In this document: positions 1 to 55,902 of the stretch, one piece after another | How the letters are laid out: every line of letters begins with the position of its first letter | Position numbering within the stretch: position 1 is the stretch's first letter | IMG/VR virus record: IMGVR_UViG_3300017699_000061 | Location: 1-55,902 of that record | Length of the DNA: 55,902 nucleotides | Direction: 5' to 3' (one strand) | Source: a virus | Taxonomy: Duplodnaviria; Caudoviricetes | The notes under the pieces: generated by a model | What the model saw: only the letters and a program-made list of their open reading frames with translations | Databases searched by the model: none | What the model was told of the DNA's origin: nothing | Made by a program: the position numbers and the translations under genes

Positions 1-599
1 TCAAGCTCAAGCACAACATGGACACCGACGAGATGGTGTATGTTGGCGATACGACCGTCGGCAAAACCGGCCTGGTCAATTCGTCGGCTGTCACCAACAT
101 CGCCGCGGTGGCCAATGGTGCTGCGGGCACTCCCCAGTGGTCGACGAAGGATCCGGACGAGATCCTGGCTGACGTCAACGAGCTGCTTTCCTCGGTCTGG
201 GAAGCCTCTGGTTGGGCTGTCATCCCGAGCGAGCTGCGTCTGCCCCCGCTGCAGTACAGCAACCTCGTCGCTCAGAAGGTGTCGTCTGCTGGCAACATCT
301 CGATCCTGAAGTATCTCGAGGAGAACAACCTCGCGGGTGCCAACGGTCAGAAGCTGCGCATTCAGCCCCTCAAGTGGCTGATCGGCCGTGGTGTCGGTGG
401 TACCCCTGGTGTCCTGAATACGGTCGATCGTATGATCGCCTATACGAAGGATGCCAGCCGCGTTCGCTACCCGATGACTCCTCTGCAGCGCACCCCGATC
501 GAGTATCGGTCGCTGTGGCAGATCACGACCTACTTCGGACGTCTCGGCGTCATGGAGTTCGTGTATCCCGAGACCCTCGGCTACCGCGACGGTATCTGA
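1..599 (+). CDS. Major capsid protein, C-terminal part (DUF2184-like), 5'-truncated by the window
   Basis: Frame open from the window edge to TGA at 599; C-terminus GVMEFVYPETLGYRDGI is typical of this capsid family; lies upstream of head-tail genes. Confidence 0.85.
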   Translation, partial: KLKHNMDTDEMVYVGDTTVGKTGLVNSSAVTNIAAVANGAAGTPQWSTKDPDEILADVNELLSSVWEASGWAVIPSELRLPPLQYSNLVAQKVSSAGNISILKYLEENNLAGANGQKLRIQPLKWLIGRGVGGTPGVLNTVDRMIAYTKDASRVRYPMTPLQRTPIEYRSLWQITTYFGRLGVMEFVYPETLGYRDGI

Positions 600-614
600 T
601 CGGCCCAGAAGCTT

Positions 615-638
615 ATGCCCCTGCGCAAGCAGGGGCAT
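615..638 (+). terminator. Stem-loop after capsid gene (terminator or mRNA stabiliser)
   Basis: ATGCCCCTGC-GCAA-GCAGGGGCAT, 10-bp stem with GNRA loop; weak U tail. Confidence 0.7.
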
Positions 639-675
639 TGTCGACTGGGAAGACACAAACCGAGGAGAAATATAA

Positions 676-1350
676 ATGGGTGGTTATCTTGTCCTGAAGC
701 AGCCGGTAACCGTGACTTACGGTGATGGTTCGCGACGCACGTTTTCGGCGGGTACCAACAAGGATGTTACCCGGGAAGAAGCCGATCACTGGTACGTCAA
801 GGCTGCTGGCGGTGAATACTTCGACAAGATCGAAGATGCTCACAAGAACGCCCCGGAGATGAAGCAGACTGTCGCGGCTCGTCGAGCCGAATGGGAGCAG
901 GCCCAGCGTGGTGCCATGCTGGCCGCGATCAATGCGCAGAGTTCGCGCAAGGATCTCGAGGCTCTCGAGAAGGAGATGGGGGTCGACACCAAGAAACTCG
1001 ACGCCGCCTTCAAGGAAACCATCAAGGACGAGGAAGATCGCATGAAAAAGCTCATGTCCGAAGCCGAAGAGGCTGATGCCGAACAGAAGGATCAGGACGC
1101 CAAGTCGGCCCTGAGTCCGGCTGAAGCCGAGAAGATCGCGGCTGGCTCGGAAGAGAACGCCAATACGGCTATGGACGGCGCGGCCAAGGCTGAAGCTGAC
1201 AAGAAGCTTGCCGACGAAGGCAAGACCATCGTCAACGACACCGCCGTTCAGAAGGGCACTGCTCAGGAAGCTGCGGCAAAGACTGCCGAAGCCAACAAGG
1301 AAGCTTCCAAGGGAACTTCCACCCAGGGCGTTTCCTCCACCAAGAAGTGA
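676..1350 (+). CDS. Hypothetical virion-associated protein, Ala/Glu/Lys-rich
   Basis: 224-aa ORF, SD GAGGAG upstream, between capsid and head-tail adaptor. Confidence 0.7.
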   Translation: MGGYLVLKQPVTVTYGDGSRRTFSAGTNKDVTREEADHWYVKAAGGEYFDKIEDAHKNAPEMKQTVAARRAEWEQAQRGAMLAAINAQSSRKDLEALEKEMGVDTKKLDAAFKETIKDEEDRMKKLMSEAEEADAEQKDQDAKSALSPAEAEKIAAGSEENANTAMDGAAKAEADKKLADEGKTIVNDTAVQKGTAQEAAAKTAEANKEASKGTSTQGVSSTKK

Positions 1351-1358
1351 GATGACTC

Positions 1359-1754
1359 ATGGCGACGGACGTCACGGTTGAAACTTTCCTGCAGAACTTT
1401 CCTGCATTTCAGTCTGGAGTCACACAGGCCCAGGTTGAATTCTGGATCAAGTATGCAGACAAGCTTCTCTATGACGTCTGTCGCTGGTCAGACATGAGAG
1501 AAGACGGCATCCAGCTCGTCGTCGCTCATCAATTGACGTTGGCCCTGCGAGATGCTCAAGTGGCCGCAGCCGGTGGAGCTCCAGGCACTGTCCAAGGCGC
1601 TGTGTCGAGCAAATCTGTCGGTGGAGTATCGATCAGTTACGATACAAGTTCGGCCGTTCTTTCGAATGCTGGGTATTGGAACCTGACTTCTTACGGTATT
1701 CAGTTCTATCAGCTGGCCTTGCTTGTGGGAACGGGTGGATTTCAGCTATGGTGA
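1359..1754 (+). CDS. Head-tail adaptor (DUF4054-like)
   Basis: FxxxFPxF start, SKSVGGVSISYD and WNLTSYGIQF motifs; synteny. Confidence 0.8.
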   Translation: MATDVTVETFLQNFPAFQSGVTQAQVEFWIKYADKLLYDVCRWSDMREDGIQLVVAHQLTLALRDAQVAAAGGAPGTVQGAVSSKSVGGVSISYDTSSAVLSNAGYWNLTSYGIQFYQLALLVGTGGFQLW

Positions 1755-2287
1755 CTCGACGCGGTTCAGACGTCAATAAGGTTGTCGTCAAGGACCGCGT
1801 AGATGATATTGTGAATTCTGTTCGGTCTCTTACACAAAAGGAGATCCTGGTCGGAATTCCCATGGCAACAGCCAATAGAGAGCCTGAACCTGGTGAAAAA
1901 GAACCCCCACCAGATAACGCAACTCTTGGCTATATTCATGAATTCGGATCTCCTGCCGAGAATATACCTGACAGACCTTTTTTGATCCCTGGCGTTCGGG
2001 ACGCCGTAGATCAAATCGTCAATCGTCTGAGTCGAGCGGCCGTAGCTGCAGTAGATACCAAGCAAGAGGTCGTGGACGCCCAGTTAAATGCGGCAGGGCT
2101 GATAGCTCAAAACTCAGTGAGAGCTAAAATCACTGGTGGTCCGTTCACTCCTCTTTCGCCGAAGACTATTCAAAAACGTCGGAGTCGCAAGCCGCCAAGA
2201 ACTGGTATCAAACCGCTGCTTGACACAGGCCAACTTCGCCGGTCAGTCACCTACGTGATCAGGGACACAGACGATGCCTCTTCTTGA
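1748..2287 (+). CDS. Neck/virion morphogenesis protein
   Basis: HEFG..IPxRPFL and KPLLDTGQLRRSVTY motifs; ATG at 1748 overlaps the upstream stop. Confidence 0.75.
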   Translation: MVTRRGSDVNKVVVKDRVDDIVNSVRSLTQKEILVGIPMATANREPEPGEKEPPPDNATLGYIHEFGSPAENIPDRPFLIPGVRDAVDQIVNRLSRAAVAAVDTKQEVVDAQLNAAGLIAQNSVRAKITGGPFTPLSPKTIQKRRSRKPPRTGIKPLLDTGQLRRSVTYVIRDTDDASS

Positions 2288-2654
2288 CGTTTCTGAGGTT
2301 CTTCTTGACCCGGTGTTCCAAGACACAACTCTTGTGGCTCGGAGACAAACCAAGACAGTGACCACGGACGGTATAGCGGTTGTGGCCGGATCCACATTCG
2401 GTTTTGCAGGTGTCGTCGTTCAGAACAGTGGCGATCGTCTGAAGCGCCTTGAAGATGGAACACGTCACGAGGATAGCATCAGCATCTATACGATGACCGA
2501 TCTCATCTCTGGTGAACAAGGCAAGGCTGCCGATATCATCACCTGGCAAAACAGAGAATACACTGTTGCGACAGTAATGGATTGGTCGACTTACGGCAGA
2601 GGTTTCAAGCACGCGATCTGTGATCTGCGCAATCTTACTCCACCAGCGAGTTGA
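2274..2654 (+). CDS. Head closure / head-tail joining protein
   Basis: MPLLDVSEVLLDP start, ADIITWQ..Y motif; synteny. Confidence 0.7.
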   Translation: MPLLDVSEVLLDPVFQDTTLVARRQTKTVTTDGIAVVAGSTFGFAGVVVQNSGDRLKRLEDGTRHEDSISIYTMTDLISGEQGKAADIITWQNREYTVATVMDWSTYGRGFKHAICDLRNLTPPAS

Positions 2655-2657
2655 TCA

Positions 2658-3245
2658 ATGCCCAATACTAGTGCAACTGGTGGATTTCTGGTACCTATAG
2701 CAGGTCCTAACCCGGCCTATGATGTCCTTCTGGACATCCAGATGCAAAGGGTTGTGTCAGGTATCACCGGGATTGCCGGGGATTTGGTTCGTCCTCGATG
2801 GCAGCCTGATCCTCCTGATCAACCTGCTAGAACAGTAGACTGGTGTGCCGTCGGTATTACCGGCTTCAGCCAAGACTATGGCGGGTATAACCGACACATT
2901 TCCGCAGGAGATGGTCGAGATGATACGGAGACATACGAGACTCTCGAGCTCCTTACTACATTCTATGGTCCGGCGAGCAGCGGAATGGCCGCTCTTTTCC
3001 GGGACGGATTGTGGGTCCCGCAAAACCGTGAAGCGTTGCGTGCCAACGGCATGGCCCTCCTTGACGTTGGCCGAGTCACTGTTCTCGGAGAGCTCGTCAA
3101 CCAAGAATACATTCGAAGAGCCGATCTTCCAGTGACTCTACGTCGGGTTGTCGCCCGTTCGTATCCCATCCTGAACCTTTTGCAGGCTCAGATTGCCCTT
3201 CAGACCGAGGGCTACACCCAGAATTTCACCGTATCGGAGAACTGA
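2658..3245 (+). CDS. Tail terminator / neck protein
   Basis: LVRPRWQPDPP motif; directly upstream of the sheath gene. Confidence 0.7.
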   Translation: MPNTSATGGFLVPIAGPNPAYDVLLDIQMQRVVSGITGIAGDLVRPRWQPDPPDQPARTVDWCAVGITGFSQDYGGYNRHISAGDGRDDTETYETLELLTTFYGPASSGMAALFRDGLWVPQNREALRANGMALLDVGRVTVLGELVNQEYIRRADLPVTLRRVVARSYPILNLLQAQIALQTEGYTQNFTVSEN

Positions 3246-3248
3246 GAT

Positions 3249-5048
3249 ATGGCTCAGGGCCTTGCAGTTAGCAATATCGTCGACGTCAACATCAACATCT
3301 CTCCGATCGCGGCTCCGACGAGGAACTTCGGCGCGGCACTGGCAATCGGTTCTTCTGATGTCATCGACGTCACCGAACGCATTCGTGAGTATTCCAACAT
3401 CGACGGTGTCGCTCAGGAATTCTCGACAACGGATGTCGAGTATCTGGCGGCAGTGAAGCATTTCGCTCAGGTTCCGCAGCCCTCGCTGCTGTATATCGGG
3501 CGCTGGGCTCGTACAGCCACGCAGGCTCGTCTCAGCGGTGGCGTGCTCACGCCTGCGGAACGAGCCATCGGCAACTTCACGCCGGTGACTTCTGGAGCGG
3601 TGTATCTGGATGTCAACAACATCCCGGTCACTCTCTCCGGCCTGAACTTCTCGGCCATCACCAACCTCAACGGTGTGGCCACGATTATCGACACGGCCTT
3701 GGCGGCTGGTTCGGTGGTCTGGGATGCAATCTCCAGCAGGTTCATCTTCGAGACGACTCTGACTGGTGTCGGTGCTTCGCTCAGTTATCTGAAGGATCCG
3801 ACCGCGTTCGGTAGCATCACCTTCTCTGGTGTGCCGGCTCCGTCCGATACGGTCACACTCAACGGCGTTGTGGTCACTTTCGTCGCCTCGGGTGCCACCG
3901 GCAACCAGGTCAACATCGCTGGTTCGGCTGCCGCGCAGGCCACTGCGCTTGCGGCCTTCGCCAACGCCTCCGTGGTCGCGGGTATCGCGGTCGCCAACTA
4001 TCGCGCGGTTGGCTCGGTCGTCTACATGATCTCGAAGATCACGGGGACGGGCGGCAACGCCTATACCCTGGCGAAGGTGGGCACCAACATCGCGGTTTCT
4101 GGCGCTACCCTTGCTGGTGGCACCGGCACGTCCGTGGCGTCGCTTCTCAAGGGTCTCAGCACCCAGGCTTCGGCTCCGGTTGCCGGTGTCGATCCCGAGA
4201 CGCTGGTGCAGGCCATTGCGGCTCTGATCAACAAATCCGGCGACTGGTACGCCGGTGTGCTGGCAGATGCAGGAGTGGATAACGCCTCGATCATCGCGGC
4301 GGCTCAGCTCATCGAGGCTCAGGACAAGAAGCGGGTCTTCGGTGTCACGATCCAGGACACGACTGTTCTGGACTCGACGATCACCAATGATCTGGCGTCC
4401 CAGCTCAAGGATTTGGAGCTGCGGCGCACGTTCTCGCAGTACTCGGCGTCCAGCGCTCAGGCCATTGCGTCGTTCTTCGGGCGCGCATCCACGGTGAACT
4501 TCCAGGGATCGAACACCACGATCACCATGAAGTTCAAGCAGGAACCTGGTGTTGCGGCGGAAGTTCTGACTCAGAACCAGGCTCAGACTCTTCGCGACAA
4601 GAACTGCAATGTCTTCGTCGCGTATGACAATGAGACTTCAATCATCCAGGAAGGTGTCGTTGCCAACGGATCCTTCTTCGATGAGGTTCAGGGTCTCGAC
4701 TGGCTCGAGAACGACGTTCAGACGGCCGTCTACAATCTGCTCTATACTTCCCTCTCCAAGATCCCGCAGACGGATCCTGGCACTCACCTGATCATCACGA
4801 CGATCGAAGATCGTCTGTCTCAGGCGGTGGCCAATGGTCTTGTGGCTCCTGGCAAATGGAATGCGGGCGGGTTCGGTCAGCTCAAGCAGGGAGATTTCCT
4901 GTCCAAGGGCTTTTACTGCTACGCTCCGCCTGTCGCTTCTCAGAGTCAGGCAGACCGTGAGGCCCGTAAGGCTGTGCCGATCCAGATTGCGGTCAAGCTG
5001 GCGGGTGCCATCCACTTCGTCGACGTGACCATCAACGTCAACCGCTGA
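3249..5048 (+). CDS. Contractile tail sheath protein (DUF3383-like)
   Basis: 599 aa; LYIGRW, KFKQEPG, KIPQTD and LAGAIH motifs. Confidence 0.9.
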
Positions 5049-5073
5049 TCGCCCTCTCTAGAAGGACCATACG

Positions 5074-5538
5074 ATGGCCTCGAACGCTTATTCCTTTGCT
5101 GACGTCCTCGTGGCCATCAAAGGTCCGAACGGAAGCTTCAACCTCGGCGCGGGTGCAGCCCCCGCCGAGGAAGGCATTTCGATCTCCCAGGTCGATGACA
5201 AGAACACCATGATGATCGGTGCTGACGGTTTCGCCATGCACTCGCTTCACATGAGCAAGGGTGGGGCTGTCACGGTTCGTCTGCTGAAGACGTCGCCGAC
5301 GAATGCCCTTCTCATGGACATGTACAACTCCGACTCTTCGTCGGCTTCGCTGTGGGGTCAGAATACGATCCTCATTCGCGATGCGGCACGTGGTGATGAG
5401 ATCACCTGCGCAGGTTGTGCCTTCAAGAAGGTCCCTGACGTATCATTCGGTAAGGATGGCAACGTCTACGAATGGACGTGGGATGCTGCTACCATCGATT
5501 ATATCCTTGGTACCGGCACGCCGAGCATCGTTCTCTGA
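5074..5538 (+). CDS. Tail tube protein (DUF3277-like)
   Basis: YSFxDV, EEGI, GADG and LLKTSPTN motifs; follows the sheath gene. Confidence 0.85.
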   Translation: MASNAYSFADVLVAIKGPNGSFNLGAGAAPAEEGISISQVDDKNTMMIGADGFAMHSLHMSKGGAVTVRLLKTSPTNALLMDMYNSDSSSASLWGQNTILIRDAARGDEITCAGCAFKKVPDVSFGKDGNVYEWTWDAATIDYILGTGTPSIVL

Positions 5539-6047
5539 TGCGTCCGCCGGTTGAATTCGAGATCGGAGGCGTGAATTATCGCGCCTCCCGTCTTGCGGTG
5601 AAAGTCCAACTGAATATCGCTCGGAGACTGACACCACTCATCACAAGTCTGATCGAGCCCATGATTGTTCAGATCAAGATAATCAACGACCGTCGAAAGG
5701 CTGTCGCTGAAGCAACAGGAGGGGGTGGAGAACTTCCACCTTTGAACTTGTTGGATCTTGATATCAAGAGCCTTCTTCCGGGTCTTCAATCAACAGCTCA
5801 GTTCTTGGCTGACATGCCGGACGAGCAGTTCAACTACGTTCAACAGTCCTGTATGGCCGTAATCGAGCGCCAAAGATCGGGCGACACAGGCTGGAACAAA
5901 ATCTGGAACGAACGAGCCAACCAGCCTCAGTTTGACGACATTGAGGGCTCGACAGTTCTCCTGATCATGGCGGAGGTTCTCAAAGCAGAGCTCGGCCCTT
6001 TTATGGTCGAGCTCGTCTCGAATATGGGAGGACTCAGCCGAGTCTGA
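5538..6047 (+). CDS. Tail assembly chaperone (G-like)
   Basis: ATG overlaps the tube stop (TGATG); EFEIGGVNYR start; lies between tube and tape measure. Confidence 0.8.
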   Translation: MRPPVEFEIGGVNYRASRLAVKVQLNIARRLTPLITSLIEPMIVQIKIINDRRKAVAEATGGGGELPPLNLLDLDIKSLLPGLQSTAQFLADMPDEQFNYVQQSCMAVIERQRSGDTGWNKIWNERANQPQFDDIEGSTVLLIMAEVLKAELGPFMVELVSNMGGLSRV

Positions 6048-6235
6048 GATACAATGCCGTTGCCTTGCCAGATGGCCTAGATTACCTGATGAGGCCAGTG
6101 CTTCGGGGTCTATGCCGATATGAGAGCCTGTTAGATGGCACTCTGGATCTGTGCGATATTGCGGATATGAACGACGCGATCGACGCGTTGGACGAGAATA
6201 CGTATAGAGCACAAGAAGCCAGCAAGGAAAAATGA
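5996..6235 (+). CDS. Tail assembly chaperone -1 frameshift extension (GT-like)
   Basis: In-frame slippery heptamer C CCT TTT at 5996-6002; -1 frame open to TGA 6233-6235 encoding ..LPDGLDYLMRPVLRGLCRYESLLDGTLDLCDIADMNDAID.. Confidence 0.8.
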   Translation, partial: PFYGRARLEYGRTQPSLRYNAVALPDGLDYLMRPVLRGLCRYESLLDGTLDLCDIADMNDAIDALDENTYRAQEASKEK

Positions 6236-6236
6236 C

Positions 6237-8369
6237 GTGGCTGAAACTATCAAGGAGTTTCTCGTCTCTATCGGCTATAAGGTCGATGGTAGCAGTGAGC
6301 GTCGGTTTGAGGACAGCCTCAAGAAGGCGACACTGCGCGCGGAACTTCTTGGTAGGGCCATCGCAGAAGCTGCTGAAGCTATCGTCAAAGGTGCGGTGAA
6401 AATCGCGCAAGGTTTTGATGATATCTACTACGCCAGTCAGCGCACCAAAGCTTCTGTCGATAATCTCAAGAGTCTCAGCTACGCCGTCTCTCAGTTGGGC
6501 GGTTCCTATGGCGGAGCTCTTCAGTCGTTTGAAGCTTTTGGCGCTAAACTGCGCAATAACCCAGGCTACAGTTCGCTGGTGCGAAGCCTGGGAGTGGCCA
6601 CGGAGCAGAACGGAAAGATCCGCGACACTGCTGTCGTGATGACCGAACTAGCCAAGGTGCTAGACAGAAAACCCCGACATGTAGCCATTGCGTATCTCGA
6701 AGCTCTCGGTATCGATGAACGCACCTATGATGCCCTCAAGTCGGGGGATCTCGTCAAGTATACTGAAGAATACCGCAAGAAGCAGGTCCAACTCGGCGTT
6801 GATCAGAAGAGAACCGCCGAGATAGGCAAAGATTTGACTGTTGCTTGGCGTCAGATGAGTCTGACACTAGCAACTCTCGGTGAGAAGTTACTTCAGTCTG
6901 TTGGACCAGGACTGACGGAACTCGTCAAAAGGTTTGACGAATTTCTTGTGAAGAATGCTCCAGCTATCGAGCGTTTCTTCCAGAAGCTTGTTGAGATCCT
7001 TGGAGAAGTTGTCAAGGCTTTCGTTACCCTTGTCGAAAAGGGTGAGGGTCCGATCGTCGAGATGTTCGATAAGATCGGTAAGTCTCTTGACACTCTGACG
7101 ACTGCTCTTACGGTGTTTGCGACGTTCCTCGTAGGAACGTGGCTGGTCAGAGTATTGGGAGCATTCAGCAAAGTCAGTCTTGGTTTTGCTGGCATGCTCA
7201 CTTCTCTTGGTCTTACTCCGGCGGCTCTTGCTGCAGGTCTTCTTATCGGCAGTACAAGTTCTGCGAATGCCGGTGAGGATGCCGAGATTGCTCGTCGTCG
7301 AGCCAACGGAACCTGGGGCAATACTCCGACGCCAAGCGGCGGGGGCGGATCTGCCCGATCTGCTGCTCCCGCTGCTCCTGCTCCGGATACCAGGAATTGG
7401 TGGCAGCGTAACGCTCCCAAATGGGCCGGTGGTAAAGAAGCTCCGGCTTCTGGCGGTCGTCGTGGTCTGATCCGCAAGAGCTCGAACGACAGCGACAGTA
7501 AAGCTGAAATCCGCGGAGCGACCTTCAGGGAGAAATCCCCGGGGATCATGAAGCGACTGATGGCCGACTTCAATCTCACGAAGGAAGAAGCCGCCGCGGT
7601 CATGGGTAACCTTGGCCATGAGAGTGGGGGTCTTACCAAGCTACAAGAGCAAAATCCCACTGTCCCTGGGTCAAGGGGCGGTTATGGTTGGGCTCAGTGG
7701 ACTGGTCCTCGTCGACGTGCCTTTGAAGCCTGGGCTGCTGAAAAGGGTCTTGATCCTTCGTCCGATGAAGCCAACTATGGTTTCATGAAGCACGAGCTGA
7801 GGACGACTCACAAGAGTTCGTTGAAAGCTCTTAAGGCTGAAGGTTCTCTGGAGGATAAGACTCGTGCCTTCGAAAGAAGCTACGAGGGTGCGGGTATCAA
7901 GCACTATGCTTCCAGAGATCGTTACGCCAACAGGGCGCTCAATGCTTATGAGAAATCAGAAGCAACGGCGGCAAATCCTGAGGTCAAGTCTCCGGCAGCT
8001 GCAACACCTGGTGATCCTAACGGTCCGACCGGATCTCGTCAGACTGAGGGTATCCCCAACGGTCTGAGGAGGACGGGCAGTGAGGATGCTCCTCAGGCAG
8101 CTGGGGGTAAGGAACTTCCGCCTCTGGCTCGTATGCAAGCGGCTCAGGATGCGGCGAATAGGATTGGCGGCGCGACAGGAGCCACAGGTCCTGCGCCTCT
8201 AACTCCTGGGGCTACGAACACGACCAGCACGACTGTTGGAATGACCCAGAACACAGCAATTAACGTCACCGGAGGAAGTGATCCAACCGGAACGGGCAAT
8301 GCTGTGGCTGACCGGCAGCGTGAAGTTAACGCAATGCTCTTGCGTCAGCTTAAGGAAGGTGTTCGTTAA
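6237..8369 (+). CDS. Tape measure protein with C-terminal phage tail lysozyme domain
   Basis: MAETIKEFLVSIGY start, long helical region, then GNLGHESGG..GYGWAQWTGPRR lysozyme-like motifs. Confidence 0.85.
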   Translation: MAETIKEFLVSIGYKVDGSSERRFEDSLKKATLRAELLGRAIAEAAEAIVKGAVKIAQGFDDIYYASQRTKASVDNLKSLSYAVSQLGGSYGGALQSFEAFGAKLRNNPGYSSLVRSLGVATEQNGKIRDTAVVMTELAKVLDRKPRHVAIAYLEALGIDERTYDALKSGDLVKYTEEYRKKQVQLGVDQKRTAEIGKDLTVAWRQMSLTLATLGEKLLQSVGPGLTELVKRFDEFLVKNAPAIERFFQKLVEILGEVVKAFVTLVEKGEGPIVEMFDKIGKSLDTLTTALTVFATFLVGTWLVRVLGAFSKVSLGFAGMLTSLGLTPAALAAGLLIGSTSSANAGEDAEIARRRANGTWGNTPTPSGGGGSARSAAPAAPAPDTRNWWQRNAPKWAGGKEAPASGGRRGLIRKSSNDSDSKAEIRGATFREKSPGIMKRLMADFNLTKEEAAAVMGNLGHESGGLTKLQEQNPTVPGSRGGYGWAQWTGPRRRAFEAWAAEKGLDPSSDEANYGFMKHELRTTHKSSLKALKAEGSLEDKTRAFERSYEGAGIKHYASRDRYANRALNAYEKSEATAANPEVKSPAAATPGDPNGPTGSRQTEGIPNGLRRTGSEDAPQAAGGKELPPLARMQAAQDAANRIGGATGATGPAPLTPGATNTTSTTVGMTQNTAINVTGGSDPTGTGNAVADRQREVNAMLLRQLKEGVR

Positions 8370-8674
8370 CCGCCAAATACGCAAACGCGTGTCTGACGGC
8401 CAATCCAACAAGCTCCGCTGCGGACGACGTTACCGAGAGGGGTGTGAGCGTGGTTCGCTCCCCTCTCTTCGTTCCACATGGCCTCGCCACCGTTAAGTGG
8501 AACGATGGCAAAGTATGGGGAACCTTGCCCGACAACGACTGTGTCGTCATACTTGCCGACCTTGCAAGGACCGTTGAGACGGGTCTTGTCGTCGACGACG
8601 ATGAGACATTGGCGACTGAGGGCCGGGCTTGAAAGACCGACGAGAGCGAGGCCGATGATTGCTGCGTAGCGCAT
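8366..8674 (-). CDS. Small secreted/periplasmic Cys-containing protein (antisense moron)
   Basis: Signal peptide MRYAAIIGLALVGLSSPALS, four Cys in the mature part, SD AAAGGA and own promoter. Confidence 0.75.
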   Translation of the reverse strand: MRYAAIIGLALVGLSSPALSRQCLIVVDDKTRLNGPCKVGKYDDTVVVGQGSPYFAIVPLNGGEAMWNEERGANHAHTPLGNVVRSGACWIGRQTRVCVFGG

Positions 8675-8696
8675 GGTTGGTATCCTTTCTAGGCTT

Positions 8697-8725
8697 AGAA
8701 TAACACGTTAAAATGGGAATGTAAA
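8697..8725 (-). promoter_or_regulatory. Sigma70-type promoter for the moron
   Basis: TTTACA-N17-TATTCT on the minus strand. Confidence 0.7.
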
Positions 8726-8727
8726 CC

Positions 8728-9261
8728 GTGGCCCTTATCGATGATCTCTTTGCGTTAATCTCGACATCTACTCGGGAATTCGCAACCCTGATCCCCGATG
8801 TGGTCATGCGCGAAGTCGGTCGTGACGTCTTGGCTATTACAAGCCATCCCGTGGAGCGGGGCGCTGCGATCTCTGATCATGCCTTCTTGCAACCGCTTGA
8901 AGTTGACATGATCATGGGTTGGTCAGACTCGATCGGTGGTTCAGGTTATTGCAGAGAGATCTACGAGGAGCTGGTTGCTCTTCAGCAAGAACGTGAACCG
9001 TTCGATGTGACCACAGGGAAACGTAACTATCAGAATATGTTGCTCGCTGACATCAGCGTGCAGACAGACGACAAGACCGAAAACGTTCTCATGGTCTCAG
9101 GTAGGTTTCGAGAGATCATCATTGTTGAAACGGAGACTACTTCAGCACCTGCCTCAGCTCAGGCGTCTCCAAGCAAGACGCAACCCACAACTGATGTTGG
9201 CGCAAAACAGCTGAAGAGCTCTGGAACGACTGGTTTCGCGTCACCAGGAGCGAGAGCATAA
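8728..9261 (+). CDS. Baseplate / tail tube initiator protein
   Basis: ITSHPVERGAAISDHA motif; follows the tape measure gene. Confidence 0.75.
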   Translation: MALIDDLFALISTSTREFATLIPDVVMREVGRDVLAITSHPVERGAAISDHAFLQPLEVDMIMGWSDSIGGSGYCREIYEELVALQQEREPFDVTTGKRNYQNMLLADISVQTDDKTENVLMVSGRFREIIIVETETTSAPASAQASPSKTQPTTDVGAKQLKSSGTTGFASPGARA

Positions 9262-9584
9262 TGGCTGAAGCCTTTGATTTCCCGCTTTCACCCGCCCCTC
9301 AGAGGATGCAAATCACTCTGGGTTCGAAAGAATACACCATCAGATTTGCTTGGTGTGACTCGGATGATGGCGGATGGTTCTTCGACATTATGGACGTAGA
9401 TAGTGTCGTGCTAGCCGAAGGTCTGCCACTCACGGCAGGTCAAGATATCCTTATGCAATTCGCCTATCTTGGTATTGGTGGAACTTCACCTGGAGAGATC
9501 ATTGTCGCAACTGATGATGATCCTCTGGTCGAGCCTACCTTCACCAATCTAGGCATCAATGGCAGGGTTCTATATCTCACATGA
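9261..9584 (+). CDS. Baseplate plug / virion structural protein
   Basis: PLxxG.DILxQFAYLGIGG motif; translational coupling (TAATG). Confidence 0.7.
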   Translation: MAEAFDFPLSPAPQRMQITLGSKEYTIRFAWCDSDDGGWFFDIMDVDSVVLAEGLPLTAGQDILMQFAYLGIGGTSPGEIIVATDDDPLVEPTFTNLGINGRVLYLT

Positions 9585-10537
9585 GCAGGCAGTGGATCAG
9601 AAGCGTCAGTCTGTCCGTTACTGCAGGTGGCAAGTCGATTGATGTGTCAGCTCTGCGCATTCGTTTTCGTGTGCGTCAGGAAGATGCTCAGAAACCGAAT
9701 GTCGCTGAGATCTTGATCACCAATCCTTCTACCAACACGATCCAAACCATCAAGAAGGAAGGTCAGTCCGTAACGCTTGAGGCTGGTTACGATGAAGAGC
9801 GAGGCGGAACTAAGGGTCTCATCTTCAAGGGAGACTTGATCCAGAAGCGCTCGGGTCGTGATAATCCCGTAGAGACTTACCTTGCTCTCCTGGCGACTTC
9901 AGGTGATAAGGCTTACAACTACGCCACTGTCAGCAAGACCTTAGCAGCTGGCAGCACTTTTCGTGATCAGGTCGATGTGGTCATAGAGGCCTTTAAGGCG
10001 AAAGGTGTCGAGCCTGGGTTTATTGCGGATCTTGGGTCAGCCAAGATGCCTCGTGCCAGAACTCTATTCGGCATGGGTCGGGACATTCTTCGAGAGATTT
10101 GCACGGCCACCAACACAAGCTGGAGCATTCAGAACCAGAAACTGCAGATCATCAAGAACCGCGAATTCCTTCCAGGTGATGTGCATGTCGTTAATTCTCG
10201 CACAGGCATGATTGGGTTGCCTGAGCAGACTTTCGATGGCATCACCTGCAAGATGCTCTTGAACCCCAAGATCACTCCGGGTTCGAGGATCAAGATAGAT
10301 CAAGCTTCTATTCAGGAGCAAGCATTCTCACCCAATTACGCAGCTGAAGCTCAGAATGCGATGATCCCGTCCGTGGCTGAAGACGGCATATACAAGGTGC
10401 TTGTTGCGGAACACTCTGGAGATACCAGAGGAACTCCTTTCTATACTGACGTGATTTGCATCAGAGCAGACGGCCAGGGTCCGCTCCCAGTAAGCATGGC
10501 AAGTCGCGGTATTGATCTTGATCCGGGAGGACAATGA
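9581..10537 (+). CDS. Baseplate hub protein
   Basis: LEAGY..LIFxG, TGMIGLPEQT and LLNP motifs; synteny. Confidence 0.8.
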   Translation: MSRQWIRSVSLSVTAGGKSIDVSALRIRFRVRQEDAQKPNVAEILITNPSTNTIQTIKKEGQSVTLEAGYDEERGGTKGLIFKGDLIQKRSGRDNPVETYLALLATSGDKAYNYATVSKTLAAGSTFRDQVDVVIEAFKAKGVEPGFIADLGSAKMPRARTLFGMGRDILREICTATNTSWSIQNQKLQIIKNREFLPGDVHVVNSRTGMIGLPEQTFDGITCKMLLNPKITPGSRIKIDQASIQEQAFSPNYAAEAQNAMIPSVAEDGIYKVLVAEHSGDTRGTPFYTDVICIRADGQGPLPVSMASRGIDLDPGGQ

Positions 10538-11232
10538 TGGCTATCGATCCAAGAGAAAGATTTGCGGATCCTGAAGAGATCATCAGGACTGCTGTCGAGG
10601 CGGGCCAATCCAAGATGTGGACGTCGGCTCCTGGTAAGATAGTTTCGTTTGATCCTGCCAAACAAACTGCCTCTATTCAGCTTCAGGTAAAATCCTTCAT
10701 CAAGCAAGAGGATGGAAGCCAGAAGTCTGTGGACATCCCTGTGCTTCAGGATGTGCCGGTTCAATTTCCCGGCGGCGGCGGCATGGTGATGACCTTCCCG
10801 GTCAAGGAGGGCGATGAGGTTCTAGTGAACTTCTCCAGTCGTTCTCCTGACGCCTGGCAGCAGTCTGGCAAGGAAGGTGTCCCTCCGGATGCGTCCATGC
10901 ACAGTCTGTCGAATGGCTTCGCTCAGCTTGGTTATCGCTCAAATCCAAGTGCCGCTAAAGTCACAGGAGGTGTGAATACCACAGGCGCAGAAATGCGGTC
11001 TGAGGACGGCCTGACCAAGATGAGCATGTCGGGAGCCGGGGGCGTGTCGGTCACCACCGACAAGTCGGTCGCCATTGCTGCGGAGGGCGGCACCACGATG
11101 AACGGCAATATGTCGATCACCGGGACGCTGACCGTGATCGGCGACATCATCCTGAATGGCATTCCGCTCTCGACGCACAAGCACACGAACGTCCAGCCGG
11201 GCGGCGGCACTAGCGGAGGTCCGATCGCATGA
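10534..11232 (+). CDS. Baseplate central spike (Gp138/GpV-like)
   Basis: DVPVQFPGGGG..TFPVKEGDE, C-terminal beta-repeats and HKH metal-binding tip. Confidence 0.85.
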   Translation: MMAIDPRERFADPEEIIRTAVEAGQSKMWTSAPGKIVSFDPAKQTASIQLQVKSFIKQEDGSQKSVDIPVLQDVPVQFPGGGGMVMTFPVKEGDEVLVNFSSRSPDAWQQSGKEGVPPDASMHSLSNGFAQLGYRSNPSAAKVTGGVNTTGAEMRSEDGLTKMSMSGAGGVSVTTDKSVAIAAEGGTTMNGNMSITGTLTVIGDIILNGIPLSTHKHTNVQPGGGTSGGPIA

Positions 11233-11585
11233 GGTACCGGAAACTCGACGAGAATGGCGACTATACTTTTGGCCAGGGGGCGGCAGATTTCTACAAAGAT
11301 GTGCCTGAAGCCCCTGCTCAAGCCGTTCTCACGAGGTTGTTTCTCTTTCAGGGCGAGTGGTTTCTTGATCGTCGTGAAGGAATGACGTGGAAGACGCAGG
11401 TTCTCGGTAATCGTACGGCATCAACCCGTGATCCGGCTATACGTCGCCATGTGTTAAAAACCCGTGGAATTAAAAAGATCCTGGAATACAACAGCCAAGT
11501 GGATCGTAATACTCGTAAGTACTCGGTTCAGATGACCTTGGATACGATTTACGGTCCGATAACTCTTCCTGGAGTCAATTTCTGA
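11229..11585 (+). CDS. Baseplate wedge subunit / sheath initiator
   Basis: MRYRKLDENGDYTFG, GEWFLD and TIYG motifs. Confidence 0.8.
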   Translation: MRYRKLDENGDYTFGQGAADFYKDVPEAPAQAVLTRLFLFQGEWFLDRREGMTWKTQVLGNRTASTRDPAIRRHVLKTRGIKKILEYNSQVDRNTRKYSVQMTLDTIYGPITLPGVNF

Positions 11586-12760
11586 TGGCGCTTCCTGTCT
11601 GCACTATCAGCGACACCGGTATTTTCAAGCCGGATTACACGACTGTCCTTGAATACTTCAAGGAGCAGTTTCGTGGGATCTACGGTACTGATGTCTATAT
11701 CGACCCGGACAGTCAAGATGGTCAGATGCTGGCGATTTTTGCTGCCGCCGTAGATGATGCAAATGCCTTGACCATGCAGACCTATCAGGCTTTCTCTCCG
11801 TCCACGGCGCGGGGTGTCGGTCTGTCCTCGGTCGTCAAGATCAACGGTATCGCTCGCCGAGTCGCCTCATATTCTACGGTGGATCTCCTGATCACAGGTC
11901 AGGCTGGAACGACCATAGTGAACGGGATCGCCCAAAGTGCTGATGGCACGCAGTGGTTGCTTCCGGCCTCTGTCGTGATCCCTCCGGATGGGGACATCAC
12001 GGTCACCGCGACGGCCAAAGATCTCGGCGCAACGTTGGCGCTGCCAGGGGACATCGAGACGATTGGAACTCCGACGCGTGGTTGGCAGGAAGTGACAAAC
12101 CTCTCTGCAGCGACTCCTGGAGCTGCAGTTGAAACCGACGCAGAACTTCGTCGGCGTCAGACGGTGTCGACTGCCCTGCCTTCTCGTACTGTTTTCGAGG
12201 GTACGGTCGGGGCTGTTGCTTCGCTGTCTGGCGTCGTTCGTTATCGTGGCTACGAGAACGACACCAACTCGACGGACGCAGATGGTCTACCAGCTCACAG
12301 CATCTCGATCGTAGTTGAAGGTGGTGACGCTCAAGAAATTGGCGAGGCGATCGCGGCCAAGAAGACACCTGGCACTGGAACCTATGGCACCACCGATGTC
12401 GATGTCATCGACGAGTATGGTGTGGTTCGGACCATCCGTTTCTACAGACCCACTGCAGCTCTGATCAAGGTGGCAATCACACTCACCGCGCTCACCGGTT
12501 ACACTGCACAGATTGAGCAGGAAATCAAGGACACCATCATTGCTTGGGTGGCTGGTCTTGAGATTGGTGAAGATGTTGAGTGGTCCGAGGTGTTCTTGCC
12601 TGCCAATCTTTATGGAGCGGCGGGGGTCAAGACCTACAAGATCTCCGCGATGACTATCGCCAAGAATGCAGGCTCCTTCGGCACGACGGATCTGGTCATA
12701 GCTTTCAATGAGGCAGCTGAGACAGATAGCGCAAATATCGTGATCACGGTGGCTCCATGA
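11585..12760 (+). CDS. Baseplate J-like wedge protein
   Basis: DSQDGQ, GIAR and ETDAELRRR motifs. Confidence 0.88.
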   Translation: MALPVCTISDTGIFKPDYTTVLEYFKEQFRGIYGTDVYIDPDSQDGQMLAIFAAAVDDANALTMQTYQAFSPSTARGVGLSSVVKINGIARRVASYSTVDLLITGQAGTTIVNGIAQSADGTQWLLPASVVIPPDGDITVTATAKDLGATLALPGDIETIGTPTRGWQEVTNLSAATPGAAVETDAELRRRQTVSTALPSRTVFEGTVGAVASLSGVVRYRGYENDTNSTDADGLPAHSISIVVEGGDAQEIGEAIAAKKTPGTGTYGTTDVDVIDEYGVVRTIRFYRPTAALIKVAITLTALTGYTAQIEQEIKDTIIAWVAGLEIGEDVEWSEVFLPANLYGAAGVKTYKISAMTIAKNAGSFGTTDLVIAFNEAAETDSANIVITVAP

Positions 12761-13434
12761 GCAAGACCACGGACAGTTATCTGGATCTTATCGGGGCTTA
12801 CCACCGAGGGCGTCCAAAATTCCGTGAGATGATCAAGAAAATCGTTGAGCCAGTGGTTGGTCAGCAGGACTTCTTGGAGCACCTGCCACTGGACTTTGAT
12901 CTGGATGTCGCCATTGGTGTCCAACTTGATCAGGTCGGGGAATGGGTAGGTCGCACTCGGTTCGTCAAGATCCCCATCGCAGGTGTCTTCTTCAGCTTCG
13001 ACACGGAGCTGAGAGGCTTCGACGAGGGTGTCTGGAAAGGTCCATATAATCCTGGCGACACGATCACTCGCTTGGATGACGAGACCTATCGGACTCTCCT
13101 GAGGGCTAAGATCGCCTCCAACCATTGGGACGGGACGCTTCCGGCTGCCAAGGAGGCGCTGGAGATCCTATTCCCAGGCGGTGCAACGCAGATCATCATC
13201 ATCGACAACCAGGACATGTCGATGACCTTCGGTGTCTCAGGAGCCATTCCCTCGGCGCTTTTTATCGCGCTTCTCTCTGAGGGATATGTGCCTCTCAAGC
13301 CTGAGGGTGTTCGAGCCAACTACGTCATCACGACGGTTGCAGGGCCTCTTTTTGGGTTCGACGTCGATAACGAATACATCGCAGGCTTCGACACTGGAGC
13401 CTGGGGCGCCCATCCCGATTACTTCACCAGCTGA
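12757..13434 (+). CDS. Baseplate wedge protein (DUF2612-like)
   Basis: FDLDVAIGVQLD, LDDETYR and DNQDMSM motifs. Confidence 0.85.
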   Translation: MSKTTDSYLDLIGAYHRGRPKFREMIKKIVEPVVGQQDFLEHLPLDFDLDVAIGVQLDQVGEWVGRTRFVKIPIAGVFFSFDTELRGFDEGVWKGPYNPGDTITRLDDETYRTLLRAKIASNHWDGTLPAAKEALEILFPGGATQIIIIDNQDMSMTFGVSGAIPSALFIALLSEGYVPLKPEGVRANYVITTVAGPLFGFDVDNEYIAGFDTGAWGAHPDYFTS

Positions 13435-13447
13435 GGACTAGCCACCA

Positions 13448-14572
13448 ATGGTCAACAACTTTCTGCCCTTTGGCGCTGCTGGCGGGGCCAACGTTCTTTC
13501 TCAGACGGACTACGCCGCGCTGACCGCGCGACTGGGCGGTTTTACCGCAGGTGTGGCACTCTCGGAGCAGCTGAACAAGGTCTGGCGGCAGTCGGCCGTC
13601 ATGTCCTCCACTCTTGGTCAGTTCATCTCCGATCATGCTGTCCTGGATGCTCTGGATGATGGCGATCTTGCCGTTCTTCAGGACCGCCTTGAGGTGGCTC
13701 TTCGTCGGCAGGACCTGAACTACATCGCCACCGTTGGTGGTACGGGCAACGCCATCACAGCATCGCTTGATCCGGCGCCCGTGAACTTTGCAGCTCTCAC
13801 TGGTGTGCCGCTGCGGATCAAGATTGCCAGCAACAACTCCGGAGCGACAACTCTCAATCTCAACGCGATGGGTGCGGTCCAGGTCGCATATCCCGGCGAC
13901 AACTCCGCACTGCTGGCCAATGAGCTGACGCCGAACTCCATTCGGACTGTCATGTCGGACGGCACTCGCTTTCTGCTCATTGACGTTGGCTCTCGTGTCC
14001 GCAGTGGCGTCTCCTTGCGCGGCGGTGTCCTGTATCCGGGCGTCTCTGGTACCGGCTCCTATGGCTTTGATCCGGCCACCTACGGTCTGAGCACTCTCGA
14101 TCGCATCTTGATCTTCTGCTGGGGTGCAGGTGGTGGTGGTGCCTCGATCACTGGATCCAACGGGGCCTCCGGAGCGGCTGGTGGTCTCTCCATTCTCAGC
14201 ATGAACTGCCCGGCCAGTCCTGTGACAGTGACCACCGGGGCGGGTGGCGCCGGCAACAACGTCGGCGGCAACGGCGTCACGGGTGGCACCAGCAGCTTTG
14301 GAGCGCACTGCTCGGCAACTGGTGGCGCAGGTGGTGGCTCCGGGCCTGGTGGTGGCGGCGGTGGCATCGGTGGCACCATCAATCTGGGTGGGTCTGGTGG
14401 CTGCGACATCATGAGTGCAGCCCAGGATTGGGCTGTCGGTGGTGCAGCTCCGTTCATGGGCAATGGCATCCTGAACTCGAGCGGCGCACCAATCGGCTCC
14501 GGTGGTGCCGCGACCAGCACTGGACCGCAGGCCGAAGCCGGGGCTCCTGGCGCCGTCATCGTCTTCTTCTGA
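13448..14572 (+). CDS. Tail fibre protein with Gly-rich C-terminal domain
   Basis: N-terminal baseplate-anchoring motif NNFLPF..ANV..Q..LNKVWRQ; GAGGGG repeats. Confidence 0.8.
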   Translation: MVNNFLPFGAAGGANVLSQTDYAALTARLGGFTAGVALSEQLNKVWRQSAVMSSTLGQFISDHAVLDALDDGDLAVLQDRLEVALRRQDLNYIATVGGTGNAITASLDPAPVNFAALTGVPLRIKIASNNSGATTLNLNAMGAVQVAYPGDNSALLANELTPNSIRTVMSDGTRFLLIDVGSRVRSGVSLRGGVLYPGVSGTGSYGFDPATYGLSTLDRILIFCWGAGGGGASITGSNGASGAAGGLSILSMNCPASPVTVTTGAGGAGNNVGGNGVTGGTSSFGAHCSATGGAGGGSGPGGGGGGIGGTINLGGSGGCDIMSAAQDWAVGGAAPFMGNGILNSSGAPIGSGGAATSTGPQAEAGAPGAVIVFF

Positions 14573-14602
14573 CAACCGCCAGAGCCTGAGAGGCACGCAG
14601 AC

Positions 14603-15124
14603 ATGAAGTATTATGCTCGCATGACGGACGACACGGTCGCTGAGATCGTGAAGGTGAAGTCCGGGGACAGTCTGGAGGATCTCTTCCATCCTGATCTTCT
14701 GACCACTATGGTGGAGGTCTCCTCCAGCGTGAAGCCAGGCTGGATCCGCAGCGGATCGGAGTTCTCGGCCCCCGAGGAGTTCGTGCTGACCAAGGAGGCT
14801 CTGCTCTCCTACGCGGCACAGCGGCGCTGGCGTGCGGAGATCGGCGGCATGGACTTCGGTGGCTCGCAGGTGGCCACCGACGAGAATAGCCAGACCAAGG
14901 TCATGGGCGCTCGGATCCGTGCGACCAGCGACTCGAATTTCACAACGCCCTGGTTCCTTCCTGACGGGAGCATGGTCGAGCTTGGAGCCGCCCAGATCAT
15001 CGCCCTCTCGGACGCCATCTTCAATCACGTGCAGGCGACCTTCGTGAAGCGGGCCGAGGTCGTCGCCAAGATCGAGAGCGGCGACATCACCACGATCGCC
15101 CAGATCAACGAGGAGTTCGCCTGA
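14603..15124 (+). CDS. Tail fibre assembly/chaperone protein (DUF4376-like)
   Basis: YAAQRRW.AEIGG, TDENSQ and HVQATF motifs; follows the fibre gene. Confidence 0.75.
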   Translation: MKYYARMTDDTVAEIVKVKSGDSLEDLFHPDLLTTMVEVSSSVKPGWIRSGSEFSAPEEFVLTKEALLSYAAQRRWRAEIGGMDFGGSQVATDENSQTKVMGARIRATSDSNFTTPWFLPDGSMVELGAAQIIALSDAIFNHVQATFVKRAEVVAKIESGDITTIAQINEEFA

Positions 15125-15570
15125 TGTATGGGTTTAACGTGCACAAGGGTGGGGTCAGCCAAACTGGCATCCCTCACGAGCAATACACACTGATCACCTT
15201 CTCCGACGCTCGGTTCAATCAGGGCAGCATCTTCAATCACTCTACGGGACGTGTGAAGCCGCCTGCTGGACTCTTCATGATGATGGGTCAGATCTGGATA
15301 CAGGCCGGGGCGTCCGGTCTGTACAACCCGTCCTTCGTGGCCAAGATCCACAAGAACGGCAATGATCTCGACGCAGGCATCGGACCCATCGGCAGTGTTC
15401 CTGGGACCGCCCCCATCCCGTTCAGTCTGGTCGACCTTGCCAACGGTGACGATGAATATGACGTCCGTCTCTATGCGTCAGGGATACTCAACCCCGACAC
15501 AACGAGACAGACTCTGACCGTCGACGGGCATCCTGCCCACACCTGGTTCTCAGGGGTCAGCCTCAGCTGA
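15124..15570 (+). CDS. C1q/TNF-like beta-sandwich protein, possible receptor-binding subunit
   Basis: ITF...FNQGSIFN.STGR..P..G, KNG and terminal TWFSG match the C1q-domain pattern. Confidence 0.6.
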   Translation: MYGFNVHKGGVSQTGIPHEQYTLITFSDARFNQGSIFNHSTGRVKPPAGLFMMMGQIWIQAGASGLYNPSFVAKIHKNGNDLDAGIGPIGSVPGTAPIPFSLVDLANGDDEYDVRLYASGILNPDTTRQTLTVDGHPAHTWFSGVSLS

Positions 15571-15592
15571 CCTGCAACGCGGGAGGAACTGC

Positions 15593-16318
15593 ATGAACAC
15601 GCTCGAGATCCAGAAGGCGCTTCTCGCTCGCGGCTTCTCGCCTGGTCTACTGGATGGGAAGATGGGTGATGACACCGAGGCTGCAGTGCGAGCGTTCCAG
15701 CACTCGGTCGGCCTCTATGTCGACGGCAAGCCAGGAAAACTCACCCAGGCAGCACTTCAGTCCCTGACTGAAGAACCACCTGTCACGCCTTCTGGAGGAA
15801 ACATTCCGGCGTCATGGATGCCGAAGTGTGACATGGATCGGATCATTGTCCACTGGACAGCTGGTCATCATAAAGCTTCTTCCAGTGATCGGGAGCATTA
15901 TCACATTCTCTGGGAAGCCGACGGAACTGCGGTTCGAGGAATTCCTACGATCGACAAGAATGTCGCGAGTGGAGCCAAGGCTGGTTACGCCGCTCACACC
16001 TTGAATTGCAACACCGGATCTATCGGTGTTTCCATGTGCTGCATGGCGAATGCTGTGGAGCAACCTTTCAATGCAGGTAATGCCCCAATGACCAAGGCCC
16101 AGTGGGACGCCATGGTTAAGGGTGTTGCGCAACTCTGTGTTCGTTACGGAATTCCTGTGACGCGCGAAACTGTTCTTTCCCATGCTGAAGTCCAAGGCAC
16201 TCTTGGAATAAAGCAGCGCCAGAAGTGGGATATTTCGCGGCTGGCATTCGACAGGTCTGTCGTCGGCGCTACTGCCTGTGGCAACCTCCTACGGCAGCAG
16301 GTCGCTGCTCTTTTGTGA
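15593..16318 (+). CDS. Endolysin: peptidoglycan-binding domain plus Zn amidase (Amidase_2)
   Basis: DGKMGDDTEAAVRAFQ PG-binding motif; IIVHWTA, YH, AHTLNCN..SIG and HAEV amidase motifs. Confidence 0.88.
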   Translation: MNTLEIQKALLARGFSPGLLDGKMGDDTEAAVRAFQHSVGLYVDGKPGKLTQAALQSLTEEPPVTPSGGNIPASWMPKCDMDRIIVHWTAGHHKASSSDREHYHILWEADGTAVRGIPTIDKNVASGAKAGYAAHTLNCNTGSIGVSMCCMANAVEQPFNAGNAPMTKAQWDAMVKGVAQLCVRYGIPVTRETVLSHAEVQGTLGIKQRQKWDISRLAFDRSVVGATACGNLLRQQVAALL

Positions 16319-16334
16319 CGACAGGAATAGCACA

Positions 16335-16736
16335 ATGTTGAAGAAATTGAGTTTGGCCTTTGTCGTCGGCCTTGCCGTCGTCTTGTCCGGGTGTATCCAG
16401 ACCACAACCAAGAACAACGACCCGTTTTGGGGCGAAGTCGCTATGGGTGTCGGGGCTACGGTCGGTCAGACCAAGGCCGACCCCAAGATCCAGAAGGTCG
16501 TCGACACGATCTACCAGTACTGCGGCACGCTGAGAACGGTCGCAGCTCTCGGAACGGTGTTCGCTCCGGAGAAGCAGCGCAAGGCAGCTGAGATTGCCTC
16601 AGCTGCAATCAGCGGTGTTTGTGATAGCCCGCCGACCGGCGATCTGAACGCGGTCCAAGCCGCATTGACGACAGCCGTCAAAGCATACGAAGCCGCGATG
16701 GCAGTTCAGCGCACCGCACCAACAGGAGGTGTCTGA
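16335..16736 (+). CDS. Lipoprotein in lysis cassette (spanin candidate)
   Basis: MLKKLSLAFVVGLAVVLSGC signal with lipobox; SD AGGA. Confidence 0.65.
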   Translation: MLKKLSLAFVVGLAVVLSGCIQTTTKNNDPFWGEVAMGVGATVGQTKADPKIQKVVDTIYQYCGTLRTVAALGTVFAPEKQRKAAEIASAAISGVCDSPPTGDLNAVQAALTTAVKAYEAAMAVQRTAPTGGV

Positions 16737-17085
16737 CATGAAGGCAGAAGATTTCATCCGAGTCGCCTCGCCCTTCATTCGAGTGCAGCTTCTGGCCTAC
16801 TTCGCTCGCTGGATCGGTCAGGGGTATCTCACCCCGACAGATGCCTCTCAGCTCACCCAATGGATCATGGACGGCCTGGCCTTCGGCATTCCGGCAGCCT
16901 ATGGTGCCTGGGCTGCCTGGCGTGCCACCAAGGTCAACCTCATCAAGACAACCAACAACCTCGACGGGGTGGTTGGTGTCGCGGTGACTCCTGAGCTGGA
17001 TGCCAAGATCCCTGGCATTCCGACCGTGACCACACCAGAGAAACTTCTGGTGGAAGTTCGAGCTCAAGACTCGAGCCACAGGTGA
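16729..17085 (+). CDS. Putative holin / membrane protein
   Basis: Two hydrophobic helices; lysis cassette position. Confidence 0.5.
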   Translation: MSDMKAEDFIRVASPFIRVQLLAYFARWIGQGYLTPTDASQLTQWIMDGLAFGIPAAYGAWAAWRATKVNLIKTTNNLDGVVGVAVTPELDAKIPGIPTVTTPEKLLVEVRAQDSSHR

Positions 17086-17513
17086 ACCAGCTAGTCTCTG
17101 TGTCAGCTGGTCCGTACAGCTCGAACCGGCTGTTCGAGTGGATGATGGCGGGAGCGATGCTCCTGCTGTCGTTCACATTCGCTCTCCCTGGAGACACCTT
17201 GGGTCGGGGAGATTACCGCATTATCGCCTGGATGGGAGAGGAGTTTTTTGCCTTTCTCTTCGGCACCGTGGGAGCAATGCGTTGCGTGGCACTTTATGCC
17301 AACGGCCGTCTCCCGGTCTATGGTCCGCTGATGAGATACATCGGCTCGTTCGTAGGGGCGCTTTGCTGGCTCAACCTTGGCCTTCCACTTGCAGTGGGGA
17401 GGCTCGTGTCAGGGAACGTCTCATTGGTCGTCCCAGTCTTTGGGATGCTGACACTGGGAGAATTTCTCTCAGTATATCGGGCTGTAAAAGATGGCGGGTA
17501 TCGTAAACGCTGA
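17082..17513 (+). CDS. Multi-pass membrane protein (about 4 TM)
   Basis: Four hydrophobic segments; coupled to neighbouring genes. Confidence 0.6.
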   Translation: MNQLVSVSAGPYSSNRLFEWMMAGAMLLLSFTFALPGDTLGRGDYRIIAWMGEEFFAFLFGTVGAMRCVALYANGRLPVYGPLMRYIGSFVGALCWLNLGLPLAVGRLVSGNVSLVVPVFGMLTLGEFLSVYRAVKDGGYRKR

Positions 17514-17895
17514 GCTGCTGGAGAACTATCCTGTTCTCCAGCTCTCTGCCGGCGCACTGGCAGTTATCGTTGGAGTGTATCTAACGATCCGGGCGGCTGG
17601 CGACAACAAGAAGAATGGACACATCGCCCCAGCTGGGCACGACCCACTTGGGCTGACTGTATTCTTCAACGGTATCATCGGATCTCTGGCCTCGATGAAC
17701 GAGCTACTGCGTAATGTCAGAGACACACTCAACAGCATTCGAGTGGAAATCTCGGAGACAAATTCTCGACTCGAGCAACTTCACTCCTCGCATCATGCAG
17801 AGATGAGCCATCTTCGAGATGTCGTCGAAGGAGCTCGACCTGATACTTCTCAGCCAAGACCACGTCGTAAAAGATCTTTGGATAAAATTGAATGA
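17491..17895 (+). CDS. Membrane-anchored coiled-coil protein
   Basis: N-terminal TM then heptad-like region; last gene of the late operon. Confidence 0.55.
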   Translation: MAGIVNAELLENYPVLQLSAGALAVIVGVYLTIRAAGDNKKNGHIAPAGHDPLGLTVFFNGIIGSLASMNELLRNVRDTLNSIRVEISETNSRLEQLHSSHHAEMSHLRDVVEGARPDTSQPRPRRKRSLDKIE

Positions 17896-17897
17896 GT

Positions 17898-18383
17898 TTA
17901 GAACGGGGGATCCTTTGGATCCTCCGTTTTTGTCGTTTCATACCTGATCCCATCAGGTCCAATCCATTCATGACCAAGAAGATTAGCGAAATAAGTTCCT
18001 GGTCTTAGAGAAGTATCCTTTACTGCAGGCTGATCGGCGCGGTAGGCGGCGAGGGCGGTGCGCAGACGGATCAGTGTCGGCGCTTCCGTGACATGGTGAT
18101 AGTCGCTATTGTGCGACACGATCTCCCTGATTGCGTCATCCAGCGCCTTCACCAGCCCCTCTGCCTTGGCGGTGAGGGTGGCTAGTTTGATGGCGGCTTC
18201 GCGATGTTCCGCCCGGAGCAGTTGCATGTCATGAGCAAAACCAGCGCAGACCTTAATGGATAGGTTGTTTGACTTATGTAGTTCCTTCAAAGACAGCCGT
18301 TGGCGCTTAATAACGCCATTGAGCGCGCGGATGATTTCAAGATAGTCATCACGTGCCCAATCCCTCTCCACGATGTCAGTCAT
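17898..18383 (-). CDS. Hypothetical protein
   Basis: 161-aa ORF, ATGA overlap with the upstream gene, SD GGAGG. Confidence 0.6.
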   Translation of the reverse strand: MTDIVERDWARDDYLEIIRALNGVIKRQRLSLKELHKSNNLSIKVCAGFAHDMQLLRAEHREAAIKLATLTAKAEGLVKALDDAIREIVSHNSDYHHVTEAPTLIRLRTALAAYRADQPAVKDTSLRPGTYFANLLGHEWIGPDGIRYETTKTEDPKDPPF

Positions 18384-18994
18384 GTCTCGCCTCCGAGGGT
18401 TGAGCGGGCGCCAGTCAGAAAGTCCGGCCCGCCGTCAAACAGCACGGCGAAAGCCCGGCCGTTCTCCTGTCCTTGCCGAAACGCGTTGTTGAGGTCTTTC
18501 CGAGTGATGCGCTCGCCTGTCTCGTGGTGGAGCGCAGCCCCCTCCAACTCCTCGACCCTCGCCCGCAGCTTGGTGAGTTCGTCGTCGGGGTGGGCGGGCG
18601 CCGTGACTTGCCCCTCGATCCACTTCGCGCCGTAAACATGCACGACGCGGGTTCCGTCCTGCTGCACGACGACGCCGCGCTTGCCCTCGCGGGTGATATA
18701 GCTGCCGATGATGTCGCCAGCGAAGCCGTCATGTGCGATCTCGACGTGACCTTGCGGGACAGCCGGGGCAGGCGCGGCGGCGAGGGCGACAGCAGCGACA
18801 CGATCCCAAGCGGCTTTGACAGATGCGTTCGGAAAGAAACGCATCCCCCATGGGGCTTTATCGGGCTCATAATTACAGAACGCGCAGATCATAAGAAACG
18901 CCAGATCGTCGCGCGGGTGAAATAGTGCATGCTCAGTGAACCCGATCGCCCGCAGCGCCTCGACCTCTACGGCCTCTGTCTTGTGCTCGGTCAT
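18380..18994 (-). CDS. Hypothetical protein
   Basis: Start re-called at ATG 18994 (SD GAGG, ATGA coupling). Confidence 0.6.
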   Translation of the reverse strand: MTEHKTEAVEVEALRAIGFTEHALFHPRDDLAFLMICAFCNYEPDKAPWGMRFFPNASVKAAWDRVAAVALAAAPAPAVPQGHVEIAHDGFAGDIIGSYITREGKRGVVVQQDGTRVVHVYGAKWIEGQVTAPAHPDDELTKLRARVEELEGAALHHETGERITRKDLNNAFRQGQENGRAFAVLFDGGPDFLTGARSTLGGET

Positions 18995-19215
18995 GGCCTC
19001 TTCCTCGTGATCTTGCGGGCGCGCTTCGCAGCGGCTTGCTTGCCGGCGTTGGGGTTGGTCTTCCGCGCCCGCCCGCGCCACGCCATGGGCTTGTGGTCGC
19101 GGAAAGGCATTTCGATGAAGCGCGGGTTAGACGGCGGGCTGAGCGTAATCAGCGCCGCTGCGGCGGCTTGCGCCAACATCGGCCCGATCGGCAGGCGCAG
19201 GCTGTCCTTGCTCAT
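18991..19215 (-). CDS. Hypothetical basic protein
   Basis: 74-aa ORF, SD AGGAG, coupled on both sides. Confidence 0.55.
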   Translation of the reverse strand: MSKDSLRLPIGPMLAQAAAAALITLSPPSNPRFIEMPFRDHKPMAWRGRARKTNPNAGKQAAAKRARKITRKRP

Positions 19216-19415
19216 CGGGTGGGCTCCTGGGAGGCGAGGGCAGCTGCTCTAACAGTTGCGTAGGCAGCCTCACGTTCAAGAGGCCACCCGTCACCTTGAC
19301 GAGTGACCACCTGACTGAAAATGCGCCCGCCAAGACCACGCGCTCGCACTTCGTAGTGTTCGCCGAAATCGTCGGTCCACTCGCACTCAACAATGAAGGG
19401 TTCGAGCTCAGTCAT
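19212..19415 (-). CDS. Hypothetical protein
   Basis: Start re-called at MTELEPF; coupled to the downstream gene. Confidence 0.5.
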   Translation of the reverse strand: MTELEPFIVECEWTDDFGEHYEVRARGLGGRIFSQVVTRQGDGWPLEREAAYATVRAAALASQEPTR

Positions 19416-19551
19416 TGAGTTCGACCCTCTTCTCCCAGAACGACGGCGTGCAGACCACGACGGCAATGACAGGCAAGGCAATGACTGTCATGACAGTTGC
19501 CCCAGCCGCGACTGCAAGCCCGAGATAGGCCAAAGCGACATTCTTGATCAT
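19408..19551 (-). CDS. Small membrane protein (47 aa, below ORF-track cutoff)
   Basis: MIKNVALAYLGLAVAAGATVMTVIALPVIAVVV..; SD ACGGAG. Confidence 0.55.
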   Translation of the reverse strand: MIKNVALAYLGLAVAAGATVMTVIALPVIAVVVCTPSFWEKRVELND

Positions 19552-19566
19552 CTTAATTCTCCGTTG

Positions 19567-21072
19567 TTAGAACCAGCTTCGAACAGGTCGACTCATGATC
19601 AGATCCGACATGTTCTTTTTGTTCCTGAGCACTTCCATAATGCGCTCATCCACAGTGTCAGGTGTCACTAGATCTATATAGGTCACAGGCTTGGTCTGTC
19701 CAATACGATGGTTACGATCTTCAGACTGCAACCTGTGTTCCAGATTGTAGCCGTTAGAGTAGTAGATAACCAGATTTGCCTCTGTCCACGTATTTCCAAA
19801 TCCCCCTGACTGAGGATTAGCCACCATAAACCGCGATTGGTTTTCTTGTACACAGGTTTCTTTGCCAACCACCTGATGATTTGCGTCTAAGGTTGGCCTC
19901 CAACCTTTGAACCGGAATACTCCGTCGTCTCTCTCGGTCCCGGTGATGGACCCATGATATTCAGAGACAGATCCCTTGCCGAATTTATCACGCAAGGCTC
20001 TCGCGACGTCGACCAGAGTCTGACGATACGTCGCCCAAATAATCACCTTCCCCTCGTAATCTTCGACAATATCCAAGAGAGTAGAGATGCGTTCGTTTTC
20101 AATGGACGCATATTCGTTGTCGCCAATCTTCAACTGGCCACAAACAATCTGATGTAGTTTAGTGATCTGGGACAGCACATTGATCACCTCAATCTCTGTG
20201 CCTTCCAACTCAAGTATAGCTTCATTCTTGAGTTGCGTGTACATCTGCTCCTGTTTAGGGGTTAACGGAACCACGCGTTGTGTATAGATCTTTGGTGGTA
20301 GATCCAGACACTGCTCTTTGAGAAGTTGATGCGAGAAGGACTTGACTGTCTCGGCCAATCTCTCTAGGTTTCTGTAGCCCACAACTCTCTGAAAGGTTCT
20401 AGCTCCTAAGTATTCGATCTCAATAACGCAGTAATTGTTGCGGAAGGCAAAATAACTGGTGAAACCAAGCAATCCCTTGCCAAGCACCATTGACTGTCCC
20501 CATAGATCCATGGGCGACTGGGTCACGGCTGTACCTGTCATGATCCTCTTGTAGGCACTTCTGAAGGCCCACACGTAGGTTTCTTTACTACGCTTGGAGT
20601 CATAGTGTTTCACGCAGGTCGACTCGTCAACTACAAGCATCACACGCTTGTGAGCTTTGTAGAATTGTTCGAGGACCTTGCTTCCACCAAAAGCCAACGA
20701 CTCGATATTAACGACCAGAATTGGCAGTCGATCACGGCCTGTACGGCACAACGACTTCATCGAATTCTTGAATGCTACGCTACTAGCTTTCAGCGAAGAG
20801 AACAGCACAGTCTCACGCTTGATCCTGTCAGGCAAGTGAGCTGGGATCTCGTAGCGAGTCCAGTTGGCGTATTCACCTTTCTTTGCTGTAATCACCACAG
20901 CATCGATCTGGTTTGTCTCAAATAGATATCCGAAAGTATTGATGGCGATCCATGACTTACCAAGACCCATCTCAATAAAGAAGGCCCAAGCTTTCTTGTC
21001 CTTGGTTTCTTCAAAGACTTTGAGCTGGTTTTCATAGAAGGGTTGAGTCTTGAATTCATACTGGAAGGTCAT
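19567..21072 (-). CDS. SNF2-family (SF2) DNA helicase/ATPase
   Basis: EMGLGKS (I), VVDES (II), MTGT (III), QSEDRNHRIGQ (VI). Confidence 0.92.
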   Translation of the reverse strand: MTFQYEFKTQPFYENQLKVFEETKDKKAWAFFIEMGLGKSWIAINTFGYLFETNQIDAVVITAKKGEYANWTRYEIPAHLPDRIKRETVLFSSLKASSVAFKNSMKSLCRTGRDRLPILVVNIESLAFGGSKVLEQFYKAHKRVMLVVDESTCVKHYDSKRSKETYVWAFRSAYKRIMTGTAVTQSPMDLWGQSMVLGKGLLGFTSYFAFRNNYCVIEIEYLGARTFQRVVGYRNLERLAETVKSFSHQLLKEQCLDLPPKIYTQRVVPLTPKQEQMYTQLKNEAILELEGTEIEVINVLSQITKLHQIVCGQLKIGDNEYASIENERISTLLDIVEDYEGKVIIWATYRQTLVDVARALRDKFGKGSVSEYHGSITGTERDDGVFRFKGWRPTLDANHQVVGKETCVQENQSRFMVANPQSGGFGNTWTEANLVIYYSNGYNLEHRLQSEDRNHRIGQTKPVTYIDLVTPDTVDERIMEVLRNKKNMSDLIMSRPVRSWF

Positions 21073-21171
21073 TTCGTGGATCCTGTGTAATCAGTGGACT
21101 TCTACCGGTGTATCCAATGGGGTTCGATATGTCTGGATTATCCGTTAATTCCACATATCTTCATATGAAGA

Positions 21172-21204
21172 AGGCCGGAGGACACTTTATGCATCCACCG
21201 GCCT
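21172..21204 (-). terminator. Putative intrinsic terminator
   Basis: AGGCCGG..CCGGCCT stem followed by TCTTC on the minus strand, just after the stop at 21234. Confidence 0.5.
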
Positions 21205-21233
21205 GACATGTTCTTATTTGCCTCTTCTATAGA

Positions 21234-22085
21234 CTAGAAGGGGATGTCCTTATCCTGGTCGATGGCGCCACCACCATCACCGCCACCAGCACCAGACATG
21301 GCCGTGTCGCCAACCACAGGTTCCGCCGAGCGCTTGACGTCACCAGCTTCGATCAGCTGGTAGAACATCTTGGCCTGGTCATAGACCGCCTTGGACACGA
21401 TGTCTCTCTTCTCGATGCTGAGCTGCCACCAGGAATTGTTGGCCTTCTGTTCGAGAACCGTCCTGAGCTGGTAGGCATAGAGCCACCGAGGAGCGATGAT
21501 CTCTGTCCCAGGAATGCGGGTCGTCAGCAACTCATTGTTCCATCGACGATTGACCTTCAGACCGGTCGACTTGAGGGTCGTGACGCACTGTCCCCAGACT
21601 CCGGTCTCGGGATCCTTGTACAGGCCGTAGTGGTAGGCCGTCTCGATCAGCAGATTGCCATTCGGGAGAATGGGCTGCTTTCGATCGTTGGGCTTGGCTT
21701 CTTGACGAATATCCGAGGCGACCGGATATTCTGCGACCCATCCACCACCCTTGTCCCGGTCCACCCACTCGACGAGCTTGCGCTCATAAGCGCAGTTGAC
21801 GAAGATGAGGCCTTCCTTGCGACCCTCGTAGACGTCGAGAGAGACGTTGTTGAGGAACATGGAAGCCTGAGCACCTTCGATGAACTGAGGAGCGCCCGGA
21901 TTGACCTGAGGAGACAGACCCTGAAGGATGGCGATATACGGGAGAGCAACGTCTCCAGCATCCATGTCAGATACACCAGCACCAGCGTCACGCTGGAGGT
22001 CGGCAAGGTTCATGCCCTCAGGAAGCACGATCCCGGTATTCTCAGCCTTGGCGACTTCTGTCGAAGCCTTGGTAGCAGCAGCCAT
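21234..22085 (-). CDS. Phage ssDNA-binding/annealing protein (putative)
   Basis: PYIAILQGLSPQ motif; flexible acidic tail ending DKDIPF; replication module. Confidence 0.6.
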   Translation of the reverse strand: MAAATKASTEVAKAENTGIVLPEGMNLADLQRDAGAGVSDMDAGDVALPYIAILQGLSPQVNPGAPQFIEGAQASMFLNNVSLDVYEGRKEGLIFVNCAYERKLVEWVDRDKGGGWVAEYPVASDIRQEAKPNDRKQPILPNGNLLIETAYHYGLYKDPETGVWGQCVTTLKSTGLKVNRRWNNELLTTRIPGTEIIAPRWLYAYQLRTVLEQKANNSWWQLSIEKRDIVSKAVYDQAKMFYQLIEAGDVKRSAEPVVGDTAMSGAGGGDGGGAIDQDKDIPF

Positions 22086-22149
22086 TGAAGTTCTCCATTG
22101 ATTAGCCCCTTGTTGTTCGTGGCCAGAGGCATACCACCTTCGTTGGAGA

Positions 22150-22728
22150 TTAGACCTTCTTCTTCACTTTGGGAAGTGTGATCTTGGCCTTTTCGCCGAC
22201 AAATACCGTGAATAGATCAGGAAGCGGAGTGCCGGCTTCGATCTGTTCTTTCGCAAACGCCTTGAGTGTAGAGTGGTGGACAGACTCATCGAGAGCAACG
22301 TCGAAACCTTCGCTCTTCAGGTCTTCCATGAGTTCCTTTGCATCGGCTCGAGCCTCAGTGCCCTTGCCGAAGGGGATCACGACGTCGGTCTTGATGAGTG
22401 GTCCGTGGCCATTCTCTTCGAGCCAGGCATAAGCCAGCGGGCGGTTCTCGACCTTGATTGAGGCGCCGTAGAACTTCTCGACAGAGATGGATGCACCATC
22501 CTCAAGCTTGAAGCTTCGCATGCCAAGTTCGAGCATGGCATTGGGCAGGTCCATTTCAGAGATCTGCTTGAACTGAGCGTTCAGTTCCTTGAGCCTCTCT
22601 TCGACTTCTTCGATCTGACCTGCCAGCGACAATTGACGCATGGCCAGTGTCGAGATAGTCATCAAAGAAGCATCGGGGGCCTTGATTTCTGCTGAGTCTT
22701 TCAGCGCGGCGCTAAGAACGTCGTCCAT
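22150..22728 (-). CDS. Conserved phage replication-module protein
   Basis: LPNAM.ELG..SF.L.DG, AWLEENGHG.LIK and VHHSTLKAF..E pattern commonly found next to phage SSB genes. Confidence 0.6.
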   Translation of the reverse strand: MDDVLSAALKDSAEIKAPDASLMTISTLAMRQLSLAGQIEEVEERLKELNAQFKQISEMDLPNAMLELGMRSFKLEDGASISVEKFYGASIKVENRPLAYAWLEENGHGPLIKTDVVIPFGKGTEARADAKELMEDLKSEGFDVALDESVHHSTLKAFAKEQIEAGTPLPDLFTVFVGEKAKITLPKVKKKV

Positions 22729-22738
22729 GATATTCCTC

Positions 22739-23047
22739 TCAGTCTATGGAGATTTTGATGGGAAGATACTTACGCTCACGGCGCATCCATTTGAGCATAT
22801 TGACAGGCTCAGGATAGCAATTGTTAAAGACGATAGTTGTGGCAAGTCCAATGGCCACAGGATCTCCGGTCAAAAGGAGATAATCATCCACCTGAAAATT
22901 GATCAGAACTTCTCGGAGTTTTGAAACAGTAAACTCATACGAGAAATTGGCATCTCCCGGAGGGAGGATAGTCTTGACTCGGCCATATTCAAGGGCCGGG
23001 GCCAAATCATGGTTTGGCTGTTCTTGAACTACATAGACTATAGGCAC
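22739..23047 (-). CDS. Hypothetical conserved phage protein
   Basis: VYVVQE..A..YG..DYLLLTGDP pattern; SD GAGGAG; own promoter. Confidence 0.65.
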   Translation of the reverse strand: MPIVYVVQEQPNHDLAPALEYGRVKTILPPGDANFSYEFTVSKLREVLINFQVDDYLLLTGDPVAIGLATTIVFNNCYPEPVNMLKWMRRERKYLPIKISID

Positions 23048-23072
23048 TTATAAGGTCTCCTCTCTGATAGTT

Positions 23073-23101
23073 AATATAGACTCGTAGATCAATAAAGTAC
23101 A
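23073..23101 (-). promoter_or_regulatory. Phage promoter
   Basis: TGTACT-N17-TATATT. Confidence 0.65.
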
Positions 23102-23126
23102 TTTCAGATATTGCCAATGCTAGATC

Positions 23127-23546
23127 TTATTGTCCCCTAAGTATTGCATCATAGATATCACGCCATTCATCTCTCATCAGTGGGCTACTTGCAGACTCTT
23201 TGAGACTATACACATCAACTACTATCCAATCTTTGTACATAGTTCTCTGGCTGTCCAACAAAGTCCGGGTGTTGTAAAGCAACACAGTATTGCCATCAAG
23301 AGCCAGAGTCCATAGGTTCTTGTAGTCTGAATGTCGAGCTCTTTTGCGACGCCAGGCAAGCTGAAAGGTCTCAAACTTCATCTCACCCTTGCGGATGATC
23401 TTGGTCTCGATCCATCCCTGAATGCCTTTGATAGCATAAGAGATATCGGGGGTGCCTGACTCGGTTGTATTCTCAACACGAGAATGATCACCCCAGAGAA
23501 GAAGCTTCTTCTTGACATGATTGCGGTAGAATTCGGTTTCGTTCAT
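23127..23546 (-). CDS. PD-(D/E)XK nuclease, VRR-NUC/Holliday-junction-resolvase-like
   Basis: RVEN...GTPD...WIETK...Q..W motif. Confidence 0.78.
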   Translation of the reverse strand: MNETEFYRNHVKKKLLLWGDHSRVENTTESGTPDISYAIKGIQGWIETKIIRKGEMKFETFQLAWRRKRARHSDYKNLWTLALDGNTVLLYNTRTLLDSQRTMYKDWIVVDVYSLKESASSPLMRDEWRDIYDAILRGQ

Positions 23547-23803
23547 CAGAAGAGACTCAGTTGAACAGGTCGTTGATGTTTCACTTTTGCCGGAGGTTTG
23601 GCTTTGACTTCTCGATGAAGACCTATGCCAAGTCTTGCTCTTTCAGACTCGCATTTTTGTAGATGTTCTTTTACCTTGCCTTCCTTGAATGCAAGAAGCG
23701 TGTCATACCCGCCTTGGCCTATTCTACCGTCTGCGTAATATATGTAGTAGAATTCAGCTCCGTTGGCCTTGACTATTTGAGCATCAGAATAGACCTGCGA
23801 CAT
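23546..23803 (-). CDS. Hypothetical protein
   Basis: 85-aa ORF coupled to neighbours; ends QLSLF (beta-clamp-binding-like). Confidence 0.55.
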   Translation of the reverse strand: MSQVYSDAQIVKANGAEFYYIYYADGRIGQGGYDTLLAFKEGKVKEHLQKCESERARLGIGLHREVKAKPPAKVKHQRPVQLSLF

Positions 23804-25814
23804 ATTCTTTCACCTCTCCCCAACTGTCTCCGACATCTGGTGATGCGTCAAACGGAATAGTCGTCTCGATAGCATGTTCCATGATCTCTTGCGTCCTGAT
23901 GAGTTCTCGGTCACTATTGACTGTGCGCCCTAGCTCATCGTAGACCTGTATCTGAGGTGTGAGGTTCTCTCCGTCAAGAATGATGATGCACTTCTTGATC
24001 TGATCTGCTGCGGATCCTTGAACCAGAGCATTCAATGCTTTATGGACCATGGCTCGCGCCACATTCTCAGCACCCCACTTATCACAGGCCTCTTCATACG
24101 AAGGAACGGGTTTATTCCAAATGAAGGCATTATCGTGTTTGTCGGGAGAATACGCCTTCTCCCACATATTGAAGCGTCGTTTACGCCCGAGAATGGTTTG
24201 GATCCATCCTCGCTTGTTGACCATTTCCATGCACTTCTCTTCAAGCTTCTTGACGTAGGGCACACCCTCGTGATAGGCTCGAAAGATCTCGTCTGCGACC
24301 TTACGTGGCAGGTTCAGCTTCTTGGCCAGTTTGGCCTTGCCCATACCATATGCAGATCCAAGGTTGATGTCCTTGGCGTTACGACGACCAATGTCCTTGC
24401 CTGACTTCTCTTTGACAAGATCAGCAGTCAGCTGGTGGTAGTCGGCTTTGGGGTTGTCAAGATAGACCTGACGTGCCTCGGCTGCTCCTTGAAGACCGAG
24501 GAGGAAGGCGTAATGAAGCAGGATCCTGGGCTCTTGTTGGCTGTAGTCCCATTTGCCCCACTTACCGCCATGGTCCGGGACGAACACGCCGCGGACCTTT
24601 TTGCCCCACAGAGGAGATCTGGTAGGAATGTTCGTGAGGTTGGGCTTTGATGAAGCAATGCGACCTGATCTCGTGCCCTTGCTCTTGCCACCGTCCTCTT
24701 CTTCATCCATAGCACGCAACTGATGCCAATTCGGATGAAGCCGTCCATTGACGTGCTTCTCGAGGATCATGCCCTCGATGAAGTCTGCACGTATCTTATG
24801 AAGTGTGCGCCACTCATTGAGTTGTTTGCAGAATTGGTCGTCTTGGGTTTCAAGCCAATCGCCGTTAACAGACAAGTTCAATTCACCTGTCTTCTTATTG
24901 ATTGTTCCAGTTGTGGGTAGCTCGAGTCCTCGCGCTTGTAGAACGGCGATCAGGTGCTTGCTTGAGCCGAGATTGATCCGATACCCTGCCATGTCAGCAA
25001 GAACATCGTAGATGTCGTCTTCGGCTTTACGCATCTCTTTGCTGAGGATCTCTGCTTTGTCGAGATCTACTCTAACACCATTAAGACGCATCTTGAATAG
25101 AATAGGTTGAAGCTGTTGCTCCAACAAAAAGATGTCCCAGACTTCATCAGCCTTTAAGGCTTGTTCTTGTTCAAGGAAGATGAGCACCGGGTTCTCAGCG
25201 TCATCTTCAGCATACTCGCCGACATATTCTGACGGCAGGAACTTCATATGCTTCTTGGGATCTGCCCCATAACAGGCAGCAGCTTCTCTAAGCTTTGCTT
25301 CATTCTTACCATAACCGAGGTAGTCTTTGGAGAGCACCTCAAGGCTGTAACCGTCGATCTTTTCTTCATTCAGAAGAGGTTCAGCGACCTGAATATCGCA
25401 AAGGTCGCCAAAGATCTTAATATCAATGGAGTTGAGAGCCTCCAATTCATAGGTTAGATTTGCGCCACACTTGGGTTGTCGGGCATCTTTCAGCTGATGC
25501 TTGACATATGATATCACCTGTGTCTTGTCAAGGTTTCCCTCGACATGGCCGAATGGCAAATAGATCTTGCGACCATTCTCGTCTGCAAGTGAAATGCCAA
25601 TGACCTCGGCGTCTCCACGAATAAAGCCCGGGCCCTGTTCTTGAAGGTTTGGGTCATTCGTCTCGACGTCAAGGCCAATGTATTCCGACTTAGAGAAGTC
25701 TGGCCATTTGGTTGAGTCTACAGGCACACTCCAAGTCTTATCAGGAGTGAACATAGGCAACTGGTTCACATCATGAATAGTCTTGGAGCCACGTCTTACC
25801 GGTTTTCTAGCCAT
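23784..25814 (-). CDS. polA: DNA polymerase family A with 3'-5' exonuclease
   Basis: DVET (ExoI), SGR.ASSKPNL.NIP, DYSQQEPR (A), R..AK..NLG..YG (B), NALVQGSAAD, QVYDE (C). Confidence 0.93.
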   Translation of the reverse strand: MARKPVRRGSKTIHDVNQLPMFTPDKTWSVPVDSTKWPDFSKSEYIGLDVETNDPNLQEQGPGFIRGDAEVIGISLADENGRKIYLPFGHVEGNLDKTQVISYVKHQLKDARQPKCGANLTYELEALNSIDIKIFGDLCDIQVAEPLLNEEKIDGYSLEVLSKDYLGYGKNEAKLREAAACYGADPKKHMKFLPSEYVGEYAEDDAENPVLIFLEQEQALKADEVWDIFLLEQQLQPILFKMRLNGVRVDLDKAEILSKEMRKAEDDIYDVLADMAGYRINLGSSKHLIAVLQARGLELPTTGTINKKTGELNLSVNGDWLETQDDQFCKQLNEWRTLHKIRADFIEGMILEKHVNGRLHPNWHQLRAMDEEEDGGKSKGTRSGRIASSKPNLTNIPTRSPLWGKKVRGVFVPDHGGKWGKWDYSQQEPRILLHYAFLLGLQGAAEARQVYLDNPKADYHQLTADLVKEKSGKDIGRRNAKDINLGSAYGMGKAKLAKKLNLPRKVADEIFRAYHEGVPYVKKLEEKCMEMVNKRGWIQTILGRKRRFNMWEKAYSPDKHDNAFIWNKPVPSYEEACDKWGAENVARAMVHKALNALVQGSAADQIKKCIIILDGENLTPQIQVYDELGRTVNSDRELIRTQEIMEHAIETTIPFDASPDVGDSWGEVKEYVAGLF

Positions 25815-26331
25815 TGATATGCAACCGCGCTCCCTGAGCAAGATTTGGCCTGTTGTCCCTGAGATGTTGCATAAGACTTGAGGCCAATGGAGACTCAAAC
25901 CTTGCCCAGCCTTTGGGTCCTCCTTCAGAATTGATCCACAGGTCTTTTACTTCGGGATGCGGATATTCTTCGAGAAACACAATACGCGTGCATCCAGTAT
26001 TGAGCAGTGATTTGACGCACTGCATACAAGGCGAAGACGTTGTGTAGCAGGTGTCGATTTCCTCGACATTGCGACATTGGATCAGCGCGTTCATCTCGGC
26101 ATGAGAAGCCAAGCATGCGTCTAATCCTGTCCCCGACGGAAGATCGGCCCCAGGGCATTTGTGATCGATGCAGTGTTGGATGCCTCTTGGCACGCCATTA
26201 CGACCAACGCCTATGACGTGGTTGAGACGATTTGTGAGGACGCAACCAACCATTCGCCTGAAGCAGGTTGACCCTGCTCCAGCGAGAATGGCCTGGCACA
26301 TGAAGATCTCGTCGTTAAACATGCGTTGCAA
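25807..26331 (-). CDS. dCMP deaminase
   Basis: STC..R.VG, HAE.NA and SPC..C zinc motifs; start re-called at TTG 26331 after SD GGAGG (alternative ATG 26322). Confidence 0.88.
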   Translation of the reverse strand: MQRMFNDEIFMCQAILAGAGSTCFRRMVGCVLTNRLNHVIGVGRNGVPRGIQHCIDHKCPGADLPSGTGLDACLASHAEMNALIQCRNVEEIDTCYTTSSPCMQCVKSLLNTGCTRIVFLEEYPHPEVKDLWINSEGGPKGWARFESPLASSLMQHLRDNRPNLAQGARLHING

Positions 26332-27118
26332 GACGAAAACCCTCCAGAATGCCGCCACCTTTGGCGTTGCCCCACAACCACTCAACTAGATCTTCGGGTC
26401 CCACGAACCAGTCCAGCGGATCAAATGGGCGATACACCTCGGGAAACACGTCATCGGACAGAATGACCTTGACCTTCTCGAGGTTCGACTCATACAGGTG
26501 CTGAGAACCTGCAGTCAGCGTGATATTGCCCAGCCTGACAGTCAGACCAAGCCTACGCAGGTAAAGGGCCAAATACCCAGACAGCATGGAAAAATTGAAG
26601 ATGTCATAGGGCCAGCCGAGATATGCATCGGAAGAACGCATGGTGTCGAAGCAGTACAGAACACCATCTCGGATGAGCCACTGAACGGAGATAGTGCATG
26701 GCACATCTTTGGTCTTGGGCGGATTTTCACGCCAGATATTGATGACAGCTTGACGACTACTTGGATCGTCAATCAAAGCTCTGGCAACGCCGGCAATCTG
26801 ATCGACGATCTTGGGCCCATAGGATCCGAAGAACCTGACTCCATCGTCGCTGAACTTGGAAATGTCCTTGCTGAACGGCGCGATGTCATCCACGCGATTG
26901 CTGCCCGAAAGGATCCAGGCGGCTTCTGCTGCCATGAACTTGTAGCCGACCTTGCGGAATGGCAGGGTCAGGATCGGATAGGCCATATTGACCTTGGACT
27001 GATAGCCCATCATCTCGAGACAGGGCAGTCCACGAGGGGAAGTCCTGTTTCCATATTTGACGATATCACTGGCAACAGACAGCCAGGCTTGGTTTGCGGT
27101 GTATGCTGGCTTAAACAC
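26315..27118 (-). CDS. Thymidylate-synthase homologue, predicted dCMP C5-modifying enzyme (methylase/hydroxymethylase/hydroxylase)
   Basis: AE..W, YG, SRQA, catalytic PC, MRSSD...GWPYD (Asp in place of ThyA Asn), HLY. Confidence 0.8.
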   Translation of the reverse strand: MFKPAYTANQAWLSVASDIVKYGNRTSPRGLPCLEMMGYQSKVNMAYPILTLPFRKVGYKFMAAEAAWILSGSNRVDDIAPFSKDISKFSDDGVRFFGSYGPKIVDQIAGVARALIDDPSSRQAVINIWRENPPKTKDVPCTISVQWLIRDGVLYCFDTMRSSDAYLGWPYDIFNFSMLSGYLALYLRRLGLTVRLGNITLTAGSQHLYESNLEKVKVILSDDVFPEVYRPFDPLDWFVGPEDLVEWLWGNAKGGGILEGFRLATHV

Positions 27119-28073
27119 TGATAAGTCCCTTCATGAATTCGAGATCAGTGAGATCGTTCGGGGCGAACCGACGATACCACTGCGGATGCTTTATCATAGC
27201 ATGTTCGATTGAACAACGACACAGCGCATTTGAAGCACTATGGCCAAGCGCGACAATATGAGTTGGTGCTGTTTCTTCGACGTAGTCATTGAGATCAGCG
27301 ACAACGCCATCAGCTTCACGGGAATTGACCCAGGCCAGCTTGTCCTCGTTGATGCCCAACTTCTGCAAGGCTTCAGTGATCCACAGCGAACTGTTGCCAT
27401 GTTCGAAAAACGGCCAGACATCTCGGCGAGTCTTCGGATTGCTTTGATCACCAACCAGAAGGATTTTCGGGCGATAGCTGTTACCAGCCACTAGCCGATT
27501 TTCTGGATCGAGCCATTCAGGTGCAACAATATCCTTGACAGACCATGCGTGATCAATAACCCACTTGCAATATTCGTCCAGGTGACGTCCATGGCTGTCG
27601 ATGTCGTAGTGAACGGCATCGAAGCGGGGTCCCATGGTGCGGTATAGATCGGCGTAGGCCTCATATACTCCCTGCATGGTGGAGAACATTTCATCACGAG
27701 ACTCCTTCAATTTGTCGAAGCGTTCGTAATAGGCTTTCTGATCACTCGGCACACAGAATACATATGTGACCCCATGCTTGAGAGCGACGCGATCCAACAG
27801 ACGCCCACCCAAGGGCCACTTACTCCCACCACGAAATACATCGGCATAGATCTTCTCCGAAGGCCACCAGCGATCAAGAATGACAGGCTTGTGCCTGGCA
27901 TATTTCAGACACAGCTCGATCGCAGCCGTGTGATAGTCGAACATACGGTCCTTGAACCGATACGTCAGATGGATGTATTTCGAGTCGCCGAGATACTCGG
28001 CCAACTTGTTGCAGAGCGTCGTTTTGCCTGATCCATCAGGACCTTCGATGACGAAGATAGGAAAATTGCTCAT
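27111..28073 (-). CDS. dNMP (thymidylate-type) kinase fused to a C-terminal uracil-DNA-glycosylase-like domain
   Basis: EGPDGSGKTT P-loop and LDR..SE..Y; C-terminal ILLVGD..N, PF, WVN, IVALG..A and HP motifs. Confidence 0.75.
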   Translation of the reverse strand: MSNFPIFVIEGPDGSGKTTLCNKLAEYLGDSKYIHLTYRFKDRMFDYHTAAIELCLKYARHKPVILDRWWPSEKIYADVFRGGSKWPLGGRLLDRVALKHGVTYVFCVPSDQKAYYERFDKLKESRDEMFSTMQGVYEAYADLYRTMGPRFDAVHYDIDSHGRHLDEYCKWVIDHAWSVKDIVAPEWLDPENRLVAGNSYRPKILLVGDQSNPKTRRDVWPFFEHGNSSLWITEALQKLGINEDKLAWVNSREADGVVADLNDYVEETAPTHIVALGHSASNALCRCSIEHAMIKHPQWYRRFAPNDLTDLEFMKGLISV

Positions 28074-28354
28074 CGTTTGATCCCGTATTCAACCTCAAGA
28101 AGAAGAGTATATTGCTCTTCCAGTTTGTCTCGAATTGATGGATCTGCCATCTGCATGACCTTGGCTGTCGCTCGGGCAAGTATGACCAATGCCGCCGTGT
28201 CGCACAACATAAAGGATCCAGCAAGTTTACCCAGATTGTTGGTTATGTCCCCAACACATTCTTGAATTACCTGTTCATATGTCTGGGTGTTGACCGATGA
28301 ACAGTGACAGACAAAGATAGAGTTCTCAGCTTTGATTGCTGTAGACATTGTCAT
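28070..28354 (-). CDS. Hypothetical protein in the modification operon
   Basis: 94-aa ORF, ATGA coupling to the kinase gene. Confidence 0.55.
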   Translation of the reverse strand: MTMSTAIKAENSIFVCHCSSVNTQTYEQVIQECVGDITNNLGKLAGSFMLCDTAALVILARATAKVMQMADPSIRDKLEEQYTLLLEVEYGIKR

Positions 28355-28787
28355 TCACCAGGTCGCTGTGATCGGGAGCAGTCCATCCTTCTGGCTTGAC
28401 CACATCGTAAGCCGATCCGCGCTTGCTGTCAGAAGCCCGTTCAGCTCGCACCTTGGCCATATTGGCCTTGTGAACACGGCGCCACGCCTCCTTGAAGTCG
28501 AAGCCATGGAGATAGGACGTGCCGAGGGCGACGTAAACCAGGTCGACAAAGGCGTCGAGCATCTCCTCGAGATGCTTGTTCACCTTCTCGTGGTTCAGTT
28601 TCTCGAGGCCCAGTTCGAACTGGAGACCGACGGCATTGTCTTCGTATTCGCGCAACTCCTCCTTCATGAAGTCACGGCGGAAGATGCTCATCTCTCGGTC
28701 TAGGCCTCGCGGCTTGCCGTCATAGGCAAGCCCGAACTTCTCGTGGAATTCCGCAATGTCGCGGACGGGATCAAAGTCTTCGCTCAT
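28326..28787 (-). CDS. MazG-like / PRA-PH-family dNTP pyrophosphohydrolase
   Basis: EFH..FG, EEL.E, E.LDA..D..YV, VH.ANM.K and KP.GW motifs; start re-called after SD AGGAG. Confidence 0.82.
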   Translation of the reverse strand: MSEDFDPVRDIAEFHEKFGLAYDGKPRGLDREMSIFRRDFMKEELREYEDNAVGLQFELGLEKLNHEKVNKHLEEMLDAFVDLVYVALGTSYLHGFDFKEAWRRVHKANMAKVRAERASDSKRGSAYDVVKPEGWTAPDHSDLVNDNVYSNQS

Positions 28788-28800
28788 GGTAATCTCCTGG

Positions 28801-29772
28801 TTAGATGATGCCGTTATTGTAACCCTTGTAGGAGTCCAATTCCTCCCACTTCTCGGAACTTGTCCAAGGCTTAGAAACCTCAGATAAGGGCTTGAATTTT
28901 CGAATGTAATTGGATCGAGCAATCTTCAAGATCCAGATGTTGTTCCGAGCGTAAGCCGGCATCAGAGGCGCGAAGATGGTCGCGAGGATGTTCGTATCGT
29001 AGTACTTATAGAGGCGCTCATACACCTCCTTGCTGCCCGGGATCTCCTTGAACATGACATCCCGGTAATCCCGAATGGAAGCGAACGTGCCGTAATTCTC
29101 GGCAATCTCATATCCCAAGTCCTCGATCAAAGCGCCCAATGCTTCACGCTTCATCTCGTTGACATGGTTGTCGGCGGCGCCAACGGACGAGTCATAGCAA
29201 GGCGTCGAGATGTAGGCGATAGGATCTTCATTGTGCTCGCGGTTTGTAGCAAGCATAATGGATCGCATCTTGGTCAACATGTGGCGAGCATGGCTCGGTT
29301 CTACATGCTCAAGGACTTCAAAACAGGTGATGATGTTGGGAAGATCGTGTTCGCCTTCCTCGACGTCACCGTCGACGTAGAGCACAGGCTTCACGGTGTC
29401 ATCGATGATCTCGGGCTTACGGACAAGCACCTGCTTGGAGGCGAAGTCCACAGAGCCATAGGCGGACAGTGGGAACTTGCCCTTGCTGAACATGTCCGTC
29501 TTGAACTTGGCCGACTTGTTGTAGTCCAGGCCGATGTAGTCGGCGACTATGAAGCGGTTCGAGTAGAGCATCTTGGCAAGTGGCATGTCGACGCCGCAGC
29601 CGATGTCGAGGACACGTGCAGTCTGATATCGACCACTTGTGCCCAATTTGCGGGCCACGTGGGTCCAACGGAAAACATGCGCGATATAGTCGCGATGGAT
29701 CATTATCCGTTCTTCTGCCGTATCAATCGACAGGTGTGTGTTGTCGATGCTCTTGCCTCGAACATTGGCCAT
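28801..29772 (-). CDS. Class I SAM-dependent methyltransferase (small-molecule type)
   Basis: VLDIGCG motif I, YIGLD, CFEVLEHV, ISTP; no DPPY/NPPF/PC DNA-MTase catalytic motif. Confidence 0.82.
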   Translation of the reverse strand: MANVRGKSIDNTHLSIDTAEERIMIHRDYIAHVFRWTHVARKLGTSGRYQTARVLDIGCGVDMPLAKMLYSNRFIVADYIGLDYNKSAKFKTDMFSKGKFPLSAYGSVDFASKQVLVRKPEIIDDTVKPVLYVDGDVEEGEHDLPNIITCFEVLEHVEPSHARHMLTKMRSIMLATNREHNEDPIAYISTPCYDSSVGAADNHVNEMKREALGALIEDLGYEIAENYGTFASIRDYRDVMFKEIPGSKEVYERLYKYYDTNILATIFAPLMPAYARNNIWILKIARSNYIRKFKPLSEVSKPWTSSEKWEELDSYKGYNNGII

Positions 29773-29814
29773 ACTCAGATCCTCAAATTGTGATGGGAAT
29801 TCGTTACAATTCCC

Positions 29815-29843
29815 ATAATAGAGGATTGTCGAGCTAAAGTAAA
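29815..29843 (-). promoter_or_regulatory. Promoter of the modification/PolA operon
   Basis: TTTACT-N17-TATTAT; overlapped by inverted repeat ATGGGAATT-N6-AATTCCCAT (29793-29816). Confidence 0.7.
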
Positions 29844-29867
29844 CTCAAATAGTAGCCGGGCTATAGA

Positions 29868-29896
29868 TAAAGAAAAAGGACGCCGAAGCGCCCTTC
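29868..29896 (-). terminator. Intrinsic terminator
   Basis: AAGGGCGC-TTCG-GCGTCCTT followed by TTCTTT. Confidence 0.8.
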
Positions 29897-29920
29897 ATTC
29901 ACGACTACACTTAGTGGTGT

Positions 29921-30100
29921 TCAGGCCTCCACGTAGGTGGAGGTGAACTTCTCGATCTTGCTCTGAAGAACCGCGCCCTTCTTGCTGCCATCCTCCTTCA
30001 TGGCGTGGTAGTTAACGGCACCCTTAGCGAGAACCGAGGTCACCTTGACCAGCTTGCTGGTGTTGATGTTGCGGTAGTTGCTGTCGATCTGGATGGTCAT
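29921..30100 (-). CDS. Small hypothetical protein (59 aa), monocistronic
   Basis: MTIQIDSNYRNINTSKLVKV..; SD ACGGAG; own promoter and terminator. Confidence 0.75.
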   Translation of the reverse strand: MTIQIDSNYRNINTSKLVKVTSVLAKGAVNYHAMKEDGSKKGAVLQSKIEKFTSTYVEA

Positions 30101-30125
30101 GGTGTGTCTCCGTGGTTGATGATTA

Positions 30126-30154
30126 TTTATATGACGAAACGACAGCTAGGTAAA
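30126..30154 (-). promoter_or_regulatory. Phage promoter (subclass sharing CATATAAATAATCATC with 31960-31988)
   Basis: TTTACC-N17-TATAAA. Confidence 0.65.
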
Positions 30155-30175
30155 CAACAAAATGCGCAATCTGCA

Positions 30176-30215
30176 AATAAAAAGAGGGCCCAAAGCATTT
30201 CTGCCTTGGACCCTC
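30176..30215 (-). terminator. Intrinsic terminator
   Basis: GAGGGTCCAAGGCA-GAAA-TGCTTTGGGCCCTC then TTTTTATTT. Confidence 0.85.
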
Positions 30216-30306
30216 CCTCCAGCCGCTCAGCTCGTGCTGATGACTGCTCCCTCGCGGGCGGTCAACCCACCGCGGAGACGAATGGGTTGACCATCCGCTC
30301 CGGGGC

Positions 30307-30654
30307 TCAGGCCGCCGCCGACTCCTCAGCCGCGGGCTCCGCGGCAGCTTCCTTGGCCTTCTTGCCGCGCTTGGGCTTCTCGGCGCCCTCGGCGACTTCC
30401 TTGGCCGGCTTCTCGTCCGCGCCCTCGATCGTGATGAGGCCATCCTCGACCATGCGCTTGGTGTAGAACTTGAACACGCGAGCGGCGCCCTGGCGCGACT
30501 TGAACCGCTCGTCCGCGTCGATCTTCTCGAACAGGTCCGACAGCGAGGTGGCGGTGCCGATGCCAGCCTGGTCGTTCAGAACGCCGAGCATCGCCTGGAT
30601 CTGCGGGGTCTTGACTTCGTCGCCGGGAACCTTGAGAAGGGTGACGGTCTTCAT
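30307..30654 (-). CDS. Putative winged-helix DNA-binding protein with Lys/Ala/Glu tail (paralogue 1)
   Basis: PQ..AML...KSRQ...RVF.FY...M...GLI; SD AGGAG; own promoter. Confidence 0.7.
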   Translation of the reverse strand: MKTVTLLKVPGDEVKTPQIQAMLGVLNDQAGIGTATSLSDLFEKIDADERFKSRQGAARVFKFYTKRMVEDGLITIEGADEKPAKEVAEGAEKPKRGKKAKEAAAEPAAEESAAA

Positions 30655-30708
30655 GGTAGAAATCTCCTGGTTGAGGTTGTGAGCGTCAGTGCTCGTTGAC
30701 CTGGGTTG

Positions 30709-30737
30709 ATAGTAGTCTCGAACCAAAAACTTGTACA
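30709..30737 (-). promoter_or_regulatory. Phage promoter
   Basis: TGTACA-N17-TACTAT. Confidence 0.75.
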
Positions 30738-30762
30738 CCCATAAAGTGTGCCAAGCTTGAGT

Positions 30763-31098
30763 TTATTTATGAGTCACTCCAAGATCAAGGTGGCCATCGT
30801 GGCCGAGCTTGGCGTGCTCGATCTCGTAGTCATGTTTCTCAATGTGGCGAAACATGGCTCTGGCTTCGTGAAGCGCTATCACCATACGAAGATGATAGAT
30901 GATCTGCGCATTGCCTTCCCAAGGCACTTCGGCATTGAGAAACTTTACGCGATCGATCAGTGCACGACAGACTTCTTGGTTTGTGGTGCCCTGCTTAGGT
31001 GGCTGTGGATGACGCTGAACAAACTGCAGGTGATGACGACCTTCACCATCGAGCTGATCCAGTGAATAGGTGTGGCCTGGAGTGATAACTATAGGCAT
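30763..31098 (-). CDS. Acb2/Tad1-like helical-hairpin protein (candidate immune-signal sponge)
   Basis: GH.Y.L..L.F..GTTNQEV...LIDR..FL....P...N..I..L pattern. Confidence 0.55.
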   Translation of the reverse strand: MPIVITPGHTYSLDQLDGEGRHHLQFVQRHPQPPKQGTTNQEVCRALIDRVKFLNAEVPWEGNAQIIYHLRMVIALHEARAMFRHIEKHDYEIEHAKLGHDGHLDLGVTHK

Positions 31099-31316
31099 GG
31101 TTAGATCCTCTGTGAGGGTGAGGCATAGCATTCAGTCGCCAGCGGCTATGCCTCAGATGAAGCTGGCTTATCGTAGGCCCATTAGTGGCGGCCCATTCTC
31201 AGCCTCCTTCGTTGTCCGACAGACACCCGTGTCGTCGGCGCAAGGCCCGGCCTACAGTTGGCTACGGGCTCGGCTCATGGAGGATCTCCGGCCCCGAAGG
31301 GCCGGAGTCTCTATTC
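31099..31316 (-). ncRNA. Structured intergenic RNA/leader with pseudoknot and tandem minigenes
   Basis: UUCG hairpin 31286-31307; GTAGGCC/GGCCTAC stem; 11-bp stem TGAGGCATAGC/GCTATGCCTCA whose loop GCTGGC can pair with upstream GCCAGC. Confidence 0.5.
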
Positions 31317-31910
31317 TCACTCTTCGTCGTCGGAGTCTTCGTCCTCGGACTCGTCCTCGACTTCGGCATCCTCATCGTCGGACTTGCCGACGGCATGGAT
31401 CAGGCCGAGAACTTCCAGAGCACGCCGATAGTAGGCGAAGAGCTGGTCATCCTCGATCTTGGAGGTGACGAACTTGAGGGCCTTCGCATAGCCGGCGATA
31501 TCGGAGCCGATCATGGCGTCGCGCGGCGAGATGATCTGAGCCGAAGCGAGATACTCGAGAAGGCCACGAACCTGCTTCGGGGCGGCGTTGAACGCCTCCT
31601 TGTATCCGTCCGTCCAGAGGGCGGGGTTGGCAACCGCCTTGTTCAGATAGTAGAACTTGTGCTTGAAGGGCTGATTGCCGGACAGGTTGTTGCCATGCCG
31701 GATGATCTTGCCCTCAGCGTCCCTGGCGCGCAGGGAGGGATACCGACGAACGACATTTTTGATGGCGTTCTTGTCGATGGTGGGGGTCTCGGCCTTGACC
31801 TGCATCTCGTAGACGCCGATGGCGCTCTCGAGCTGGTCCTTGGTCATCTCGTGGCGACCGGTGATGTTGTAGAGCTTGGCCTTGGCCAGCAGATCGGTCT
31901 TCGTGGTCAT
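31317..31910 (-). CDS. Rho-N-like HEH domain plus putative winged-helix domain, acidic tail (paralogue 2)
   Basis: TKTDL..KAK..NI.GR..M.K..L..AI (Rho_N pattern); PKQ...LL...TSK....LFAYY...L...GLI. Confidence 0.7.
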   Translation of the reverse strand: MTTKTDLLAKAKLYNITGRHEMTKDQLESAIGVYEMQVKAETPTIDKNAIKNVVRRYPSLRARDAEGKIIRHGNNLSGNQPFKHKFYYLNKAVANPALWTDGYKEAFNAAPKQVRGLLEYLASAQIISPRDAMIGSDIAGYAKALKFVTSKIEDDQLFAYYRRALEVLGLIHAVGKSDDEDAEVEDESEDEDSDDEE

Positions 31911-31959
31911 GATCGTCTCTCCGCTCTTGCGCCGCACGTTTTGTTCGACGCGATGATTA

Positions 31960-31988
31960 TTTATATGCCGCGCTACCGGGTATGTAAA
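31960..31988 (-). promoter_or_regulatory. Leftward promoter of the divergent region
   Basis: TTTACA-N17-TATAAA. Confidence 0.7.
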
Positions 31989-32085
31989 CAGCTATTTTGG
32001 CATTTTTCGAACTATTTTTGGCCGCCCATGGAGGGTATATAGAGAGCGGCGATTTCACAAAGAACACCAAGCCTGCAAATTGAAT

Positions 32086-32114
32086 TGTACATTACCCGTT
32101 AAGCGATATAATGT
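32086..32114 (+). promoter_or_regulatory. Rightward promoter of the divergent region
   Basis: TGTACA-N17-TAATGT (overlapping TATAAT). Confidence 0.7.
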
Positions 32115-32160
32115 CATAATTCGGACAAATGTCCGGTTGCATTTCAGAGCGGAGAATGTG

Positions 32161-32853
32161 ATGCACTCTTACGAAGAACGGCCCCCTGGTCAATGGGTTG
32201 TCGTGCTATTTCCCCAGACCAAATCCAAGGACTATTCGGATGTTCGGCTTTATCCATCGCTGGACGCGGCGGTTAATCGGTATGCCAAGGCAACCCGAAC
32301 CCTCCATGTTTACTCAAGTCCTGGAGAACTCGTCCACCGCCACGGGGGCCCAGTTCTACATAAGTTCCTCACCGACATTGGTGACCAATTTTCCGACGCT
32401 CGTAACCGATACCGCAAGTGTGAGATCGGTGACGCCGAGCTGAGTGTCGCCGAAATCCACTCAAGTGAGCGTGCTAAAGTCGCCGATGAGCTGTGGCGTA
32501 TCTGCCAACTGATCGGCGACAAGTGCACTGGACCTTCAGTCGGTGTTGATGACGACGACCATTTCAAGATCCGCATCGATCGGATGACGACGCCAGAGGG
32601 TCGCGAGACTTGGGGCAAGTTTCCCAAGCAGGCTCGACAGATTATCGAGGCGTTGATCGCAAATGCCAAGTCGATCATGCCAGAGTCTGAACTTCAGAAG
32701 CTGGTGTCTGGACTCGTTGCCAACCGCATCATGAAAACCAAGCAGGATCCATGGCGGATCTTCGCTTACTACGCCCCCATGTTCGGGGATGCTGGCCTGC
32801 TCTATTATCCGGGGAAGCGCCACAAACTAGAAGACCACGAAGAAAATATCTGA
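32161..32853 (+). CDS. Hypothetical protein with C-terminal putative winged-helix domain (paralogue 3)
   Basis: PKQARQII..L...KTKQDPWRIFAYY...F...GLL; SD GGAG. Confidence 0.7.
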   Translation: MHSYEERPPGQWVVVLFPQTKSKDYSDVRLYPSLDAAVNRYAKATRTLHVYSSPGELVHRHGGPVLHKFLTDIGDQFSDARNRYRKCEIGDAELSVAEIHSSERAKVADELWRICQLIGDKCTGPSVGVDDDDHFKIRIDRMTTPEGRETWGKFPKQARQIIEALIANAKSIMPESELQKLVSGLVANRIMKTKQDPWRIFAYYAPMFGDAGLLYYPGKRHKLEDHEENI

Positions 32854-32873
32854 GCTGCACGGCTCGAGGGTCT

Positions 32874-35126
32874 ATGATGTCAAAGATAACCTGCGAAGAG
32901 ATCGCTGCCCAATTGGGCGGCGGTAAGGAGAAACGCAATGGTGATGGTTCATGGAATACCCGGTGTCCGGCCCATAACGATGATGGCCCATCGCTTTCGG
33001 TAAGCGAGAAGAACGGGAAGATCCTCGTTCGCTGCCATGCCGGCTGTACACAAGAAGCTGTAATCAACGCCTTGCGTGATCGCGGACTTTGGCCCAAAAT
33101 CACCAAGACATGGACCGCCAAGCCGCATGCTCCAAAGGGATCTACTCCACCCTCGAATATGGAGCACCCCAAGTATGGCAAGGCTAAGAACAGCTGGGTT
33201 TATCGAAATCGCCAAGGCCTGATAGCGGGCGTCATCTGCCGTTTTGATTACCTCGATGATGGCAAACTCCGCAAGGAGATTTTGCCGATGACGTGGTGCA
33301 TGTCCGAAGAGGGCGAGCACCGTTGGTGGTGGAAACAGATGCCGGAACCTCGGTGTCTCTATAACGAGCACCGACTCGAGGAACACAAGCCCATCATTCT
33401 CACTGAAGGTGAGAAGGCCTGCGACGCTGCCCAGAAGATCGTGGGTGATGCCTATCTGTGCATGACATGGCCGGGCGGTAGTAAAGCAGTCAAACGCGCC
33501 AACTGGAAGCAGCTCAAGAACCGCGACATCATCATCTGGCCTGACGCCGATGAACCTGGCGACATGGCAGCGCGTTGGCTCGCCGAGATCCTCATCGAGG
33601 AAGGTGCAAGATCCGTCAGGCGTGTGATGCTGCCGGAAGGTCTGCCTGAAGGATGGGACCTGGCTGACGAGATGCCAGCAGGCTTCAACTTTGACCCCCT
33701 CACCATTATTCGCACAGCGCCTGAATACAAGCCGCAAGGCGACTCGGTCATCGAGAAGTTCAACCGTGAATTTGCGCTGGTAATGATTGGTGGTCAAGCT
33801 GTAGTTCTACAGGAAGAGCGCAATACAGCTGAAGGACGCGTGGATCTCAAATACCTGTCCATTACAGCCTTCAAGGAGTTTTACGGAAATCGACAGGTAA
33901 TACAGGGCAAGCAACAAATACCGGAAAGCACATACTGGATCAAGCACGAGGAACGCAGGTCATACACCTCCGTTATATTCGAGCCGAACAATCCATCCAA
34001 GACCGCTTACAATCTGTGGAGAGGATTTTCAGTAGAAGCTGATCCAACTGGTGATTGGTCTTTACTTCAGGATCACATCGAGCAAAATCTTGCCAAGGGA
34101 GACTTGTCTCTGGCTCACTGGATCCTCGGGTGGTTTGCCCATATCATCCAGTATCCTGATCACAAGGTCGGAACATCATTGGCCTTTCGTGGTCGTCAGG
34201 GAACAGGCAAGACGATTATTGGAAAGGCCATGGGTCAACTCTATCGGCCTCACTACGTGCTTGTGGAAGACTCGAGATATGTGCTCGGCAACTTCAACAG
34301 CCATATGGCCTCGACTCTGCTTCTGCATGCTGACGAAGCATTCTTCGCGGGTGATCCACGACATGTCGGGCGTCTCAGAGGTATGGTGACATCTGATACT
34401 CATCGGATCGAGATGAAGGGCAAGGACTCTTTCGAAGTCAACAACTACATGCGGCTCTTGGTGACGTCGAACAATGACTTCATCATGCCGGCAGCATTCG
34501 AGGAAAGACGTTTCGCGGTTCTCGATGCTGGCGAAGGACGCATCCAAGACAAGCCATACTTCAAGGCTCTGTGGAAGCAGCTACAGAATGGTGGGTTTGG
34601 TGGTCTGCTTCACTATCTGCAGACCTTTGATCTGTCCAGTGTAGACATCGGCGTTATCCCATCAACTGCAGCTCTTCAGGAGCAGAAGCTATACAGCCTT
34701 GATGGAGTCATGCGCTTCTGGTTTGAACGTCTGTGGCAAGGTCAGGCACTGCCTCACCTTGACAAGGACATGTGGCCTGACTTCGTGGCCATTGAGGATC
34801 TCTATGACGCTTATCTGAAGCGGTCAGAAGCTTGGGGCGAACGTCGTCGAGTTGACATTCCGACATTCGGCAAAGAGCTCAAGAAGATCTGGCCCGGTGT
34901 CGTGCTGAATAAGAAACATGTCTCGATCAAGCGAATGGATCGCTACGGGACGCTCAGTGATCAGATGGTTTGGGCATACAAGCTTGATCATCTGTCTGTC
35001 CACAGGAAGGTCTTCTCAGACGTCTGTGGTGAAGTGGACTGGCCTGCTGAGGGTGAGGATACTCCTGAACTGCCGAAGTTCAAGGAGACCAAGACCACAC
35101 TACTTGATGATGACGTTCCATTCTAG
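32874..35126 (+). CDS. Primase-helicase: Zn-binding domain, TOPRIM and P-loop NTPase
   Basis: CPAH..CHAGC, EGEKA.DA, WPDAD..G, GWDLAD, G.QGTGKT, ADE, SN, ERRF. Confidence 0.9.
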   Translation: MMSKITCEEIAAQLGGGKEKRNGDGSWNTRCPAHNDDGPSLSVSEKNGKILVRCHAGCTQEAVINALRDRGLWPKITKTWTAKPHAPKGSTPPSNMEHPKYGKAKNSWVYRNRQGLIAGVICRFDYLDDGKLRKEILPMTWCMSEEGEHRWWWKQMPEPRCLYNEHRLEEHKPIILTEGEKACDAAQKIVGDAYLCMTWPGGSKAVKRANWKQLKNRDIIIWPDADEPGDMAARWLAEILIEEGARSVRRVMLPEGLPEGWDLADEMPAGFNFDPLTIIRTAPEYKPQGDSVIEKFNREFALVMIGGQAVVLQEERNTAEGRVDLKYLSITAFKEFYGNRQVIQGKQQIPESTYWIKHEERRSYTSVIFEPNNPSKTAYNLWRGFSVEADPTGDWSLLQDHIEQNLAKGDLSLAHWILGWFAHIIQYPDHKVGTSLAFRGRQGTGKTIIGKAMGQLYRPHYVLVEDSRYVLGNFNSHMASTLLLHADEAFFAGDPRHVGRLRGMVTSDTHRIEMKGKDSFEVNNYMRLLVTSNNDFIMPAAFEERRFAVLDAGEGRIQDKPYFKALWKQLQNGGFGGLLHYLQTFDLSSVDIGVIPSTAALQEQKLYSLDGVMRFWFERLWQGQALPHLDKDMWPDFVAIEDLYDAYLKRSEAWGERRRVDIPTFGKELKKIWPGVVLNKKHVSIKRMDRYGTLSDQMVWAYKLDHLSVHRKVFSDVCGEVDWPAEGEDTPELPKFKETKTTLLDDDVPF

Positions 35127-35128
35127 TA

Positions 35129-35170
35129 GTGCCCGACATCATACCTTTGTATCAGTGTGATGTCGGGCAC
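35129..35170. terminator. Long hairpin between convergent primase and thyA genes
   Basis: GTGCCCGACATCATAC-N10-GTGTGATGTCGGGCAC, 16-bp stem with one G-U pair. Confidence 0.75.
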
Positions 35171-35180
35171 CTGAATTATA

Positions 35181-36014
35181 CTAAACTGATACTTGAGCTT
35201 TGATAGCTGGATGAGAGACGTAGTTGCTCAAGCTGATGTATTCAGCTTTCACATCCCAAACATCCTTGACAGTGTCGGCGCCGGAATGAAGATGAAGACT
35301 TGGAAATGGCAGTGGAGTACGCTCAAGTTGTTCAGCAGCAGCATCTAGGTGGTTGTTGTAAAGATGCAGATCACCGAAGGTGTGGACGAAGTCCCCAACC
35401 TCTAAATCGCAAACTGCTGCCATGAGATGTGTCAACAAGGCATAACTTGCAATGTTGAATGGCACACCGAGGAAGATATCGGCACTGCGTTGATAGAGTT
35501 GGCAGGACAGCTTGCCGTCCGCGACGAAGAACTGAAACAGGCAGTGGCACGGACTAAGAGCCATAGCCGGCAGGTCCACTGGGTTCCAAGCCGAGACGAC
35601 GATACGGCGCGAGTTCGGATCGTTGCGGATCAGGTGCTGGGCCTGCGCGATTTGGTCGATGTGGTTGCGTTCGCCCCACTGGTCGCGATGGAACCAGCTC
35701 CGCCACTGCGCACCATAGACTGGACCTAGATTGCCTTGCTTATCGGCCCATTCATCCCAGATGTGGACTCCCTGTTCTTGTAGTGATTTCACGTTGGTTT
35801 CGCCCCGCAGCATCCAGAGCAACTCAGCAACGACGCCCTTCCAGAACACCTTCTTGGTGGTCAGGAGCGGAAACCCCTGCTGGAGGTCGAAACGCATTTG
35901 AGCTCCGAAGATGCCTCGCGTCCCTGTGCCGGTGCGGTCCCCTCTCTCGGCGACATCCGTTCCATATCGTAACCGACGTAAAAGATCAAGATATTGATGT
36001 TCTGGGTGTCTCAT
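35181..36014 (-). CDS. thyA: Canonical thymidylate synthase
   Basis: [52 protein letters not shown]. Confidence 0.95.
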
Positions 36015-36703
36015 CTTTGAATTCCTCCTGATTTACGAGCGAGATGATGCTTGACGGTGGCGTAGAAGTCTTCGTCCTTGCCATCGATGTTGGCAAGCCA
36101 CTGAAGATAGGCTGTCGGGAGAGAGTCAAAACGTTGCCCTGCGTGTTTGCCAAAAGAGATCTTCTCATGGATCACAGGGGTCTGGGTCAACTCGATCAGG
36201 CGCTCAACATCACCAGCCACCTTGACAAGGTAGTTGAAGAGCGAAGCCGTGACGATGGCATCATACAGAGCACGATGTGGGGCAAGGTCCTTGGGAACCT
36301 CACAGTCAAGCTTGAGATGGTAGCGCAACACCTGATTGGCGTGACCCGGCGCATCCTTGATCAGGTGACGAGAAGCCCTCAAGGTGCACAACCACGCCTT
36401 GTCGAACTTGGGGACGAACCGTCGATCGAATGGAGCGTTGTGGGCTCCGACGTAATCGGCACCAGTAACCCAGCCATGAGCTTCTTTCATGAACTCGTCG
36501 TGGGGCATGGCTTCAGCCACATCCGCATCGACAAGGTGATGGACAGCTGAGGCTCCAGGCGGAATGGGAATGCCTGGGTTCACAAGAGTCTGATAGGTGT
36601 CGACGATACGATCCCCATCAAGAACGACATGTGCATACTCGACTACTTTGTCAGTCGGGCCAACGCCCGTGGTTTCGGTATCCAGAATGTAGACGAGTGT
36701 CAC
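36011..36703 (-). CDS. DEDDh 3'-5' exonuclease, exodeoxyribonuclease X-like
   Basis: [20 protein letters not shown]; C-terminal FGKH.G..YL.W. Confidence 0.88.
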
Positions 36704-36719
36704 GAGGATCTCCTTAAGG

Positions 36720-36914
36720 TCACTTGCACCTGTCCTTCATGGCGATGGCGGTTGCAAGAACGGCTGGCCAAGCAACGGCCAAGGTAACGCGGTTTCTGTC
36801 GTCATTGATGGTCTGTGAAGACCTGCATTTTTCAGCTATGATGACATGCACACCTTCAACGGCGGCAACACCGCACATGTAGTAGATTATGAAGGCCATA
36901 ATAAATCGAGCCAT
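36720..36914 (-). CDS. Small membrane protein
   Basis: SD GAGGAG, own promoter, hydrophobic segments with WP motif. Confidence 0.6.
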   Translation of the reverse strand: MARFIMAFIIYYMCGVAAVEGVHVIIAEKCRSSQTINDDRNRVTLAVAWPAVLATAIAMKDRCK

Positions 36915-36937
36915 GTGAAGTCTCCTCTCTTGGATCC

Positions 36938-36966
36938 AATGTATAGTGATTTGGTTATATTGTACA
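36938..36966 (-). promoter_or_regulatory. Phage promoter
   Basis: TGTACA-N17-TACATT. Confidence 0.65.
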
Positions 36967-36983
36967 CAAGATGATGTGCCTGA

Positions 36984-37301
36984 CTAGTCCACGCCCCATT
37001 GCTTGTATAGAGCTTGAAGGTTTTCGCCAGTCTTCTTCGCTTGTTCTCGGGCTGTGGCGCGAAGCCTATTGCGCTTGTTGTATGAGGCTTTTCTCTTGGG
37101 CCCCATGGCATGGTAATACTTGTTCATCCTCTTCGCTTTGCTCTTGCGATAGTTGATGACAATCTGCGGCGACACCACACTCTCGTATGTGGTGAAGCGC
37201 TTATTACAGACCATGCACTCACGGCGGCGTCTAAATACATTGTCGGGTGCCTGACGTGAGTCAAGCACCCGAGTCTCTTCATCACAGTGAACGCACTTCA
37301 C
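36984..37301 (-). CDS. NrdR-like zinc-ribbon protein lacking the ATP-cone
   Basis: C..C....V.DSR....RRRREC..C..RFTTYE. Confidence 0.8.
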
Positions 37302-38044
37302 TCAAGTGGATCCTTGTCTTCAGGTTCAGATGGAAACCCAAAGGCTTTCTCAGTAGCCTTTCGCCAGTATTCGCGGGCTTCCGTCCAATGACTTCCAGTC
37401 GTCGAGAAGTGGCCTTCCTCTTTCTCCATCCCCTGGAAGGGATTATCACCATGTAGACGAATAATCTTGTAGTGTATATCTGGATCAAGGGACTTTAAAG
37501 TCTCCATGACAGCAGCATGGTACCGCTTGTATGTGCTCTGAAGATACTGGCTGTAAGCAACTCGAGACGCTTCGCCTTCGAGAGTTACCAACGAACCTTG
37601 CAGGTTCCACAAATGCTGATCGTGGACCTGTTCCTTCACAGCGTGGAGGAATTTGATGCGATCTTGGATCTTGAAATCATCGCTGGCGTAGCGTCGCACC
37701 ATGCATTCCACGAACCGCTCTCGCACTTCTTCGTTGTACCACAGAGACTCGGCCAAAGCGGCAGGGTCAGCTCGCATGAGTATCTCGTCGAGCATGTCGA
37801 CGATTGGGATCACCAGCGCATTGTCGCGCACTTCTATGTTCGGGAAGCTGTCTCTTGGATTGGTGCTTCCGGAGGAATACACTCCGTAGTTGGCACGGGT
37901 GTCTTCAATCACCACAGGCACATCCTTGGGCACCCGGATAGACCTGTTGCCATACGTGCCATGGATAACGTAGACCGCTTCGCCGGTCTTGCCGTCAATG
38001 AAATTGGGCTCGGCTGGTTTCTTGGCAGTCAATTCGACGCTCAT
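37298..38044 (-). CDS. Hypothetical protein
   Basis: 248-aa ORF, SD AGGAG, coupled to neighbours. Confidence 0.7.
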
Positions 38045-38271
38045 ACGATCTCTCCTGCGAAAACGGTTTCATAGACCCACGGTTCATGGATCTTGATGAT
38101 CTTGAAAATGTACTGCTGGCCACCATACCATTGGGTGATGAATTCACCCACCTGTGCATGAGCATTGTCAGGCCAGATGTAGACGGGTTCTTCACGGATG
38201 AAGATCCATGGATCGCCCTTCACCAGTGTCTTCCAAGCTGGTTCCCTGGAAATCTCAACGATATCTGGCAT
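38041..38271 (-). CDS. Hypothetical protein
   Basis: Start re-called at MPDIVEI after SD GGAG. Confidence 0.55.
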   Translation of the reverse strand: MPDIVEISREPAWKTLVKGDPWIFIREEPVYIWPDNAHAQVGEFITQWYGGQQYIFKIIKIHEPWVYETVFAGEIV

Positions 38272-38446
38272 TGAAGAACATCTCCAGGAACAGTAGCCCA
38301 AACAAGATCACAAAGCTAGTGACCATCACTACCAAGTCAATCTTGAGGTTCGGAACGTCGATTGGATAGTCATCGAGATCTTCGCGCACTCTGTAAAGCC
38401 ACACAGCTGCGAGCAAGAGCGGGACAAAACAGAGTGCGAGTTTCAT
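38255..38446 (-). CDS. Small 2-TM membrane protein
   Basis: SD GAGGAG, two hydrophobic segments. Confidence 0.6.
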   Translation of the reverse strand: MKLALCFVPLLLAAVWLYRVREDLDDYPIDVPNLKIDLVVMVTSFVILFGLLFLEMFFNARYR

Positions 38447-38450
38447 GAGA

Positions 38451-38885
38451 TCACTCCTCGAGTTTCTTCAGCAGTTCCGCTGCCTCGGGGTTTTGAGAGG
38501 CCAGCTGACTGTACCGATCTCGAGCTGACTGCTCCTTGAGCATGAGCTCGAGCTTGGCCTTGATCTGCTCCTTTTCCTTCTTCTTCTGCAGAAGATCCTG
38601 GTTGACCTTCTGCTGGACCTTGATCTGCTCCTTGGAAAGGAGACGAAGATAGAACTTCGTGGCCTTCGACGAAGCAGACTCATGGATTTCGACCACACGA
38701 GCGATCTTGACACGGTCATCGAAAGCCGTCTGAGAATAGTGACCCGGATAGGACGGACCACAGGTATCCCAGCTGATGGACGTGACCACAAGGTCACCGA
38801 TTTCCGGGATATCGTCCTCCGGCACGAGATAGTGATATTCCGCGCTCTTGCCCGGAATTTTGAAAACGACAGCGATGGACTTCAT
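38451..38885 (-). CDS. Hypothetical protein (beta-rich N-terminus, coiled-coil C-terminus)
   Basis: SD AGGAG; codon usage like neighbouring genes. Confidence 0.7.
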   Translation of the reverse strand: MKSIAVVFKIPGKSAEYHYLVPEDDIPEIGDLVVTSISWDTCGPSYPGHYSQTAFDDRVKIARVVEIHESASSKATKFYLRLLSKEQIKVQQKVNQDLLQKKKEKEQIKAKLELMLKEQSARDRYSQLASQNPEAAELLKKLEE

Positions 38886-38895
38886 CTCAGCTCTC

Positions 38896-39084
38896 CTAAC
38901 AGCGGGACTTCATGCCCCAGGTTCCAAGGATAGAAATTGGCCACAGCAAGATATGGGCTGTGACCCCGGCAGGTTTCTGACAGGCATCGACCACCATCCG
39001 GTTTACCGGGTGTAACGTGGCGATGCCCACAAGAAGGTATATGTACACCAGAGAAGTGGCCATAAGGGCCCTAAAAACACCCAT
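38896..39084 (-). CDS. Small membrane protein
   Basis: Hydrophobic N-terminus and LLWP motif; resembles the architecture of 36720-36914. Confidence 0.5.
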   Translation of the reverse strand: MGVFRALMATSLVYIYLLVGIATLHPVNRMVVDACQKPAGVTAHILLWPISILGTWGMKSRC

Positions 39085-39086
39085 GA

Positions 39087-39326
39087 TTACTCCGGCTTGC
39101 GGTTGATGATGATAGCGAACTTGTCACCTTCTGCGGAGGTATACTCGACGCAGATGGTTTCGGGTGTCATGATGACATTGGTCTTGGGCCACTTCATCGG
39201 CGCGGTCGGATATACCTTGCCAGCCGCCTTGAGCCAGGCCTCTAGCTTCATCATCTTGCGAGGTGTCGGCATCCCGTTGGTCTTGAGGATCCCAAGACTG
39301 GGATGGCTGTAACTGACCATTGGCAT
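39087..39326 (-). CDS. Hypothetical protein
   Basis: SD AAGGAG. Confidence 0.65.
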   Translation of the reverse strand: MPMVSYSHPSLGILKTNGMPTPRKMMKLEAWLKAAGKVYPTAPMKWPKTNVIMTPETICVEYTSAEGDKFAIIINRKPE

Positions 39327-39328
39327 GG

Positions 39329-39655
39329 TTACTCTCCTTCCAATTTAGGATTGAGAGCTTCCAACTGAATATCGAAAAGCTCGTCCTCGGCCGCGCATTC
39401 AGCGTCATAGGCATCGGCTTTTTTCGTAGCCTCAGCGGCTTCCTCATCTGTGCAAGGATGCCAAGTCAAATTCATGAGACCGAAATAGCCGTTGTCAGGG
39501 CTGTTGTTCTTTATGGAACCTGAGACCTGTTCTTCGAGCTGCTTGAAGACATACCCAAGCCATGCACGGCGACCAGAACGGGGACCCCACTGCTGGCTTG
39601 TGCCATACCATTGGGTACCGTCTTCATTTCTGATGCTAATGAAACCTAAGTCCAT
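39329..39655 (-). CDS. Hypothetical early protein
   Basis: SD GGAG; own promoter. Confidence 0.7.
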   Translation of the reverse strand: MDLGFISIRNEDGTQWYGTSQQWGPRSGRRAWLGYVFKQLEEQVSGSIKNNSPDNGYFGLMNLTWHPCTDEEAAEATKKADAYDAECAAEDELFDIQLEALNPKLEGE

Positions 39656-39682
39656 GACACAGTCTCCGCTCTTGATACAAGC

Positions 39683-39711
39683 ATCCTATGTCGAGAATGG
39701 CGGAGTGTACA
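39683..39711 (-). promoter_or_regulatory. Phage promoter
   Basis: TGTACA-N17-TAGGAT. Confidence 0.75.
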
Positions 39712-39724
39712 CAACAAAATGCGC

Positions 39725-39958
39725 CTATACGGTCACCTTGCCTCCGTGCTTATCCATGAATTTTTTCTGATCTGCAGCGTTCTTGAAGCCCCAGTAAGCG
39801 ACATCACCGATAGGAACATAGAGAATATGGTCTGAAACCATCTCCTCGACATGGTTTGGTCTGACAATTGGATCCTTGGTTCGTTCCACACGAAACGGAT
39901 ATCCCGTTTTGTAACGATCCCAGAACCTCTGGTTTGTCCTGATTTGATGATCGTTCAA
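39725..39958 (-). CDS. Hypothetical protein
   Basis: Start re-called at TTG after SD GGAG, coupled to a 58-aa ORF at 39955-40131. Confidence 0.5.
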   Translation of the reverse strand: MNDHQIRTNQRFWDRYKTGYPFRVERTKDPIVRPNHVEEMVSDHILYVPIGDVAYWGFKNAADQKKFMDKHGGKVTV

Positions 39959-40127
39959 TGGTAGATCTCCGAGTCTGGCTGTGGCTTGATCTGATCGCTG
40001 TTGATCAGGATCTTCAGCATGGTTCGAGTCTTGGTCAGTTTCCACAGCTCGCGCTTGGTTCTGTAGAATACCCAAGCTCCGTGGACATGAAGCCACCACA
40101 GTTGGATTTCGAGTGACAGATTGCGGA

Positions 40128-40427
40128 TCATTTGCTGTACCTCTTGGTGCGCCAGGGTTTCCAGGTTTCGCTGGGTTCTGAGACCCAGCCTACACCTGCT
40201 CGGTAATCGATATCGCCTTTGTAGACCTTGTCTGCCACTTCGATGCAGACCATCTCGCCTGGGCAGTCAGACGTCAGGGATCCTTCACCACCTCCGCAAA
40301 TCACACAGAGGGCAAGGCCACCTTCACAGAGGAAACAGCCATTGCATCCGATCCTATTACAGTGGGCCCATTTGTGGCCTGGAAATGTGATCACCTGTCC
40401 CATGGAAATTTGCCCTTGCCATTCCAA
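40128..40427 (-). CDS. Cys-rich putative zinc-binding protein
   Basis: C..C..C..C.GGL..C..C.G.EG.L...CPG. Confidence 0.6.
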   Translation of the reverse strand: MEWQGQISMGQVITFPGHKWAHCNRIGCNGCFLCEGGLALCVICGGGEGSLTSDCPGEMVCIEVADKVYKGDIDYRAGVGWVSEPSETWKPWRTKRYSK

Positions 40428-40621
40428 ACCTTGTAGTCTACGTGATCATCCGTTAAGACAGTCGACTCCCACATTGAGATTTTTTGAACGACATGGAAAG
40501 TCAGATGAGGCCAGATCTTAGCCATCGAGGAAGCAACATCCTCAGCGACTTGCTTCTCGTAGTATTCGGCAAACTCATAGATCATTTTGCCTTTGCACAA
40601 GACTATGTAATCTTTACTCAT
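40391..40621 (-). CDS. Hypothetical protein
   Basis: Likely start MSKDYIVL within ORF 40391..40723. Confidence 0.5.
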   Translation of the reverse strand: MSKDYIVLCKGKMIYEFAEYYEKQVAEDVASSMAKIWPHLTFHVVQKISMWESTVLTDDHVDYKVWNGKGKFPWDR

Positions 40622-40853
40622 ATTGTGCCAACATGACTTTGAGGATGGCTTCGGCATTCTCGGCGATCCGCTCAACAACGTCTCCGTCATTGGGGCCTCG
40701 ACCGATGATCTGCCGAATGTCATGCTCTATATTGATGCGCCGCGCTATAGCCAGATGATCATGAAGACCGCCTTTGAAATCCTCGTAGCGCGTGACGGTG
40801 ACCATCTTCACTTTGGTGGCCTTACGCGGAAACAGCTCCTGATCAACCGGCAT
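40614..40853 (-). CDS. Hypothetical protein
   Basis: Likely start MPVDQELF after SD GGAGG. Confidence 0.5.
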   Translation of the reverse strand: MPVDQELFPRKATKVKMVTVTRYEDFKGGLHDHLAIARRINIEHDIRQIIGRGPNDGDVVERIAENAEAILKVMLAQYE

Positions 40854-41052
40854 CTCTGAGATCCTCCATGGTCTTGAGATAGGCAGCAAATGCCGAGAAC
40901 AGGAGAACTTGAAACAACAGCTCCCCAAGGAAATTGAAGCCACAGATAGCTGCTAACCAAGCTGATATGGCAACGATTGCAGCAAGTATCGACATGGCTG
41001 CAGATAGCGCCAAAGCCGTGACAAGGTAATTGCGCAGATATATCTGGATCAT
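40843..41052 (-). CDS. Small 2-TM membrane protein
   Basis: Hydrophobic 69-aa ORF. Confidence 0.55.
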   Translation of the reverse strand: MIQIYLRNYLVTALALSAAMSILAAIVAISAWLAAICGFNFLGELLFQVLLFSAFAAYLKTMEDLRDAG

Positions 41053-41228
41053 GACACCCTCACCTTCTGCTTGGGAGAAACCGTTGCCATGTGCCTCATG
41101 GTCAATTCGTAGACAAGATGAGGCTGACCTTCTTCAAGAGTCAACTTGTCGGCATGCCTTACGGCTTCCTCGAGACTGAGAAATCCGCCCTTGCGATACG
41201 GACCAACATAGGCGCGAACTTCGAACAT
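41049..41228 (-). CDS. Small hypothetical protein (59 aa)
   Basis: MFEVRAYVGPYRKGGF..; SD AAGGA; ATGA coupling. Confidence 0.55.
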   Translation of the reverse strand: MFEVRAYVGPYRKGGFLSLEEAVRHADKLTLEEGQPHLVYELTMRHMATVSPKQKVRVS

Positions 41229-41239
41229 GGATGTCTTCC

Positions 41240-41701
41240 TTAGAAGGGAATGTCGTCATCAAGCGTATCACGACTATTTGGGGATTGATACCCGGAAGAG
41301 TAGCCATCGCTACGGTCTTGGCCACTATTTCTCGAGCCGCGATCGTCGTCGTGATCATTGCTTTTTGACCCACCACCGAACATCTTCATCTGGCAGTTAT
41401 AGCCTTGAAGGATGATCTCGGTCATGTATTTGGTGACGCCATCCTGCTCCCAAGAGCGGTACTGGATCTGACCTTCAATCAGAACCTCCATGCCCTTCTT
41501 GAGATACTTCTCCATGATCTTGGAGAGGTTGGCATTCATGCACACGATCTGATGCCATTGCACTTTCTCCTTCTTCTCACCAGATGACTTGTCGGTCCAC
41601 GTCTCGGATGTGACCATGCGGAATTTCGCGATGGTCATACCAGACGGCGTGGTGATCACGGGATCGGTGCCGAGACGGCCAATCAAGGTTACACGGTTCA
41701 T
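41240..41701 (-). CDS. ssb: Bacterial-type single-stranded DNA-binding protein
   Basis: NRV.LIGRLG.DP, WH.IV, YLKKG..V.IEG, C-terminal DDDIPF. Confidence 0.95.
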   Translation of the reverse strand: MNRVTLIGRLGTDPVITTPSGMTIAKFRMVTSETWTDKSSGEKKEKVQWHQIVCMNANLSKIMEKYLKKGMEVLIEGQIQYRSWEQDGVTKYMTEIILQGYNCQMKMFGGGSKSNDHDDDRGSRNSGQDRSDGYSSGYQSPNSRDTLDDDIPF

Positions 41702-41907
41702 TGTTCTTTTTCCTCTATGTCCGAGGCATTCGGACGTGGTTCTTGGTGCTCATCACCAGTAGCGAAAACGACGACATCACCATCGGCCATCTCACGCTTG
41801 GCGCGGAGATCCCAGGCGCGATGGTAAAAATCAGGTCGGCCAAAGACGCGGACTGCGTTCCACAGTCGGTCGTCCTTGAAGCCGACAAAGTGGAGGCATG
41901 GTCTCAT
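41698..41907 (-). CDS. Conserved hypothetical phage protein
   Basis: HFVGF...AVRVFG.PDF.HR.WD.RA pattern. Confidence 0.65.
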   Translation of the reverse strand: MRPCLHFVGFKDDRLWNAVRVFGRPDFYHRAWDLRAKREMADGDVVVFATGDEHQEPRPNASDIEEKEQ

Positions 41908-42590
41908 GTCAGCCTCTTGGTTTCTTCCGCATTCATGGGTCGGTTGATGTCAACATTCTTGGCGGCGACAGTGCCATGAAAATCACCGATGCGACCATGA
42001 CCCCGGTCATGTGACTCGGCTTTACGACCTTTGGTGGTTTCCTTGACGAAGTCATCGATGGCCTTCTGGAGATCGATGTCCAGAGCAAAGGCATGGACCT
42101 TGGGAGCAATGGTGCGGAGCCATCCCTTGCAGAAGCCGTCGAGTTCAGCACTCATGGACTTGCCTCGAGAGAAACCGGCCTGTGACAGTTGAACAGAGAA
42201 CGCATTGCGTTCCTTGACAAGCTGTCGAAGAAGAAAGGTAACCGTGTACTCAGCCAAGGGCAGGTTCATTTTTGGACCGACAAAGGCAAATCGTCCCCAG
42301 TAGTCAATATCCTTGCTGCGACCCGGGTAAAACATGACTTTGCAGCCAAAAGCCTTTCCCACGATGTGAAAGAGACTGTTTTCCCAGTCCTTGACCTTCG
42401 AGACAGACTGCGTCGACTTGACCTTGATCTCGCCAATCTGGTGGCGCAGCAGACTGGACTGAGTCAGATTATGCTCAGCCATGATTTCACTTGCCTTGGC
42501 AAGCGCAGCAGCTGCCTCATTGGCATTGCTCGAGGTGGACAGATTGAGAAGCTTCTGGATCCGGTCCAGCAGCTTGGAATTGTCAGTCAT
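41904..42590 (-). CDS. DUF2786-domain protein
   Basis: LDRIQKLL.L..S.N.NEA.AA..KA..IM..H.L N-terminus; F..GW. Confidence 0.78.
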   Translation of the reverse strand: MTDNSKLLDRIQKLLNLSTSSNANEAAAALAKASEIMAEHNLTQSSLLRHQIGEIKVKSTQSVSKVKDWENSLFHIVGKAFGCKVMFYPGRSKDIDYWGRFAFVGPKMNLPLAEYTVTFLLRQLVKERNAFSVQLSQAGFSRGKSMSAELDGFCKGWLRTIAPKVHAFALDIDLQKAIDDFVKETTKGRKAESHDRGHGRIGDFHGTVAAKNVDINRPMNAEETKRLT

Positions 42591-42648
42591 GATCGCTCTC
42601 CATGGCACTTACTGCTGGGCTCTAGAGCCCAGTGTGTAAATGTCAAAA

Positions 42649-42837
42649 TCACTTAGACATAAGATGCTGGGCATGATAGTAAGTTTCGGCCGCCTTAGTT
42701 TGGTAGCGAACAGCCGCGCGGCGATACTTAGCCTTGCTCCGTCCGTCACGGACAAGTTCCATCATTTCCAAGCTATGAACCGCAGACTTATAATAGCTGT
42801 AAGCCAGGATCTGATAATTAACAGCAAGGTTGGACAT
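42649..42837 (-). CDS. Small early protein
   Basis: SD ACGGAG; own promoter. Confidence 0.65.
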   Translation of the reverse strand: MSNLAVNYQILAYSYYKSAVHSLEMMELVRDGRSKAKYRRAAVRYQTKAAETYYHAQHLMSK

Positions 42838-42863
42838 GGTCGTTCTCCGTGGTTGATGTTAAG

Positions 42864-42892
42864 ATCTTACGGCAAAACGGGTGGCATGTACA
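42864..42892 (-). promoter_or_regulatory. Phage promoter
   Basis: TGTACA-N17-TAAGAT; upstream AAAATAGTTGCACAA element. Confidence 0.75.
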
Positions 42893-42905
42893 CAGGCTTG
42901 TGCAA

Positions 42906-43298
42906 CTATTTTGAGCCCATCCCTATGACCGAGCCATCCTTACGTCTTAGATGTTTTGGTCGTCCCTTCTTGCCTGGGGTGGCAACAACCAAGGGCTGGT
43001 CATATAGCCAATCCTCAAACTCCTTCATGGTAACCACCTGTAATGGACCAGAGTCACACGTCTTTAGATAAGGTCCACCTGCTCCCACTTGGATAGTGGC
43101 GTCAGACCACAGAAGACCGTAACGCCTCTCATACTTCATGAGGCGTACAGGTATTGGTTCCGGAAGAGAGCCGTCAGCTACACGTTCCATGGATTTCTTG
43201 AGCAAGGCTGTAGCCCTCTTGTCGAGTTCTTCTTGGGTCCATTGGACCATAACAGCCTTATCATAAGGCTTAGTATCGGGCTCCGAGGATCTGGACAA
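42906..43298 (-). CDS. Hypothetical protein
   Basis: SD AAGGAG, TTG start. Confidence 0.6.
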   Translation of the reverse strand: MSRSSEPDTKPYDKAVMVQWTQEELDKRATALLKKSMERVADGSLPEPIPVRLMKYERRYGLLWSDATIQVGAGGPYLKTCDSGPLQVVTMKEFEDWLYDQPLVVATPGKKGRPKHLRRKDGSVIGMGSK

Positions 43299-43809
43299 GT
43301 TCGGACTCCTTCTTCAGAAGTTCTCGGATGACGGTCTTCATCACAATGACATCTCCGCCATTGAAGCTGTTCGTGATAATCGTCTCGATGGTCCTGGCTT
43401 TGTTCTCTCGGTCTGCAGCCTCATAAGAAGAATGCTCCCCGCCATAAGCATCGAAGTATTTCGTCGTCACTTCTGTCTTGACTTCGGGGACCACGTGCAT
43501 TGGTCTGATGCACGCTTCCGGTGGTGTTTCGGTCATGATGGGATATTCCTTCTTGCGGTTGTAAGCACGATGTTTTTCATAACTACGTGAGGCTGTTGTA
43601 CCAGGACCAGATTTCTTATATTCTACAGTCCATCCAGCCTCACAAGCTTTGGCTATGTTCTTAGGAGTATCCTTGATTGTGACTGTTCCACAGGTGAGAT
43701 GAAGACCATTGGCCAGTTGAATGTAGCCATCATCTCGGACCTCGCCGGGTTGATATTCATGAGGATCTATTCCAACTTCGCCTGGCTTATATTTATACGA
43801 TCTCATCAT
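43270..43809 (-). CDS. Hypothetical protein
   Basis: 179-aa ORF coupled to the upstream gene. Confidence 0.6.
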   Translation of the reverse strand: MMRSYKYKPGEVGIDPHEYQPGEVRDDGYIQLANGLHLTCGTVTIKDTPKNIAKACEAGWTVEYKKSGPGTTASRSYEKHRAYNRKKEYPIMTETPPEACIRPMHVVPEVKTEVTTKYFDAYGGEHSSYEAADRENKARTIETIITNSFNGGDVIVMKTVIRELLKKESELVQILGARY

Positions 43810-44027
43810 GTCCGGGACTCCACAACCTTGAGAGAGTCGAATTTCACCATAGCATTGAAGGCTCGAGAGGCCTCATTGTTCGTCGAATAGGGAGCTTCCA
43901 TCACGTCCTTATGGCTCCACAGCACAGGATTTCCGGTGACACCGTCCAATAGAAGACGATTTGGTTTTCCTGGCACAGCATAACTGATGCAGTAGTTTCC
44001 GTTCGTGCTTCGGACAAAGACAATCAT
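43806..44027 (-). CDS. Hypothetical protein
   Basis: ATGA coupling on both sides. Confidence 0.6.
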   Translation of the reverse strand: MIVFVRSTNGNYCISYAVPGKPNRLLLDGVTGNPVLWSHKDVMEAPYSTNNEASRAFNAMVKFDSLKVVESRT

Positions 44028-44953
44028 GTTGCCACCTTCTGCATGGTAAGAACGCGTTCACGGATCAGCATGCCTTTAGTCGGGTCGCCACGGTAATGAG
44101 GCTCGATCCAGATAACATGCTCCGACGAAGTGTCTCGATGGTAACACCGGAAGTGTCCCAGGACGAGATGATAGCGCTTCTTACCTCCTCCATGGTAATG
44201 GTTTCCGTTTCCGCCGCCAGATTGCCCAGTAATGACGCCCACTCGGGATCCGAGAACTCCAAACCGCATCTTGACGCGTCGGTACTCGAGCAGGTCGAGC
44301 TTACCGTGCTTGCGCCTCTTCTGCTGAAGTTTGGGAGGATGCTTGACATCACAGTGCTCGATCACTTTCGGTTGTTGAAGTAGGAACAGCCCGAACAACA
44401 CGGACTTCATGACAAGGTTGAGCGTCATGGTCCATGTGTCGACATTGACCTTCGTCATCTCCCGGCCATCAATCGACCATTGTATCTTGGCTTGAATATC
44501 ACCATTCGCATATGGAGGCAGAGCCATGTCATACACGGCAAGGATTGAGGTTGCGTCGATGTTGAGCAGCTTATCGTGGGAAGTTACCACGATACTCATC
44601 CGCAATGGAAGATCGGTGTCAGAGCTTGGACAGAGCAGAACGCCCATCTTATCAAAGCTTTCGCGATGATTACCTTTGTGGACGTCACGCCACTCCATCC
44701 AGATGTTCTCACATGGCAGACGGACATGCTTGTAGATCATGTTCAAGTCGATCTGCTTTTCTCGGATCATCTCCAACATAATCTCGTTGAGCGGTTCCTC
44801 GAACACTACACGATCGGCATGGCGATCGTATTCCTTGGCAGAGGTGATGCTCAACGTCAGACGGTCGATCACGTCTTGGTGATAATGCCGAGCTCCTTGA
44901 TAGGCGAGCTTGTTGGCATCGAATTCGATGAACTTCTGTGCAAGAGTGGTCAT
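44024..44953 (-). CDS. Hypothetical protein with C-terminal H...GH.R..W..PH.RG motif
   Basis: 309-aa ORF, SD GGAG. Confidence 0.75.
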   Translation of the reverse strand: MTTLAQKFIEFDANKLAYQGARHYHQDVIDRLTLSITSAKEYDRHADRVVFEEPLNEIMLEMIREKQIDLNMIYKHVRLPCENIWMEWRDVHKGNHRESFDKMGVLLCPSSDTDLPLRMSIVVTSHDKLLNIDATSILAVYDMALPPYANGDIQAKIQWSIDGREMTKVNVDTWTMTLNLVMKSVLFGLFLLQQPKVIEHCDVKHPPKLQQKRRKHGKLDLLEYRRVKMRFGVLGSRVGVITGQSGGGNGNHYHGGGKKRYHLVLGHFRCYHRDTSSEHVIWIEPHYRGDPTKGMLIRERVLTMQKVAT

Positions 44954-44979
44954 GGTTCGGCTCTCCGCTCTCAGTGGGG

Positions 44980-45264
44980 TTAAGAATTGCCTCGGATGAT
45001 GGTGTCGGGTTCTTTTACCCAGTCAGGACAGTGCTCGTCGATTAGGCCGATGTACATGTCCAAAGGTGGTGATGGCTTGCCCTTTCGCTTAGCTTTCCTG
45101 ATGGCCTCCTGCGTTGGACCGCGAACTGCCACCAGCATTTTCGATTTGCCGGCTGCGATGACCAGTTGCCGAACATCATCGGCCATGGAATTCAGCGTAA
45201 AGTTGTTGCACTCCATGCCCATGTAGCTTTGGACAATTCGCCCTATGTGCTGTTCGAAGGTCAT
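44980..45264 (-). CDS. Hypothetical protein
   Basis: Coupled ORF in the leftward early operon. Confidence 0.6.
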   Translation of the reverse strand: MTFEQHIGRIVQSYMGMECNNFTLNSMADDVRQLVIAAGKSKMLVAVRGPTQEAIRKAKRKGKPSPPLDMYIGLIDEHCPDWVKEPDTIIRGNS

Positions 45265-45476
45265 TTGAGATGCCTGTCCATAGACGCGTTCAGTATTTCG
45301 ATGTGGACATGGATCGAGGGATGCTCATCCCACAGCAGATCTTGGATCTGGCGCAGTTTGCGGACAGCCTTGAGCCTGCGTTTTTCTCGTTGCAGGTCGG
45401 CCCAGGAGGCTCGGATCTTGGCGATGCTATCATTCCAAGCCTGGTTGATGGATGACTCATTACGACCCGCTGGCAT
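45261..45476 (-). CDS. Hypothetical protein
   Basis: SD AAGGAG. Confidence 0.6.
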   Translation of the reverse strand: MPAGRNESSINQAWNDSIAKIRASWADLQREKRRLKAVRKLRQIQDLLWDEHPSIHVHIEILNASMDRHLK

Positions 45477-45888
45477 CGGTGTTCTCCTTTGTTTCCCGAC
45501 CTTGGGTCGAGTTGGCGGGATAACCTTCGAGCGGATTGTACAAACCTTGGAAAAGCAGGTTCATCATGCCAAGACGCAACATCATGTCAAATTTGCGCAC
45601 AACGACAGGATCTTTGTGATGCTCAGACTGAAGCATCTTTGAAAGATCGACCTTCCAAGCCTCGGTTAAGGTGTCGGTTATCCAACCCACCTCTTCAAGA
45701 TTAAGGTCGATTGGTAGGACCTTCATCTCTGTGTCTGTATCGGTAATTTCTTCAATCCAGTTTTCGATTTCTTCTGCTATATCTGCAATGCGATCTAGTT
45801 CCTGAATTGGTTCATTCTCGCTCTCATTGACAACAATTTTCAAAGCCGCTCGGAGGCGGGCGATCTTCAGGGCAATCGAGGTTTTCAT
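45460..45888 (-). CDS. Hypothetical acidic protein
   Basis: 142-aa ORF, coupled. Confidence 0.6.
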   Translation of the reverse strand: MKTSIALKIARLRAALKIVVNESENEPIQELDRIADIAEEIENWIEEITDTDTEMKVLPIDLNLEEVGWITDTLTEAWKVDLSKMLQSEHHKDPVVVRKFDMMLRLGMMNLLFQGLYNPLEGYPANSTQGRETKENTDASGS

Positions 45889-46112
45889 TGCATGGACTCC
45901 AACATCCGGTGAATAGCGCTAAGCAAATCCTCTGTCTCACGCAGAAGCCAAGCGCGATTGGTTTCACGCTGTTCCAGTGGGATTAGCGGGTTGACGCTAT
46001 CTAGGCCAAACCTCTGGGTCTTGCCTGCAGCTGCCAGGAATTCACCCGCCTCTTCAATGGTGTGAGACAGTCTCTTCTCGAAACCATCTTGGATAAATTG
46101 TGCATGGCTCAC
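45885..46112 (-). CDS. Small MazG-like protein
   Basis: EEAGE...A.GK..RFG ... N...L..E..DL pattern; GTG start after SD GGAG. Confidence 0.55.
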   Translation of the reverse strand: MSHAQFIQDGFEKRLSHTIEEAGEFLAAAGKTQRFGLDSVNPLIPLEQRETNRAWLLRETEDLLSAIHRMLESMQ

Positions 46113-46312
46113 AGTTTGTTCTCCGGTTCGGAATAGACCCACATGCCATTGACTTGGTCATTGGCGACGATGACGACCCATCGGCGATATCGAGTGCGTC
46201 GGTAGAAGAAACGAAGATACCAAGGTGTGGTTTCCCACGCCTTGGCCTTGATCACTATCTCTGCCACGGGCTTTGGTGGCGGACCCCCGCCCTCTGGGGG
46301 TTTACTTGGCAT
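46109..46312 (-). CDS. Hypothetical protein
   Basis: Likely start MPSKPP after SD AAGGA. Confidence 0.5.
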   Translation of the reverse strand: MPSKPPEGGGPPPKPVAEIVIKAKAWETTPWYLRFFYRRTRYRRWVVIVANDQVNGMWVYSEPENKL

Positions 46313-46529
46313 TTGGAGTCCTTGTAGCACGAAGATTTGCTACCAACGGTGTAATCTCTAGATGCGGGTTAAGCCACCAAGCACATTCATACCTAAGATT
46401 AGACTCAGACCAGCAATAAATAATCCCATTCTGACGACAAAAATCAGCTCCACTTGAGCCATCACTTGGTAGAATACCACCTTTGTCAAGTTCTTCATAA
46501 GGCTCGTTGATTTTCATTACATCAGACAT
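46302..46529 (-). CDS. Hypothetical protein
   Basis: Start re-called at MSDVMK after SD AGGAG. Confidence 0.55.
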   Translation of the reverse strand: MSDVMKINEPYEELDKGGILPSDGSSGADFCRQNGIIYCWSESNLRYECAWWLNPHLEITPLVANLRATRTPNAK

Positions 46530-46911
46530 AATAAGTCTCCTAGTTTCCCACATGACTGCCCAAATCGCGCCACCTCCTGGGATGGATCTTGGGATTGGGC
46601 AGGGTATGTAGGAACATACCATTAAATGCTGTCTACAGCTATGAAGCCATCACAACGGCCTGGTTATCCAGGATTTAACGTCGGGGCGATGAGGCGAGTG
46701 ATGCTCTGAAGGTCGGATCACTGAGTCCTCTATAGTCCGACCTATTCGGACTTCCATGTCATGCACCTGTTCCTTTCAGGCTCGAGTTCTGGATTGTGTG
46801 TTCAATGGATTGATCCCAATCCCAGTTGGGGCTTTGCTCCAACTACGCCTGTCTACAGATCCATGTCATGGGCGGAATTCCTTCCGGTTCGGCGAGCCCG
46901 TGGACAGCAGT
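46530..46911 (-). ncRNA. Large structured RNA/leader with embedded SD-led minigenes
   Basis: Long-range pairings 46857-46864 with 46582-46589 and 46815-46824 with 46590-46599; several local hairpins; two AAGGAA-N7/8-ATGACATGG minigenes. Confidence 0.55.
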
Positions 46912-47181
46912 TTACGTCAGCTGCTTTTGACGACCCGACAGGGCGTTGACCAACGCCGTGCCGGCAAGATCCGACGCAATCTGACGTTCGCGCCGAATAT
47001 CCGCTGCAACTTCCGACGGCGTCATGATGTGGTCCATCGACTGAGCGACGACCTTGACACCGGCGACAGAGCAGGTTTGAGCGAAGGCGGTGCAGTCGGC
47101 CTGGGTCTCGAACAAGAAGCTCTTGCACTGGACCATCAGATCCGTTGGGAACTCAACTGTCACCTTGTAAATGGTCTTCAT
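46912..47181 (-). CDS. Hypothetical early protein
   Basis: First gene after the promoter at 47215-47243. Confidence 0.7.
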   Translation of the reverse strand: MKTIYKVTVEFPTDLMVQCKSFLFETQADCTAFAQTCSVAGVKVVAQSMDHIMTPSEVAADIRRERQIASDLAGTALVNALSGRQKQLT

Positions 47182-47214
47182 TCTCAGTCTTTCTCTCTGG
47201 TATGCCGCTTGATT

Positions 47215-47243
47215 ATAGTAGCCTTAATTTGGCGCCTCGTACA
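47215..47243 (-). promoter_or_regulatory. Phage promoter
   Basis: TGTACG-N17-TACTAT (overlapping TATAAT). Confidence 0.7.
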
Positions 47244-47263
47244 CGTGAGAATGTGCCGAGTTA

Positions 47264-47605
47264 TTAGCCGACGTAGCCGGGCAACCGCTTGTAGTAGACG
47301 TGATAGACCAAGCCGTTGATGTCAGTGTCTGTGGACAGGTATTTCATACCAGTGGCAGTATCAGGCGAGTCGAACGGAACGCCCGTGAAGTAAGTCACGA
47401 ATTCGTGATAGCGAAGCTTGATGTTGTTGGGATCGATTTCTGCCCAAACCACGAGATTTCTACCTCCATCCTGGAATTTTGCAGTCAGGATCTTGGCTTC
47501 AGCATCCATGGCAATCTTGGTCGAGGCCTCGTGACTGAAGATATTGATCTGATACTTGTAGATGATCTTCTTCTTGACAGGGCGATCAGTCACTGAATTT
47601 GTCAT
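47264..47605 (-). CDS. Conserved hypothetical phage protein
   Basis: IYKY...A.IL....Q.....WA..DP....TG......YL.T.....V.HVY pattern. Confidence 0.7.
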   Translation of the reverse strand: MTNSVTDRPVKKKIIYKYQINIFSHEASTKIAMDAEAKILTAKFQDGGRNLVVWAEIDPNNIKLRYHEFVTYFTGVPFDSPDTATGMKYLSTDTDINGLVYHVYYKRLPGYVG

Positions 47606-47915
47606 TGAATTTCTCCACTAGTTGTTGAAGCCTGCGTTTCTCGGCTTCAAGGGGTGAATACCTGATATACTCTTCTTTGGTCATGCCGATCAAGGCGGCA
47701 ATGAAGTGGTTATAGATCGGCGTATTGATGATCACCATCGGGTCGCCGAAGTGATTGGTGTGGTATGCTACGTTAATGTCTAGCCGTTTCTTTTTACCAA
47801 GATATACGAAGGCTTTCTTCTGGGTTTTGACATAAGAGTGAAGAACTTTAACAGCATAGCTAGGATTACCTGTCTCGTAAATCACTCTCAACTTTGTGTC
47901 TCTGACGAGATACAT
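47586..47915 (-). CDS. Hypothetical protein
   Basis: 109-aa ORF, lower GC. Confidence 0.55.
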   Translation of the reverse strand: MYLVRDTKLRVIYETGNPSYAVKVLHSYVKTQKKAFVYLGKKKRLDINVAYHTNHFGDPMVIINTPIYNHFIAALIGMTKEEYIRYSPLEAEKRRLQQLVEKFNDKFSD

Positions 47916-47994
47916 TACGGATAAACCGGCGTTATATGGCCTAAGGGAAATTACCGGTAGAATTAAGGACGATGCCTAGAATTGACACAGGTAA

Positions 47995-48198
47995 TCATCT
48001 AGGATTACTGATTAGGTCCAATATCCTCATTTGTAAAGTGCTCATATACGCCTCCATATGAGACAGTTGCTGCACTAACAATGTCCCTTGTAAGGCTGAT
48101 AAGGGCACAGGAAGATGTATGATGAACTCTTTAAGTTTTAAGATCTTCTCACCCAGCTCATCGCGTTCCTTGAGTAGACGTTCTTCAAAAGCTTTCAT
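47995..48198 (-). CDS. crAss001_48-like helical hairpin (Sequestin-like anti-Thoeris sponge candidate)
   Basis: R...E.DEL..KI.KL..F.......LL..Q...M..Y...L..RI pattern. Confidence 0.65.
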   Translation of the reverse strand: MKAFEERLLKERDELGEKILKLKEFIIHLPVPLSALQGTLLVQQLSHMEAYMSTLQMRILDLISNPR

Positions 48199-48596
48199 GA
48201 GGATTTTCCTATCAGGTCGAACTCGGGATCATCATCCTCGAGGCTGTCGGGGACTTCTTCGTCGTGAGATCCAACCAAGGCGCCGACTTCTTCAACCAGC
48301 TTGACGCTCATGGTCTTGATGTTGTAGTCGATGGTGGTGACGAATTCCTGGCGCTTTATGCCAAGCTTCCACGTGATCACTGTGCGAAGGGTCCACACGT
48401 CGTTGGACATGTGGTAGACAGTGACGTCCGTGAAGAACATGTCTTGGATGAATTCGCTTGGATCTCGGGACAGTGGGTATAGAAGCGCTTTGACTTCATC
48501 CGCACTGTTGATGACCTTGCCGTTGAGTATCATTTCCAAGAGACGACCAAGGCGCCGCTGTGAGGCGTTGATGGTGGCTTGAGAGTAGTTGGCCAT
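48195..48596 (-). CDS. Hypothetical protein, acidic tail
   Basis: 133-aa ORF, coupled. Confidence 0.65.
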   Translation of the reverse strand: MANYSQATINASQRRLGRLLEMILNGKVINSADEVKALLYPLSRDPSEFIQDMFFTDVTVYHMSNDVWTLRTVITWKLGIKRQEFVTTIDYNIKTMSVKLVEEVGALVGSHDEEVPDSLEDDDPEFDLIGKSS

Positions 48597-48598
48597 GG

Positions 48599-49348
48599 TT
48601 ACATTCCCGAGGTTACGTCATAGAAGGTGACTTGCTGCCGGCGGTAGGGCATGAGGAGCCAGGAGATCGAGATGCGGACTCGGTTCTTTTCGTCGTATAC
48701 AGTCGAGATCTGAGTGATCTTGATGCGTCTGACCAGCTTCTCGATGTGAGGCTTCACGATTGTCACGGCCAGGCGCACGGCTGTGGATCTGGTGTCCCGG
48801 GTTCTGTGGGCCAGTTCAGATGGGGTTGTGTGCGTGAAGAGCAGCTTCAAGCATGAGATGAGCAACTGCTCTTTGTTCGCGGCGTCCTGTTCGATTGGAG
48901 AGCGCAGCTCGACGTTTTTGAGGCGAAGCGTTGAAGTTGCTTCTTCGGGCTTTAACTGCCCAGCCGCGATCCTTTTTGCTTCGAATACGGCTGTTACTTT
49001 ATCGCGCTTGTATTTTGCATGTAGGATCTGGAAGCAGAGAGCGGCGTAGCCGTTAGTATCGAGTGTGACTCTTCGTTCATGCATCTTGACGAGTCGTTTG
49101 GCTTCTAGAGCCTTGATCGACTTGGTATGGGTATCAAGTTCCGCGATGTAGGGTCCTTGGTTGTGCCACTTCTCATACTTGTAGATTTTGCCCAGGATCA
49201 TGTGCTGAGCCTGGCTTACCTTGAGGTATTCGGGCACTCGAGTGATGCGGTCTTCCTTGTGGAAGATCATCAGATTTGGCAGGTCCATGAACTCTTCATC
49301 GAAGAGATGCTTCGGTTCCATGAGTTTTATTTTGTTATTTTGTAACAA
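48599..49348 (-). CDS. Hypothetical protein (start uncertain)
   Basis: 249-aa ORF downstream of the promoter at 49393-49421. Confidence 0.65.
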   Translation of the reverse strand: MLQNNKIKLMEPKHLFDEEFMDLPNLMIFHKEDRITRVPEYLKVSQAQHMILGKIYKYEKWHNQGPYIAELDTHTKSIKALEAKRLVKMHERRVTLDTNGYAALCFQILHAKYKRDKVTAVFEAKRIAAGQLKPEEATSTLRLKNVELRSPIEQDAANKEQLLISCLKLLFTHTTPSELAHRTRDTRSTAVRLAVTIVKPHIEKLVRRIKITQISTVYDEKNRVRISISWLLMPYRRQQVTFYDVTSGM

Positions 49349-49392
49349 AAGTCACCTATATTTACTTTGATCAGAATTTTAATCCTTTTTAC

Positions 49393-49421
49393 ACTCTAAA
49401 CCTATCATGAGCAGATGTAAA
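49393..49421 (-). promoter_or_regulatory. Phage promoter
   Basis: TTTACA-N17-TAGAGT. Confidence 0.6.
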
Positions 49422-49871
49422 CTGTTAATATGTGCCATGTTATTGTTGAAATGTAACAATATTGAATGACATCTAAAATGACTCGAAACGTATAATATAC
49501 AGGATCACTTTTGCTGTGTTTGATATTATTGATCTTTTGAAAAAGTATACTGTATAGAATTCAATAAATTTACTAGACCATGTATTTGATTTTATTATGC
49601 TATTTAATTGGGAAACCAAGCAGTATATTGTAGTTTCAAGAATTTGACAAATATTCCCTATAGGGATATTCTATAGTGACATACTTGGATTACTTTATTC
49701 AAACACTCATGGACTATAGACTTTGTGTCATTATCCTATATAATCTATTATACTATTAAAATAGTTATTATATTATAAGTACTTAGAGTATAATAGGAGT
49801 GTATAATAAATTCTAGTCCATTAGGGATCACCACCCGAAGAGACCGAAAAATGGCTCACTTTTCAAAAAGA

Positions 49872-49902
49872 ATTGTACATCTGAATATCAATAATGTACA
49901 GT
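49872..49902. promoter_or_regulatory. Fully overlapping bidirectional promoter
   Basis: (+) TGTACA-N17-TACAGT and (-) TGTACA-N17-TACAAT formed by two TGTACA palindromes 15 bp apart. Confidence 0.65.
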
Positions 49903-49948
49903 AAATCTCTTAGACCACCATGGTCTTCGAGTCCCAAAGGAGCCACCA

Positions 49949-50245
49949 ATGCTCAGGATCCCCGGCGCCAACAGCGCGGTCGTGAAGTGCGCTGACAACG
50001 GCGCAGGATACGCAGATGCTCTCGTCATTGGCGAAAACTATCACGTCATCTCGGTAGATATCGACAGCACGGGCCAAGCGTATCTTGACGTCAGCAAGGA
50101 TGGCAAAATCGTCAACGGTTGTCGAGCCGACCGTTTCGTCAACCTGGAACCAGTCAAGGGAGTTTTCGAGATACAGGATCCGTGGTCGCAGCCGGCGAGA
50201 AACTCGTCGCCTCGGCATTTCAGGTGGCTGAGTCAGAGAGGTTAA
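49949..50245 (+). CDS. Hypothetical protein
   Basis: SD AAGGAG, downstream of the rightward promoter. Confidence 0.65.
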   Translation: MLRIPGANSAVVKCADNGAGYADALVIGENYHVISVDIDSTGQAYLDVSKDGKIVNGCRADRFVNLEPVKGVFEIQDPWSQPARNSSPRHFRWLSQRG

Positions 50246-50610
50246 AGAACAGCCGATCACCGGCTAAGATGAGCACAGCGTGGCCAGAGATCCTGTTCTC
50301 ACTCTATGACAAGGTAGGTATGACGGCCGACAGGCATCGCCCGACCTTCAATGCCAAGCAGGTGACAGAGGCTCAGCTCGTTGTCGATATCTTCTCTCAG
50401 CTGGAATACCCATCACTACATAAGAAAATAGCGCTGCACCGAGCTCGTACCAAGGAGACTTGGAAGAAGCTCAGTGAGCGCTTTGGGTACAGCTGGGCAG
50501 TCTGTCGTCAGATCAGCGACGAGATTGTTGTGCATCTCGTGATTGAGGTACAGCGAAAAGGAGTGGTAACTCCGGTGCGGACACCGGAGCTTCACGCTAA
50601 TGAGTTTTAG
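50182..50610 (+). CDS. DUF6362-like HTH protein, candidate late-transcription regulator
   Basis: S.AWPE....RP.....Q...A......RA....W......G.S pattern; start uncertain. Confidence 0.55.
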   Translation: MVAAGEKLVASAFQVAESERLKNSRSPAKMSTAWPEILFSLYDKVGMTADRHRPTFNAKQVTEAQLVVDIFSQLEYPSLHKKIALHRARTKETWKKLSERFGYSWAVCRQISDEIVVHLVIEVQRKGVVTPVRTPELHANEF

Positions 50611-50615
50611 CCGCC

Positions 50616-50882
50616 TCAAAATGAGGCGACCGGAGGGAGACCTTTGTTCTTGCGCTGCAGGTTCCGAAGGGCAAGACCCATGTCATTGCAGTGCATGCAA
50701 CGAACTTCAAAAGCGGCGGCGCGGAATTCTTCAGGCCCAACGATCTCAGAGGACATGAAGCGGTAGGTGGCGCGGTCGTTCTTGCGGAACATGCCGTTGC
50801 CGATGGACTTGGTGGCGCAGATGGCGACCATAGACTCGGTGGTCTCGGTGATCTTGTTGCGACGCAGGTGAAGCTTGGCCAT
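50616..50882 (-). CDS. Small Cys-containing early protein
   Basis: SD ACGGAG; own promoter; C..C motif. Confidence 0.7.
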   Translation of the reverse strand: MAKLHLRRNKITETTESMVAICATKSIGNGMFRKNDRATYRFMSSEIVGPEEFRAAAFEVRCMHCNDMGLALRNLQRKNKGLPPVASF

Positions 50883-50908
50883 GATGTATCTCCGTAGTTG
50901 ATACAGAT

Positions 50909-50937
50909 ACTATAGCCCACGCAGCAAGGCTTGTACA
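50909..50937 (-). promoter_or_regulatory. Phage promoter
   Basis: TGTACA-N17-TATAGT; upstream AAAATAATTGCACAA element at 50954-50968. Confidence 0.8.
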
Positions 50938-50975
50938 CCCTGCTGCGCTAAAATTGTGCAATTATTTTTGGCAGA

Positions 50976-51233
50976 TTAGGCGCGCTTGCCAGAGTGAAAG
51001 TGCACTGACACAGACTTCTTGCCAACCGCTGCACGCTCAATCTTGCCAGTGTCCAGGAGCCATGCGGCGGTGCCCTTCATGCACATACCAATCATGGCTT
51101 TGTTGCTGTCGGATGTCACCTTAGTGACAGTCCAGCCAATCTTCAACATCTTCTCGAGAGTCTCGAGCTGGACTTTGGTCGAGCGAGACTTGGCGTGAGC
51201 TTGAAGTTCGGGCTGGGTCATGTAGGTGGTCAT
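50976..51233 (-). CDS. Small basic early protein
   Basis: Start re-called at MTTYMT after SD GGAG; own promoter. Confidence 0.7.
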   Translation of the reverse strand: MTTYMTQPELQAHAKSRSTKVQLETLEKMLKIGWTVTKVTSDSNKAMIGMCMKGTAAWLLDTGKIERAAVGKKSVSVHFHSGKRA

Positions 51234-51261
51234 GATCAATCTCCATTCATTCGATAGATAG

Positions 51262-51290
51262 ATCATAGTGCAACAGCCCAGGCGTGTACA
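51262..51290 (-). promoter_or_regulatory. Phage promoter
   Basis: TGTACA-N17-TATGAT; upstream AAAATAATTGCACAA element at 51307-51321. Confidence 0.8.
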
Positions 51291-51324
51291 CCCAGGCTGC
51301 GCATTTTTGTGCAATTATTTTGGT

Positions 51325-51561
51325 TCAGGCGTAAGGATCGAAGACGATATCCTCACCATCCCAGACTCGTCCATTGTACGAGACGCGGAGCTTCTTGCGA
51401 CCGTCGACGATCTTGCCATCGCGGAAGGTGGATGCACCTTCGCCGGACATGTCGCTCATCTCGAGATAGAACTTGCTGGCTTCAGCAAGGCTGGCGAAAT
51501 CCTTGACGATGCCAGGCATGTACTTGGAGCGCGGTATGGTGAGCTGGATGGTCATGATCAC
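51325..51561 (-). CDS. Small early protein with SYNGRVW motif
   Basis: L.EAS......SG.GAS.F..G.......VSYNGRVW conserved phage pattern. Confidence 0.7.
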   Translation of the reverse strand: MIMTIQLTIPRSKYMPGIVKDFASLAEASKFYLEMSDMSGEGASTFRDGKIVDGRKKLRVSYNGRVWDGEDIVFDPYA

Positions 51562-51719
51562 TTTCCCTGATTTGCTTCGATGGCGGCGTCGATCACATGA
51601 TCAACGGCTTCCTGAAGAGACATCTGAAACGGAGCTGATTTACGCAGCTTCTTCGCACGCTTCATGATCTCTTCGTTCGAGATCCCAGTACGAGCAGCAT
51701 GGTTCATGTGAATGGTCAT
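51558..51719 (-). CDS. Small early protein
   Basis: SD ACGGAG; own promoter. Confidence 0.65.
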   Translation of the reverse strand: MTIHMNHAARTGISNEEIMKRAKKLRKSAPFQMSLQEAVDHVIDAAIEANQGK

Positions 51720-51745
51720 GATCAATCTCCGTAGTTGATATAAAG

Positions 51746-51774
51746 ATCCTACGGCGGATCTCAGATCATGTACA
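51746..51774 (-). promoter_or_regulatory. Phage promoter
   Basis: TGTACA-N17-TAGGAT. Confidence 0.78.
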
Positions 51775-51868
51775 CTACAAAATGATGCCAAGCCAAAATC
51801 ATTTCAGTGTACATGGCATTCAATCCGGGGTACGCGCGCGGGCGCACGCCCGGATCTATAAAGAGACG

Positions 51869-52117
51869 TCAGTCTGTGGACTCGTTGAGGGCTTCCATCA
51901 GCTTCTGACGGACAGCTACAGCCTCCGCCTCAGTTTCATAGTGGGCGCGTAGGATGGTCTCAGGATGATACATCTGAAGATCAAATCCCCAACGCATTCC
52001 AAGAGACTTGAAATCGGGATTTCCCGAGTATTCTTCTCGATTTGAAAGGTCACCAACGAGAGTGACATGGGCAAGTCGAAAATCCCAGTGCATGAGACGA
52101 AAGAAACGACCAGACAT
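51869..52117 (-). CDS. Hypothetical protein
   Basis: SD AGGAG; promoter TGTATC-N17-TAGAAT at 52150-52178. Confidence 0.65.
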   Translation of the reverse strand: MSGRFFRLMHWDFRLAHVTLVGDLSNREEYSGNPDFKSLGMRWGFDLQMYHPETILRAHYETEAEAVAVRQKLMEALNESTD

Positions 52118-52201
52118 AGCAAAACTCCTGTTGCTGTGATAACAGGATCATTCTACAACATGCTAGAAATGTGATACACAATTCGTTTGCCACAAGGCAC
52201 A

Positions 52202-52399
52202 TTATTCTTCAGGCTTGGCCACTTCACGGAAGAATATGTCCCACAAACCATGGAGACCGATGGCGATCAACGAGCCGCCAATAATGCAGCCGATATCCCA
52301 GAACCTATCATCAAGCGGATATGAGCTCATAATGATCACAGGCCCCGCGGCAAGTCCCACGATAGTCTTCGAGTGATCAGTCCACCATTGCCTTATCAT
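52202..52399 (-). CDS. Small 2-TM membrane protein, probably leaderless
   Basis: TGTACA-N18-TACCAT (52406-52435) ends 6 nt before the ATG; no SD. Confidence 0.55.
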   Translation of the reverse strand: MIRQWWTDHSKTIVGLAAGPVIIMSSYPLDDRFWDIGCIIGGSLIAIGLHGLWDIFFREVAKPEE

Positions 52400-52489
52400 C
52401 TATACATGGTAATACTTGATCTAATCTCATGTACATAGGTCATAGTATAGCCTGGCACAAATAAATATCAAAATGATCTTTAAGATCTA

Positions 52490-52518
52490 TTTACTTACCT
52501 TGGAAACCATACTAAGGT
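52490..52518 (+). promoter_or_regulatory. Promoter upstream of the terminase operon
   Basis: TTTACT-N17-TAAGGT. Confidence 0.55.
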
Positions 52519-52562
52519 AGATAAAATCACCCACATGTCTGAGATAGTTTGGAACTGAGCTG

Positions 52563-53219
52563 ATGGCTCTTCGTGAGCAAAGCCCCGAATTCGATGCTCT
52601 GTTGGAACAGGTCGAAGACCGGTATTCCGGCATGATTGCCGACTTCCTCGAGGAGCTCGACAAGCGCAGCATCCCCATCTCGGACTATGCCAAGATGACC
52701 GCACAACAGGTCAACTGGGGCATGAAGATCAAGTCATACATCGCCTACCTGATGAACGGCGAGTCGCTCCAGGAAGCGGCACTGAGAATTCAGGTTTCGA
52801 CAGGCACGATCAGTTCATACCGCAAGAACTTCAAGACGTTCAACGCGCTGGTCAGCGCCGCCTATGAGGATGGCTTCGCGCTCTTTGAGCGTGAGGCAAG
52901 GCGCCGTTCGGTTGATGGCGTCAGGACCTACGTGGTATCCGGTGGCAAGGTCGTGCTTGATCCTGCAACTGGAGAGCCACTGACTGAGCAGAAGTATTCC
53001 GACAGCCTGCTCATGTTCGTCATGAAGGGCCGCGACCCCGGGACATATCGTGAACGCTCAGACGTCAATCTCACCGGCCAGCTCAATCTCACAGGCGCTC
53101 GGGACACGCTTCTCGAGAAGCTTGCTCCAGTCCTTGGCGCGCTCCTACAAGACGACGAAGAACAGCCTGAAGAAATCGCAGATCAAGCATCTGCTGGAGA
53201 CGATCCAAAACCTGAATGA
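52563..53219 (+). CDS. terS: Terminase small subunit
   Basis: HTH-like segment, E.EA.RR..DG, KYSD.LL.F..KG..P..YRER; upstream of TerL. Confidence 0.82.
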   Translation: MALREQSPEFDALLEQVEDRYSGMIADFLEELDKRSIPISDYAKMTAQQVNWGMKIKSYIAYLMNGESLQEAALRIQVSTGTISSYRKNFKTFNALVSAAYEDGFALFEREARRRSVDGVRTYVVSGGKVVLDPATGEPLTEQKYSDSLLMFVMKGRDPGTYRERSDVNLTGQLNLTGARDTLLEKLAPVLGALLQDDEEQPEEIADQASAGDDPKPE

Positions 53220-54516
53220 TGAAGAGGCGACAGCGCTTCTTTATGATTGGAACTTCTGGGCTCGTGACGATCAACTGATGCCAACGGCTCTCCAGGAGAA
53301 TGGAGAGCCATGGCTGATCTGGATGATCTTGTCCGGACGTGGCTGGGGCAAGACGAAGACTGGGGCCGAAGCAACGATCGCCATGGTGCGGTCAGGCAAG
53401 GCCAAGCGCGTCGCTCTGGTGGCTGAAACTGCAGCTGACTGCCGCGACGTCATTGTAGAGGGCGACTCAGGCATCATGGCCTCATCGCCCCCGGACTTCA
53501 GGCCGATCTACAAGCCCTCAATCCGCAGCTTGGAATGGCCCAATGGAGCGATTGCCACAACATACAACGCCACTGAGCCAGATCAGTTGCGCGGCCCGCA
53601 GCATGACTGGGCCTGGTCCGATGAGCTCGCCAAATGGCGATATTATCAAGAGACGTGGGACAACCTCCAGTTCGGCCTTCGTCTTGGCAAACTACCACGA
53701 CAAATCGTCACCACTACCCCGAGACCGATACCACTACTCAAGGAACTCATCGCCAATCCCGTGGTCCACATTACTCGAGGACGCACTGCAGACAACTCCG
53801 ACAACTTGGCTGGATCATTCCTTAAGCAGGTCACAGCTAGGTATGAAGGTACGAGGCTTGGCCGACAGGAGCTGAGCGGCGAGATCCTTGACGACGCGCC
53901 AGGAGCTCTCTGGACTCGTAAGATGATCGACGAGGCGGTTAACTCCGGCTCGACTGAGCGCGTTCCCAAAGTGCCAGGTACACCTGAGTGGAACGCCTTC
54001 TATTCTCGCATTGTTGTGGCTGTGGATCCGTCGGGGGCAGATGGTGAAGACGACAGAGCGGACGACATCGGCATTGTCATCGCTGCGCGTGGCTATGATG
54101 GTCGTGGCTACATCTTGGGCGACTATACTTGCAACGAGTCCCCCGGTGTATGGGCTCGCCGTGCTGTTGATGCTTATCATCGGTATGAAGCCAATCTCCT
54201 CATCGCTGAGAGGAATTTCGGCGGATCGATGGTGCAATACGTCATACAATCTGCTGACTCGACAGTTCCCTACAAAGAGGTCTCGGCCTCGAGAGGTAAA
54301 GCAGTTCGCGCTGAGCCAATAGCGGCTCTGTATGAGCAAGGTAAGATCTCACATGTGGGGTCATTTACTTTGCTCGAAGACGAACTCTGCTTGATGACCA
54401 ATACCGGATACCTTGGTCGTGGTTCACCCAACCGTCTCGATGCGGCTGTGTGGGCTTTGTCCGAGCTGATGCTCGACGCGTCCGGCGCCGATCTTTGGGC
54501 GAAACTTGCAGGGTGA
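53050..54516 (+). CDS. terL: Terminase large subunit (start uncertain)
   Basis: GRGWGKT Walker A, LRGPQ, W.DE Walker B, TTTP, RLGRQEL, VAVDP, E.NFGG, SPNRLDA. Confidence 0.93.
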   Translation: MNAQTSISPASSISQALGTRFSRSLLQSLARSYKTTKNSLKKSQIKHLLETIQNLNDEEATALLYDWNFWARDDQLMPTALQENGEPWLIWMILSGRGWGKTKTGAEATIAMVRSGKAKRVALVAETAADCRDVIVEGDSGIMASSPPDFRPIYKPSIRSLEWPNGAIATTYNATEPDQLRGPQHDWAWSDELAKWRYYQETWDNLQFGLRLGKLPRQIVTTTPRPIPLLKELIANPVVHITRGRTADNSDNLAGSFLKQVTARYEGTRLGRQELSGEILDDAPGALWTRKMIDEAVNSGSTERVPKVPGTPEWNAFYSRIVVAVDPSGADGEDDRADDIGIVIAARGYDGRGYILGDYTCNESPGVWARRAVDAYHRYEANLLIAERNFGGSMVQYVIQSADSTVPYKEVSASRGKAVRAEPIAALYEQGKISHVGSFTLLEDELCLMTNTGYLGRGSPNRLDAAVWALSELMLDASGADLWAKLAG

Positions 54517-54520
54517 TGAC

Positions 54521-54676
54521 ATGCTGACGACTCTTCTGATTGTGCTCATTGTGCTGATGCTAGTTGGCGCGCTCCCCAGCTGGGGATACAGTGCCAACTG
54601 GGGCTACGGGCCTTTCGGCGGTATCGGTCTGGTCTTGGTCATCCTGCTTGTGCTGATGCTGATGGGCAGGATCTGA
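54521..54676 (+). CDS. DUF3309-family small membrane protein (51 aa)
   Basis: MLTTLLIVLIVLMLVGALPSWGYSANWGYGPFGGIGLVLVILLVLMLMGRI. Confidence 0.8.
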   Translation: MLTTLLIVLIVLMLVGALPSWGYSANWGYGPFGGIGLVLVILLVLMLMGRI

Positions 54677-54677
54677 C

Positions 54678-54974
54678 ATGGCTCGAGCGCCGCTCACCAA
54701 TGCTGAGAAGGTCAAGGTCGCTGCTGGCAAGAAGCGCGTCAACGACTCGTTGGCAAAGCTTCCTGAGCGGATGATCGACATTCTCAATGCTGATCGCTCA
54801 GCCGCGTCTCCGCATCAGCTCTTGACTCGGTTCACTCGAGCTCGGGTTGAGACTCGAGCCCTTGCGGCCCTTCTCATCGAGAAGGGTATCTTCACCGAAG
54901 TCGAATACAACGAAGCTTTGGCTGATGCAACAGAGGCTGAGGTGACTCGCCTCGCCACAGGAGATCCAGAGTGA
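54678..54974 (+). CDS. Hypothetical protein
   Basis: 98-aa ORF, SD AGGA, AL..LL.EKG..T..EY pattern. Confidence 0.65.
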   Translation: MARAPLTNAEKVKVAAGKKRVNDSLAKLPERMIDILNADRSAASPHQLLTRFTRARVETRALAALLIEKGIFTEVEYNEALADATEAEVTRLATGDPE

Positions 54975-55902
54975 CCGAAGAGAAGCCCAGGATCAGAGTC
55001 AAAGCTGGAAGCGCCCACACTCAGGACAGCTTTCAGAACTTTGCCGCTCGTCTGGGCTACGGCACCGCTAACCTAGCGGCGCACGGCACTTACGGCTACA
55101 ATCCGATGACGAACAATCGGTCCTTGCTGGATCGAGCGTATCGTGGTTCGTGGATTGTGGGCGCGGCAGTCGATGCACCAGCTGACGACATGGTCAAGGC
55201 TGGTATTTCGATCAAGGCCGACATGTCGCCCGAGAACATCAAGACCATGCAGACGAGGCTCAATGCCTTGGGTGTGTGGAACCAACTCGCCAACACAGCT
55301 CGTTGGGCCCGCCTATACGGGGGCTGCATTGCTGTGATGCTGGTCAAAGGCCAGCAGCTTTCCACACCGCTCGATCCGAGCCGGGTGATGAAGCACAGCT
55401 TCCGCGGTCTGGCAGTCTTTGACCGCTGGATGGTTGAGCCCACCTTGGACATTCTGGTCACAGAGCCAGGTCCCTGCCTGGGCATGCCGATGTATTACCG
55501 CGTCGTCACCGGCGCGATGCTCAGCGGTCAGTTGATCCATTACAGCCGCATCGTTCGCATGGACGGTGTTGAGCTCCCCTACTGGGAGCGTCAGGCCACG
55601 ATGGGTTGGGGCATGTCCGTGATTGAGCGGATCTATGACCGCCTGCTCGGCTTCGACAGCACCACGCAGGGTGTTGCGCAGCTGGTCTACAAGGCTCACC
55701 TTCGTGTCATGAAGGTCGAAGGTCTGCGCGAGGCAATCTCGCAGTCCGGTAAGGCAATCGAGGGTATCACCAAGAACCTCGAGATGATCCGTGCCATGCA
55801 GAACAACGAGGGCATGACGGTCATCGATGCCAAGGACGAATTCACGGCGCTGACCTACACCTTCTCTGGTCTGTCTGACGTGATGATCCAATTTGCGCAG
55901 CA
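54971..55902 (+). CDS. Portal protein (DUF1073/HI1409-like), 3'-truncated by the window
   Basis: GTG overlaps the upstream stop; frame open to the window end: DSFQNF..LG, YRGSW....VD.PA.DM, WARLYGG, IHYSR, GWG.S. Confidence 0.88.
   Translation, partial: MTEEKPRIRVKAGSAHTQDSFQNFAARLGYGTANLAAHGTYGYNPMTNNRSLLDRAYRGSWIVGAAVDAPADDMVKAGISIKADMSPENIKTMQTRLNALGVWNQLANTARWARLYGGCIAVMLVKGQQLSTPLDPSRVMKHSFRGLAVFDRWMVEPTLDILVTEPGPCLGMPMYYRVVTGAMLSGQLIHYSRIVRMDGVELPYWERQATMGWGMSVIERIYDRLLGFDSTTQGVAQLVYKAHLRVMKVEGLREAISQSGKAIEGITKNLEMIRAMQNNEGMTVIDAKDEFTALTYTFSGLSDVMIQFAQ

What the first reader, a model, noticed from the sequence alone, without database searches (positions are those of the whole stretch)
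23784..29843. Candidate new cytosine-modification pathway: MTase, MazG, kinase::UDG, dCMP-type TS, dCMP deaminase and PolA in one operon
Seen: one promoter (29815-29843) precedes abutting or overlapping genes for a small-molecule-type SAM methyltransferase, a dNTP pyrophosphohydrolase, an unknown ORF, a dNMP kinase fused to a UDG-like domain, a TS homologue with Asp at the base-specificity site, a dCMP deaminase and PolA. A separate canonical thyA sits at 35181-36014. Established: T4 replaces C using dCTPase, dCMP hydroxymethylase and dNMP kinase, and Xanthomonas phage Xp12 fully replaces C with 5mC at the nucleotide level. Inference: this phage makes a C5-modified dCTP and incorporates it genome-wide. 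I see no glycosyl-, carbamoyl- or amino-acid transferase, so the SAM enzyme is the only obvious tailoring step, which could give an uncharacterised base such as O-methylated 5hmC or O-methylated 5-hydroxy-C. Common 6-bp restriction sites (GGATCC at 149, GAATTC at 1940, many GTCGAC and CTCGAG) are not obviously avoided, which is weakly consistent.
Basis: partly seen in the sequence, partly recalled or inferred. Interest (0 to 1): 0.88.

Follow-up and report, generated by a model that had tools for sequence, protein, structure and literature searches.

The report
Phage cytosine-replacement operon with orphan methyltransferase
A phage operon that very probably swaps the cytosine in its DNA for a hydroxymethylated form also carries a phage-only methyltransferase that always travels with this pathway, so it may make a DNA base that nobody has described yet.

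Summary
On the minus strand, 23784-29772 encodes a class I SAM methyltransferase, a MazG/PRA-PH pyrophosphohydrolase, a 94-aa orphan, a Tmk-like kinase fused to a UDG-fold domain, a thymidylate-synthase (TS) homologue, a dCMP deaminase and PolA. A canonical ThyA lies at 35181-36014.

The TS homologue has the T4 gp42 / MilA hydroxymethylase signature: D143, C146, T147, D169, D177. It does not have the Xp12 methylase signature (N143, P147), nor the D169N mark of 5-hydroxy-dCMP synthases.

The methyltransferase belongs to a large family that is almost entirely viral. A TS-family gene was present in all 50 of 50 whole viral records carrying it. In the fetched loci, 80 of 81 TS-family ORFs have that signature; the one exception is a canonical ThyA. 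Some are 45-46% identical to T4 gp42.

The cultured relative AXL3 carries the same cassette. Its published DNA resists 35 of 37 restriction enzymes, and its base is unidentified.

I read this as T4-style nucleotide-level replacement of C by a 5hmC-derived base, with the methyltransferase as the likely tailoring step. Its substrate and product are untested; O-methyl-5hmC is a guess (about 0.3).

The scan's first stage noted the same cassette in another genome (e1-6260426).

The parts
29815..29843 (-). sigma-70-like promoter match ahead of the methyltransferase gene
   Evidence: TTTACT-17-TATTAT, 9 of 12. Matches in the region are not above chance (5 found, 6.8 +/- 2.5 in shuffles). Position only; function inferred.
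29875..29896 (-). terminator-like hairpin upstream of the promoter-like site; a likely operon boundary
   Evidence: 9-pair stem with 5 G-C pairs, a 4-nt loop and a T-rich tail.
28801..29772 (-). class I SAM-dependent methyltransferase (323 aa) of a family that is almost entirely viral; candidate tailoring enzyme
   Evidence: Pfam Methyltransf_23, 39.5 bits against cut-off 27. 1042 homologues at E<=1e-3. AlphaFold pLDDT 91.1. Nearest structures are ChlM Z 17.5, CmoM Z 16.9 and HEN1 Z 15.5, then a flat list near Z 15. pI is 5.0-6.6 in 58 of 58 members. Always found with an Asp-type TS homologue.
28326..28922 (-). MazG/PRA-PH-type nucleoside triphosphate pyrophosphohydrolase; inferred dCTPase
   Evidence: Pfam PRA-PH 4.6e-10; phrog_671 2.9e-24. 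Found next to the methyltransferase in 56 of 56 viral loci with at least 6 kb downstream. The longest ORF is 198 aa, whereas relatives have a median of 134 aa, so the true start is probably internal.
28070..28354 (-). 94-aa ORF of unknown function
   Evidence: No Pfam, PHROG or NCBIfam match. Similar ORFs occur only in the two nearest relatives, L004 and L005.
27525..28073 (-). N-terminal Tmk/YorR-like dNMP kinase domain of the fusion protein (residues 1 to about 183)
   Evidence: phrog_761 thymidylate kinase 4e-16. VIA Z 15.0 to YorR-like 2axp and Z 14-14.6 to thymidylate kinases. The P-loop G11/D13/G16/K17/T19 and D67-R68 are invariant in 28 of 28.
27111..27524 (-). C-terminal UDG-superfamily-fold domain of the fusion protein (residues about 184-320)
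   Evidence: VIA Z 12.4 (UdgX 6ail) and 12.3 (T. maritima UDG 1l9g), rmsd 2.9 A over 133 residues. Pfam UDG in 7 of 28 members. A profile-to-PDB alignment places G-[D/E], P-F and N under UdgX's GEQPG, PF and TNA, at the weak E-value of 0.15. Fused to the kinase in 36 of 56 full loci.
26315..27118 (-). TS homologue, predicted dCMP C5-hydroxymethylase (5hm-dCMP synthase)
   Evidence: Pfam PF00303 9.4e-23. The best solved relative is MilA CMP 5-hydroxymethylase at 1e-26, against 8.2e-17 for the best TS. Signature D143-C146-T147-D169-D177, identical to T4 gp42. It sits outside the ThyA+Xp12 clade in a quick tree.
25807..26385 (-). dCMP/dCTP-family zinc deaminase
   Evidence: Pfam dCMP_cyt_deam_1 1.7e-13; phrog_174 6.2e-27. 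Present in 53 of 56 full loci.
23784..25898 (-). family A DNA polymerase
   Evidence: Pfam DNA_pol_A 2.1e-55; phrog_17 7.5e-103. A similar PolA is present in 49 of 56 full loci.
35181..36014 (-). canonical thymidylate synthase ThyA (dUMP to dTMP), outside the operon
   Evidence: Pfam PF00303 8.7e-112. Signature L143-C146-H147-D169-N177.

Best explanation
This is a T4-style, nucleotide-level cytosine-replacement operon that carries one extra conserved enzyme.

Inferred pathway:
1. The MazG-type enzyme hydrolyses dCTP to dCMP.
2. The TS homologue adds a C1 unit to C5 of dCMP and hydrates it, giving 5-hydroxymethyl-dCMP.
3. The Tmk-like kinase makes the diphosphate, and a host NDP kinase makes the triphosphate.
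4. The operon's PolA incorporates it genome-wide.
5. The deaminase, together with the separate ThyA, keeps dTTP supplied.

The SAM methyltransferase at the head of the operon is a pathway member. It most probably alkylates the 5-hydroxymethyl group, so that virion DNA would carry an uncharacterised 5hmC derivative. 5-Methoxymethylcytosine is the simplest guess.

Shown here: gene identities, folds, active-site signatures and the gene linkage. Inferred: every enzymatic step, the substrate of the methyltransferase, and the role of the UDG-fold domain (possibly removal of uracil/hmU, or pyrimidine binding).

My sub-odds:
- DNA carries C5-modified cytosine: 0.85.
- The TS product is 5hm-dCMP: 0.75.
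- The methyltransferase acts in this pathway: 0.6.
- The final base is O-methyl-5hmC: 0.3.
For: (1) TS homologue.
- It carries D143, C146, T147, D169 and D177, exactly as T4 gp42 does. Xp12 and JWX read N-C-P-D-D, and the window's ThyA reads L-C-H-D-N.
- PMC13326640 (passages) states three rules: N177D gives dCMP preference; L143D/E is typical of T4-like 5hmdCMP synthases and of MilA; D169N marks 5-hydroxy-dCMP synthases.
- The best solved relative is MilA CMP 5-hydroxymethylase (1e-26, 96.9 bits); the best TS scores 8.2e-17, 64.4 bits.
- In a quick ML tree, ThyA, Xp12 and JWX form one clade (SH-aLRT 96) that excludes the window's enzyme.

(2) Linkage of the methyltransferase.
- A TS-family ORF is present in 73 of the 83 loci fetched through it. 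The other 10 loci all end within about 1.9 kb of the methyltransferase gene.
- PF00303 was found in 50 of 50 whole viral records.
- 80 of 81 TS-family ORFs in methyltransferase loci have the D-C-T/S-D-D signature. The single exception is a canonical ThyA.
- The link survives rearrangement. In L017 and L049 the order is MazG-TS-methyltransferase-deaminase.
- The link spans three TS clades. In L017 and L078 the partner is 45-46% identical to T4 gp42.
- In a 305-kb contig the two genes lie 58 kb apart.
- Among 56 loci with at least 6 kb downstream: MazG 56, TS 56, deaminase 53, kinase 49, PolA 49.

(3) The methyltransferase is absent, at tblastn E<=1e-5, from all but 5 of 50,697 phage records. 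That excludes Xp12, T4, JWX and HTVC200P.

(4) AXL3 has the same cassette. Its DNA was cut by only 2 of 37 enzymes, the two whose sites contain A/T alone, and its base is unidentified (PMC7504290, passages).

(5) Precedent: a 5hmC carbamoyltransferase co-occurs with TS, PRA-PH and dCMP deaminase only on cytosine-modified contigs (PMC8670742, section 10).

(6) No other candidate transferase was found. GT1, GT2 and Carbam_trans_C are absent from the window and from 5 relatives, 3 of them complete. Clustering ORFs from the 80 loci revealed no further conserved enzyme beside the cassette.

(7) Nature of the methyltransferase. It is a small-molecule-type class I enzyme whose nearest structures are O-methyltransferases: ChlM, CmoM and HEN1. 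Family pI is 5.0-6.6, which fits a soluble nucleotide enzyme better than a DNA-binding one. This is a weak inference.
Against: - There are no chemical data for this phage or for any relative.
- The structural neighbours of the methyltransferase form a flat, generic list (Z about 14-17.5; Foldseek TM below 0.5). Neither substrate nor atom methylated can be read from it.
- By pairwise BLAST the window's TS homologue scores higher against the Xp12 methylase (67 bits) than against T4 gp42 (32.7 bits).
- The signature rule rests on few characterised enzymes and has misled before. RB69 and DLP3 enzymes with N177D and L143E turned out to make 5-hydroxy-dCMP.
- In the NEB preprint, 5 of 7 tested deaminase-linked Asp-type TS homologues made 5-methyl-dCMP, and their deaminases supply dTTP from 5mdCTP.
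- Of 32 near-complete methyltransferase-bearing relatives, 31 have no ThyA or ThyX of their own. That arrangement also fits the Xp12 logic.
- The loci are related phages and include near-identical pairs, so the counts are not independent events, and part of the synteny is shared ancestry.
- The window is only 69% complete.
- At least seven ORFs of 150-309 aa have no family match. Another tailoring enzyme could hide among them.
- The tree is the quick version; the careful search did not finish.
Confidence: 0.6

Rival explanations
1. The operon makes a known base, plain 5hmC. The methyltransferase does something unrelated to DNA bases, such as methylating an RNA, a protein or a small molecule, or draining SAM as a counter-defence. 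It stays in the cassette only because it is an early gene of this phage lineage.
For: The structural neighbours include RNA and small-molecule methyltransferases with no clear best match. The family is acidic. The loci are related phages, so synteny may be inherited. PMC12783734 (passages) raises SAM consumption as a possible counter-defence for a different phage enzyme.
Against: The link to Asp-type TS homologues holds in 50 of 50 whole records. It holds across three TS clades, across different gene orders, and across a 58-kb separation on one contig. The methyltransferase overlaps or abuts TS and deaminase genes in L017. It is missing from Asp-type TS phages such as T4, Xp12 and HTVC200P, so it is not simply a lineage marker of all such phages.
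Confidence: 0.2
2. An Xp12-like pathway. The TS homologue is a dCMP methylase that makes 5m-dCMP, the deaminase converts part of the 5mdCTP pool into dTTP, and the genome carries 5mC. The methyltransferase is then either irrelevant or adds a second mark.
For: The same TS + deaminase + PRA-PH + PolA neighbourhood was found for contigs whose TS made 5mdCMP, in 5 of 7 tested. 31 of 32 near-complete relatives lack their own dTMP synthase. The window's TS homologue scores higher against Xp12 TS than against T4 gp42 in BLAST. AXL3's restriction pattern does not separate 5mC from 5hmC derivatives.
Against: Signature D143/T147 matches T4 gp42, not N143/P147 of Xp12 and JWX. Xp12 and JWX group with ThyA, apart from the window's clade. 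The best solved relative is a hydroxymethylase. This phage and its nearest relative keep a canonical ThyA, which would be redundant. Xp12 has a DHFR beside its TS, but none was found here or in 5 relatives. Xp12-type cassettes lack this methyltransferase.
Confidence: 0.1
3. The methyltransferase-fold enzyme is in the pathway but does not O-methylate. It either methylates another atom (N4 or N3 of the modified cytosine nucleotide) or transfers a different SAM-derived group (carboxymethyl or aminocarboxypropyl). The result is a different new base.
For: Class I folds carry out such chemistries. CmoA-type enzymes appear among the neighbours at Z 15.1, and phages are known to reuse CmoA/Cx-SAM chemistry for DNA (PMC12783734, passages). 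Nothing in the data fixes the acceptor atom.
Against: No NCBIfam or Pfam match to CmoA, CmoB or DNA amino-methyltransferase families at E<=0.01. The exclusive pairing with hydroxymethylase-signature TS homologues points to the hydroxyl as the feature that matters.
Confidence: 0.1

Closest known systems
T-even phage 5hmC pathway: gp56 dCTPase, gp42 dCMP hydroxymethylase, gp1 dNMP kinase, cd deaminase, td TS, then glucosyltransferases
   Same: The same logic and the same enzyme classes: pyrophosphohydrolase, Asp177/Asp143 TS homologue, dNMP kinase, dCMP deaminase and a separate TS. The TS signature is identical to gp42. Some methyltransferase-linked TS homologues are 45-46% identical to gp42.
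   Different: The window's TS homologue is only distantly related to gp42 (27.9% over 104 residues). The dCTPase is MazG-type, and the kinase is Tmk/YorR-type fused to a UDG fold. No glycosyltransferase was found. A SAM methyltransferase stands where a tailoring enzyme would be expected.
5hmC carbamoyltransferase cassettes of cytosine-modified metavirome contigs (MetaGPA, PMC8670742)
   Same: A tailoring enzyme co-occurs with TS, PRA-PH and dCMP deaminase on contigs with modified cytosine (section 10). It is the closest functional analogy for a group transfer onto 5hmC.
   Different: No carbamoyltransferase domain is present here. The candidate tailoring enzyme is a Methyltransf_23 protein, and its activity is untested.
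Xp12 / PaMx74 5-methylcytosine pathway with 5mC-selective deaminases (bioRxiv 10.1101/2024.12.05.627091)
   Same: An Asp177 TS homologue next to a deaminase, with a pyrophosphohydrolase or HAD hydrolase and a PolA nearby.
   Different: Xp12 and JWX TS read N143/P147 and group with ThyA. Xp12 has DHFR beside its TS and no such methyltransferase.
RB69 / DLP3 5-hydroxycytosine arabinosylation clusters (PMC13326640)
   Same: A TS homologue with N177D and an acidic residue at 143, whose best PDB match is MilA. A Tmk/YorR-like 'nucleotide kinase' sits in the cluster.
   Different: Those enzymes carry D169N, whereas Asp169 is kept here and in all 80 methyltransferase-linked homologues. Their tailoring enzymes are arabinosyltransferases.
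UDG-PolA fusions of phages with T-modified genomes (phiLo; PMC13697223, search listing and start of abstract only)
   Same: A UDG-fold domain is fused to a replication or nucleotide enzyme of a phage with modified DNA. The phiLo polymerase's UDG part matches the window's domain at Z 10.6.
   Different: Here the domain is fused to a dNMP kinase rather than to the polymerase. It is short (about 135 aa) and its activity is unknown.
ChlM, CmoM and HEN1 O-methyltransferases (nearest solved structures)
   Same: The class I fold of the small-molecule/RNA type. CmoM methylates a substituent on C5 of a pyrimidine in tRNA (function as stated in PMC12783734).
   Different: Sequence identity is 15-20% and Z is only 1-2 above a flat background. 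No family membership can be claimed.

Membership tests
TS-family dCMP hydroxymethylase (T4 gp42 / MilA type) | Thymidylat_synt fold with the catalytic Cys146 | tested here: met
   PF00303 9.4e-23; the Cys aligns with ThyA C146.
TS-family dCMP hydroxymethylase (T4 gp42 / MilA type) | Asp at the N177 position (cytosine specificity) | tested here: met
   the rule is from PMC8670742 section 11 and PMC13326640.
TS-family dCMP hydroxymethylase (T4 gp42 / MilA type) | Acidic residue at the L143 position (lets water reach the methylene intermediate) | tested here: met
   D143, as in T4 gp42; the rule is from PMC13326640.
TS-family dCMP hydroxymethylase (T4 gp42 / MilA type) | Formation of 5hm-dCMP from dCMP and methylene-THF | not testable with these tools
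   Needs an enzyme assay or in vivo reconstitution.
5-hydroxy-dCMP synthase (RB69 gp48 type) | Asn at the D169 position (D169N) | tested here: not met
   Asp169 is kept in the window's enzyme and in all 80 methyltransferase-linked homologues.
Xp12-type dCMP methylase (5m-dCMP synthase) | Groups with Xp12/PaMx74-type enzymes and shares their active-site residues at positions 143 and 147 | tested here: not met
   Xp12 and JWX read N143/P147 and group with ThyA, apart from the window's clade. There are only two reference sequences and the tree is the quick version.
Class I SAM-dependent methyltransferase (Methyltransf_23) | Pfam match above the gathering score, and a Rossmann-like fold with glycine-rich motif I | tested here: met
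   39.5 bits against cut-off 27. D56-x-G58-C59-G60 is invariant in 58 of 58. Fold matches at Z up to 17.5.
DNA base methyltransferases (amino- or C5-type) | Match to DNA methyltransferase families or motifs | tested here: inconclusive
   No such Pfam or NCBIfam family at E<=0.01, and none among the 50 best VIA rows. The motif comparison (no DPPY-like motif after strand 4) was made by eye from a recalled motif.
UDG superfamily (family 4 / UdgX-like) | UDG fold | tested here: met
   Z 12.3-12.4, rmsd 2.9 A over 133 residues. Pfam UDG in 7 of 28 family members.
UDG superfamily (family 4 / UdgX-like) | Motif A (G-E-x-P-G), the stacking Phe, the base-reading Asn and motif B (H-P) | tested here: inconclusive
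   G-[D/E]-x-x-N-P-K, W-P-F, an invariant Asn and an invariant H-P occupy the matching places. The profile alignment is weak (E 0.15), and the motif definitions are recalled.
UDG superfamily (family 4 / UdgX-like) | Glycosylase activity | not testable with these tools
   Needs an assay.
Thymidylate/dNMP kinase | P-loop kinase fold of the Tmk type | tested here: met
   phrog_761 4e-16; Z 14-15 to Tmk/YorR. The Pfam and NCBIfam Tmk matches are below their cut-offs.
MazG/PRA-PH NTP pyrophosphohydrolase | Pfam match above the gathering score | tested here: met
   40.2 bits against cut-off 21.3. Substrate not tested.
MetaGPA 5hmC carbamoyltransferase system | Carbamoyltransferase N and C domains | tested here: not met
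   PF16861 is absent from the window and from 5 relatives. The N-domain was not searched.

The most novel reading that the evidence does not exclude
A large, mostly uncultured group of environmental phages, which includes the cultured Stenotrophomonas phage AXL3 and Pseudoxanthomonas phage PW916, replaces cytosine genome-wide with a base not yet described. The base would be 5hmC alkylated by a phage-specific SAM enzyme; the simplest form is 5-methoxymethylcytosine. It would be made by a compact cassette of methyltransferase, MazG, kinase::UDG, gp42/MilA-type hydroxymethylase and deaminase.
Probability: 0.3. Interest if true: 0.85.

Novelty: new variant of a known kind. Interest (0 to 1): 0.72.

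Why it matters
Replacement of cytosine at the nucleotide level is known, with 5hmC, 5mC and 5hoC as the starting bases. Known tailoring steps are sugars and a carbamoyl group. A methyl ether, or another SAM-derived alkyl group, on 5hmC would be a new natural DNA base.

The enzyme family is large: 1042 homologues were found, almost all viral. Many environmental phage genomes would therefore carry the base. That would affect how they are sequenced, how they evade restriction and type IV nucleases, and which enzymes can be mined for 5hmC detection chemistry.

The prediction can be tested directly, because two cultured phages carry the cassette and one already has unexplained restriction-resistant DNA. 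The kinase::UDG fusion is a second feature without a known role.

Tried and rejected
- Near-identity DNA search of the operon against 50,697 phage records: no match.
- Sequence search of the methyltransferase against the PDB: only E of about 0.3 to leucine carboxyl methyltransferases. Rejected as uninformative.
- NCBIfam: nothing above any cut-off for any of the seven proteins.
- Foldseek of the methyltransferase model: generic class I hits with TM below 0.5.
- Atlas look-up: only viral 'methyltransferase' clusters without a function.
- Complex prediction with two copies of the TS homologue plus the methyltransferase: 'no answer', score 0.00. This is neither support nor evidence against binding.
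- Earlier-findings look-up: one first-reader note on a related genome, with no checks attached.
- CmoA-like Cx-SAM synthase: considered, then set aside for lack of any family match.
- DNA amino-methyltransferase: considered. The S-T-P-C-[YW] stretch follows strand 5, not strand 4, in the model, so it is not a DPPY-type motif IV. This was a by-eye judgement using a recalled motif.
- 'Separate ThyA implies hydroxymethylase', considered as a general argument and rejected as general. Only 1 of 50 relatives has a second TS-family gene and 3 of 50 have ThyX. A complete gp42-type relative (the L017 record) also has none.
- Restriction-site avoidance: none overall. This is uninformative either way.

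Literature. No paper in the held library joins 'methoxymethyl' with phage and hydroxymethylcytosine (0 papers). With deoxycytidine there were 9 papers, all of them irrelevant. Searches found no description of this methyltransferase. Supplements are closed and figures are not held, so I could not see the MetaGPA list of 110 associated Pfam domains. It may already include Methyltransf_23. Subscription-only papers are not covered.

Not done: sequencing-run search and read laying; the 1.84-billion-protein profile search; the careful version of the tree.

Full report
WHAT IS THERE

The held record equals the window: 55,902 bp, an IMG/VR viral fragment estimated at 69% complete. On the minus strand, seven ORFs abut or overlap between 29772 and 23784. 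Pfam and PHROGs identify them as follows:
- a Methyltransf_23 class I SAM methyltransferase (28801-29772);
- a PRA-PH/MazG pyrophosphohydrolase (28326-28922);
- an orphan of 94 aa (28070-28354);
- a protein with a thymidylate-kinase-like N-terminus (27111-28073);
- a thymidylate-synthase (TS) homologue (26315-27118);
- a dCMP-type deaminase (25807-26385);
- a family A DNA polymerase (23784-25898).

A canonical ThyA (8.7e-112) lies at 35181-36014, next to a DnaQ-like exonuclease. A terminator-like hairpin lies just upstream.

THE KINASE::UDG FUSION

An alignment of 28 relatives gave an AlphaFold model with mean pLDDT 92.6. An exhaustive structural comparison splits the model in two:
- Residues 1-186 match YorR-like and thymidylate kinases at Z 14-15.
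- Residues 184-320 match UdgX and family-4 uracil-DNA glycosylases at Z 12.3-12.4, rmsd 2.9 A over 133 residues.
- The UDG part of the phiLo phage polymerase also matches, at Z 10.6.

At the sequence level the window's own domain hits nothing, but 7 of 28 family members hit Pfam UDG. A weak profile alignment to UdgX (E 0.15) places the family's G-[D/E], P-F and Asn under UdgX's GEQPG, PF and TNA. An invariant His-Pro sits near the C-terminus.

Whether the pocket is catalytic is open.

THE TS HOMOLOGUE

Its best solved relative is MilA, a CMP 5-hydroxymethylase, at 1e-26. Real TSs begin at 8.2e-17.

I aligned it with the window's ThyA, T4 gp42, Xp12 TS and others. At E. coli positions 143/146/147/169/177 the residues are:
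- window homologue: D-C-T-D-D;
- T4 gp42: D-C-T-D-D;
- Xp12 and JWX: N-C-P-D-D;
- window ThyA: L-C-H-D-N.

Published rules support reading this as a dCMP hydroxymethylase:
- N177D switches the enzyme to dCMP, and positions 177 and 147 are the two most discriminating positions in cytosine-modified metaviromes (PMC8670742, section 11).
- An acidic residue at 143 is typical of T4-like 5hmdCMP synthases and of MilA (PMC13326640, passages).
- D169N marks the recently found 5-hydroxy-dCMP synthases (same paper, same calls).

A quick ML tree puts ThyA, Xp12 and JWX in one clade (SH-aLRT 96) and the window's enzyme in a separate clade of 60 that includes AXL3 and pelagiphage HTVC200P.

Three points count against this reading. 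BLAST scores the enzyme higher against Xp12 TS than against gp42. The signature rules rest on few enzymes. And RB69's enzyme defied an earlier signature-based expectation.

THE METHYLTRANSFERASE AND ITS COMPANY

It has 1042 homologues at E<=1e-3. The nearest Atlas clusters are almost all viral. Among 185,579 species genomes only 15 loci matched, all on MAG contigs and most of phage size.

I fetched 80 viral loci through it and three GenBank loci. The cassette methyltransferase-MazG-kinase(+/-UDG)-TS-deaminase-PolA recurs down to 29% methyltransferase identity. Among 56 viral loci with at least 6 kb downstream:
- MazG 56;
- TS 56;
- deaminase 53;
- kinase 49;
- PolA 49;
- kinase::UDG fusion 36.

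A TS-family ORF is present in 73 of 83 loci. The other ten loci all end shortly after the methyltransferase gene. In whole-record searches, 50 of 50 methyltransferase-bearing viral records have PF00303.

All 80 methyltransferase-linked TS ORFs read D-C-T/S-D-D. The 81st TS-family ORF is a canonical ThyA.

The link survives several changes:
- Gene order: L017 and L049 read MazG-TS-methyltransferase-deaminase.
- TS clade: L017 and L078 carry enzymes 45-46% identical to T4 gp42.
- Distance: the two genes lie 58 kb apart on a 305-kb contig.

Conversely, only 5 of 50,697 phage records hold the methyltransferase. Xp12, JWX, T4 and HTVC200P lack it.

These counts come from related phages, some nearly identical, so they are not independent events.

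WHAT THE METHYLTRANSFERASE LOOKS LIKE

The model is confident (pLDDT 91.1). Its neighbours are generic. ChlM (Z 17.5), CmoM (16.9) and HEN1 (15.5) lead a flat list near Z 15 of small-molecule, cap and tRNA methyltransferases. Foldseek TM scores stay below 0.5. No DNA-methyltransferase family matches. The family is acidic, with pI 5.0-6.6 in 58 of 58 members. Nothing fixes the substrate.

OTHER TAILORING ENZYMES

GT1, GT2, carbamoyltransferase C-domain and DHFR models find nothing in the window or in five relatives, three of them complete.

Clustering the ORFs of the 80 loci shows no further conserved enzyme beside the cassette. The next most common families are DUF932 (50 loci) and Pam3 gp32-34-like replication-module proteins.

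Seven window ORFs of 150-309 aa remain without any family.

OUTSIDE EVIDENCE

- AXL3 carries the cassette (gp31-gp27). Its DNA was cut by only TasI and Tru1I of 37 enzymes, and the authors left the modification unidentified (PMC7504290, passages).
- PW916 has the same genes, and its paper reports no DNA chemistry (PMC9414467, passages).
- The neighbourhood TS + PRA-PH + deaminase + PolA is already reported as typical of cytosine-modified metavirome contigs. In that work 5 of 7 tested TSs made 5mdCMP and the deaminases were 5mC-selective (bioRxiv 10.1101/2024.12.05.627091, passages).
- A 5hmC carbamoyltransferase shares such cassettes (PMC8670742, section 10).
- I found no paper describing this methyltransferase or a methoxymethyl-cytosine. 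Supplements and figures were not visible.

READING

The most likely reading is a T4-type nucleotide-level replacement of C by 5hmC, with the methyltransferase as the conserved tailoring step acting on the hydroxymethyl group.

The known-base alternatives stay open: plain 5hmC with an unrelated methyltransferase, or an Xp12-like 5mC pathway. Two observations keep them open. Of 32 near-complete relatives, 31 lack their own dTMP synthase. And characterised deaminase-linked enzymes were mostly methylases.

Overall this is a new variant of a known kind of system. It is directly testable in AXL3 or PW916.

Noticed in passing
window 1-55902: The record is an IMG/VR linear fragment estimated at 69% complete. 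Its nearest relative (the record behind L004, methyltransferase 92% identical) is 63,909 bp with direct terminal repeats and is scored 100% complete.
   Followed up: partly
records behind L004-L083 (50 searched): 31 of 32 near-complete methyltransferase-bearing relatives have no ThyA or ThyX of their own, although 53 of 56 full loci carry the deaminase. The source of their dTTP is unexplained: host TS, or deamination of a modified nucleotide.
   Followed up: partly
window 27111-27524 and loci L004-L083: The UDG-fold domain is fused to the kinase in 36 of 56 full loci. Other relatives have a kinase of 178-203 aa alone, or a roughly 300-aa form whose C-terminus does not match. The domain is only about 135 aa, against roughly 190-230 aa for the solved UDGs that it matched.
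   Followed up: partly
L014:6730-7716 and 49 other loci: A DUF932 (TIGR03299-like) gene of about 328 aa lies just upstream of the methyltransferase in 50 of the 80 viral loci. No counterpart was recognised in the window.
   Followed up: partly
window 21234-23047: Three consecutive genes downstream of PolA match Pam3 gp34-, gp33- and gp32-like families. An SNF2-type helicase follows at 19567-21072. The same trio follows PolA in many relatives.
   Followed up: partly
L092 / L103 (305,838-bp MAG contig): A contig binned as a Methylococcaceae MAG has dense, small, co-oriented ORFs around the methyltransferase and a gp42-like TS homologue 58 kb away. It looks like a very large phage genome that was binned with a bacterium.
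   Followed up: partly
L088-L102: All 15 genome-collection loci that matched the methyltransferase lie on MAG contigs, many of them 30-52 kb, assigned to unrelated phyla (Saccharibacteria, Dehalococcoidia, Acidobacteria and others). They are probably viral contigs inside bins.
   Followed up: no
window 31185-32042, 32080-32853, 37298-38044, 43270-43809, 44024-44953, 46756-47319, 48599-49348: ORFs of 179-309 aa with no Pfam or PHROG family at E<=1e-3.
   Followed up: partly
window, whole: GTAC (0.55) and CTAG (0.63) are the most under-represented 4-bp palindromes by a Markov expectation. CCTAGG and ATTAAT are absent. GATC is slightly over-represented (1.18).
   Followed up: no
window 32751-35126: A 791-aa protein with DUF5906 and DUF6371 matches, probably a primase-helicase, is transcribed divergently from the operon.
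   Followed up: no

Follow-up and report, generated by a model that had tools for sequence, protein, structure and literature searches.

A 218-nt intercistronic leader in a phage genome (minus strand, positions 31099-31316 of the 55,902-nt stretch analyzed here, hereafter the window) probably conceals, in its folded RNA, the ribosome-binding site of the gene downstream, as judged by fold prediction. On the basis of structural modeling, we are confident that this gene encodes a protein with a Tad1-like fold. We tentatively propose, at a little short of an even chance, that the leader is an intercistronic element of an early bicistronic mRNA in which a closing helix occludes the SD and thereby sets translation of the second cistron in cis.

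The locus is organized as follows.

31960-31988, minus strand: sigma-70-like early promoter TTTACA-N17-TATAAA (TAATCATC), found by regex match, which drives the 197-aa gene
31317-31910, minus strand: first cistron, an ORF for a 197-aa protein with an acidic C-terminal tail
31099-31316, minus strand: leader (spacer) of 218 nt between the 197-aa and 111-aa genes
30763-31098, minus strand: second cistron; its 111-aa product has a Tad1-like fold and comes from a large family without annotation
30709-30737, minus strand: the promoter that follows, TGTACA-N17-TACTAT; its class is represented ~10 times in the window

Two promoter classes were recognizable in the window, and a regex scan located a twin of the early promoter, with the same TATAAATAATCATC, at 30154-30126. 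Scanning the window revealed no promoter of either class within 31099-31316, and the Tad1-fold gene therefore comes second in an early operon; the promoter at 31988-31960 presumably drives the whole bicistronic unit. A lone sigma-70-like match (31116-31088) overlaps the start codon and was rejected as an internal promoter. The −35 element of the promoter at 30709-30737 lies in a hairpin followed by UUUUUGG, which may also terminate the upstream unit. The 197-aa protein matched no Pfam or PHROG family, and an ESM-Atlas search with it returned no usable match. Alignment identified 8 homologues at 39-94% identity, the 94%-identical one (P0109) being located on Logan contigs; a 50%-identical relative (L081) is followed by another downstream gene, without a similar leader.

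The AF2 model of the 111-aa protein, built from an alignment of 115 sequences (pLDDT 96.2, pTM 0.83), comprises three strands (residues 3-6, 10-14 and 21-26) and two helices (residues 40-57 and 61-87). Foldseek ranks 1-19 in the PDB were all Tad1 (TM 0.54-0.57 over 87-98 columns, E 3e-3 to 0.2), and the next match had an E of 1.5. In the VIA-wide comparison, CbTad1 and CmTad1 ranked first and second among 48,161 chains (Z 8.3 and 8.1), superposing on 89 residues (model 1-89) at 2.7-3.1 Å; a Z of ~8 is moderate, and an unrelated chain came third (Z 8.0, rmsd 7.0). A first AF2 model from 23 sequences (pLDDT 79.6), which gave helical-hairpin matches only, was superseded by the 115-sequence model. 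The Pfam family Acb2_Tad1_hairpin (PF24729) matched neither the 111-aa protein nor about 22-23 of its relatives at E<=10, nor any six-frame translation of the window at E<=10, nor any of the distant family representatives at E<=1 (0/115). PDB sequence and profile searches likewise returned no Tad1 match. In the ESM-Atlas, 27 of 30 matches led to clusters in which ~25% of the members bear PF24729 (score 0.91). The family of the 111-aa protein comprises 1020 cluster representatives (50% identity) at E<=1e-3, all without annotation, and has its own conserved motifs (PGHxY, QE..R..I.R, N, R, E, R and DGH). The first-pass annotation had called the gene Acb2/Tad1-like; this holds for the fold, but sequence searches do not place the protein in the Pfam family. 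Tad1 sponges form hexamers (trimers of dimers) and bind gcADPR or cyclic oligonucleotides.

All of the literal sequence features that the first-pass annotation had claimed for the leader were found on the minus strand. They are listed below together with the predicted helices.

31286-31307, minus strand: P1, a GC-rich hairpin of 9 bp capped by a UUCG loop, 10 nt past the stop codon and without a U-tract
31274-31287, minus strand: 5' arm of the predicted closing helix, consisting of the anti-SD AGAUCCUC (31287-31280) plus UGAG
31278-31252, minus strand: ORF MSRARSQL*
31241-31272, minus strand: P2 hairpin, which holds the sole compensatory change
31255-31249 and 31179-31173, minus strand: GTAGGCC and GGCCTAC, respectively
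31216-31238, minus strand: P3 hairpin, with a conserved outer CCGAC/GUCGG stem and an apex variable in three lineages
31160-31209, minus strand: P4 hairpin, containing the perfect SD and both minigenes
31209-31203, minus strand: perfect SD AAGGAGG
31196-31182, minus strand: minigene 1, ATGGGCCGCCACTAA (MGRH*), with N6 between AAGGAGG and AUG
31182-31168, minus strand: minigene 2, ATGGGCCTACGATAA (MGLR*), with TAATG common to both minigenes
31143-31138, minus strand: loop GCTGGC, complementary to GCCAGC at 31167-31162
31119-31155, minus strand: P5, a perfect 11-bp hairpin with a 15-nt loop and arms TGAGGCATAGC (31155-31145) and GCTATGCCTCA (31129-31119)
31117-31114 and 31110-31107, minus strand: CCTC and GAGG, respectively
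31103-31116, minus strand: 3' arm of the predicted closing helix, consisting of CUCA plus GAGGAUCU and including the downstream gene's SD GAGGA (31110-31106)

Folding of the leader gave z values of −4.25, −4.63 and −5.5 for the window sequence and −2.78 for its relative, and the leader ranks third most structured among the 35 intergenic regions of at least 50 nt. In the favored fold, a long-range helix comes after P1 and joins AGAUCCUC/UGAG (31287-31274) to CUCA/GAGGAUCU (31116-31103). This closing helix is predicted to enclose the four hairpins P2-P5 in a five-way junction, and in the consensus fold P1 stacks directly on it to form a near-continuous duplex of ~19 bp. Loss of the closing helix costs 8.6 kcal/mol, and the anti-SD pairs with the downstream SD with a probability of 0.98 (31283-31281). 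The probability that GAGGA is unpaired is 0.004; when the upstream part was shuffled 300 times, the mean was 0.23 and only one shuffle (0.3%) gave a value as low. By generic accessibility of the ribosome-binding site (−15 to −5), the gene ranks an unremarkable 22nd of 74.

The same architecture was predicted independently for the window sequence and for the relative, and also in their consensus of 60 pairs, which contains one compensatory C-G to U-A change and one G-C to G-U change. All 10 consensus pairs of the closing helix are kept in the relative, where G-U replaces G31286-C31104, an additional pair seen in the MFE of the window sequence. The 9 pairs of P1 are identical in both sequences (9/9), and its loop is UUUG in the relative. 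As a predicted structure, the leader thus has the layout of an SD-sequestering operator, with a stable anti-SD:SD pairing that is kept in the relative. The first-pass annotation had also proposed that the SD of the downstream gene is hidden, and the occlusion is borne out by the prediction, but not through the local CCUC/GAGG hairpin that had been invoked, which costs 2.4 kcal/mol and accounts for 1.6% of the ensemble. A GUAGGCC/GGCCUAC stem, suggested at the same time, is disfavored, enforcing it costing 12 kcal/mol. The window was also searched for trans targets of the hairpin loops, and this yielded scattered 9-mers in coding regions and nothing else.

The leader is 91.7% (200/218) identical to its sole full-length relative; in the flanking genes, identity to the relative is 63.5% and 55.0% at codon position 3 and 87-93% at positions 1 and 2. 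Judged by this comparison, the leader is under strong purifying selection. Only three near-identical lineages are known, namely the window, one 85%-identical relative contig and a 151-nt metagenome fragment, which leaves essentially no scope for covariation. The sole compensatory change replaces C31266-G31248 (P2) with U-A in the relative, with none in the closing helix, and P3 of the 151-nt fragment differs in the loop and one G-U pair only. Nine of the 18 substitutions fall at positions paired in the window's MFE, and five break peripheral pairs; depletion of substitutions at paired positions was not significant (hypergeometric P 0.27). Among the wobble-type changes, three favor the minus strand and two, at the indel-affected tip of P3, favor the plus strand. 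Loops and linkers are conserved as much as stems (14/15 nt of the P5 loop are identical in the relative), and structure alone gives no explanation for this. A coding explanation was rejected on the three indel events in the relative (one 1-nt deletion and two insertions, of 2 nt and 1 nt), and therefore no long frame is kept on either strand. The 8-codon ORF MSRARSQL* reported in the first-pass annotation is present in the window but is not conserved, being frameshifted to MSRA* in the relative.

One half of the refuting condition set for the earlier proposal, lack of conservation upstream of homologous genes, is borne out: the element is absent there except in the one relative and the 151-nt fragment. 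At the other homologue loci the gene mostly overlaps or abuts the upstream reading frame, and the long upstream gaps at six of them contain terminators, promoters or tRNA-like folds and no SD-minigene. Searching 55 related loci with the leader by blastn and nhmmer matched the relative contig and no other; an exact match of 19 nt (L009) lies inside a primase-helicase-like ORF and was dismissed as chance. Distant blastn of 1.5 kb against the phage GenBank collection recovered only a 68-nt coding match in an Erwinia phage. Pattern scans of IMG/VR for the minigene pair and for AAGGAGG-N6-ATG-N9-TAATG-N9-TAA returned the relative alone. Rfam gave nothing relevant on 30000-32500 at E<=10, nor on the whole window at the gathering score, and ARAGORN detected no tRNA and no tmRNA.

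In the mechanism that we favor, transcription would run from the promoter at 31988-31960 through the 197-aa gene and the leader into the 111-aa Tad1-fold gene. The leader would be a lineage-specific translational-control element that acts in cis, as RNA, and tunes the translation level of the second cistron. With the closing helix covering the SD, the default state would be translationally damped, and the helix might be opened by ribosomes that load at the perfect SD of P4, by nuclease processing or by a protein acting in trans.

The minigene cassette noticed in the first-pass annotation is present in P4, and its SD and the start and stop codons of both minigenes (AUG and UAA) are conserved in the relative. 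Both minigenes show the lambda-bar-type layout (SD, AUG, few codons, stop, non-coding leader), and a 14-nt tandem repeat, AATGGGCC-N6, underlies them. In the relative, codon 3 of minigene 1 is changed synonymously (CGC to CGT) and minigene 2 carries a non-synonymous change (CGA to CAA); this R-to-Q replacement is found in two lineages. AAGGAGG occurs 11 times in the window versus 7.2 expected, and the copy in P4 alone makes an SD + ATG + mini-ORF. When a loose 4-mer SD was allowed, the window contained 15 mini-ORFs of <=5 codons versus 17.6 ± 3.9 in shuffles, and a tandem pair of mini-ORFs arose in 40% of 200 shuffles. We regard the cassette as a probable module for ribosome loading or mRNA protection and not as a gene for a peptide.

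An unlikely alternative, near the earlier reading, is that the minigenes form a ribosome-actuated switch. Ribosomes recruited by the perfect SD would translate MGRH, reinitiate at UAAUG, translate MGLR and occupy 31209 to ~31156. This would remodel the junction, for instance by making GCCAGC available for a pseudoknot with the P5 loop or AAGGAGG for the anti-SD, and Tad1-like expression would track ribosome or tRNA availability. The cassette is the sole AAGGAGG + N6 + ATG mini-ORF of the window, and its conservation, with only a synonymous change in minigene 1, is consistent with such a role, although the R-to-Q replacement in minigene 2 and the frequency of loose-SD tandem mini-ORFs by chance argue against it. 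The second stop (31170-31168) lies 12 nt ahead of P5, so that a terminating ribosome would abut P5. The strands of the putative H-type pseudoknot have 6-bp complementarity (duplex energy −10.2 kcal/mol), and the lower P4 stem uses GCCAGC in the MFE, resulting in competing pairings. Supporting the switch, the alternative state with anti-SD:SD1 and the pseudoknot reaches ~−96.6 kcal/mol versus −99.0 kcal/mol for the MFE, before pseudoknot penalties; both pseudoknot strands are invariant in the relative. A minigene precedent exists in axe-txe (PMC8708949). However, SD1 and AUG1 are themselves predicted to be paired (P(unpaired) 0.00-0.14), and the closing helix persists in the thermodynamic model when P4 is forced to unfold; therefore, no mechanism ties the minigenes to SD release. 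The exact architecture, moreover, occurs in only one other IMG/VR contig, the relative. We consider it quite improbable that minigene loading and termination toggle the anti-SD/SD and pseudoknot pairings so that sponge translation follows the translational state of the cell, for instance in early infection or under defence-induced stress.

Rather unlikely, too, is a nuclease-processing or mRNA-stability module. RNase III sites lie between the early genes of T7, and hairpins of a comparable module would separate the cistrons and shield the new 3' and 5' ends, with processing activating or uncoupling translation of the second cistron. The leader sits between two cistrons of an early operon and contains no promoter, which suits this explanation, as does P1, whose stability without a U-tract fits a 3'-end protector and not a terminator. 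P1 and the closing helix also provide a near-continuous duplex, but the single long irregular two-turn duplex typical of RNase III sites is lacking, and the conservation of the loops would be left unexplained.

There is only a slim chance that the element works at the DNA level, as protein-binding or single-strand-initiation sites of a replication module, or through a plus-strand antisense RNA, in one variant an sRNA ending at P1. The plus strand folds equally well (−102.4 kcal/mol, z −4.15), with no strand asymmetry, and folding therefore neither picks the strand nor excludes a DNA-level role. P1 with TCTCTATTCT after it counts as terminator-like on the plus strand and only there, loops are as conserved as stems, and primase and polymerase genes are close by. 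No plus-strand promoter was found, however, and the three G-U-preserving changes fit a minus-strand RNA. Further, the GC content of 0.61 and the presence of only two direct repeats are unlike typical origins. As a candidate origin, the AT-rich stretch of 770 nt at 49349-50118 is preferable to the leader.

Slimmer still is the chance that the leader acts in cis on RNA polymerase, as a put/nut-like element for processive antitermination past downstream terminators. nutR and putR are antitermination RNA sites located after the first early cistron, a place resembling that of the leader, and terminator-like hairpins with U-tracts do follow downstream (~30745-30715 and ~30215-30165). The multi-hairpin RNA is conserved in sequence and structure, as such a site might be, but it is similar to no Rfam family and its SD pairing would be left unexplained. 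In addition, each downstream gene has its own promoter, and antitermination is therefore not needed. A leader-peptide transcription attenuator, in which an intrinsic terminator past the leader ORF alternates with an antiterminator, finds no counterpart either, as the minus strand of 31099-31316 has no terminator-like site with a U-tract and P5 is followed by CCCUCACAGAGG. Least probable of all is a riboswitch, in which a ligand-binding five-way junction would control SD access: the multi-helix junction, conserved 15-nt loop, possible pseudoknot and SD sequestration would suit the ligand-responsive aptamer suggested earlier, but there is no Rfam match (region at E<=10 or window at the gathering score), no occurrence beyond near-identical phages (55 related loci and IMG/VR pattern scans) and no covariation (one compensatory pair in 60).

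To our knowledge, expression control of phage signal-sponge genes has been little studied. If the leader gates translation, it adds a layer of cis-RNA control for these genes. By our own reasoning, a sponge would be expected early and in quantity, which fits poorly with a repressing leader. The control of anti-defence genes described so far is protein-mediated, with Aca acting on promoters and 5' UTR hairpins (PMC13551039). If true, a ribosome-sensing switch would follow a regulatory principle that has not been described for anti-defence genes. The 111-aa family is a more solid by-product than the leader and would enlarge the sponge repertoire if binding is shown.

Long-range SD sequestration is known in phage mRNAs, namely in the RNA phages MS2 and Qbeta and in T4 late-gene hairpins. 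As in those cases, a distal segment of a polycistronic phage RNA pairs with the ribosome-binding site of the downstream cistron, and initiation would need the helix to be opened. In contrast to them, the anti-SD of the leader lies in an untranslated spacer, beyond the upstream ORF and 32 nt from its stop, and translation of that ORF is therefore not expected to open the closing helix. The helix also differs in closing a predicted five-way junction.

Lambda bar minigenes consist of an SD, an AUG, very few codons and a stop, and their translation causes peptidyl-tRNA drop-off, or toxicity when Pth is limiting. In axe-txe, the mg2 minigene acts positively and in cis on the downstream cistron, in a distance- and frame-dependent manner (PMC8708949). 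The leader likewise contains an SD and AUG with very few codons and a stop, but it has two four-codon ORFs coupled by UAAUG in place of a lone two-codon ORF, the minigenes are inside a hairpin, and they are separated from the putatively regulated start by 70 nt and an 11-bp hairpin. RNA hairpins bound by Aca2 or Aca1 are 5' UTR or intergenic motifs that control translation in anti-defence operons (PMC13551039). Like the leader, they place structured RNA near the site where ribosomes bind a phage anti-defence gene, and some lie between operon genes, whereas the leader is much larger and no Aca-like HTH regulator was identified beside the 111-aa gene.

For the protein itself, the Tad1 fold is described (bioRxiv 10.1101/2023.11.15.567273) as an N-terminal antiparallel β-sheet followed by two long helices. 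The 111-aa protein is only 16-21% identical to Tad1 (CbTad1 and CmTad1; PDB 7uav, 8kbb and 8kbe) and has its own motif set. Nevertheless, both are phage-encoded proteins of ~110-130 aa, and both combine an N-terminal antiparallel β-sheet with two long C-terminal helices.

The 218-nt leader between the 197-aa gene and the 111-aa gene is a real, conserved and structured element. The literal leader features claimed in the first-pass annotation were all found on the minus strand, and are listed here with the hairpins (P1-P5) and the closing helix of the predicted fold, in which a distal anti-SD pairs with the SD of the 111-aa gene.

Features of the leader
31307-31286, minus: UUCG hairpin (P1)
31285-31280 with 31110-31105, minus: core of the closing helix, AUCCUC with GAGGAU, directly after P1
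31277-31274 with 31116-31113, minus: second part of the closing helix, UGAG with CUCA (8 + 4 bp in total in the window)
31278-31252, minus: 8-codon ORF, MSRARSQL and stop
31272-31241, minus: P2 hairpin, enclosed by the closing helix
31238-31216, minus: P3 hairpin, enclosed by the closing helix
31209-31160, minus: P4 hairpin, likewise enclosed, holding the perfect SD and both minigenes
31209-31203, minus: perfect SD, AAGGAGG
31196-31182, minus: minigene 1, MGRH and stop, joined to minigene 2 by UAAUG
31182-31168, minus: minigene 2, MGLR and stop
31155-31119, minus: P5 hairpin, enclosed by the closing helix
31155-31145 with 31129-31119, minus: arms of the 11-bp hairpin (P5)
within the leader, minus: complementary pairs GCUGGC/GCCAGC, GUAGGCC/GGCCUAC and CCUC/GAGG

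The leader folded with a minimum free energy (MFE) of −99.0 kcal/mol (z −4.6, or −5.5 by a second shuffle set). It ranked third by folding among the 35 intergenic regions of at least 50 nt in the window, behind a likely bidirectional terminator (35127-35180) and a terminator-bearing spacer (30101-30306). The leader of the window and that of the related contig IMGVR_UViG_3300017700_000715 (loci L002, L007, L008, L010, L057 and L080), folded separately, and a two-sequence consensus gave an identical architecture. In the predicted ensemble, pairing between the distal anti-SD and the SD of the 111-aa gene had a probability of 0.98; the core of this SD was unpaired with a probability of 0.004, and equal occlusion arose in 1 of 300 shuffles of the upstream 199 nt. 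By a generic accessibility measure, the 111-aa gene ranked only 22nd of 74. The local CCUC/GAGG hairpin previously thought to hide this SD had a pair probability of 0.016 and, when enforced, gave −96.6 versus −99.0 kcal/mol for the MFE, while the proposed GUAGGCC/GGCCUAC stem gave −86.9 versus −99.0 kcal/mol. Forcing the anti-SD onto the minigene SD, with the pseudoknot strands free, yielded −86.4 kcal/mol plus −10.2 for the duplex (MFE −99.0).

The relative shares synteny, with flanking proteins 84-85% identical. Its leader is identical at 200/218 positions (91.7%), whereas in the two flanking genes identity at third codon positions is 63.5% and 55.0% (positions 1 and 2, 87-93%), indicating purifying selection about as strong as on protein-coding positions. 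The adjacent spacers show conservation as well, at a lower level (82-88%). Positions 31124-31273 are also covered, with six differences, by a 151-nt contig of a second freshwater run (X2). Judged from these alignments, substitution support for the fold is thin. In its favour, P2 carries one compensatory C-G>U-A change and P5 a G-C>G-U change; C>U at the closing-helix end leaves a G-U pair, as does A>G in P3 in the X2 lineage. Against it, nine of the 18 substitutions hit bases that are paired in the MFE of the window itself (P = 0.27 for depletion), and five of these nine disrupt peripheral pairs.

No further copy was found by blastn or nhmmer against 55 loci, by IMG/VR pattern scans or in the GenBank phage collection; confined to near relatives, the leader is thus lineage-specific. 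At 35 of 42 homologue loci, the gene overlaps or sits no more than 21 nt from the nearest upstream open frame (stop-to-stop, at least 40 codons), with duplicates and N-terminally incomplete loci left out (L005, L006, L010, L044, L047, L048, L051, L053, L054 and L056). In a second set, which shares some contigs with the first, 17/23 homologues lie within 9 nt of, or overlap, the upstream frame. The few homologues with longer upstream gaps had terminators, promoters or tRNA-like sequence there, and no minigene. Conservation upstream of homologous genes, whose absence the first-pass annotation had named as one of two findings against its switch, was not found.

The window contains 11 copies of AAGGAGG versus 7.2 expected, nearly all within coding sequence, and just one copy, the leader's, combines with an ATG and a mini-ORF. 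With a loose 4-mer SD, 15 mini-ORFs of at most 5 codons were observed versus 17.6 ± 3.9 in shuffles, and a coupled pair arose in 40% of 200 shuffles; because such mini-ORFs are as frequent as chance, the minigenes are notable only for their perfect SD and conservation. In the relative, minigene 1 retains MGRH through CGC>CGU; minigene 2 reads MGLQ there and in X2. The 8-codon ORF is not conserved, as the relative reads MSRA and stop. A coding role of the leader was excluded by three indel events in the relative (one deletion of 1 nt and two insertions, of 2 nt and 1 nt). As for function, the minigene cassette probably serves as a module that loads ribosomes or protects. The leader minigenes are reminiscent of lambda bar. 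They also recall mg2 of axe-txe, as presented in one report (PMC8708949).

Two promoter classes were recognised in the window.

Promoter copies
31988-31960, minus: TTTAC[AC]-N17-TATAAATAATCATC, ahead of the 197-aa gene, with a near-identical twin at 30154-30126
window, about ten intergenic copies: TGTACA-N17-TAnnAT, one at 30737-30709, right after the 111-aa gene
30709-30737, 36938-36966, 39683-39711, 42864-42892, 50909-50937, 51262-51290, 51746-51774 and 52406-52435, minus: TGTACA class
32086-32114, plus: TGTACA class

The TTTAC[AC] pair is probably an early promoter class, and its copy at 31988-31960 would drive the operon that contains the leader. Downstream of several TGTACA-class promoters comes the 5' UTR motif ATCAACYACGGAGA-N6-ATG, and TTGCACA/TTGGCA often lies ~10-20 nt upstream, where it and the −35 element make up an inverted repeat; by its motifs, this class resembles middle-class promoters that are regulated through an operator. 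Within the leader, neither promoter class nor a minus-strand U-tract terminator was found, so the 111-aa gene is most simply the second cistron of the early transcript and the leader intercistronic. Elsewhere, a very strong intrinsic terminator (30165-30215, minus; a 20-bp hairpin GGAGGGAGGGUCCAAGGCAG...CUUUGGGCCCUC followed by UUUUUAUUU) lies within a 206-nt spacer (z −6.0), just ahead of an early-class promoter. The likely bidirectional terminator at 35127-35180 fills the 54 nt separating two convergent genes and folds with z −6.9 (plus strand) and −8.1 (minus strand).

The 55.9-kb contig (completeness estimate 69%) encodes myovirus-type sheath, baseplate and tape measure, its own DNA polymerase, helicase and primase, and a terminase. 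The sequencing runs in which its DNA occurs are metagenomes of freshwater or aquatic origin. The 59-aa gene at 29921-30100 shares 46% nucleotide identity with L002 in a neighbourhood otherwise 85-92% identical, which suggests, at the sequence level, that a gene cassette was replaced here, with a conserved promoter on one side and the next gene on the other. A 770-nt region (49349-50118) without an ORF of at least 50 codons (GC 0.36, window ~0.53) includes two TGTACA promoter-like sites arranged as a palindrome (49872-49902) and may be an origin or a regulatory region.

The 197-aa protein (31317-31910, minus) has an invariant core, NLSGNQPF...AAPxQV...LFAYYRR, and 5/9 aligned sequences, the window's included, end in an acidic tail with many D, E and S residues. 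Pfam, PHROG and Atlas gave no lead. Because it would share a transcript with a Tad1-fold gene, it is a candidate for an early protein of anti-defence or host takeover.

The 111-aa protein matched nothing in Pfam, PHROG or PDB sequences. Its family is large and lacks annotation, with 108 proteins in one search and 1020 representatives (50% identity) at E<=1e-3 in another; homologues occur in a Rhizobium laguerreae record and in Hyphomicrobiaceae and Nitrosomonas MAGs, and near-invariant residues include G8, H9, Y11, F26, G37, Q41, E42, R45, R50, N63, R71, E78, R80 and H103. A model built from 115 sequences (pLDDT 96.2, pTM 0.83) retrieved Tad1 at all of Foldseek PDB ranks 1-19 (E from 3e-3, TM 0.54-0.57, 87-98 columns; next E 1.5). 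Independently, a VIA-wide search placed CbTad1 (Z 8.3) and CmTad1 (Z 8.1) at the top of 48,161 chains, superposing on the model over 89 residues at an rmsd of 2.7-3.1 Å; the remaining matches span the helical hairpin alone, and T4 Vs.4 (Acb2) scored Z 6.4. ESM-Atlas features agreed with this, 27/30 matches falling in clusters with ~25% of members carrying PF24729. The PF24729 HMM itself detected nothing in the window, 23 close relatives or 115 distant relatives. The Acb2/Tad1-like assignment is supported at the level of the modelled fold, but not as PF24729 sequence membership. Tad1 forms hexamers and combines an N-terminal antiparallel sheet with two C-terminal helices, according to one account (10.1101/2023.11.15.567273). 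By its model, the 111-aa protein is a candidate Tad1-fold sponge. Its family (P0001-P0262 among it), which has invariant polar residues of its own, may represent a branch of the sponge proteins that has gone unrecognised.

We tentatively favour, at somewhat below an even chance, a leader that acts in cis as an RNA occluding the second-cistron SD in a long-range helix and so tuning translation. The distal anti-SD would pair with the SD of the 111-aa gene, damping its translation until the helix opens. A switch actuated by ribosomes on the minigenes is possible but unlikely, and opening P4 in the model leaves the closing helix intact; a processing or stability site is a little less likely again. 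The plus strand of the leader folds as well as the minus strand; a DNA-level element or antisense RNA is nonetheless improbable, a put/nut-like element marginally more so. Least probable is a riboswitch, and neither the pseudoknot nor the ligand switch of the first-pass annotation was supported. The leader matched no described RNA family in Rfam. Read as SD occlusion, it would work much as phage RNAs do in which an SD is sequestered over a long range, and it resembles the Aca-bound RNA motifs tuning anti-defence genes, as one source presents them (PMC13551039).

Follow-up and report, generated by a model that had tools for sequence, protein, structure and literature searches.

A conserved non-coding element, probably a structured RNA, in an intergenic gap of a freshwater phage operon

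The window analysed here, a stretch of 55,902 nucleotides from an uncultured freshwater phage (a myovirus record), contains on its minus strand a conserved non-coding core of about 245 nt (46530..46775), which is probably an undescribed, structured RNA. The core lies in a gap of 382 nt (46530-46911), which stands out because the neighbouring minus-strand genes of this tightly packed operon abut or overlap. In phage operons one gene usually follows closely upon the other; since the core is moreover conserved far above the silent sites of the neighbouring genes, it is a strong candidate for a hitherto undescribed regulatory RNA. Our preferred reading, which is put forward tentatively, is that of a new cis-acting, structured intercistronic leader RNA, which may sequester the ribosome-binding site (RBS) of the downstream gene and thereby gate this gene. 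A preliminary description of the gap had proposed an undescribed structured ncRNA of about 380 nt; the proposal of such an RNA holds insofar as the element is conserved and has no match in Rfam, but the real unit is the shorter core.

Across all collections searched, a single relative of the element was found, designated L002. Viral contigs were queried with DNA patterns from the core, the 5' extension and the hairpin tip, with proteins and with a protein alignment; these scans returned one contig only (the source of L002-L004), and a metagenome scan yielded the same contig again (L005). With blastn and megablast no DNA match was obtained in 50,697 phage records. Three matches to GTDB genome contigs showed no resemblance to the element outside the two anchors, and L006 was a chance match in an AT-rich coding region. 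Neither 9-mer counts nor nhmmer revealed extra copies, be it in the window or in the pieces of the L002 contig. The Rfam scan suggested in the preliminary description was carried out with release 15 and gave no match at gathering thresholds over the whole window; relaxing the limit to E <= 10 added nothing beyond snoRNA and lncRNA rows at chance level, for the window gap and the L002 gap alike. ARAGORN reported 0 tRNA or tmRNA genes in the window. HDV-like, hammerhead and pistol ribozymes, T-box elements and a sigma-54 promoter were compared by eye, on the basis of their motifs, and did not fit, nor did they receive support from Rfam.

Candidate structured RNAs of viruses and phages from IMG/VR were presented by Fremin, Bhatt and Kyrpides in 2023 (PMC10690425), and the element resembles these motifs in that it is conserved, shows signs of covariation and lies between genes, ahead of a phage gene, on an IMG/VR contig. 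In their workflow, a model was discarded unless it matched three or more unique regions (PMC10690425); therefore, the element, with its two instances, should have been missed. Elements with two known instances would thus escape large screens of this kind, which demand three or more (PMC10690425).

Comparison of the core with L002 showed 173/229 ungapped columns to be identical, and 56/229 to differ. At the fourfold-degenerate sites of five flanking genes, identity was 85/205 (41%), with 13/32 in the adjacent gene. Bins of 100 nt within the core were 72% and 83% identical; the latter (46601-46700) ranked at the top of 56 bins over 5.6 kb, and the former was among the highest. Judged against the neighbouring silent sites, the core sequence is clearly under selection. 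The two phages have invariant blocks in common, with lengths of 20, 13, 33/34 and 17 nt. The block AAGGAACAGGTGCATGACAT (46756-46775, minus strand), upstream of the second of two minigenes, is identical in L002, and the best-conserved block (46599..46632, minus strand; 33/34 nt identical) includes a perfect 18-nt palindrome, or hairpin, GGTATGT-TCCT-ACATACC (46603-46620), whose helix never varies. Differences from L002 gather in loops and hairpin tips, two of which vary in length, or are compensated in helices.

This conservation was not accompanied by signs of coding. Each of the six frames contains at least three stops in the window, and none is open in both phages; the alignment of the core with L002 contains single-base indels, and ORFs overlapping the element matched neither Pfam nor PHROG. 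Neither a shared frame nor a recognisable family, by which a protein-coding gene or a pseudogene would be known, was thus found. An antisense ORF was considered as a conserved candidate and rejected, being 92 aa long in L002 and broken in the window.

It is very unlikely that the core has no function of its own and represents a younger segment from a recent recombination between lineages, or the remnant of a decaying gene. Such an origin would go well with the recombination boundary at the 3' edge of the core, where the downstream gene is swapped, with a third variant of this junction on a contig from sequencing run X2, and with the existence of two instances only; however, a core with 56 differing columns is not the product of a recent transfer and still lies far above the silent sites, its differences gather in loops and tips or are compensated in helices, and neither a protein family in any frame nor a DNA match in the phage records was found. 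The sequencing runs containing the sequence were three DNA runs, the best of which may be the origin of the window itself, with no RNA run listed; the contigs from runs X2 and X3 were short and none spans the element.

Two helices in the 5' part of the core are interleaved. The 5' strand of helix S1, AGGTCGGA (46736..46743, minus strand), starts inside the TAG stop codon of the second minigene and pairs with TCCGACCT (46710..46717), which is located inside the loop of helix S2; in L002, S1 reads AGGCCG/CGGCCT, where both members of one pair have been replaced. Helix S2 consists of AGTGAT (46717..46722), inside the loop of S1, and ATCACT (46697..46702); its counterpart in L002 is CGGGAT/ATCCCG, where 6/6 pairs are kept and two are changed on both sides. 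The strand order, S1-5', S2-5', S1-3' and S2-3', corresponds to the topology of an H-type pseudoknot, and both helices are kept in L002; according to this model, S1 and S2 could form a local (47 nt) H-type pseudoknot. Helices which had been regarded as competing are thus both present, but, being interleaved, need not be mutually exclusive, as a pseudoknot could accommodate both. Further downstream, the hairpin CCTGG-ATAA-CCAGG (46659..46672) is longer in L002 and contains one compensatory pair, T-A to C-G. A long 3' hairpin (46545..46614), an alternative to the 18-nt palindrome, is predicted from pairing of TTCCTACAT (46606-46614) with ATGTGGGAA (46545-46553) and of CTGC (46599-46602) with GCAG (46556-46559), with pair probabilities of 0.45-1.0; its tip comprises 39 nt in the window versus 17 unrelated nt in L002. 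Of the helices named previously, AGGTCGGA/TCCGACCT, AGTGAT/ATCACT and CCTGG/CCAGG are retained in L002 via compensatory changes, but AGTCCGA/TCGGACT is not.

Altogether, 42 proposed pairs, in helices picked after viewing both sequences, hold in both phages, six of them through changes on both sides, and G-U pairs occur in the kept helices. When S2 was excluded, the 36 pairs of the alignment were 100% paired in both sequences, four having changed on both sides; the corresponding slid controls were 28-46% paired, with 0-1 double changes. Over all helices of at least 5 bp kept in both phages, five double changes were counted, a number reached in 130/1000 and 74/1000 random re-assignments of the substitutions. 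Local helices of at least 6 bp contained three double changes, reached in 4/1000 trials with random columns and in 96/1000 trials with the same columns and random bases. The built-in shuffle of the tool with which the pairs were scored reached the observed values in 28/500 cases for the set of 36 pairs and in 123/500 cases for S2, the pairing of which had needed the shift of one MAFFT gap. Covariation between two sequences is therefore suggestive only and statistically not established.

A stretch of 396 nt from the window folded with -138.7 kcal/mol (z = -2.83), and 1/100 shuffles folded as well; for the core of the window alone z was -1.82, and 9/200 shuffles folded as well. The antisense strand of the window folded equally well (z = -2.99). 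In L002, the gene strand gave z = -2.34 and the antisense strand z = +0.04; that only the gene strand folds better than shuffled sequences there indicates an RNA of this strand. Pairing beyond shuffled controls, as expected in the preliminary description, was thus seen with the 396-nt stretch, but single pieces were ordinary: perfect stems of at least 10 nt occurred in 15/200 shuffles, and in a local comparison of the 5' part with the core the top scores were 22 and 20, with shuffle maxima of 22 and 23.

Symmetrical sequences of this type could also be sites for proteins on DNA, and the region could then be a control region, with operators for a dimeric regulator, a phage promoter or a site of replication or recombination. 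The perfect 18-bp palindrome in the best-conserved block, the likewise palindromic GCTGTAGACAGC, the pure Watson-Crick character of pairings restricted to the window, the equal folding of both window strands and the position at a recombination boundary with an exchanged downstream gene would be in line with this notion; symmetric half-sites can change together, too. We consider it rather improbable, since in L002 the gene strand alone surpasses the shuffles, interleaved helices S1 and S2 and G-U pairs fit RNA and not sites in duplex DNA, and a conserved length of about 245 nt is far beyond the needs of an operator or promoter. In addition, no sigma-70-like promoter was found in the gap, and the motif GTGTAC, which recurs in other intergenic regions of the same phage, is missing there.

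The preferred interpretation as a leader RNA relates the element to the start of the following gene. The RBS region of this gene (46525..46541, minus strand) comprises the Shine-Dalgarno (SD) sequence AGGAGA (46536-46541) and the ATG (46527-46529). A closing helix is predicted between GACTT-A-TTATGTC (46525-46537) and GACATGG-AAGTC (46749-46760), the latter within the second minigene; two of its pairs are changed on both sides between window and L002. When the core of the window is folded alone, the 3' end of the SD sequence, the spacer and the AUG are paired with the mini-ORF segment (P 0.5-0.73), and this pairing also belongs to the fold of lowest energy calculated for the core. Once the 5' extension is included, the closing pairing is lost, and the RBS is predicted to be largely open in the full window sequence. 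In L002, the SD sequence is predicted on thermodynamic grounds to pair (P about 0.95) with the segment that directly follows the stop codon of the upstream gene. The partner of the RBS differs, therefore, between the two phages.

The core may be transcribed within the leftward operon, between a gene for a protein of 89 aa and a small gene that is exchangeable; a search of 46530-46911 revealed nothing resembling a promoter or a terminator, which fits co-transcription with the upstream gene. Its 5' domain would be the interleaved S1 and S2 pseudoknot, directly after a six-codon mini-ORF, followed by a 3' domain of several helices, ending in the long hairpin that abuts the SD sequence of the next gene. 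Pairing of the 5' end of the element with the RBS region could keep the next gene translationally silent until the fold opens. Opening would perhaps be brought about by ribosomes at the 5' end, which either terminate at the upstream gene or translate the mini-ORF; this would be the RNA-unfolding mode of translational coupling. A ribosome-driven switch in the general sense, as had been suggested earlier, is compatible with the data and close to this reading. To our knowledge, the list of phage RNAs which control translation at a distance is short; if the proposed mechanism is true, this list would gain a large structured element located between cistrons, which contains a pseudoknot and starts with a mini-ORF.

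The closest known systems appear to be cases of RNA-unfolding coupling, namely coat-lysis of phage MS2, genes VII-IX of phage f1 and rpmI-rplT of Escherichia coli. The model, in which ribosomes on an upstream segment open the structure, is established (PMC12548453). The present element may resemble these systems, since in L002 and in the window core folded alone the RBS is predicted to pair with an upstream segment that ribosomes traverse or beside which they terminate. It differs by its stop-to-start distance, which amounts to 263-382 nt and takes in a large conserved structured domain, compared to a spacing of +52 nt for rpmI-rplT (PMC12548453), and by an RBS partner which is not the same in the two phages; moreover, the pairings here are predictions. 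Translational riboswitches also possess a conserved multi-helix domain with a closing pairing that overlaps the RBS of the next gene, as the model suggests for this element; however, no known riboswitch class matches, the downstream genes of the two phages are unrelated, and the context does not suggest a ligand.

The downstream gene of the window (46302..46529, minus strand) is an ORF of 75 aa, which is not homologous to the gene in the same place in L002 (3531-3758), the latter showing a weak match to PHROG 2201. Upstream gene and element have thus stayed linked while the downstream gene was replaced, and a leader tailored to one gene product would be unlikely, since that gene differs between the phages. 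Should the proposed leader function be true, a conserved leader could serve exchangeable downstream genes. A more far-reaching version, in which the core would found a novel class of large riboregulators in phages, as a portable pseudoknot "gate" at a recombination hot spot, is regarded as a long shot; any cassette behind such a gate would be translated only upon ribosome traffic or in response to some undescribed ligand or protein, and the 5' add-on would have evolved as an anti-sequester, re-tuning the gate.

The upstream gene (46912..47181, minus strand), an ORF of 89 aa, is the last conserved gene before the element; its product shows 78% amino acid identity to that of L002 3001-3267. The family has two members among 5.8 billion clustered proteins (lengths of 48-156 aa were searched), and neither Pfam nor PHROG matches were obtained. 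A structure model with moderate confidence (pLDDT 71.5) displays a beta-beta-alpha-beta fold and a long helix; no PDB entry, RNA-binding or other, was found at E <= 0.001. The best PDB rows for the model were phycobilisome linkers, archaeal ribosomal proteins and T7 Gp2, with E values of 0.06-0.3, none of them significant.

An unlikely explanation is a stand-alone or processed ncRNA, acting in trans or as a scaffold for a protein, e.g., the 89-aa protein or a host factor, so that its position would be incidental. The lengths of the invariant blocks exceed the needs of simple helices, size and multi-domain fold are beyond what the masking of an RBS requires, and the element has kept its place next to the conserved upstream gene where the gene on its other side was exchanged. 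Yet no promoter- or terminator-like sites bound the element, which in L002 begins 25 nt from the upstream stop codon, neither a second copy nor extended complementarity elsewhere in the genome turned up, and among solved structures none is significantly similar to the modelled fold of the 89-aa protein. The infC-rpmI-rplT operator of E. coli, where a long-range pseudoknot bound by L20 and pairings between distant segments control translation of the next cistron, may be compared with the preferred reading as a cis-acting leader: both would be leader or intercistronic RNAs with a pseudoknot and distant pairings before the next cistron. In the phage element, though, the pseudoknot is local (47 nt), no similarity in sequence or in Rfam exists, and no binding protein is known.

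All sequence features named in the preliminary description were located on the minus strand where it had placed them, including those of the 136-nt 5' extension (46776..46911), which contains the first minigene together with two hairpins and contributes the 5' arms to the long-range pairings. This extension is specific to the window: L002 has 25 unrelated nt in its place, the bin 46801-46900 shows an identity of 0 and a gap fraction of 1.0, and no match elsewhere in viral contigs was found. Minigene 1, MTWICRQA* (46843..46869, minus strand), is preceded by AAGGAA, which in the minimum-energy fold sits within the hairpin CGGAA-GGAA-UUCCG, and has no counterpart in L002; minigene 2, MTWKSE* (46742..46762, minus strand), corresponds to MTYSSE* in L002, its Trp codon TGG being replaced by TAT (Tyr). 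Both read as had been described and carry AAGGAA-N7/8-ATGACATGG, a combination which occurs exactly twice in the 55.9-kb window and in none of 100 shuffles. The arms ATGGATCT (46857..46864) and TGGGATTGGG (46815..46824) are indeed perfectly complementary to a contiguous 18-nt partner (46582..46599, all minus strand), with 18/18 Watson-Crick pairs; all but the first base of the partner (46599) lie within the tip of the 3' hairpin that is found in the window only. A split complement of at least 18 nt with the same geometry was present in 1/300 dinucleotide shuffles, the class having been defined after the pairing was seen.

From these features, a switch of about 380 nt had been envisaged, in which two Met-Thr-Trp minigenes would sense Trp-tRNA or the translation state and toggle between the 8+10 junction and the local 3' hairpin. 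The split complement is real and rare, part of it coincides with the 5' strand of the local stem with which it competes, its partners are both present in the window and both missing from L002, the shared minigene motif is found at the two minigenes only, and in the full-length fold the copy of this motif in the extension pairs with the region of minigene 2, leaving the downstream RBS open. Nevertheless, this switch is highly improbable. The only relative lacks the segments that carry minigene 1, the hairpin at 46824-46844, the two 5' arms and the 18-nt partner, so that the junction is not a conserved one, and Trp or Trp-tRNA sensing is without comparative support, since the Trp of minigene 2 is Tyr in L002. 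A fold constrained to contain the 8+10 pairing, which the minimum-energy structure lacks, is less stable by 8.7 kcal/mol (-130.0 vs -138.7), and the pair probability of this pairing in the ensemble is 0.0. Perfect Watson-Crick matches and mosaic repeats, with shared ends of CATGACATGGA, ATGGATCT and CTGTAGACAG, resemble a recent rearrangement of DNA.

Leader-peptide attenuators and minigenes of the lambda bar type possess a short ORF with an SD-like sequence ahead of alternative RNA pairings, and a short ORF with its own SD-like sequence before alternative pairings is found here as well. In contrast to an attenuator of the Trp type, the Trp codon is unconserved, minigene 1 is lineage-specific, and within 46530-46911 there is no terminator-like site which could serve attenuation, and no T run comes after the 3' hairpin. 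What is most striking in the single sequence, namely its Trp minigenes and its long-range junction, is thus, when the two phages are compared, peculiar to one of them and least conserved within the region. In the preferred reading the extension would be a lineage-specific 5' add-on, whose short direct and inverted copies of core segments may compete for the same partners. Among the smaller features of the window, the inverted pair CTGCCCAA/TTGGGCAG is present, as is AGGTCGGA/TCCGACCT, and CTGTAGACAG occurs twice.

The 382-nt gap at 46530-46911 (minus strand) is bordered upstream by a gene for 89 amino acids (46912-47181, minus strand) and downstream by one for 75 amino acids (46302-46529, minus strand). 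The genes around it belong to a long leftward operon with abutting or overlapping neighbours; nearby are genes for a short MazG-like nucleoside triphosphate pyrophosphohydrolase (45885-46142, minus strand; PHROG 4856, E 5.6e-11) and a DUF7352 protein (47264-47605, minus strand; Pfam PF24043, E 1.1e-14). Beside the operon start, a stretch of 770 nt (49349-50118) has no minus-strand gene; no larger gap is seen in the window's simple ORF map. The 55.9-kb linear IMG/VR virus record, with an estimated completeness of 69%, encodes tail sheath, tape measure, baseplate wedge, large terminase, DNA polymerase, helicase and primase; this predicted gene content marks it as a tailed phage of myovirus type. 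No DNA match to the window was found among 50,697 deposited phages, and its DNA polymerase was at most 37% identical to that of any of them. The best holder of its DNA among public runs was labelled as a freshwater metagenome, from which the record may stem.

Scans of viral contigs, metagenomes and genome contigs, run with protein as well as DNA patterns, yielded a single related contig (handles L002-L005, here L002), with synteny over at least 5.6 kb; the rest of these scans gave no match. L006-L009 were rejected as relatives, since each proved upon inspection to be a chance match. A search of 5.8 billion protein clusters gave a single relative of the upstream 89-amino-acid protein. The corresponding gap of L002 comprises 263 nt (3268-3530) and aligns solely with the 3' ~245 nt of the window gap (46530-46775, minus strand), here called the core.

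Between the two phages the core showed 56 differences over 229 ungapped columns (75.5% identity). The bin 46601-46700 reached 83% identity, the highest of 56 bins over the syntenic 5.6 kb, where coding bins ranged from 42% to 76%. Since just 85 of 205 fourfold-degenerate sites in five flanking genes were identical (13 of 32 in the adjacent gene), neutral sequence is nearly saturated, and the core is kept like first and second codon positions; these figures speak against the rival explanation of a functionless segment, recently shared. At least three stops were present in every frame in the window, no frame was open in both phages, and the core alignment includes single-base indels. ORFs overlapping the element had no Pfam or PHROG match. 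Judged from this comparison, the core is under selection and not coding. A second copy was found in neither phage, an Rfam search gave no match at gathering thresholds and chance-level rows only at E <= 10, and ARAGORN reported nothing. No known RNA family fits the element; nearest by kind are structured leaders which couple translation via RNA unfolding, and candidate structured RNAs predicted in IMG/VR (PMC10690425). The screen for the latter required three unique regions, and a two-member element would thus be missed.

The preliminary description had proposed a structured RNA of about 380 nt with two Met-Thr-Trp minigenes, and all its named sequence features could be found. The segments 46857-46864 and 46815-46824 are a perfect complement of a contiguous 18-mer at 46582-46599 (inverted repeat pairs I6 and I4); the local competing stem (pair I5), AGGTCGGA/TCCGACCT (pair I8) and two copies of CTGTAGACAG (direct repeat family D1) are present. 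AAGGAA-N7/8-ATGACATGG occurs at two sites only in the window and in none of 100 shuffles, and mini-ORFs 1 and 2 read MTWICRQA and MTWKSE, respectively, each followed by a stop. Chance tests of these features had a mixed outcome. Folding of a 396-nt stretch gave z = -2.83, with 1 of 100 shuffles equally good, and the antisense strand of the window folded as well as the sense strand (z = -2.99). A split complement of at least 18 nt, a class defined only after the pairing was seen, arose in 1 of 300 shuffles; a perfect 10-bp stem by itself is a common event, seen in 15 of 200 shuffles, and the short repeats that the core shares with the 5' part stayed within shuffle maxima. The long-range junction conformer lies 8.7 kcal/mol over the minimum, with a pair probability of 0.0.

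Mini-ORF 1, the hairpin 46824-46844 and the two arms that form the 5' side of the long-range pairing all lie in the first 136 nt of the window gap (46776-46911), for which L002 has no counterpart. The 18-nt partner of these arms, except for its first base, lies within a hairpin tip of 39 nt in the window versus 17 unrelated nt in L002. Therefore both sides of the junction, present together in the window and absent together in L002, are private to the window phage. This 5' extension looks like a mosaic: short stretches of the core are copied in it, in direct or inverted orientation, and their ends overlap (CATGACATGGA, ATGGATCT, CTGTAGACAG). Because of these copies, the pure Watson-Crick matches and the missing strand asymmetry, a fairly recent DNA rearrangement would fit no worse than an RNA contact that has evolved. 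The window-only tip (46560-46598, minus strand) also carries another strong Shine-Dalgarno-like sequence, CCAGGAGGTGG, which lies about 40 nt before the real one and is not followed by a start codon at a suitable distance.

Mini-ORF 1 is lineage-specific. L002 keeps the length of mini-ORF 2 and has an unchanged AAGGAACAGGTGCATGACAT lead-in before it; two of six codons differ, and the Trp codon is replaced by Tyr. Four of the five changed bases of mini-ORF 2 fall in a patch that could form pairs with the spacer behind the Shine-Dalgarno sequence (SD) of the next gene, and this spacer changed in step (helix 1, two double changes). A switch sensing Trp or the translation state had been suggested as a possible function and is one of the rival readings; Trp sensing found no comparative support, and no terminator for attenuation was detected.

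Several of the proposed helices are kept in L002. AGGTCGGA/TCCGACCT (S1) appears there as AGGCCG/CGGCCT, in which both sides of one pair have changed, and AGTGAT/ATCACT (S2) as CGGGAT/ATCCCG, in which this holds for two pairs; CCTGG/CCAGG retains four pairs, one of them changed on both sides, below a longer tip. TTCCTACAT/ATGTGGGAA and CTGC/GCAG are invariant; AGTCCGA/TCGGACT is lost. S1, which starts inside the stop codon of mini-ORF 2, and S2 are interleaved (S1-5', S2-5', S1-3', S2-3') with no spacer between S2-5' and S1-3', and the predicted arrangement is that of an H-type pseudoknot. In the window/L002 alignment A4, 36 proposed pairs were paired in both sequences and 4 were changed on both sides (slid controls: 28-46% paired, 0-1 such changes); alignment A6 added 6 pairs for S2, 2 of them changed on both sides. 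This covariation is only suggestive, since the shuffle of the covariation tool equalled the observed values in 28 of 500 (A4 pairs) and 123 of 500 cases (S2), helices were selected after both sequences had been seen, and S2 required a one-column gap shift versus MAFFT. When the 56 substitutions were randomly re-assigned, the five double changes observed in helices of at least 5 bp kept in both phages were reached in 130/1000 (random columns) and 74/1000 (same columns) trials, and the three in local helices of at least 6 bp in 4/1000 and 96/1000, respectively.

Folding of the L002 gap gave z = -2.34 for the gene strand versus +0.04 for the other strand, a difference that points to a gene-strand RNA; with the window core by itself, z was -1.82. 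One rival is a DNA-level control region, with an 18-bp perfect palindrome in the best-conserved block as its main argument; the strand difference in L002 speaks against it. A trans-acting or protein-binding RNA is a further rival. Two sequences cannot prove structure; what mainly argues for function is that the core is conserved, does not code for protein and folds in a strand-specific way. The element is real and worth probing, although it is known from two sequences and its eye-catching features are not conserved.

For L002, pairing of the SD CAGGAGAG with the bases immediately following the upstream stop codon is predicted (P about 0.95). For the core of the window by itself, the prediction is that the 3' end of the SD, the spacer and the AUG (46525-46537) pair with a segment of mini-ORF 2, 46749-46760 (P 0.5-0.73); with the 5' extension included, its copy of the CATGACATGG motif captures that segment, and the downstream site is predicted to be mostly open. 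Thus, a domain closing onto the downstream start region would be common to both phages, with different partners. An alternative closing helix (RNAalifold, columns 3-8 with 264-269), which overlaps the first, showed one double and two single compensations. Our preferred reading is a cis-acting intercistronic leader: the next gene would be silent until the fold is opened by ribosomes, either terminating at the upstream gene or translating the mini-ORF. This would correspond to the RNA-unfolding model of translational coupling (PMC12548453). The length of the conserved blocks suggests that a further partner, a protein or a ligand, is involved.

No promoter-like or terminator-like site and no GTGTAC motif was found in the 382-nt gap, which fits co-transcription. 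Elsewhere (T)GTGTAC or TGTACA recurs intergenically, upstream of genes (47182-47263, 39656-39724, 36915-36983, 52118-52201, 51792-51868, 32043-32309 and 23048-23126), and may be a promoter element of the phage; at 47182-47263 it precedes TATAAT by ~22 nt and is also kept in L002. The ribosome-binding context GAG(G/C)GGAGAC(T/C)T is common to several genes (36915-36983, 23048-23126, 39656-39724, 46531-46543), and GGAGACTT before gene 46529 is therefore the usual pattern of the phage, not peculiar to the leader.

The gene right behind the element (window 46302-46529, minus strand) is replaced in L002 by an unrelated gene of equal length (75 amino acids; 3531-3758, plus strand), and the next gene is homologous again (window 46109-46330, L002 3755-3919). 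A short contig of the sequencing run X2 departs from the window at 46293, so that the downstream-gene cassette may exist in a third variant.
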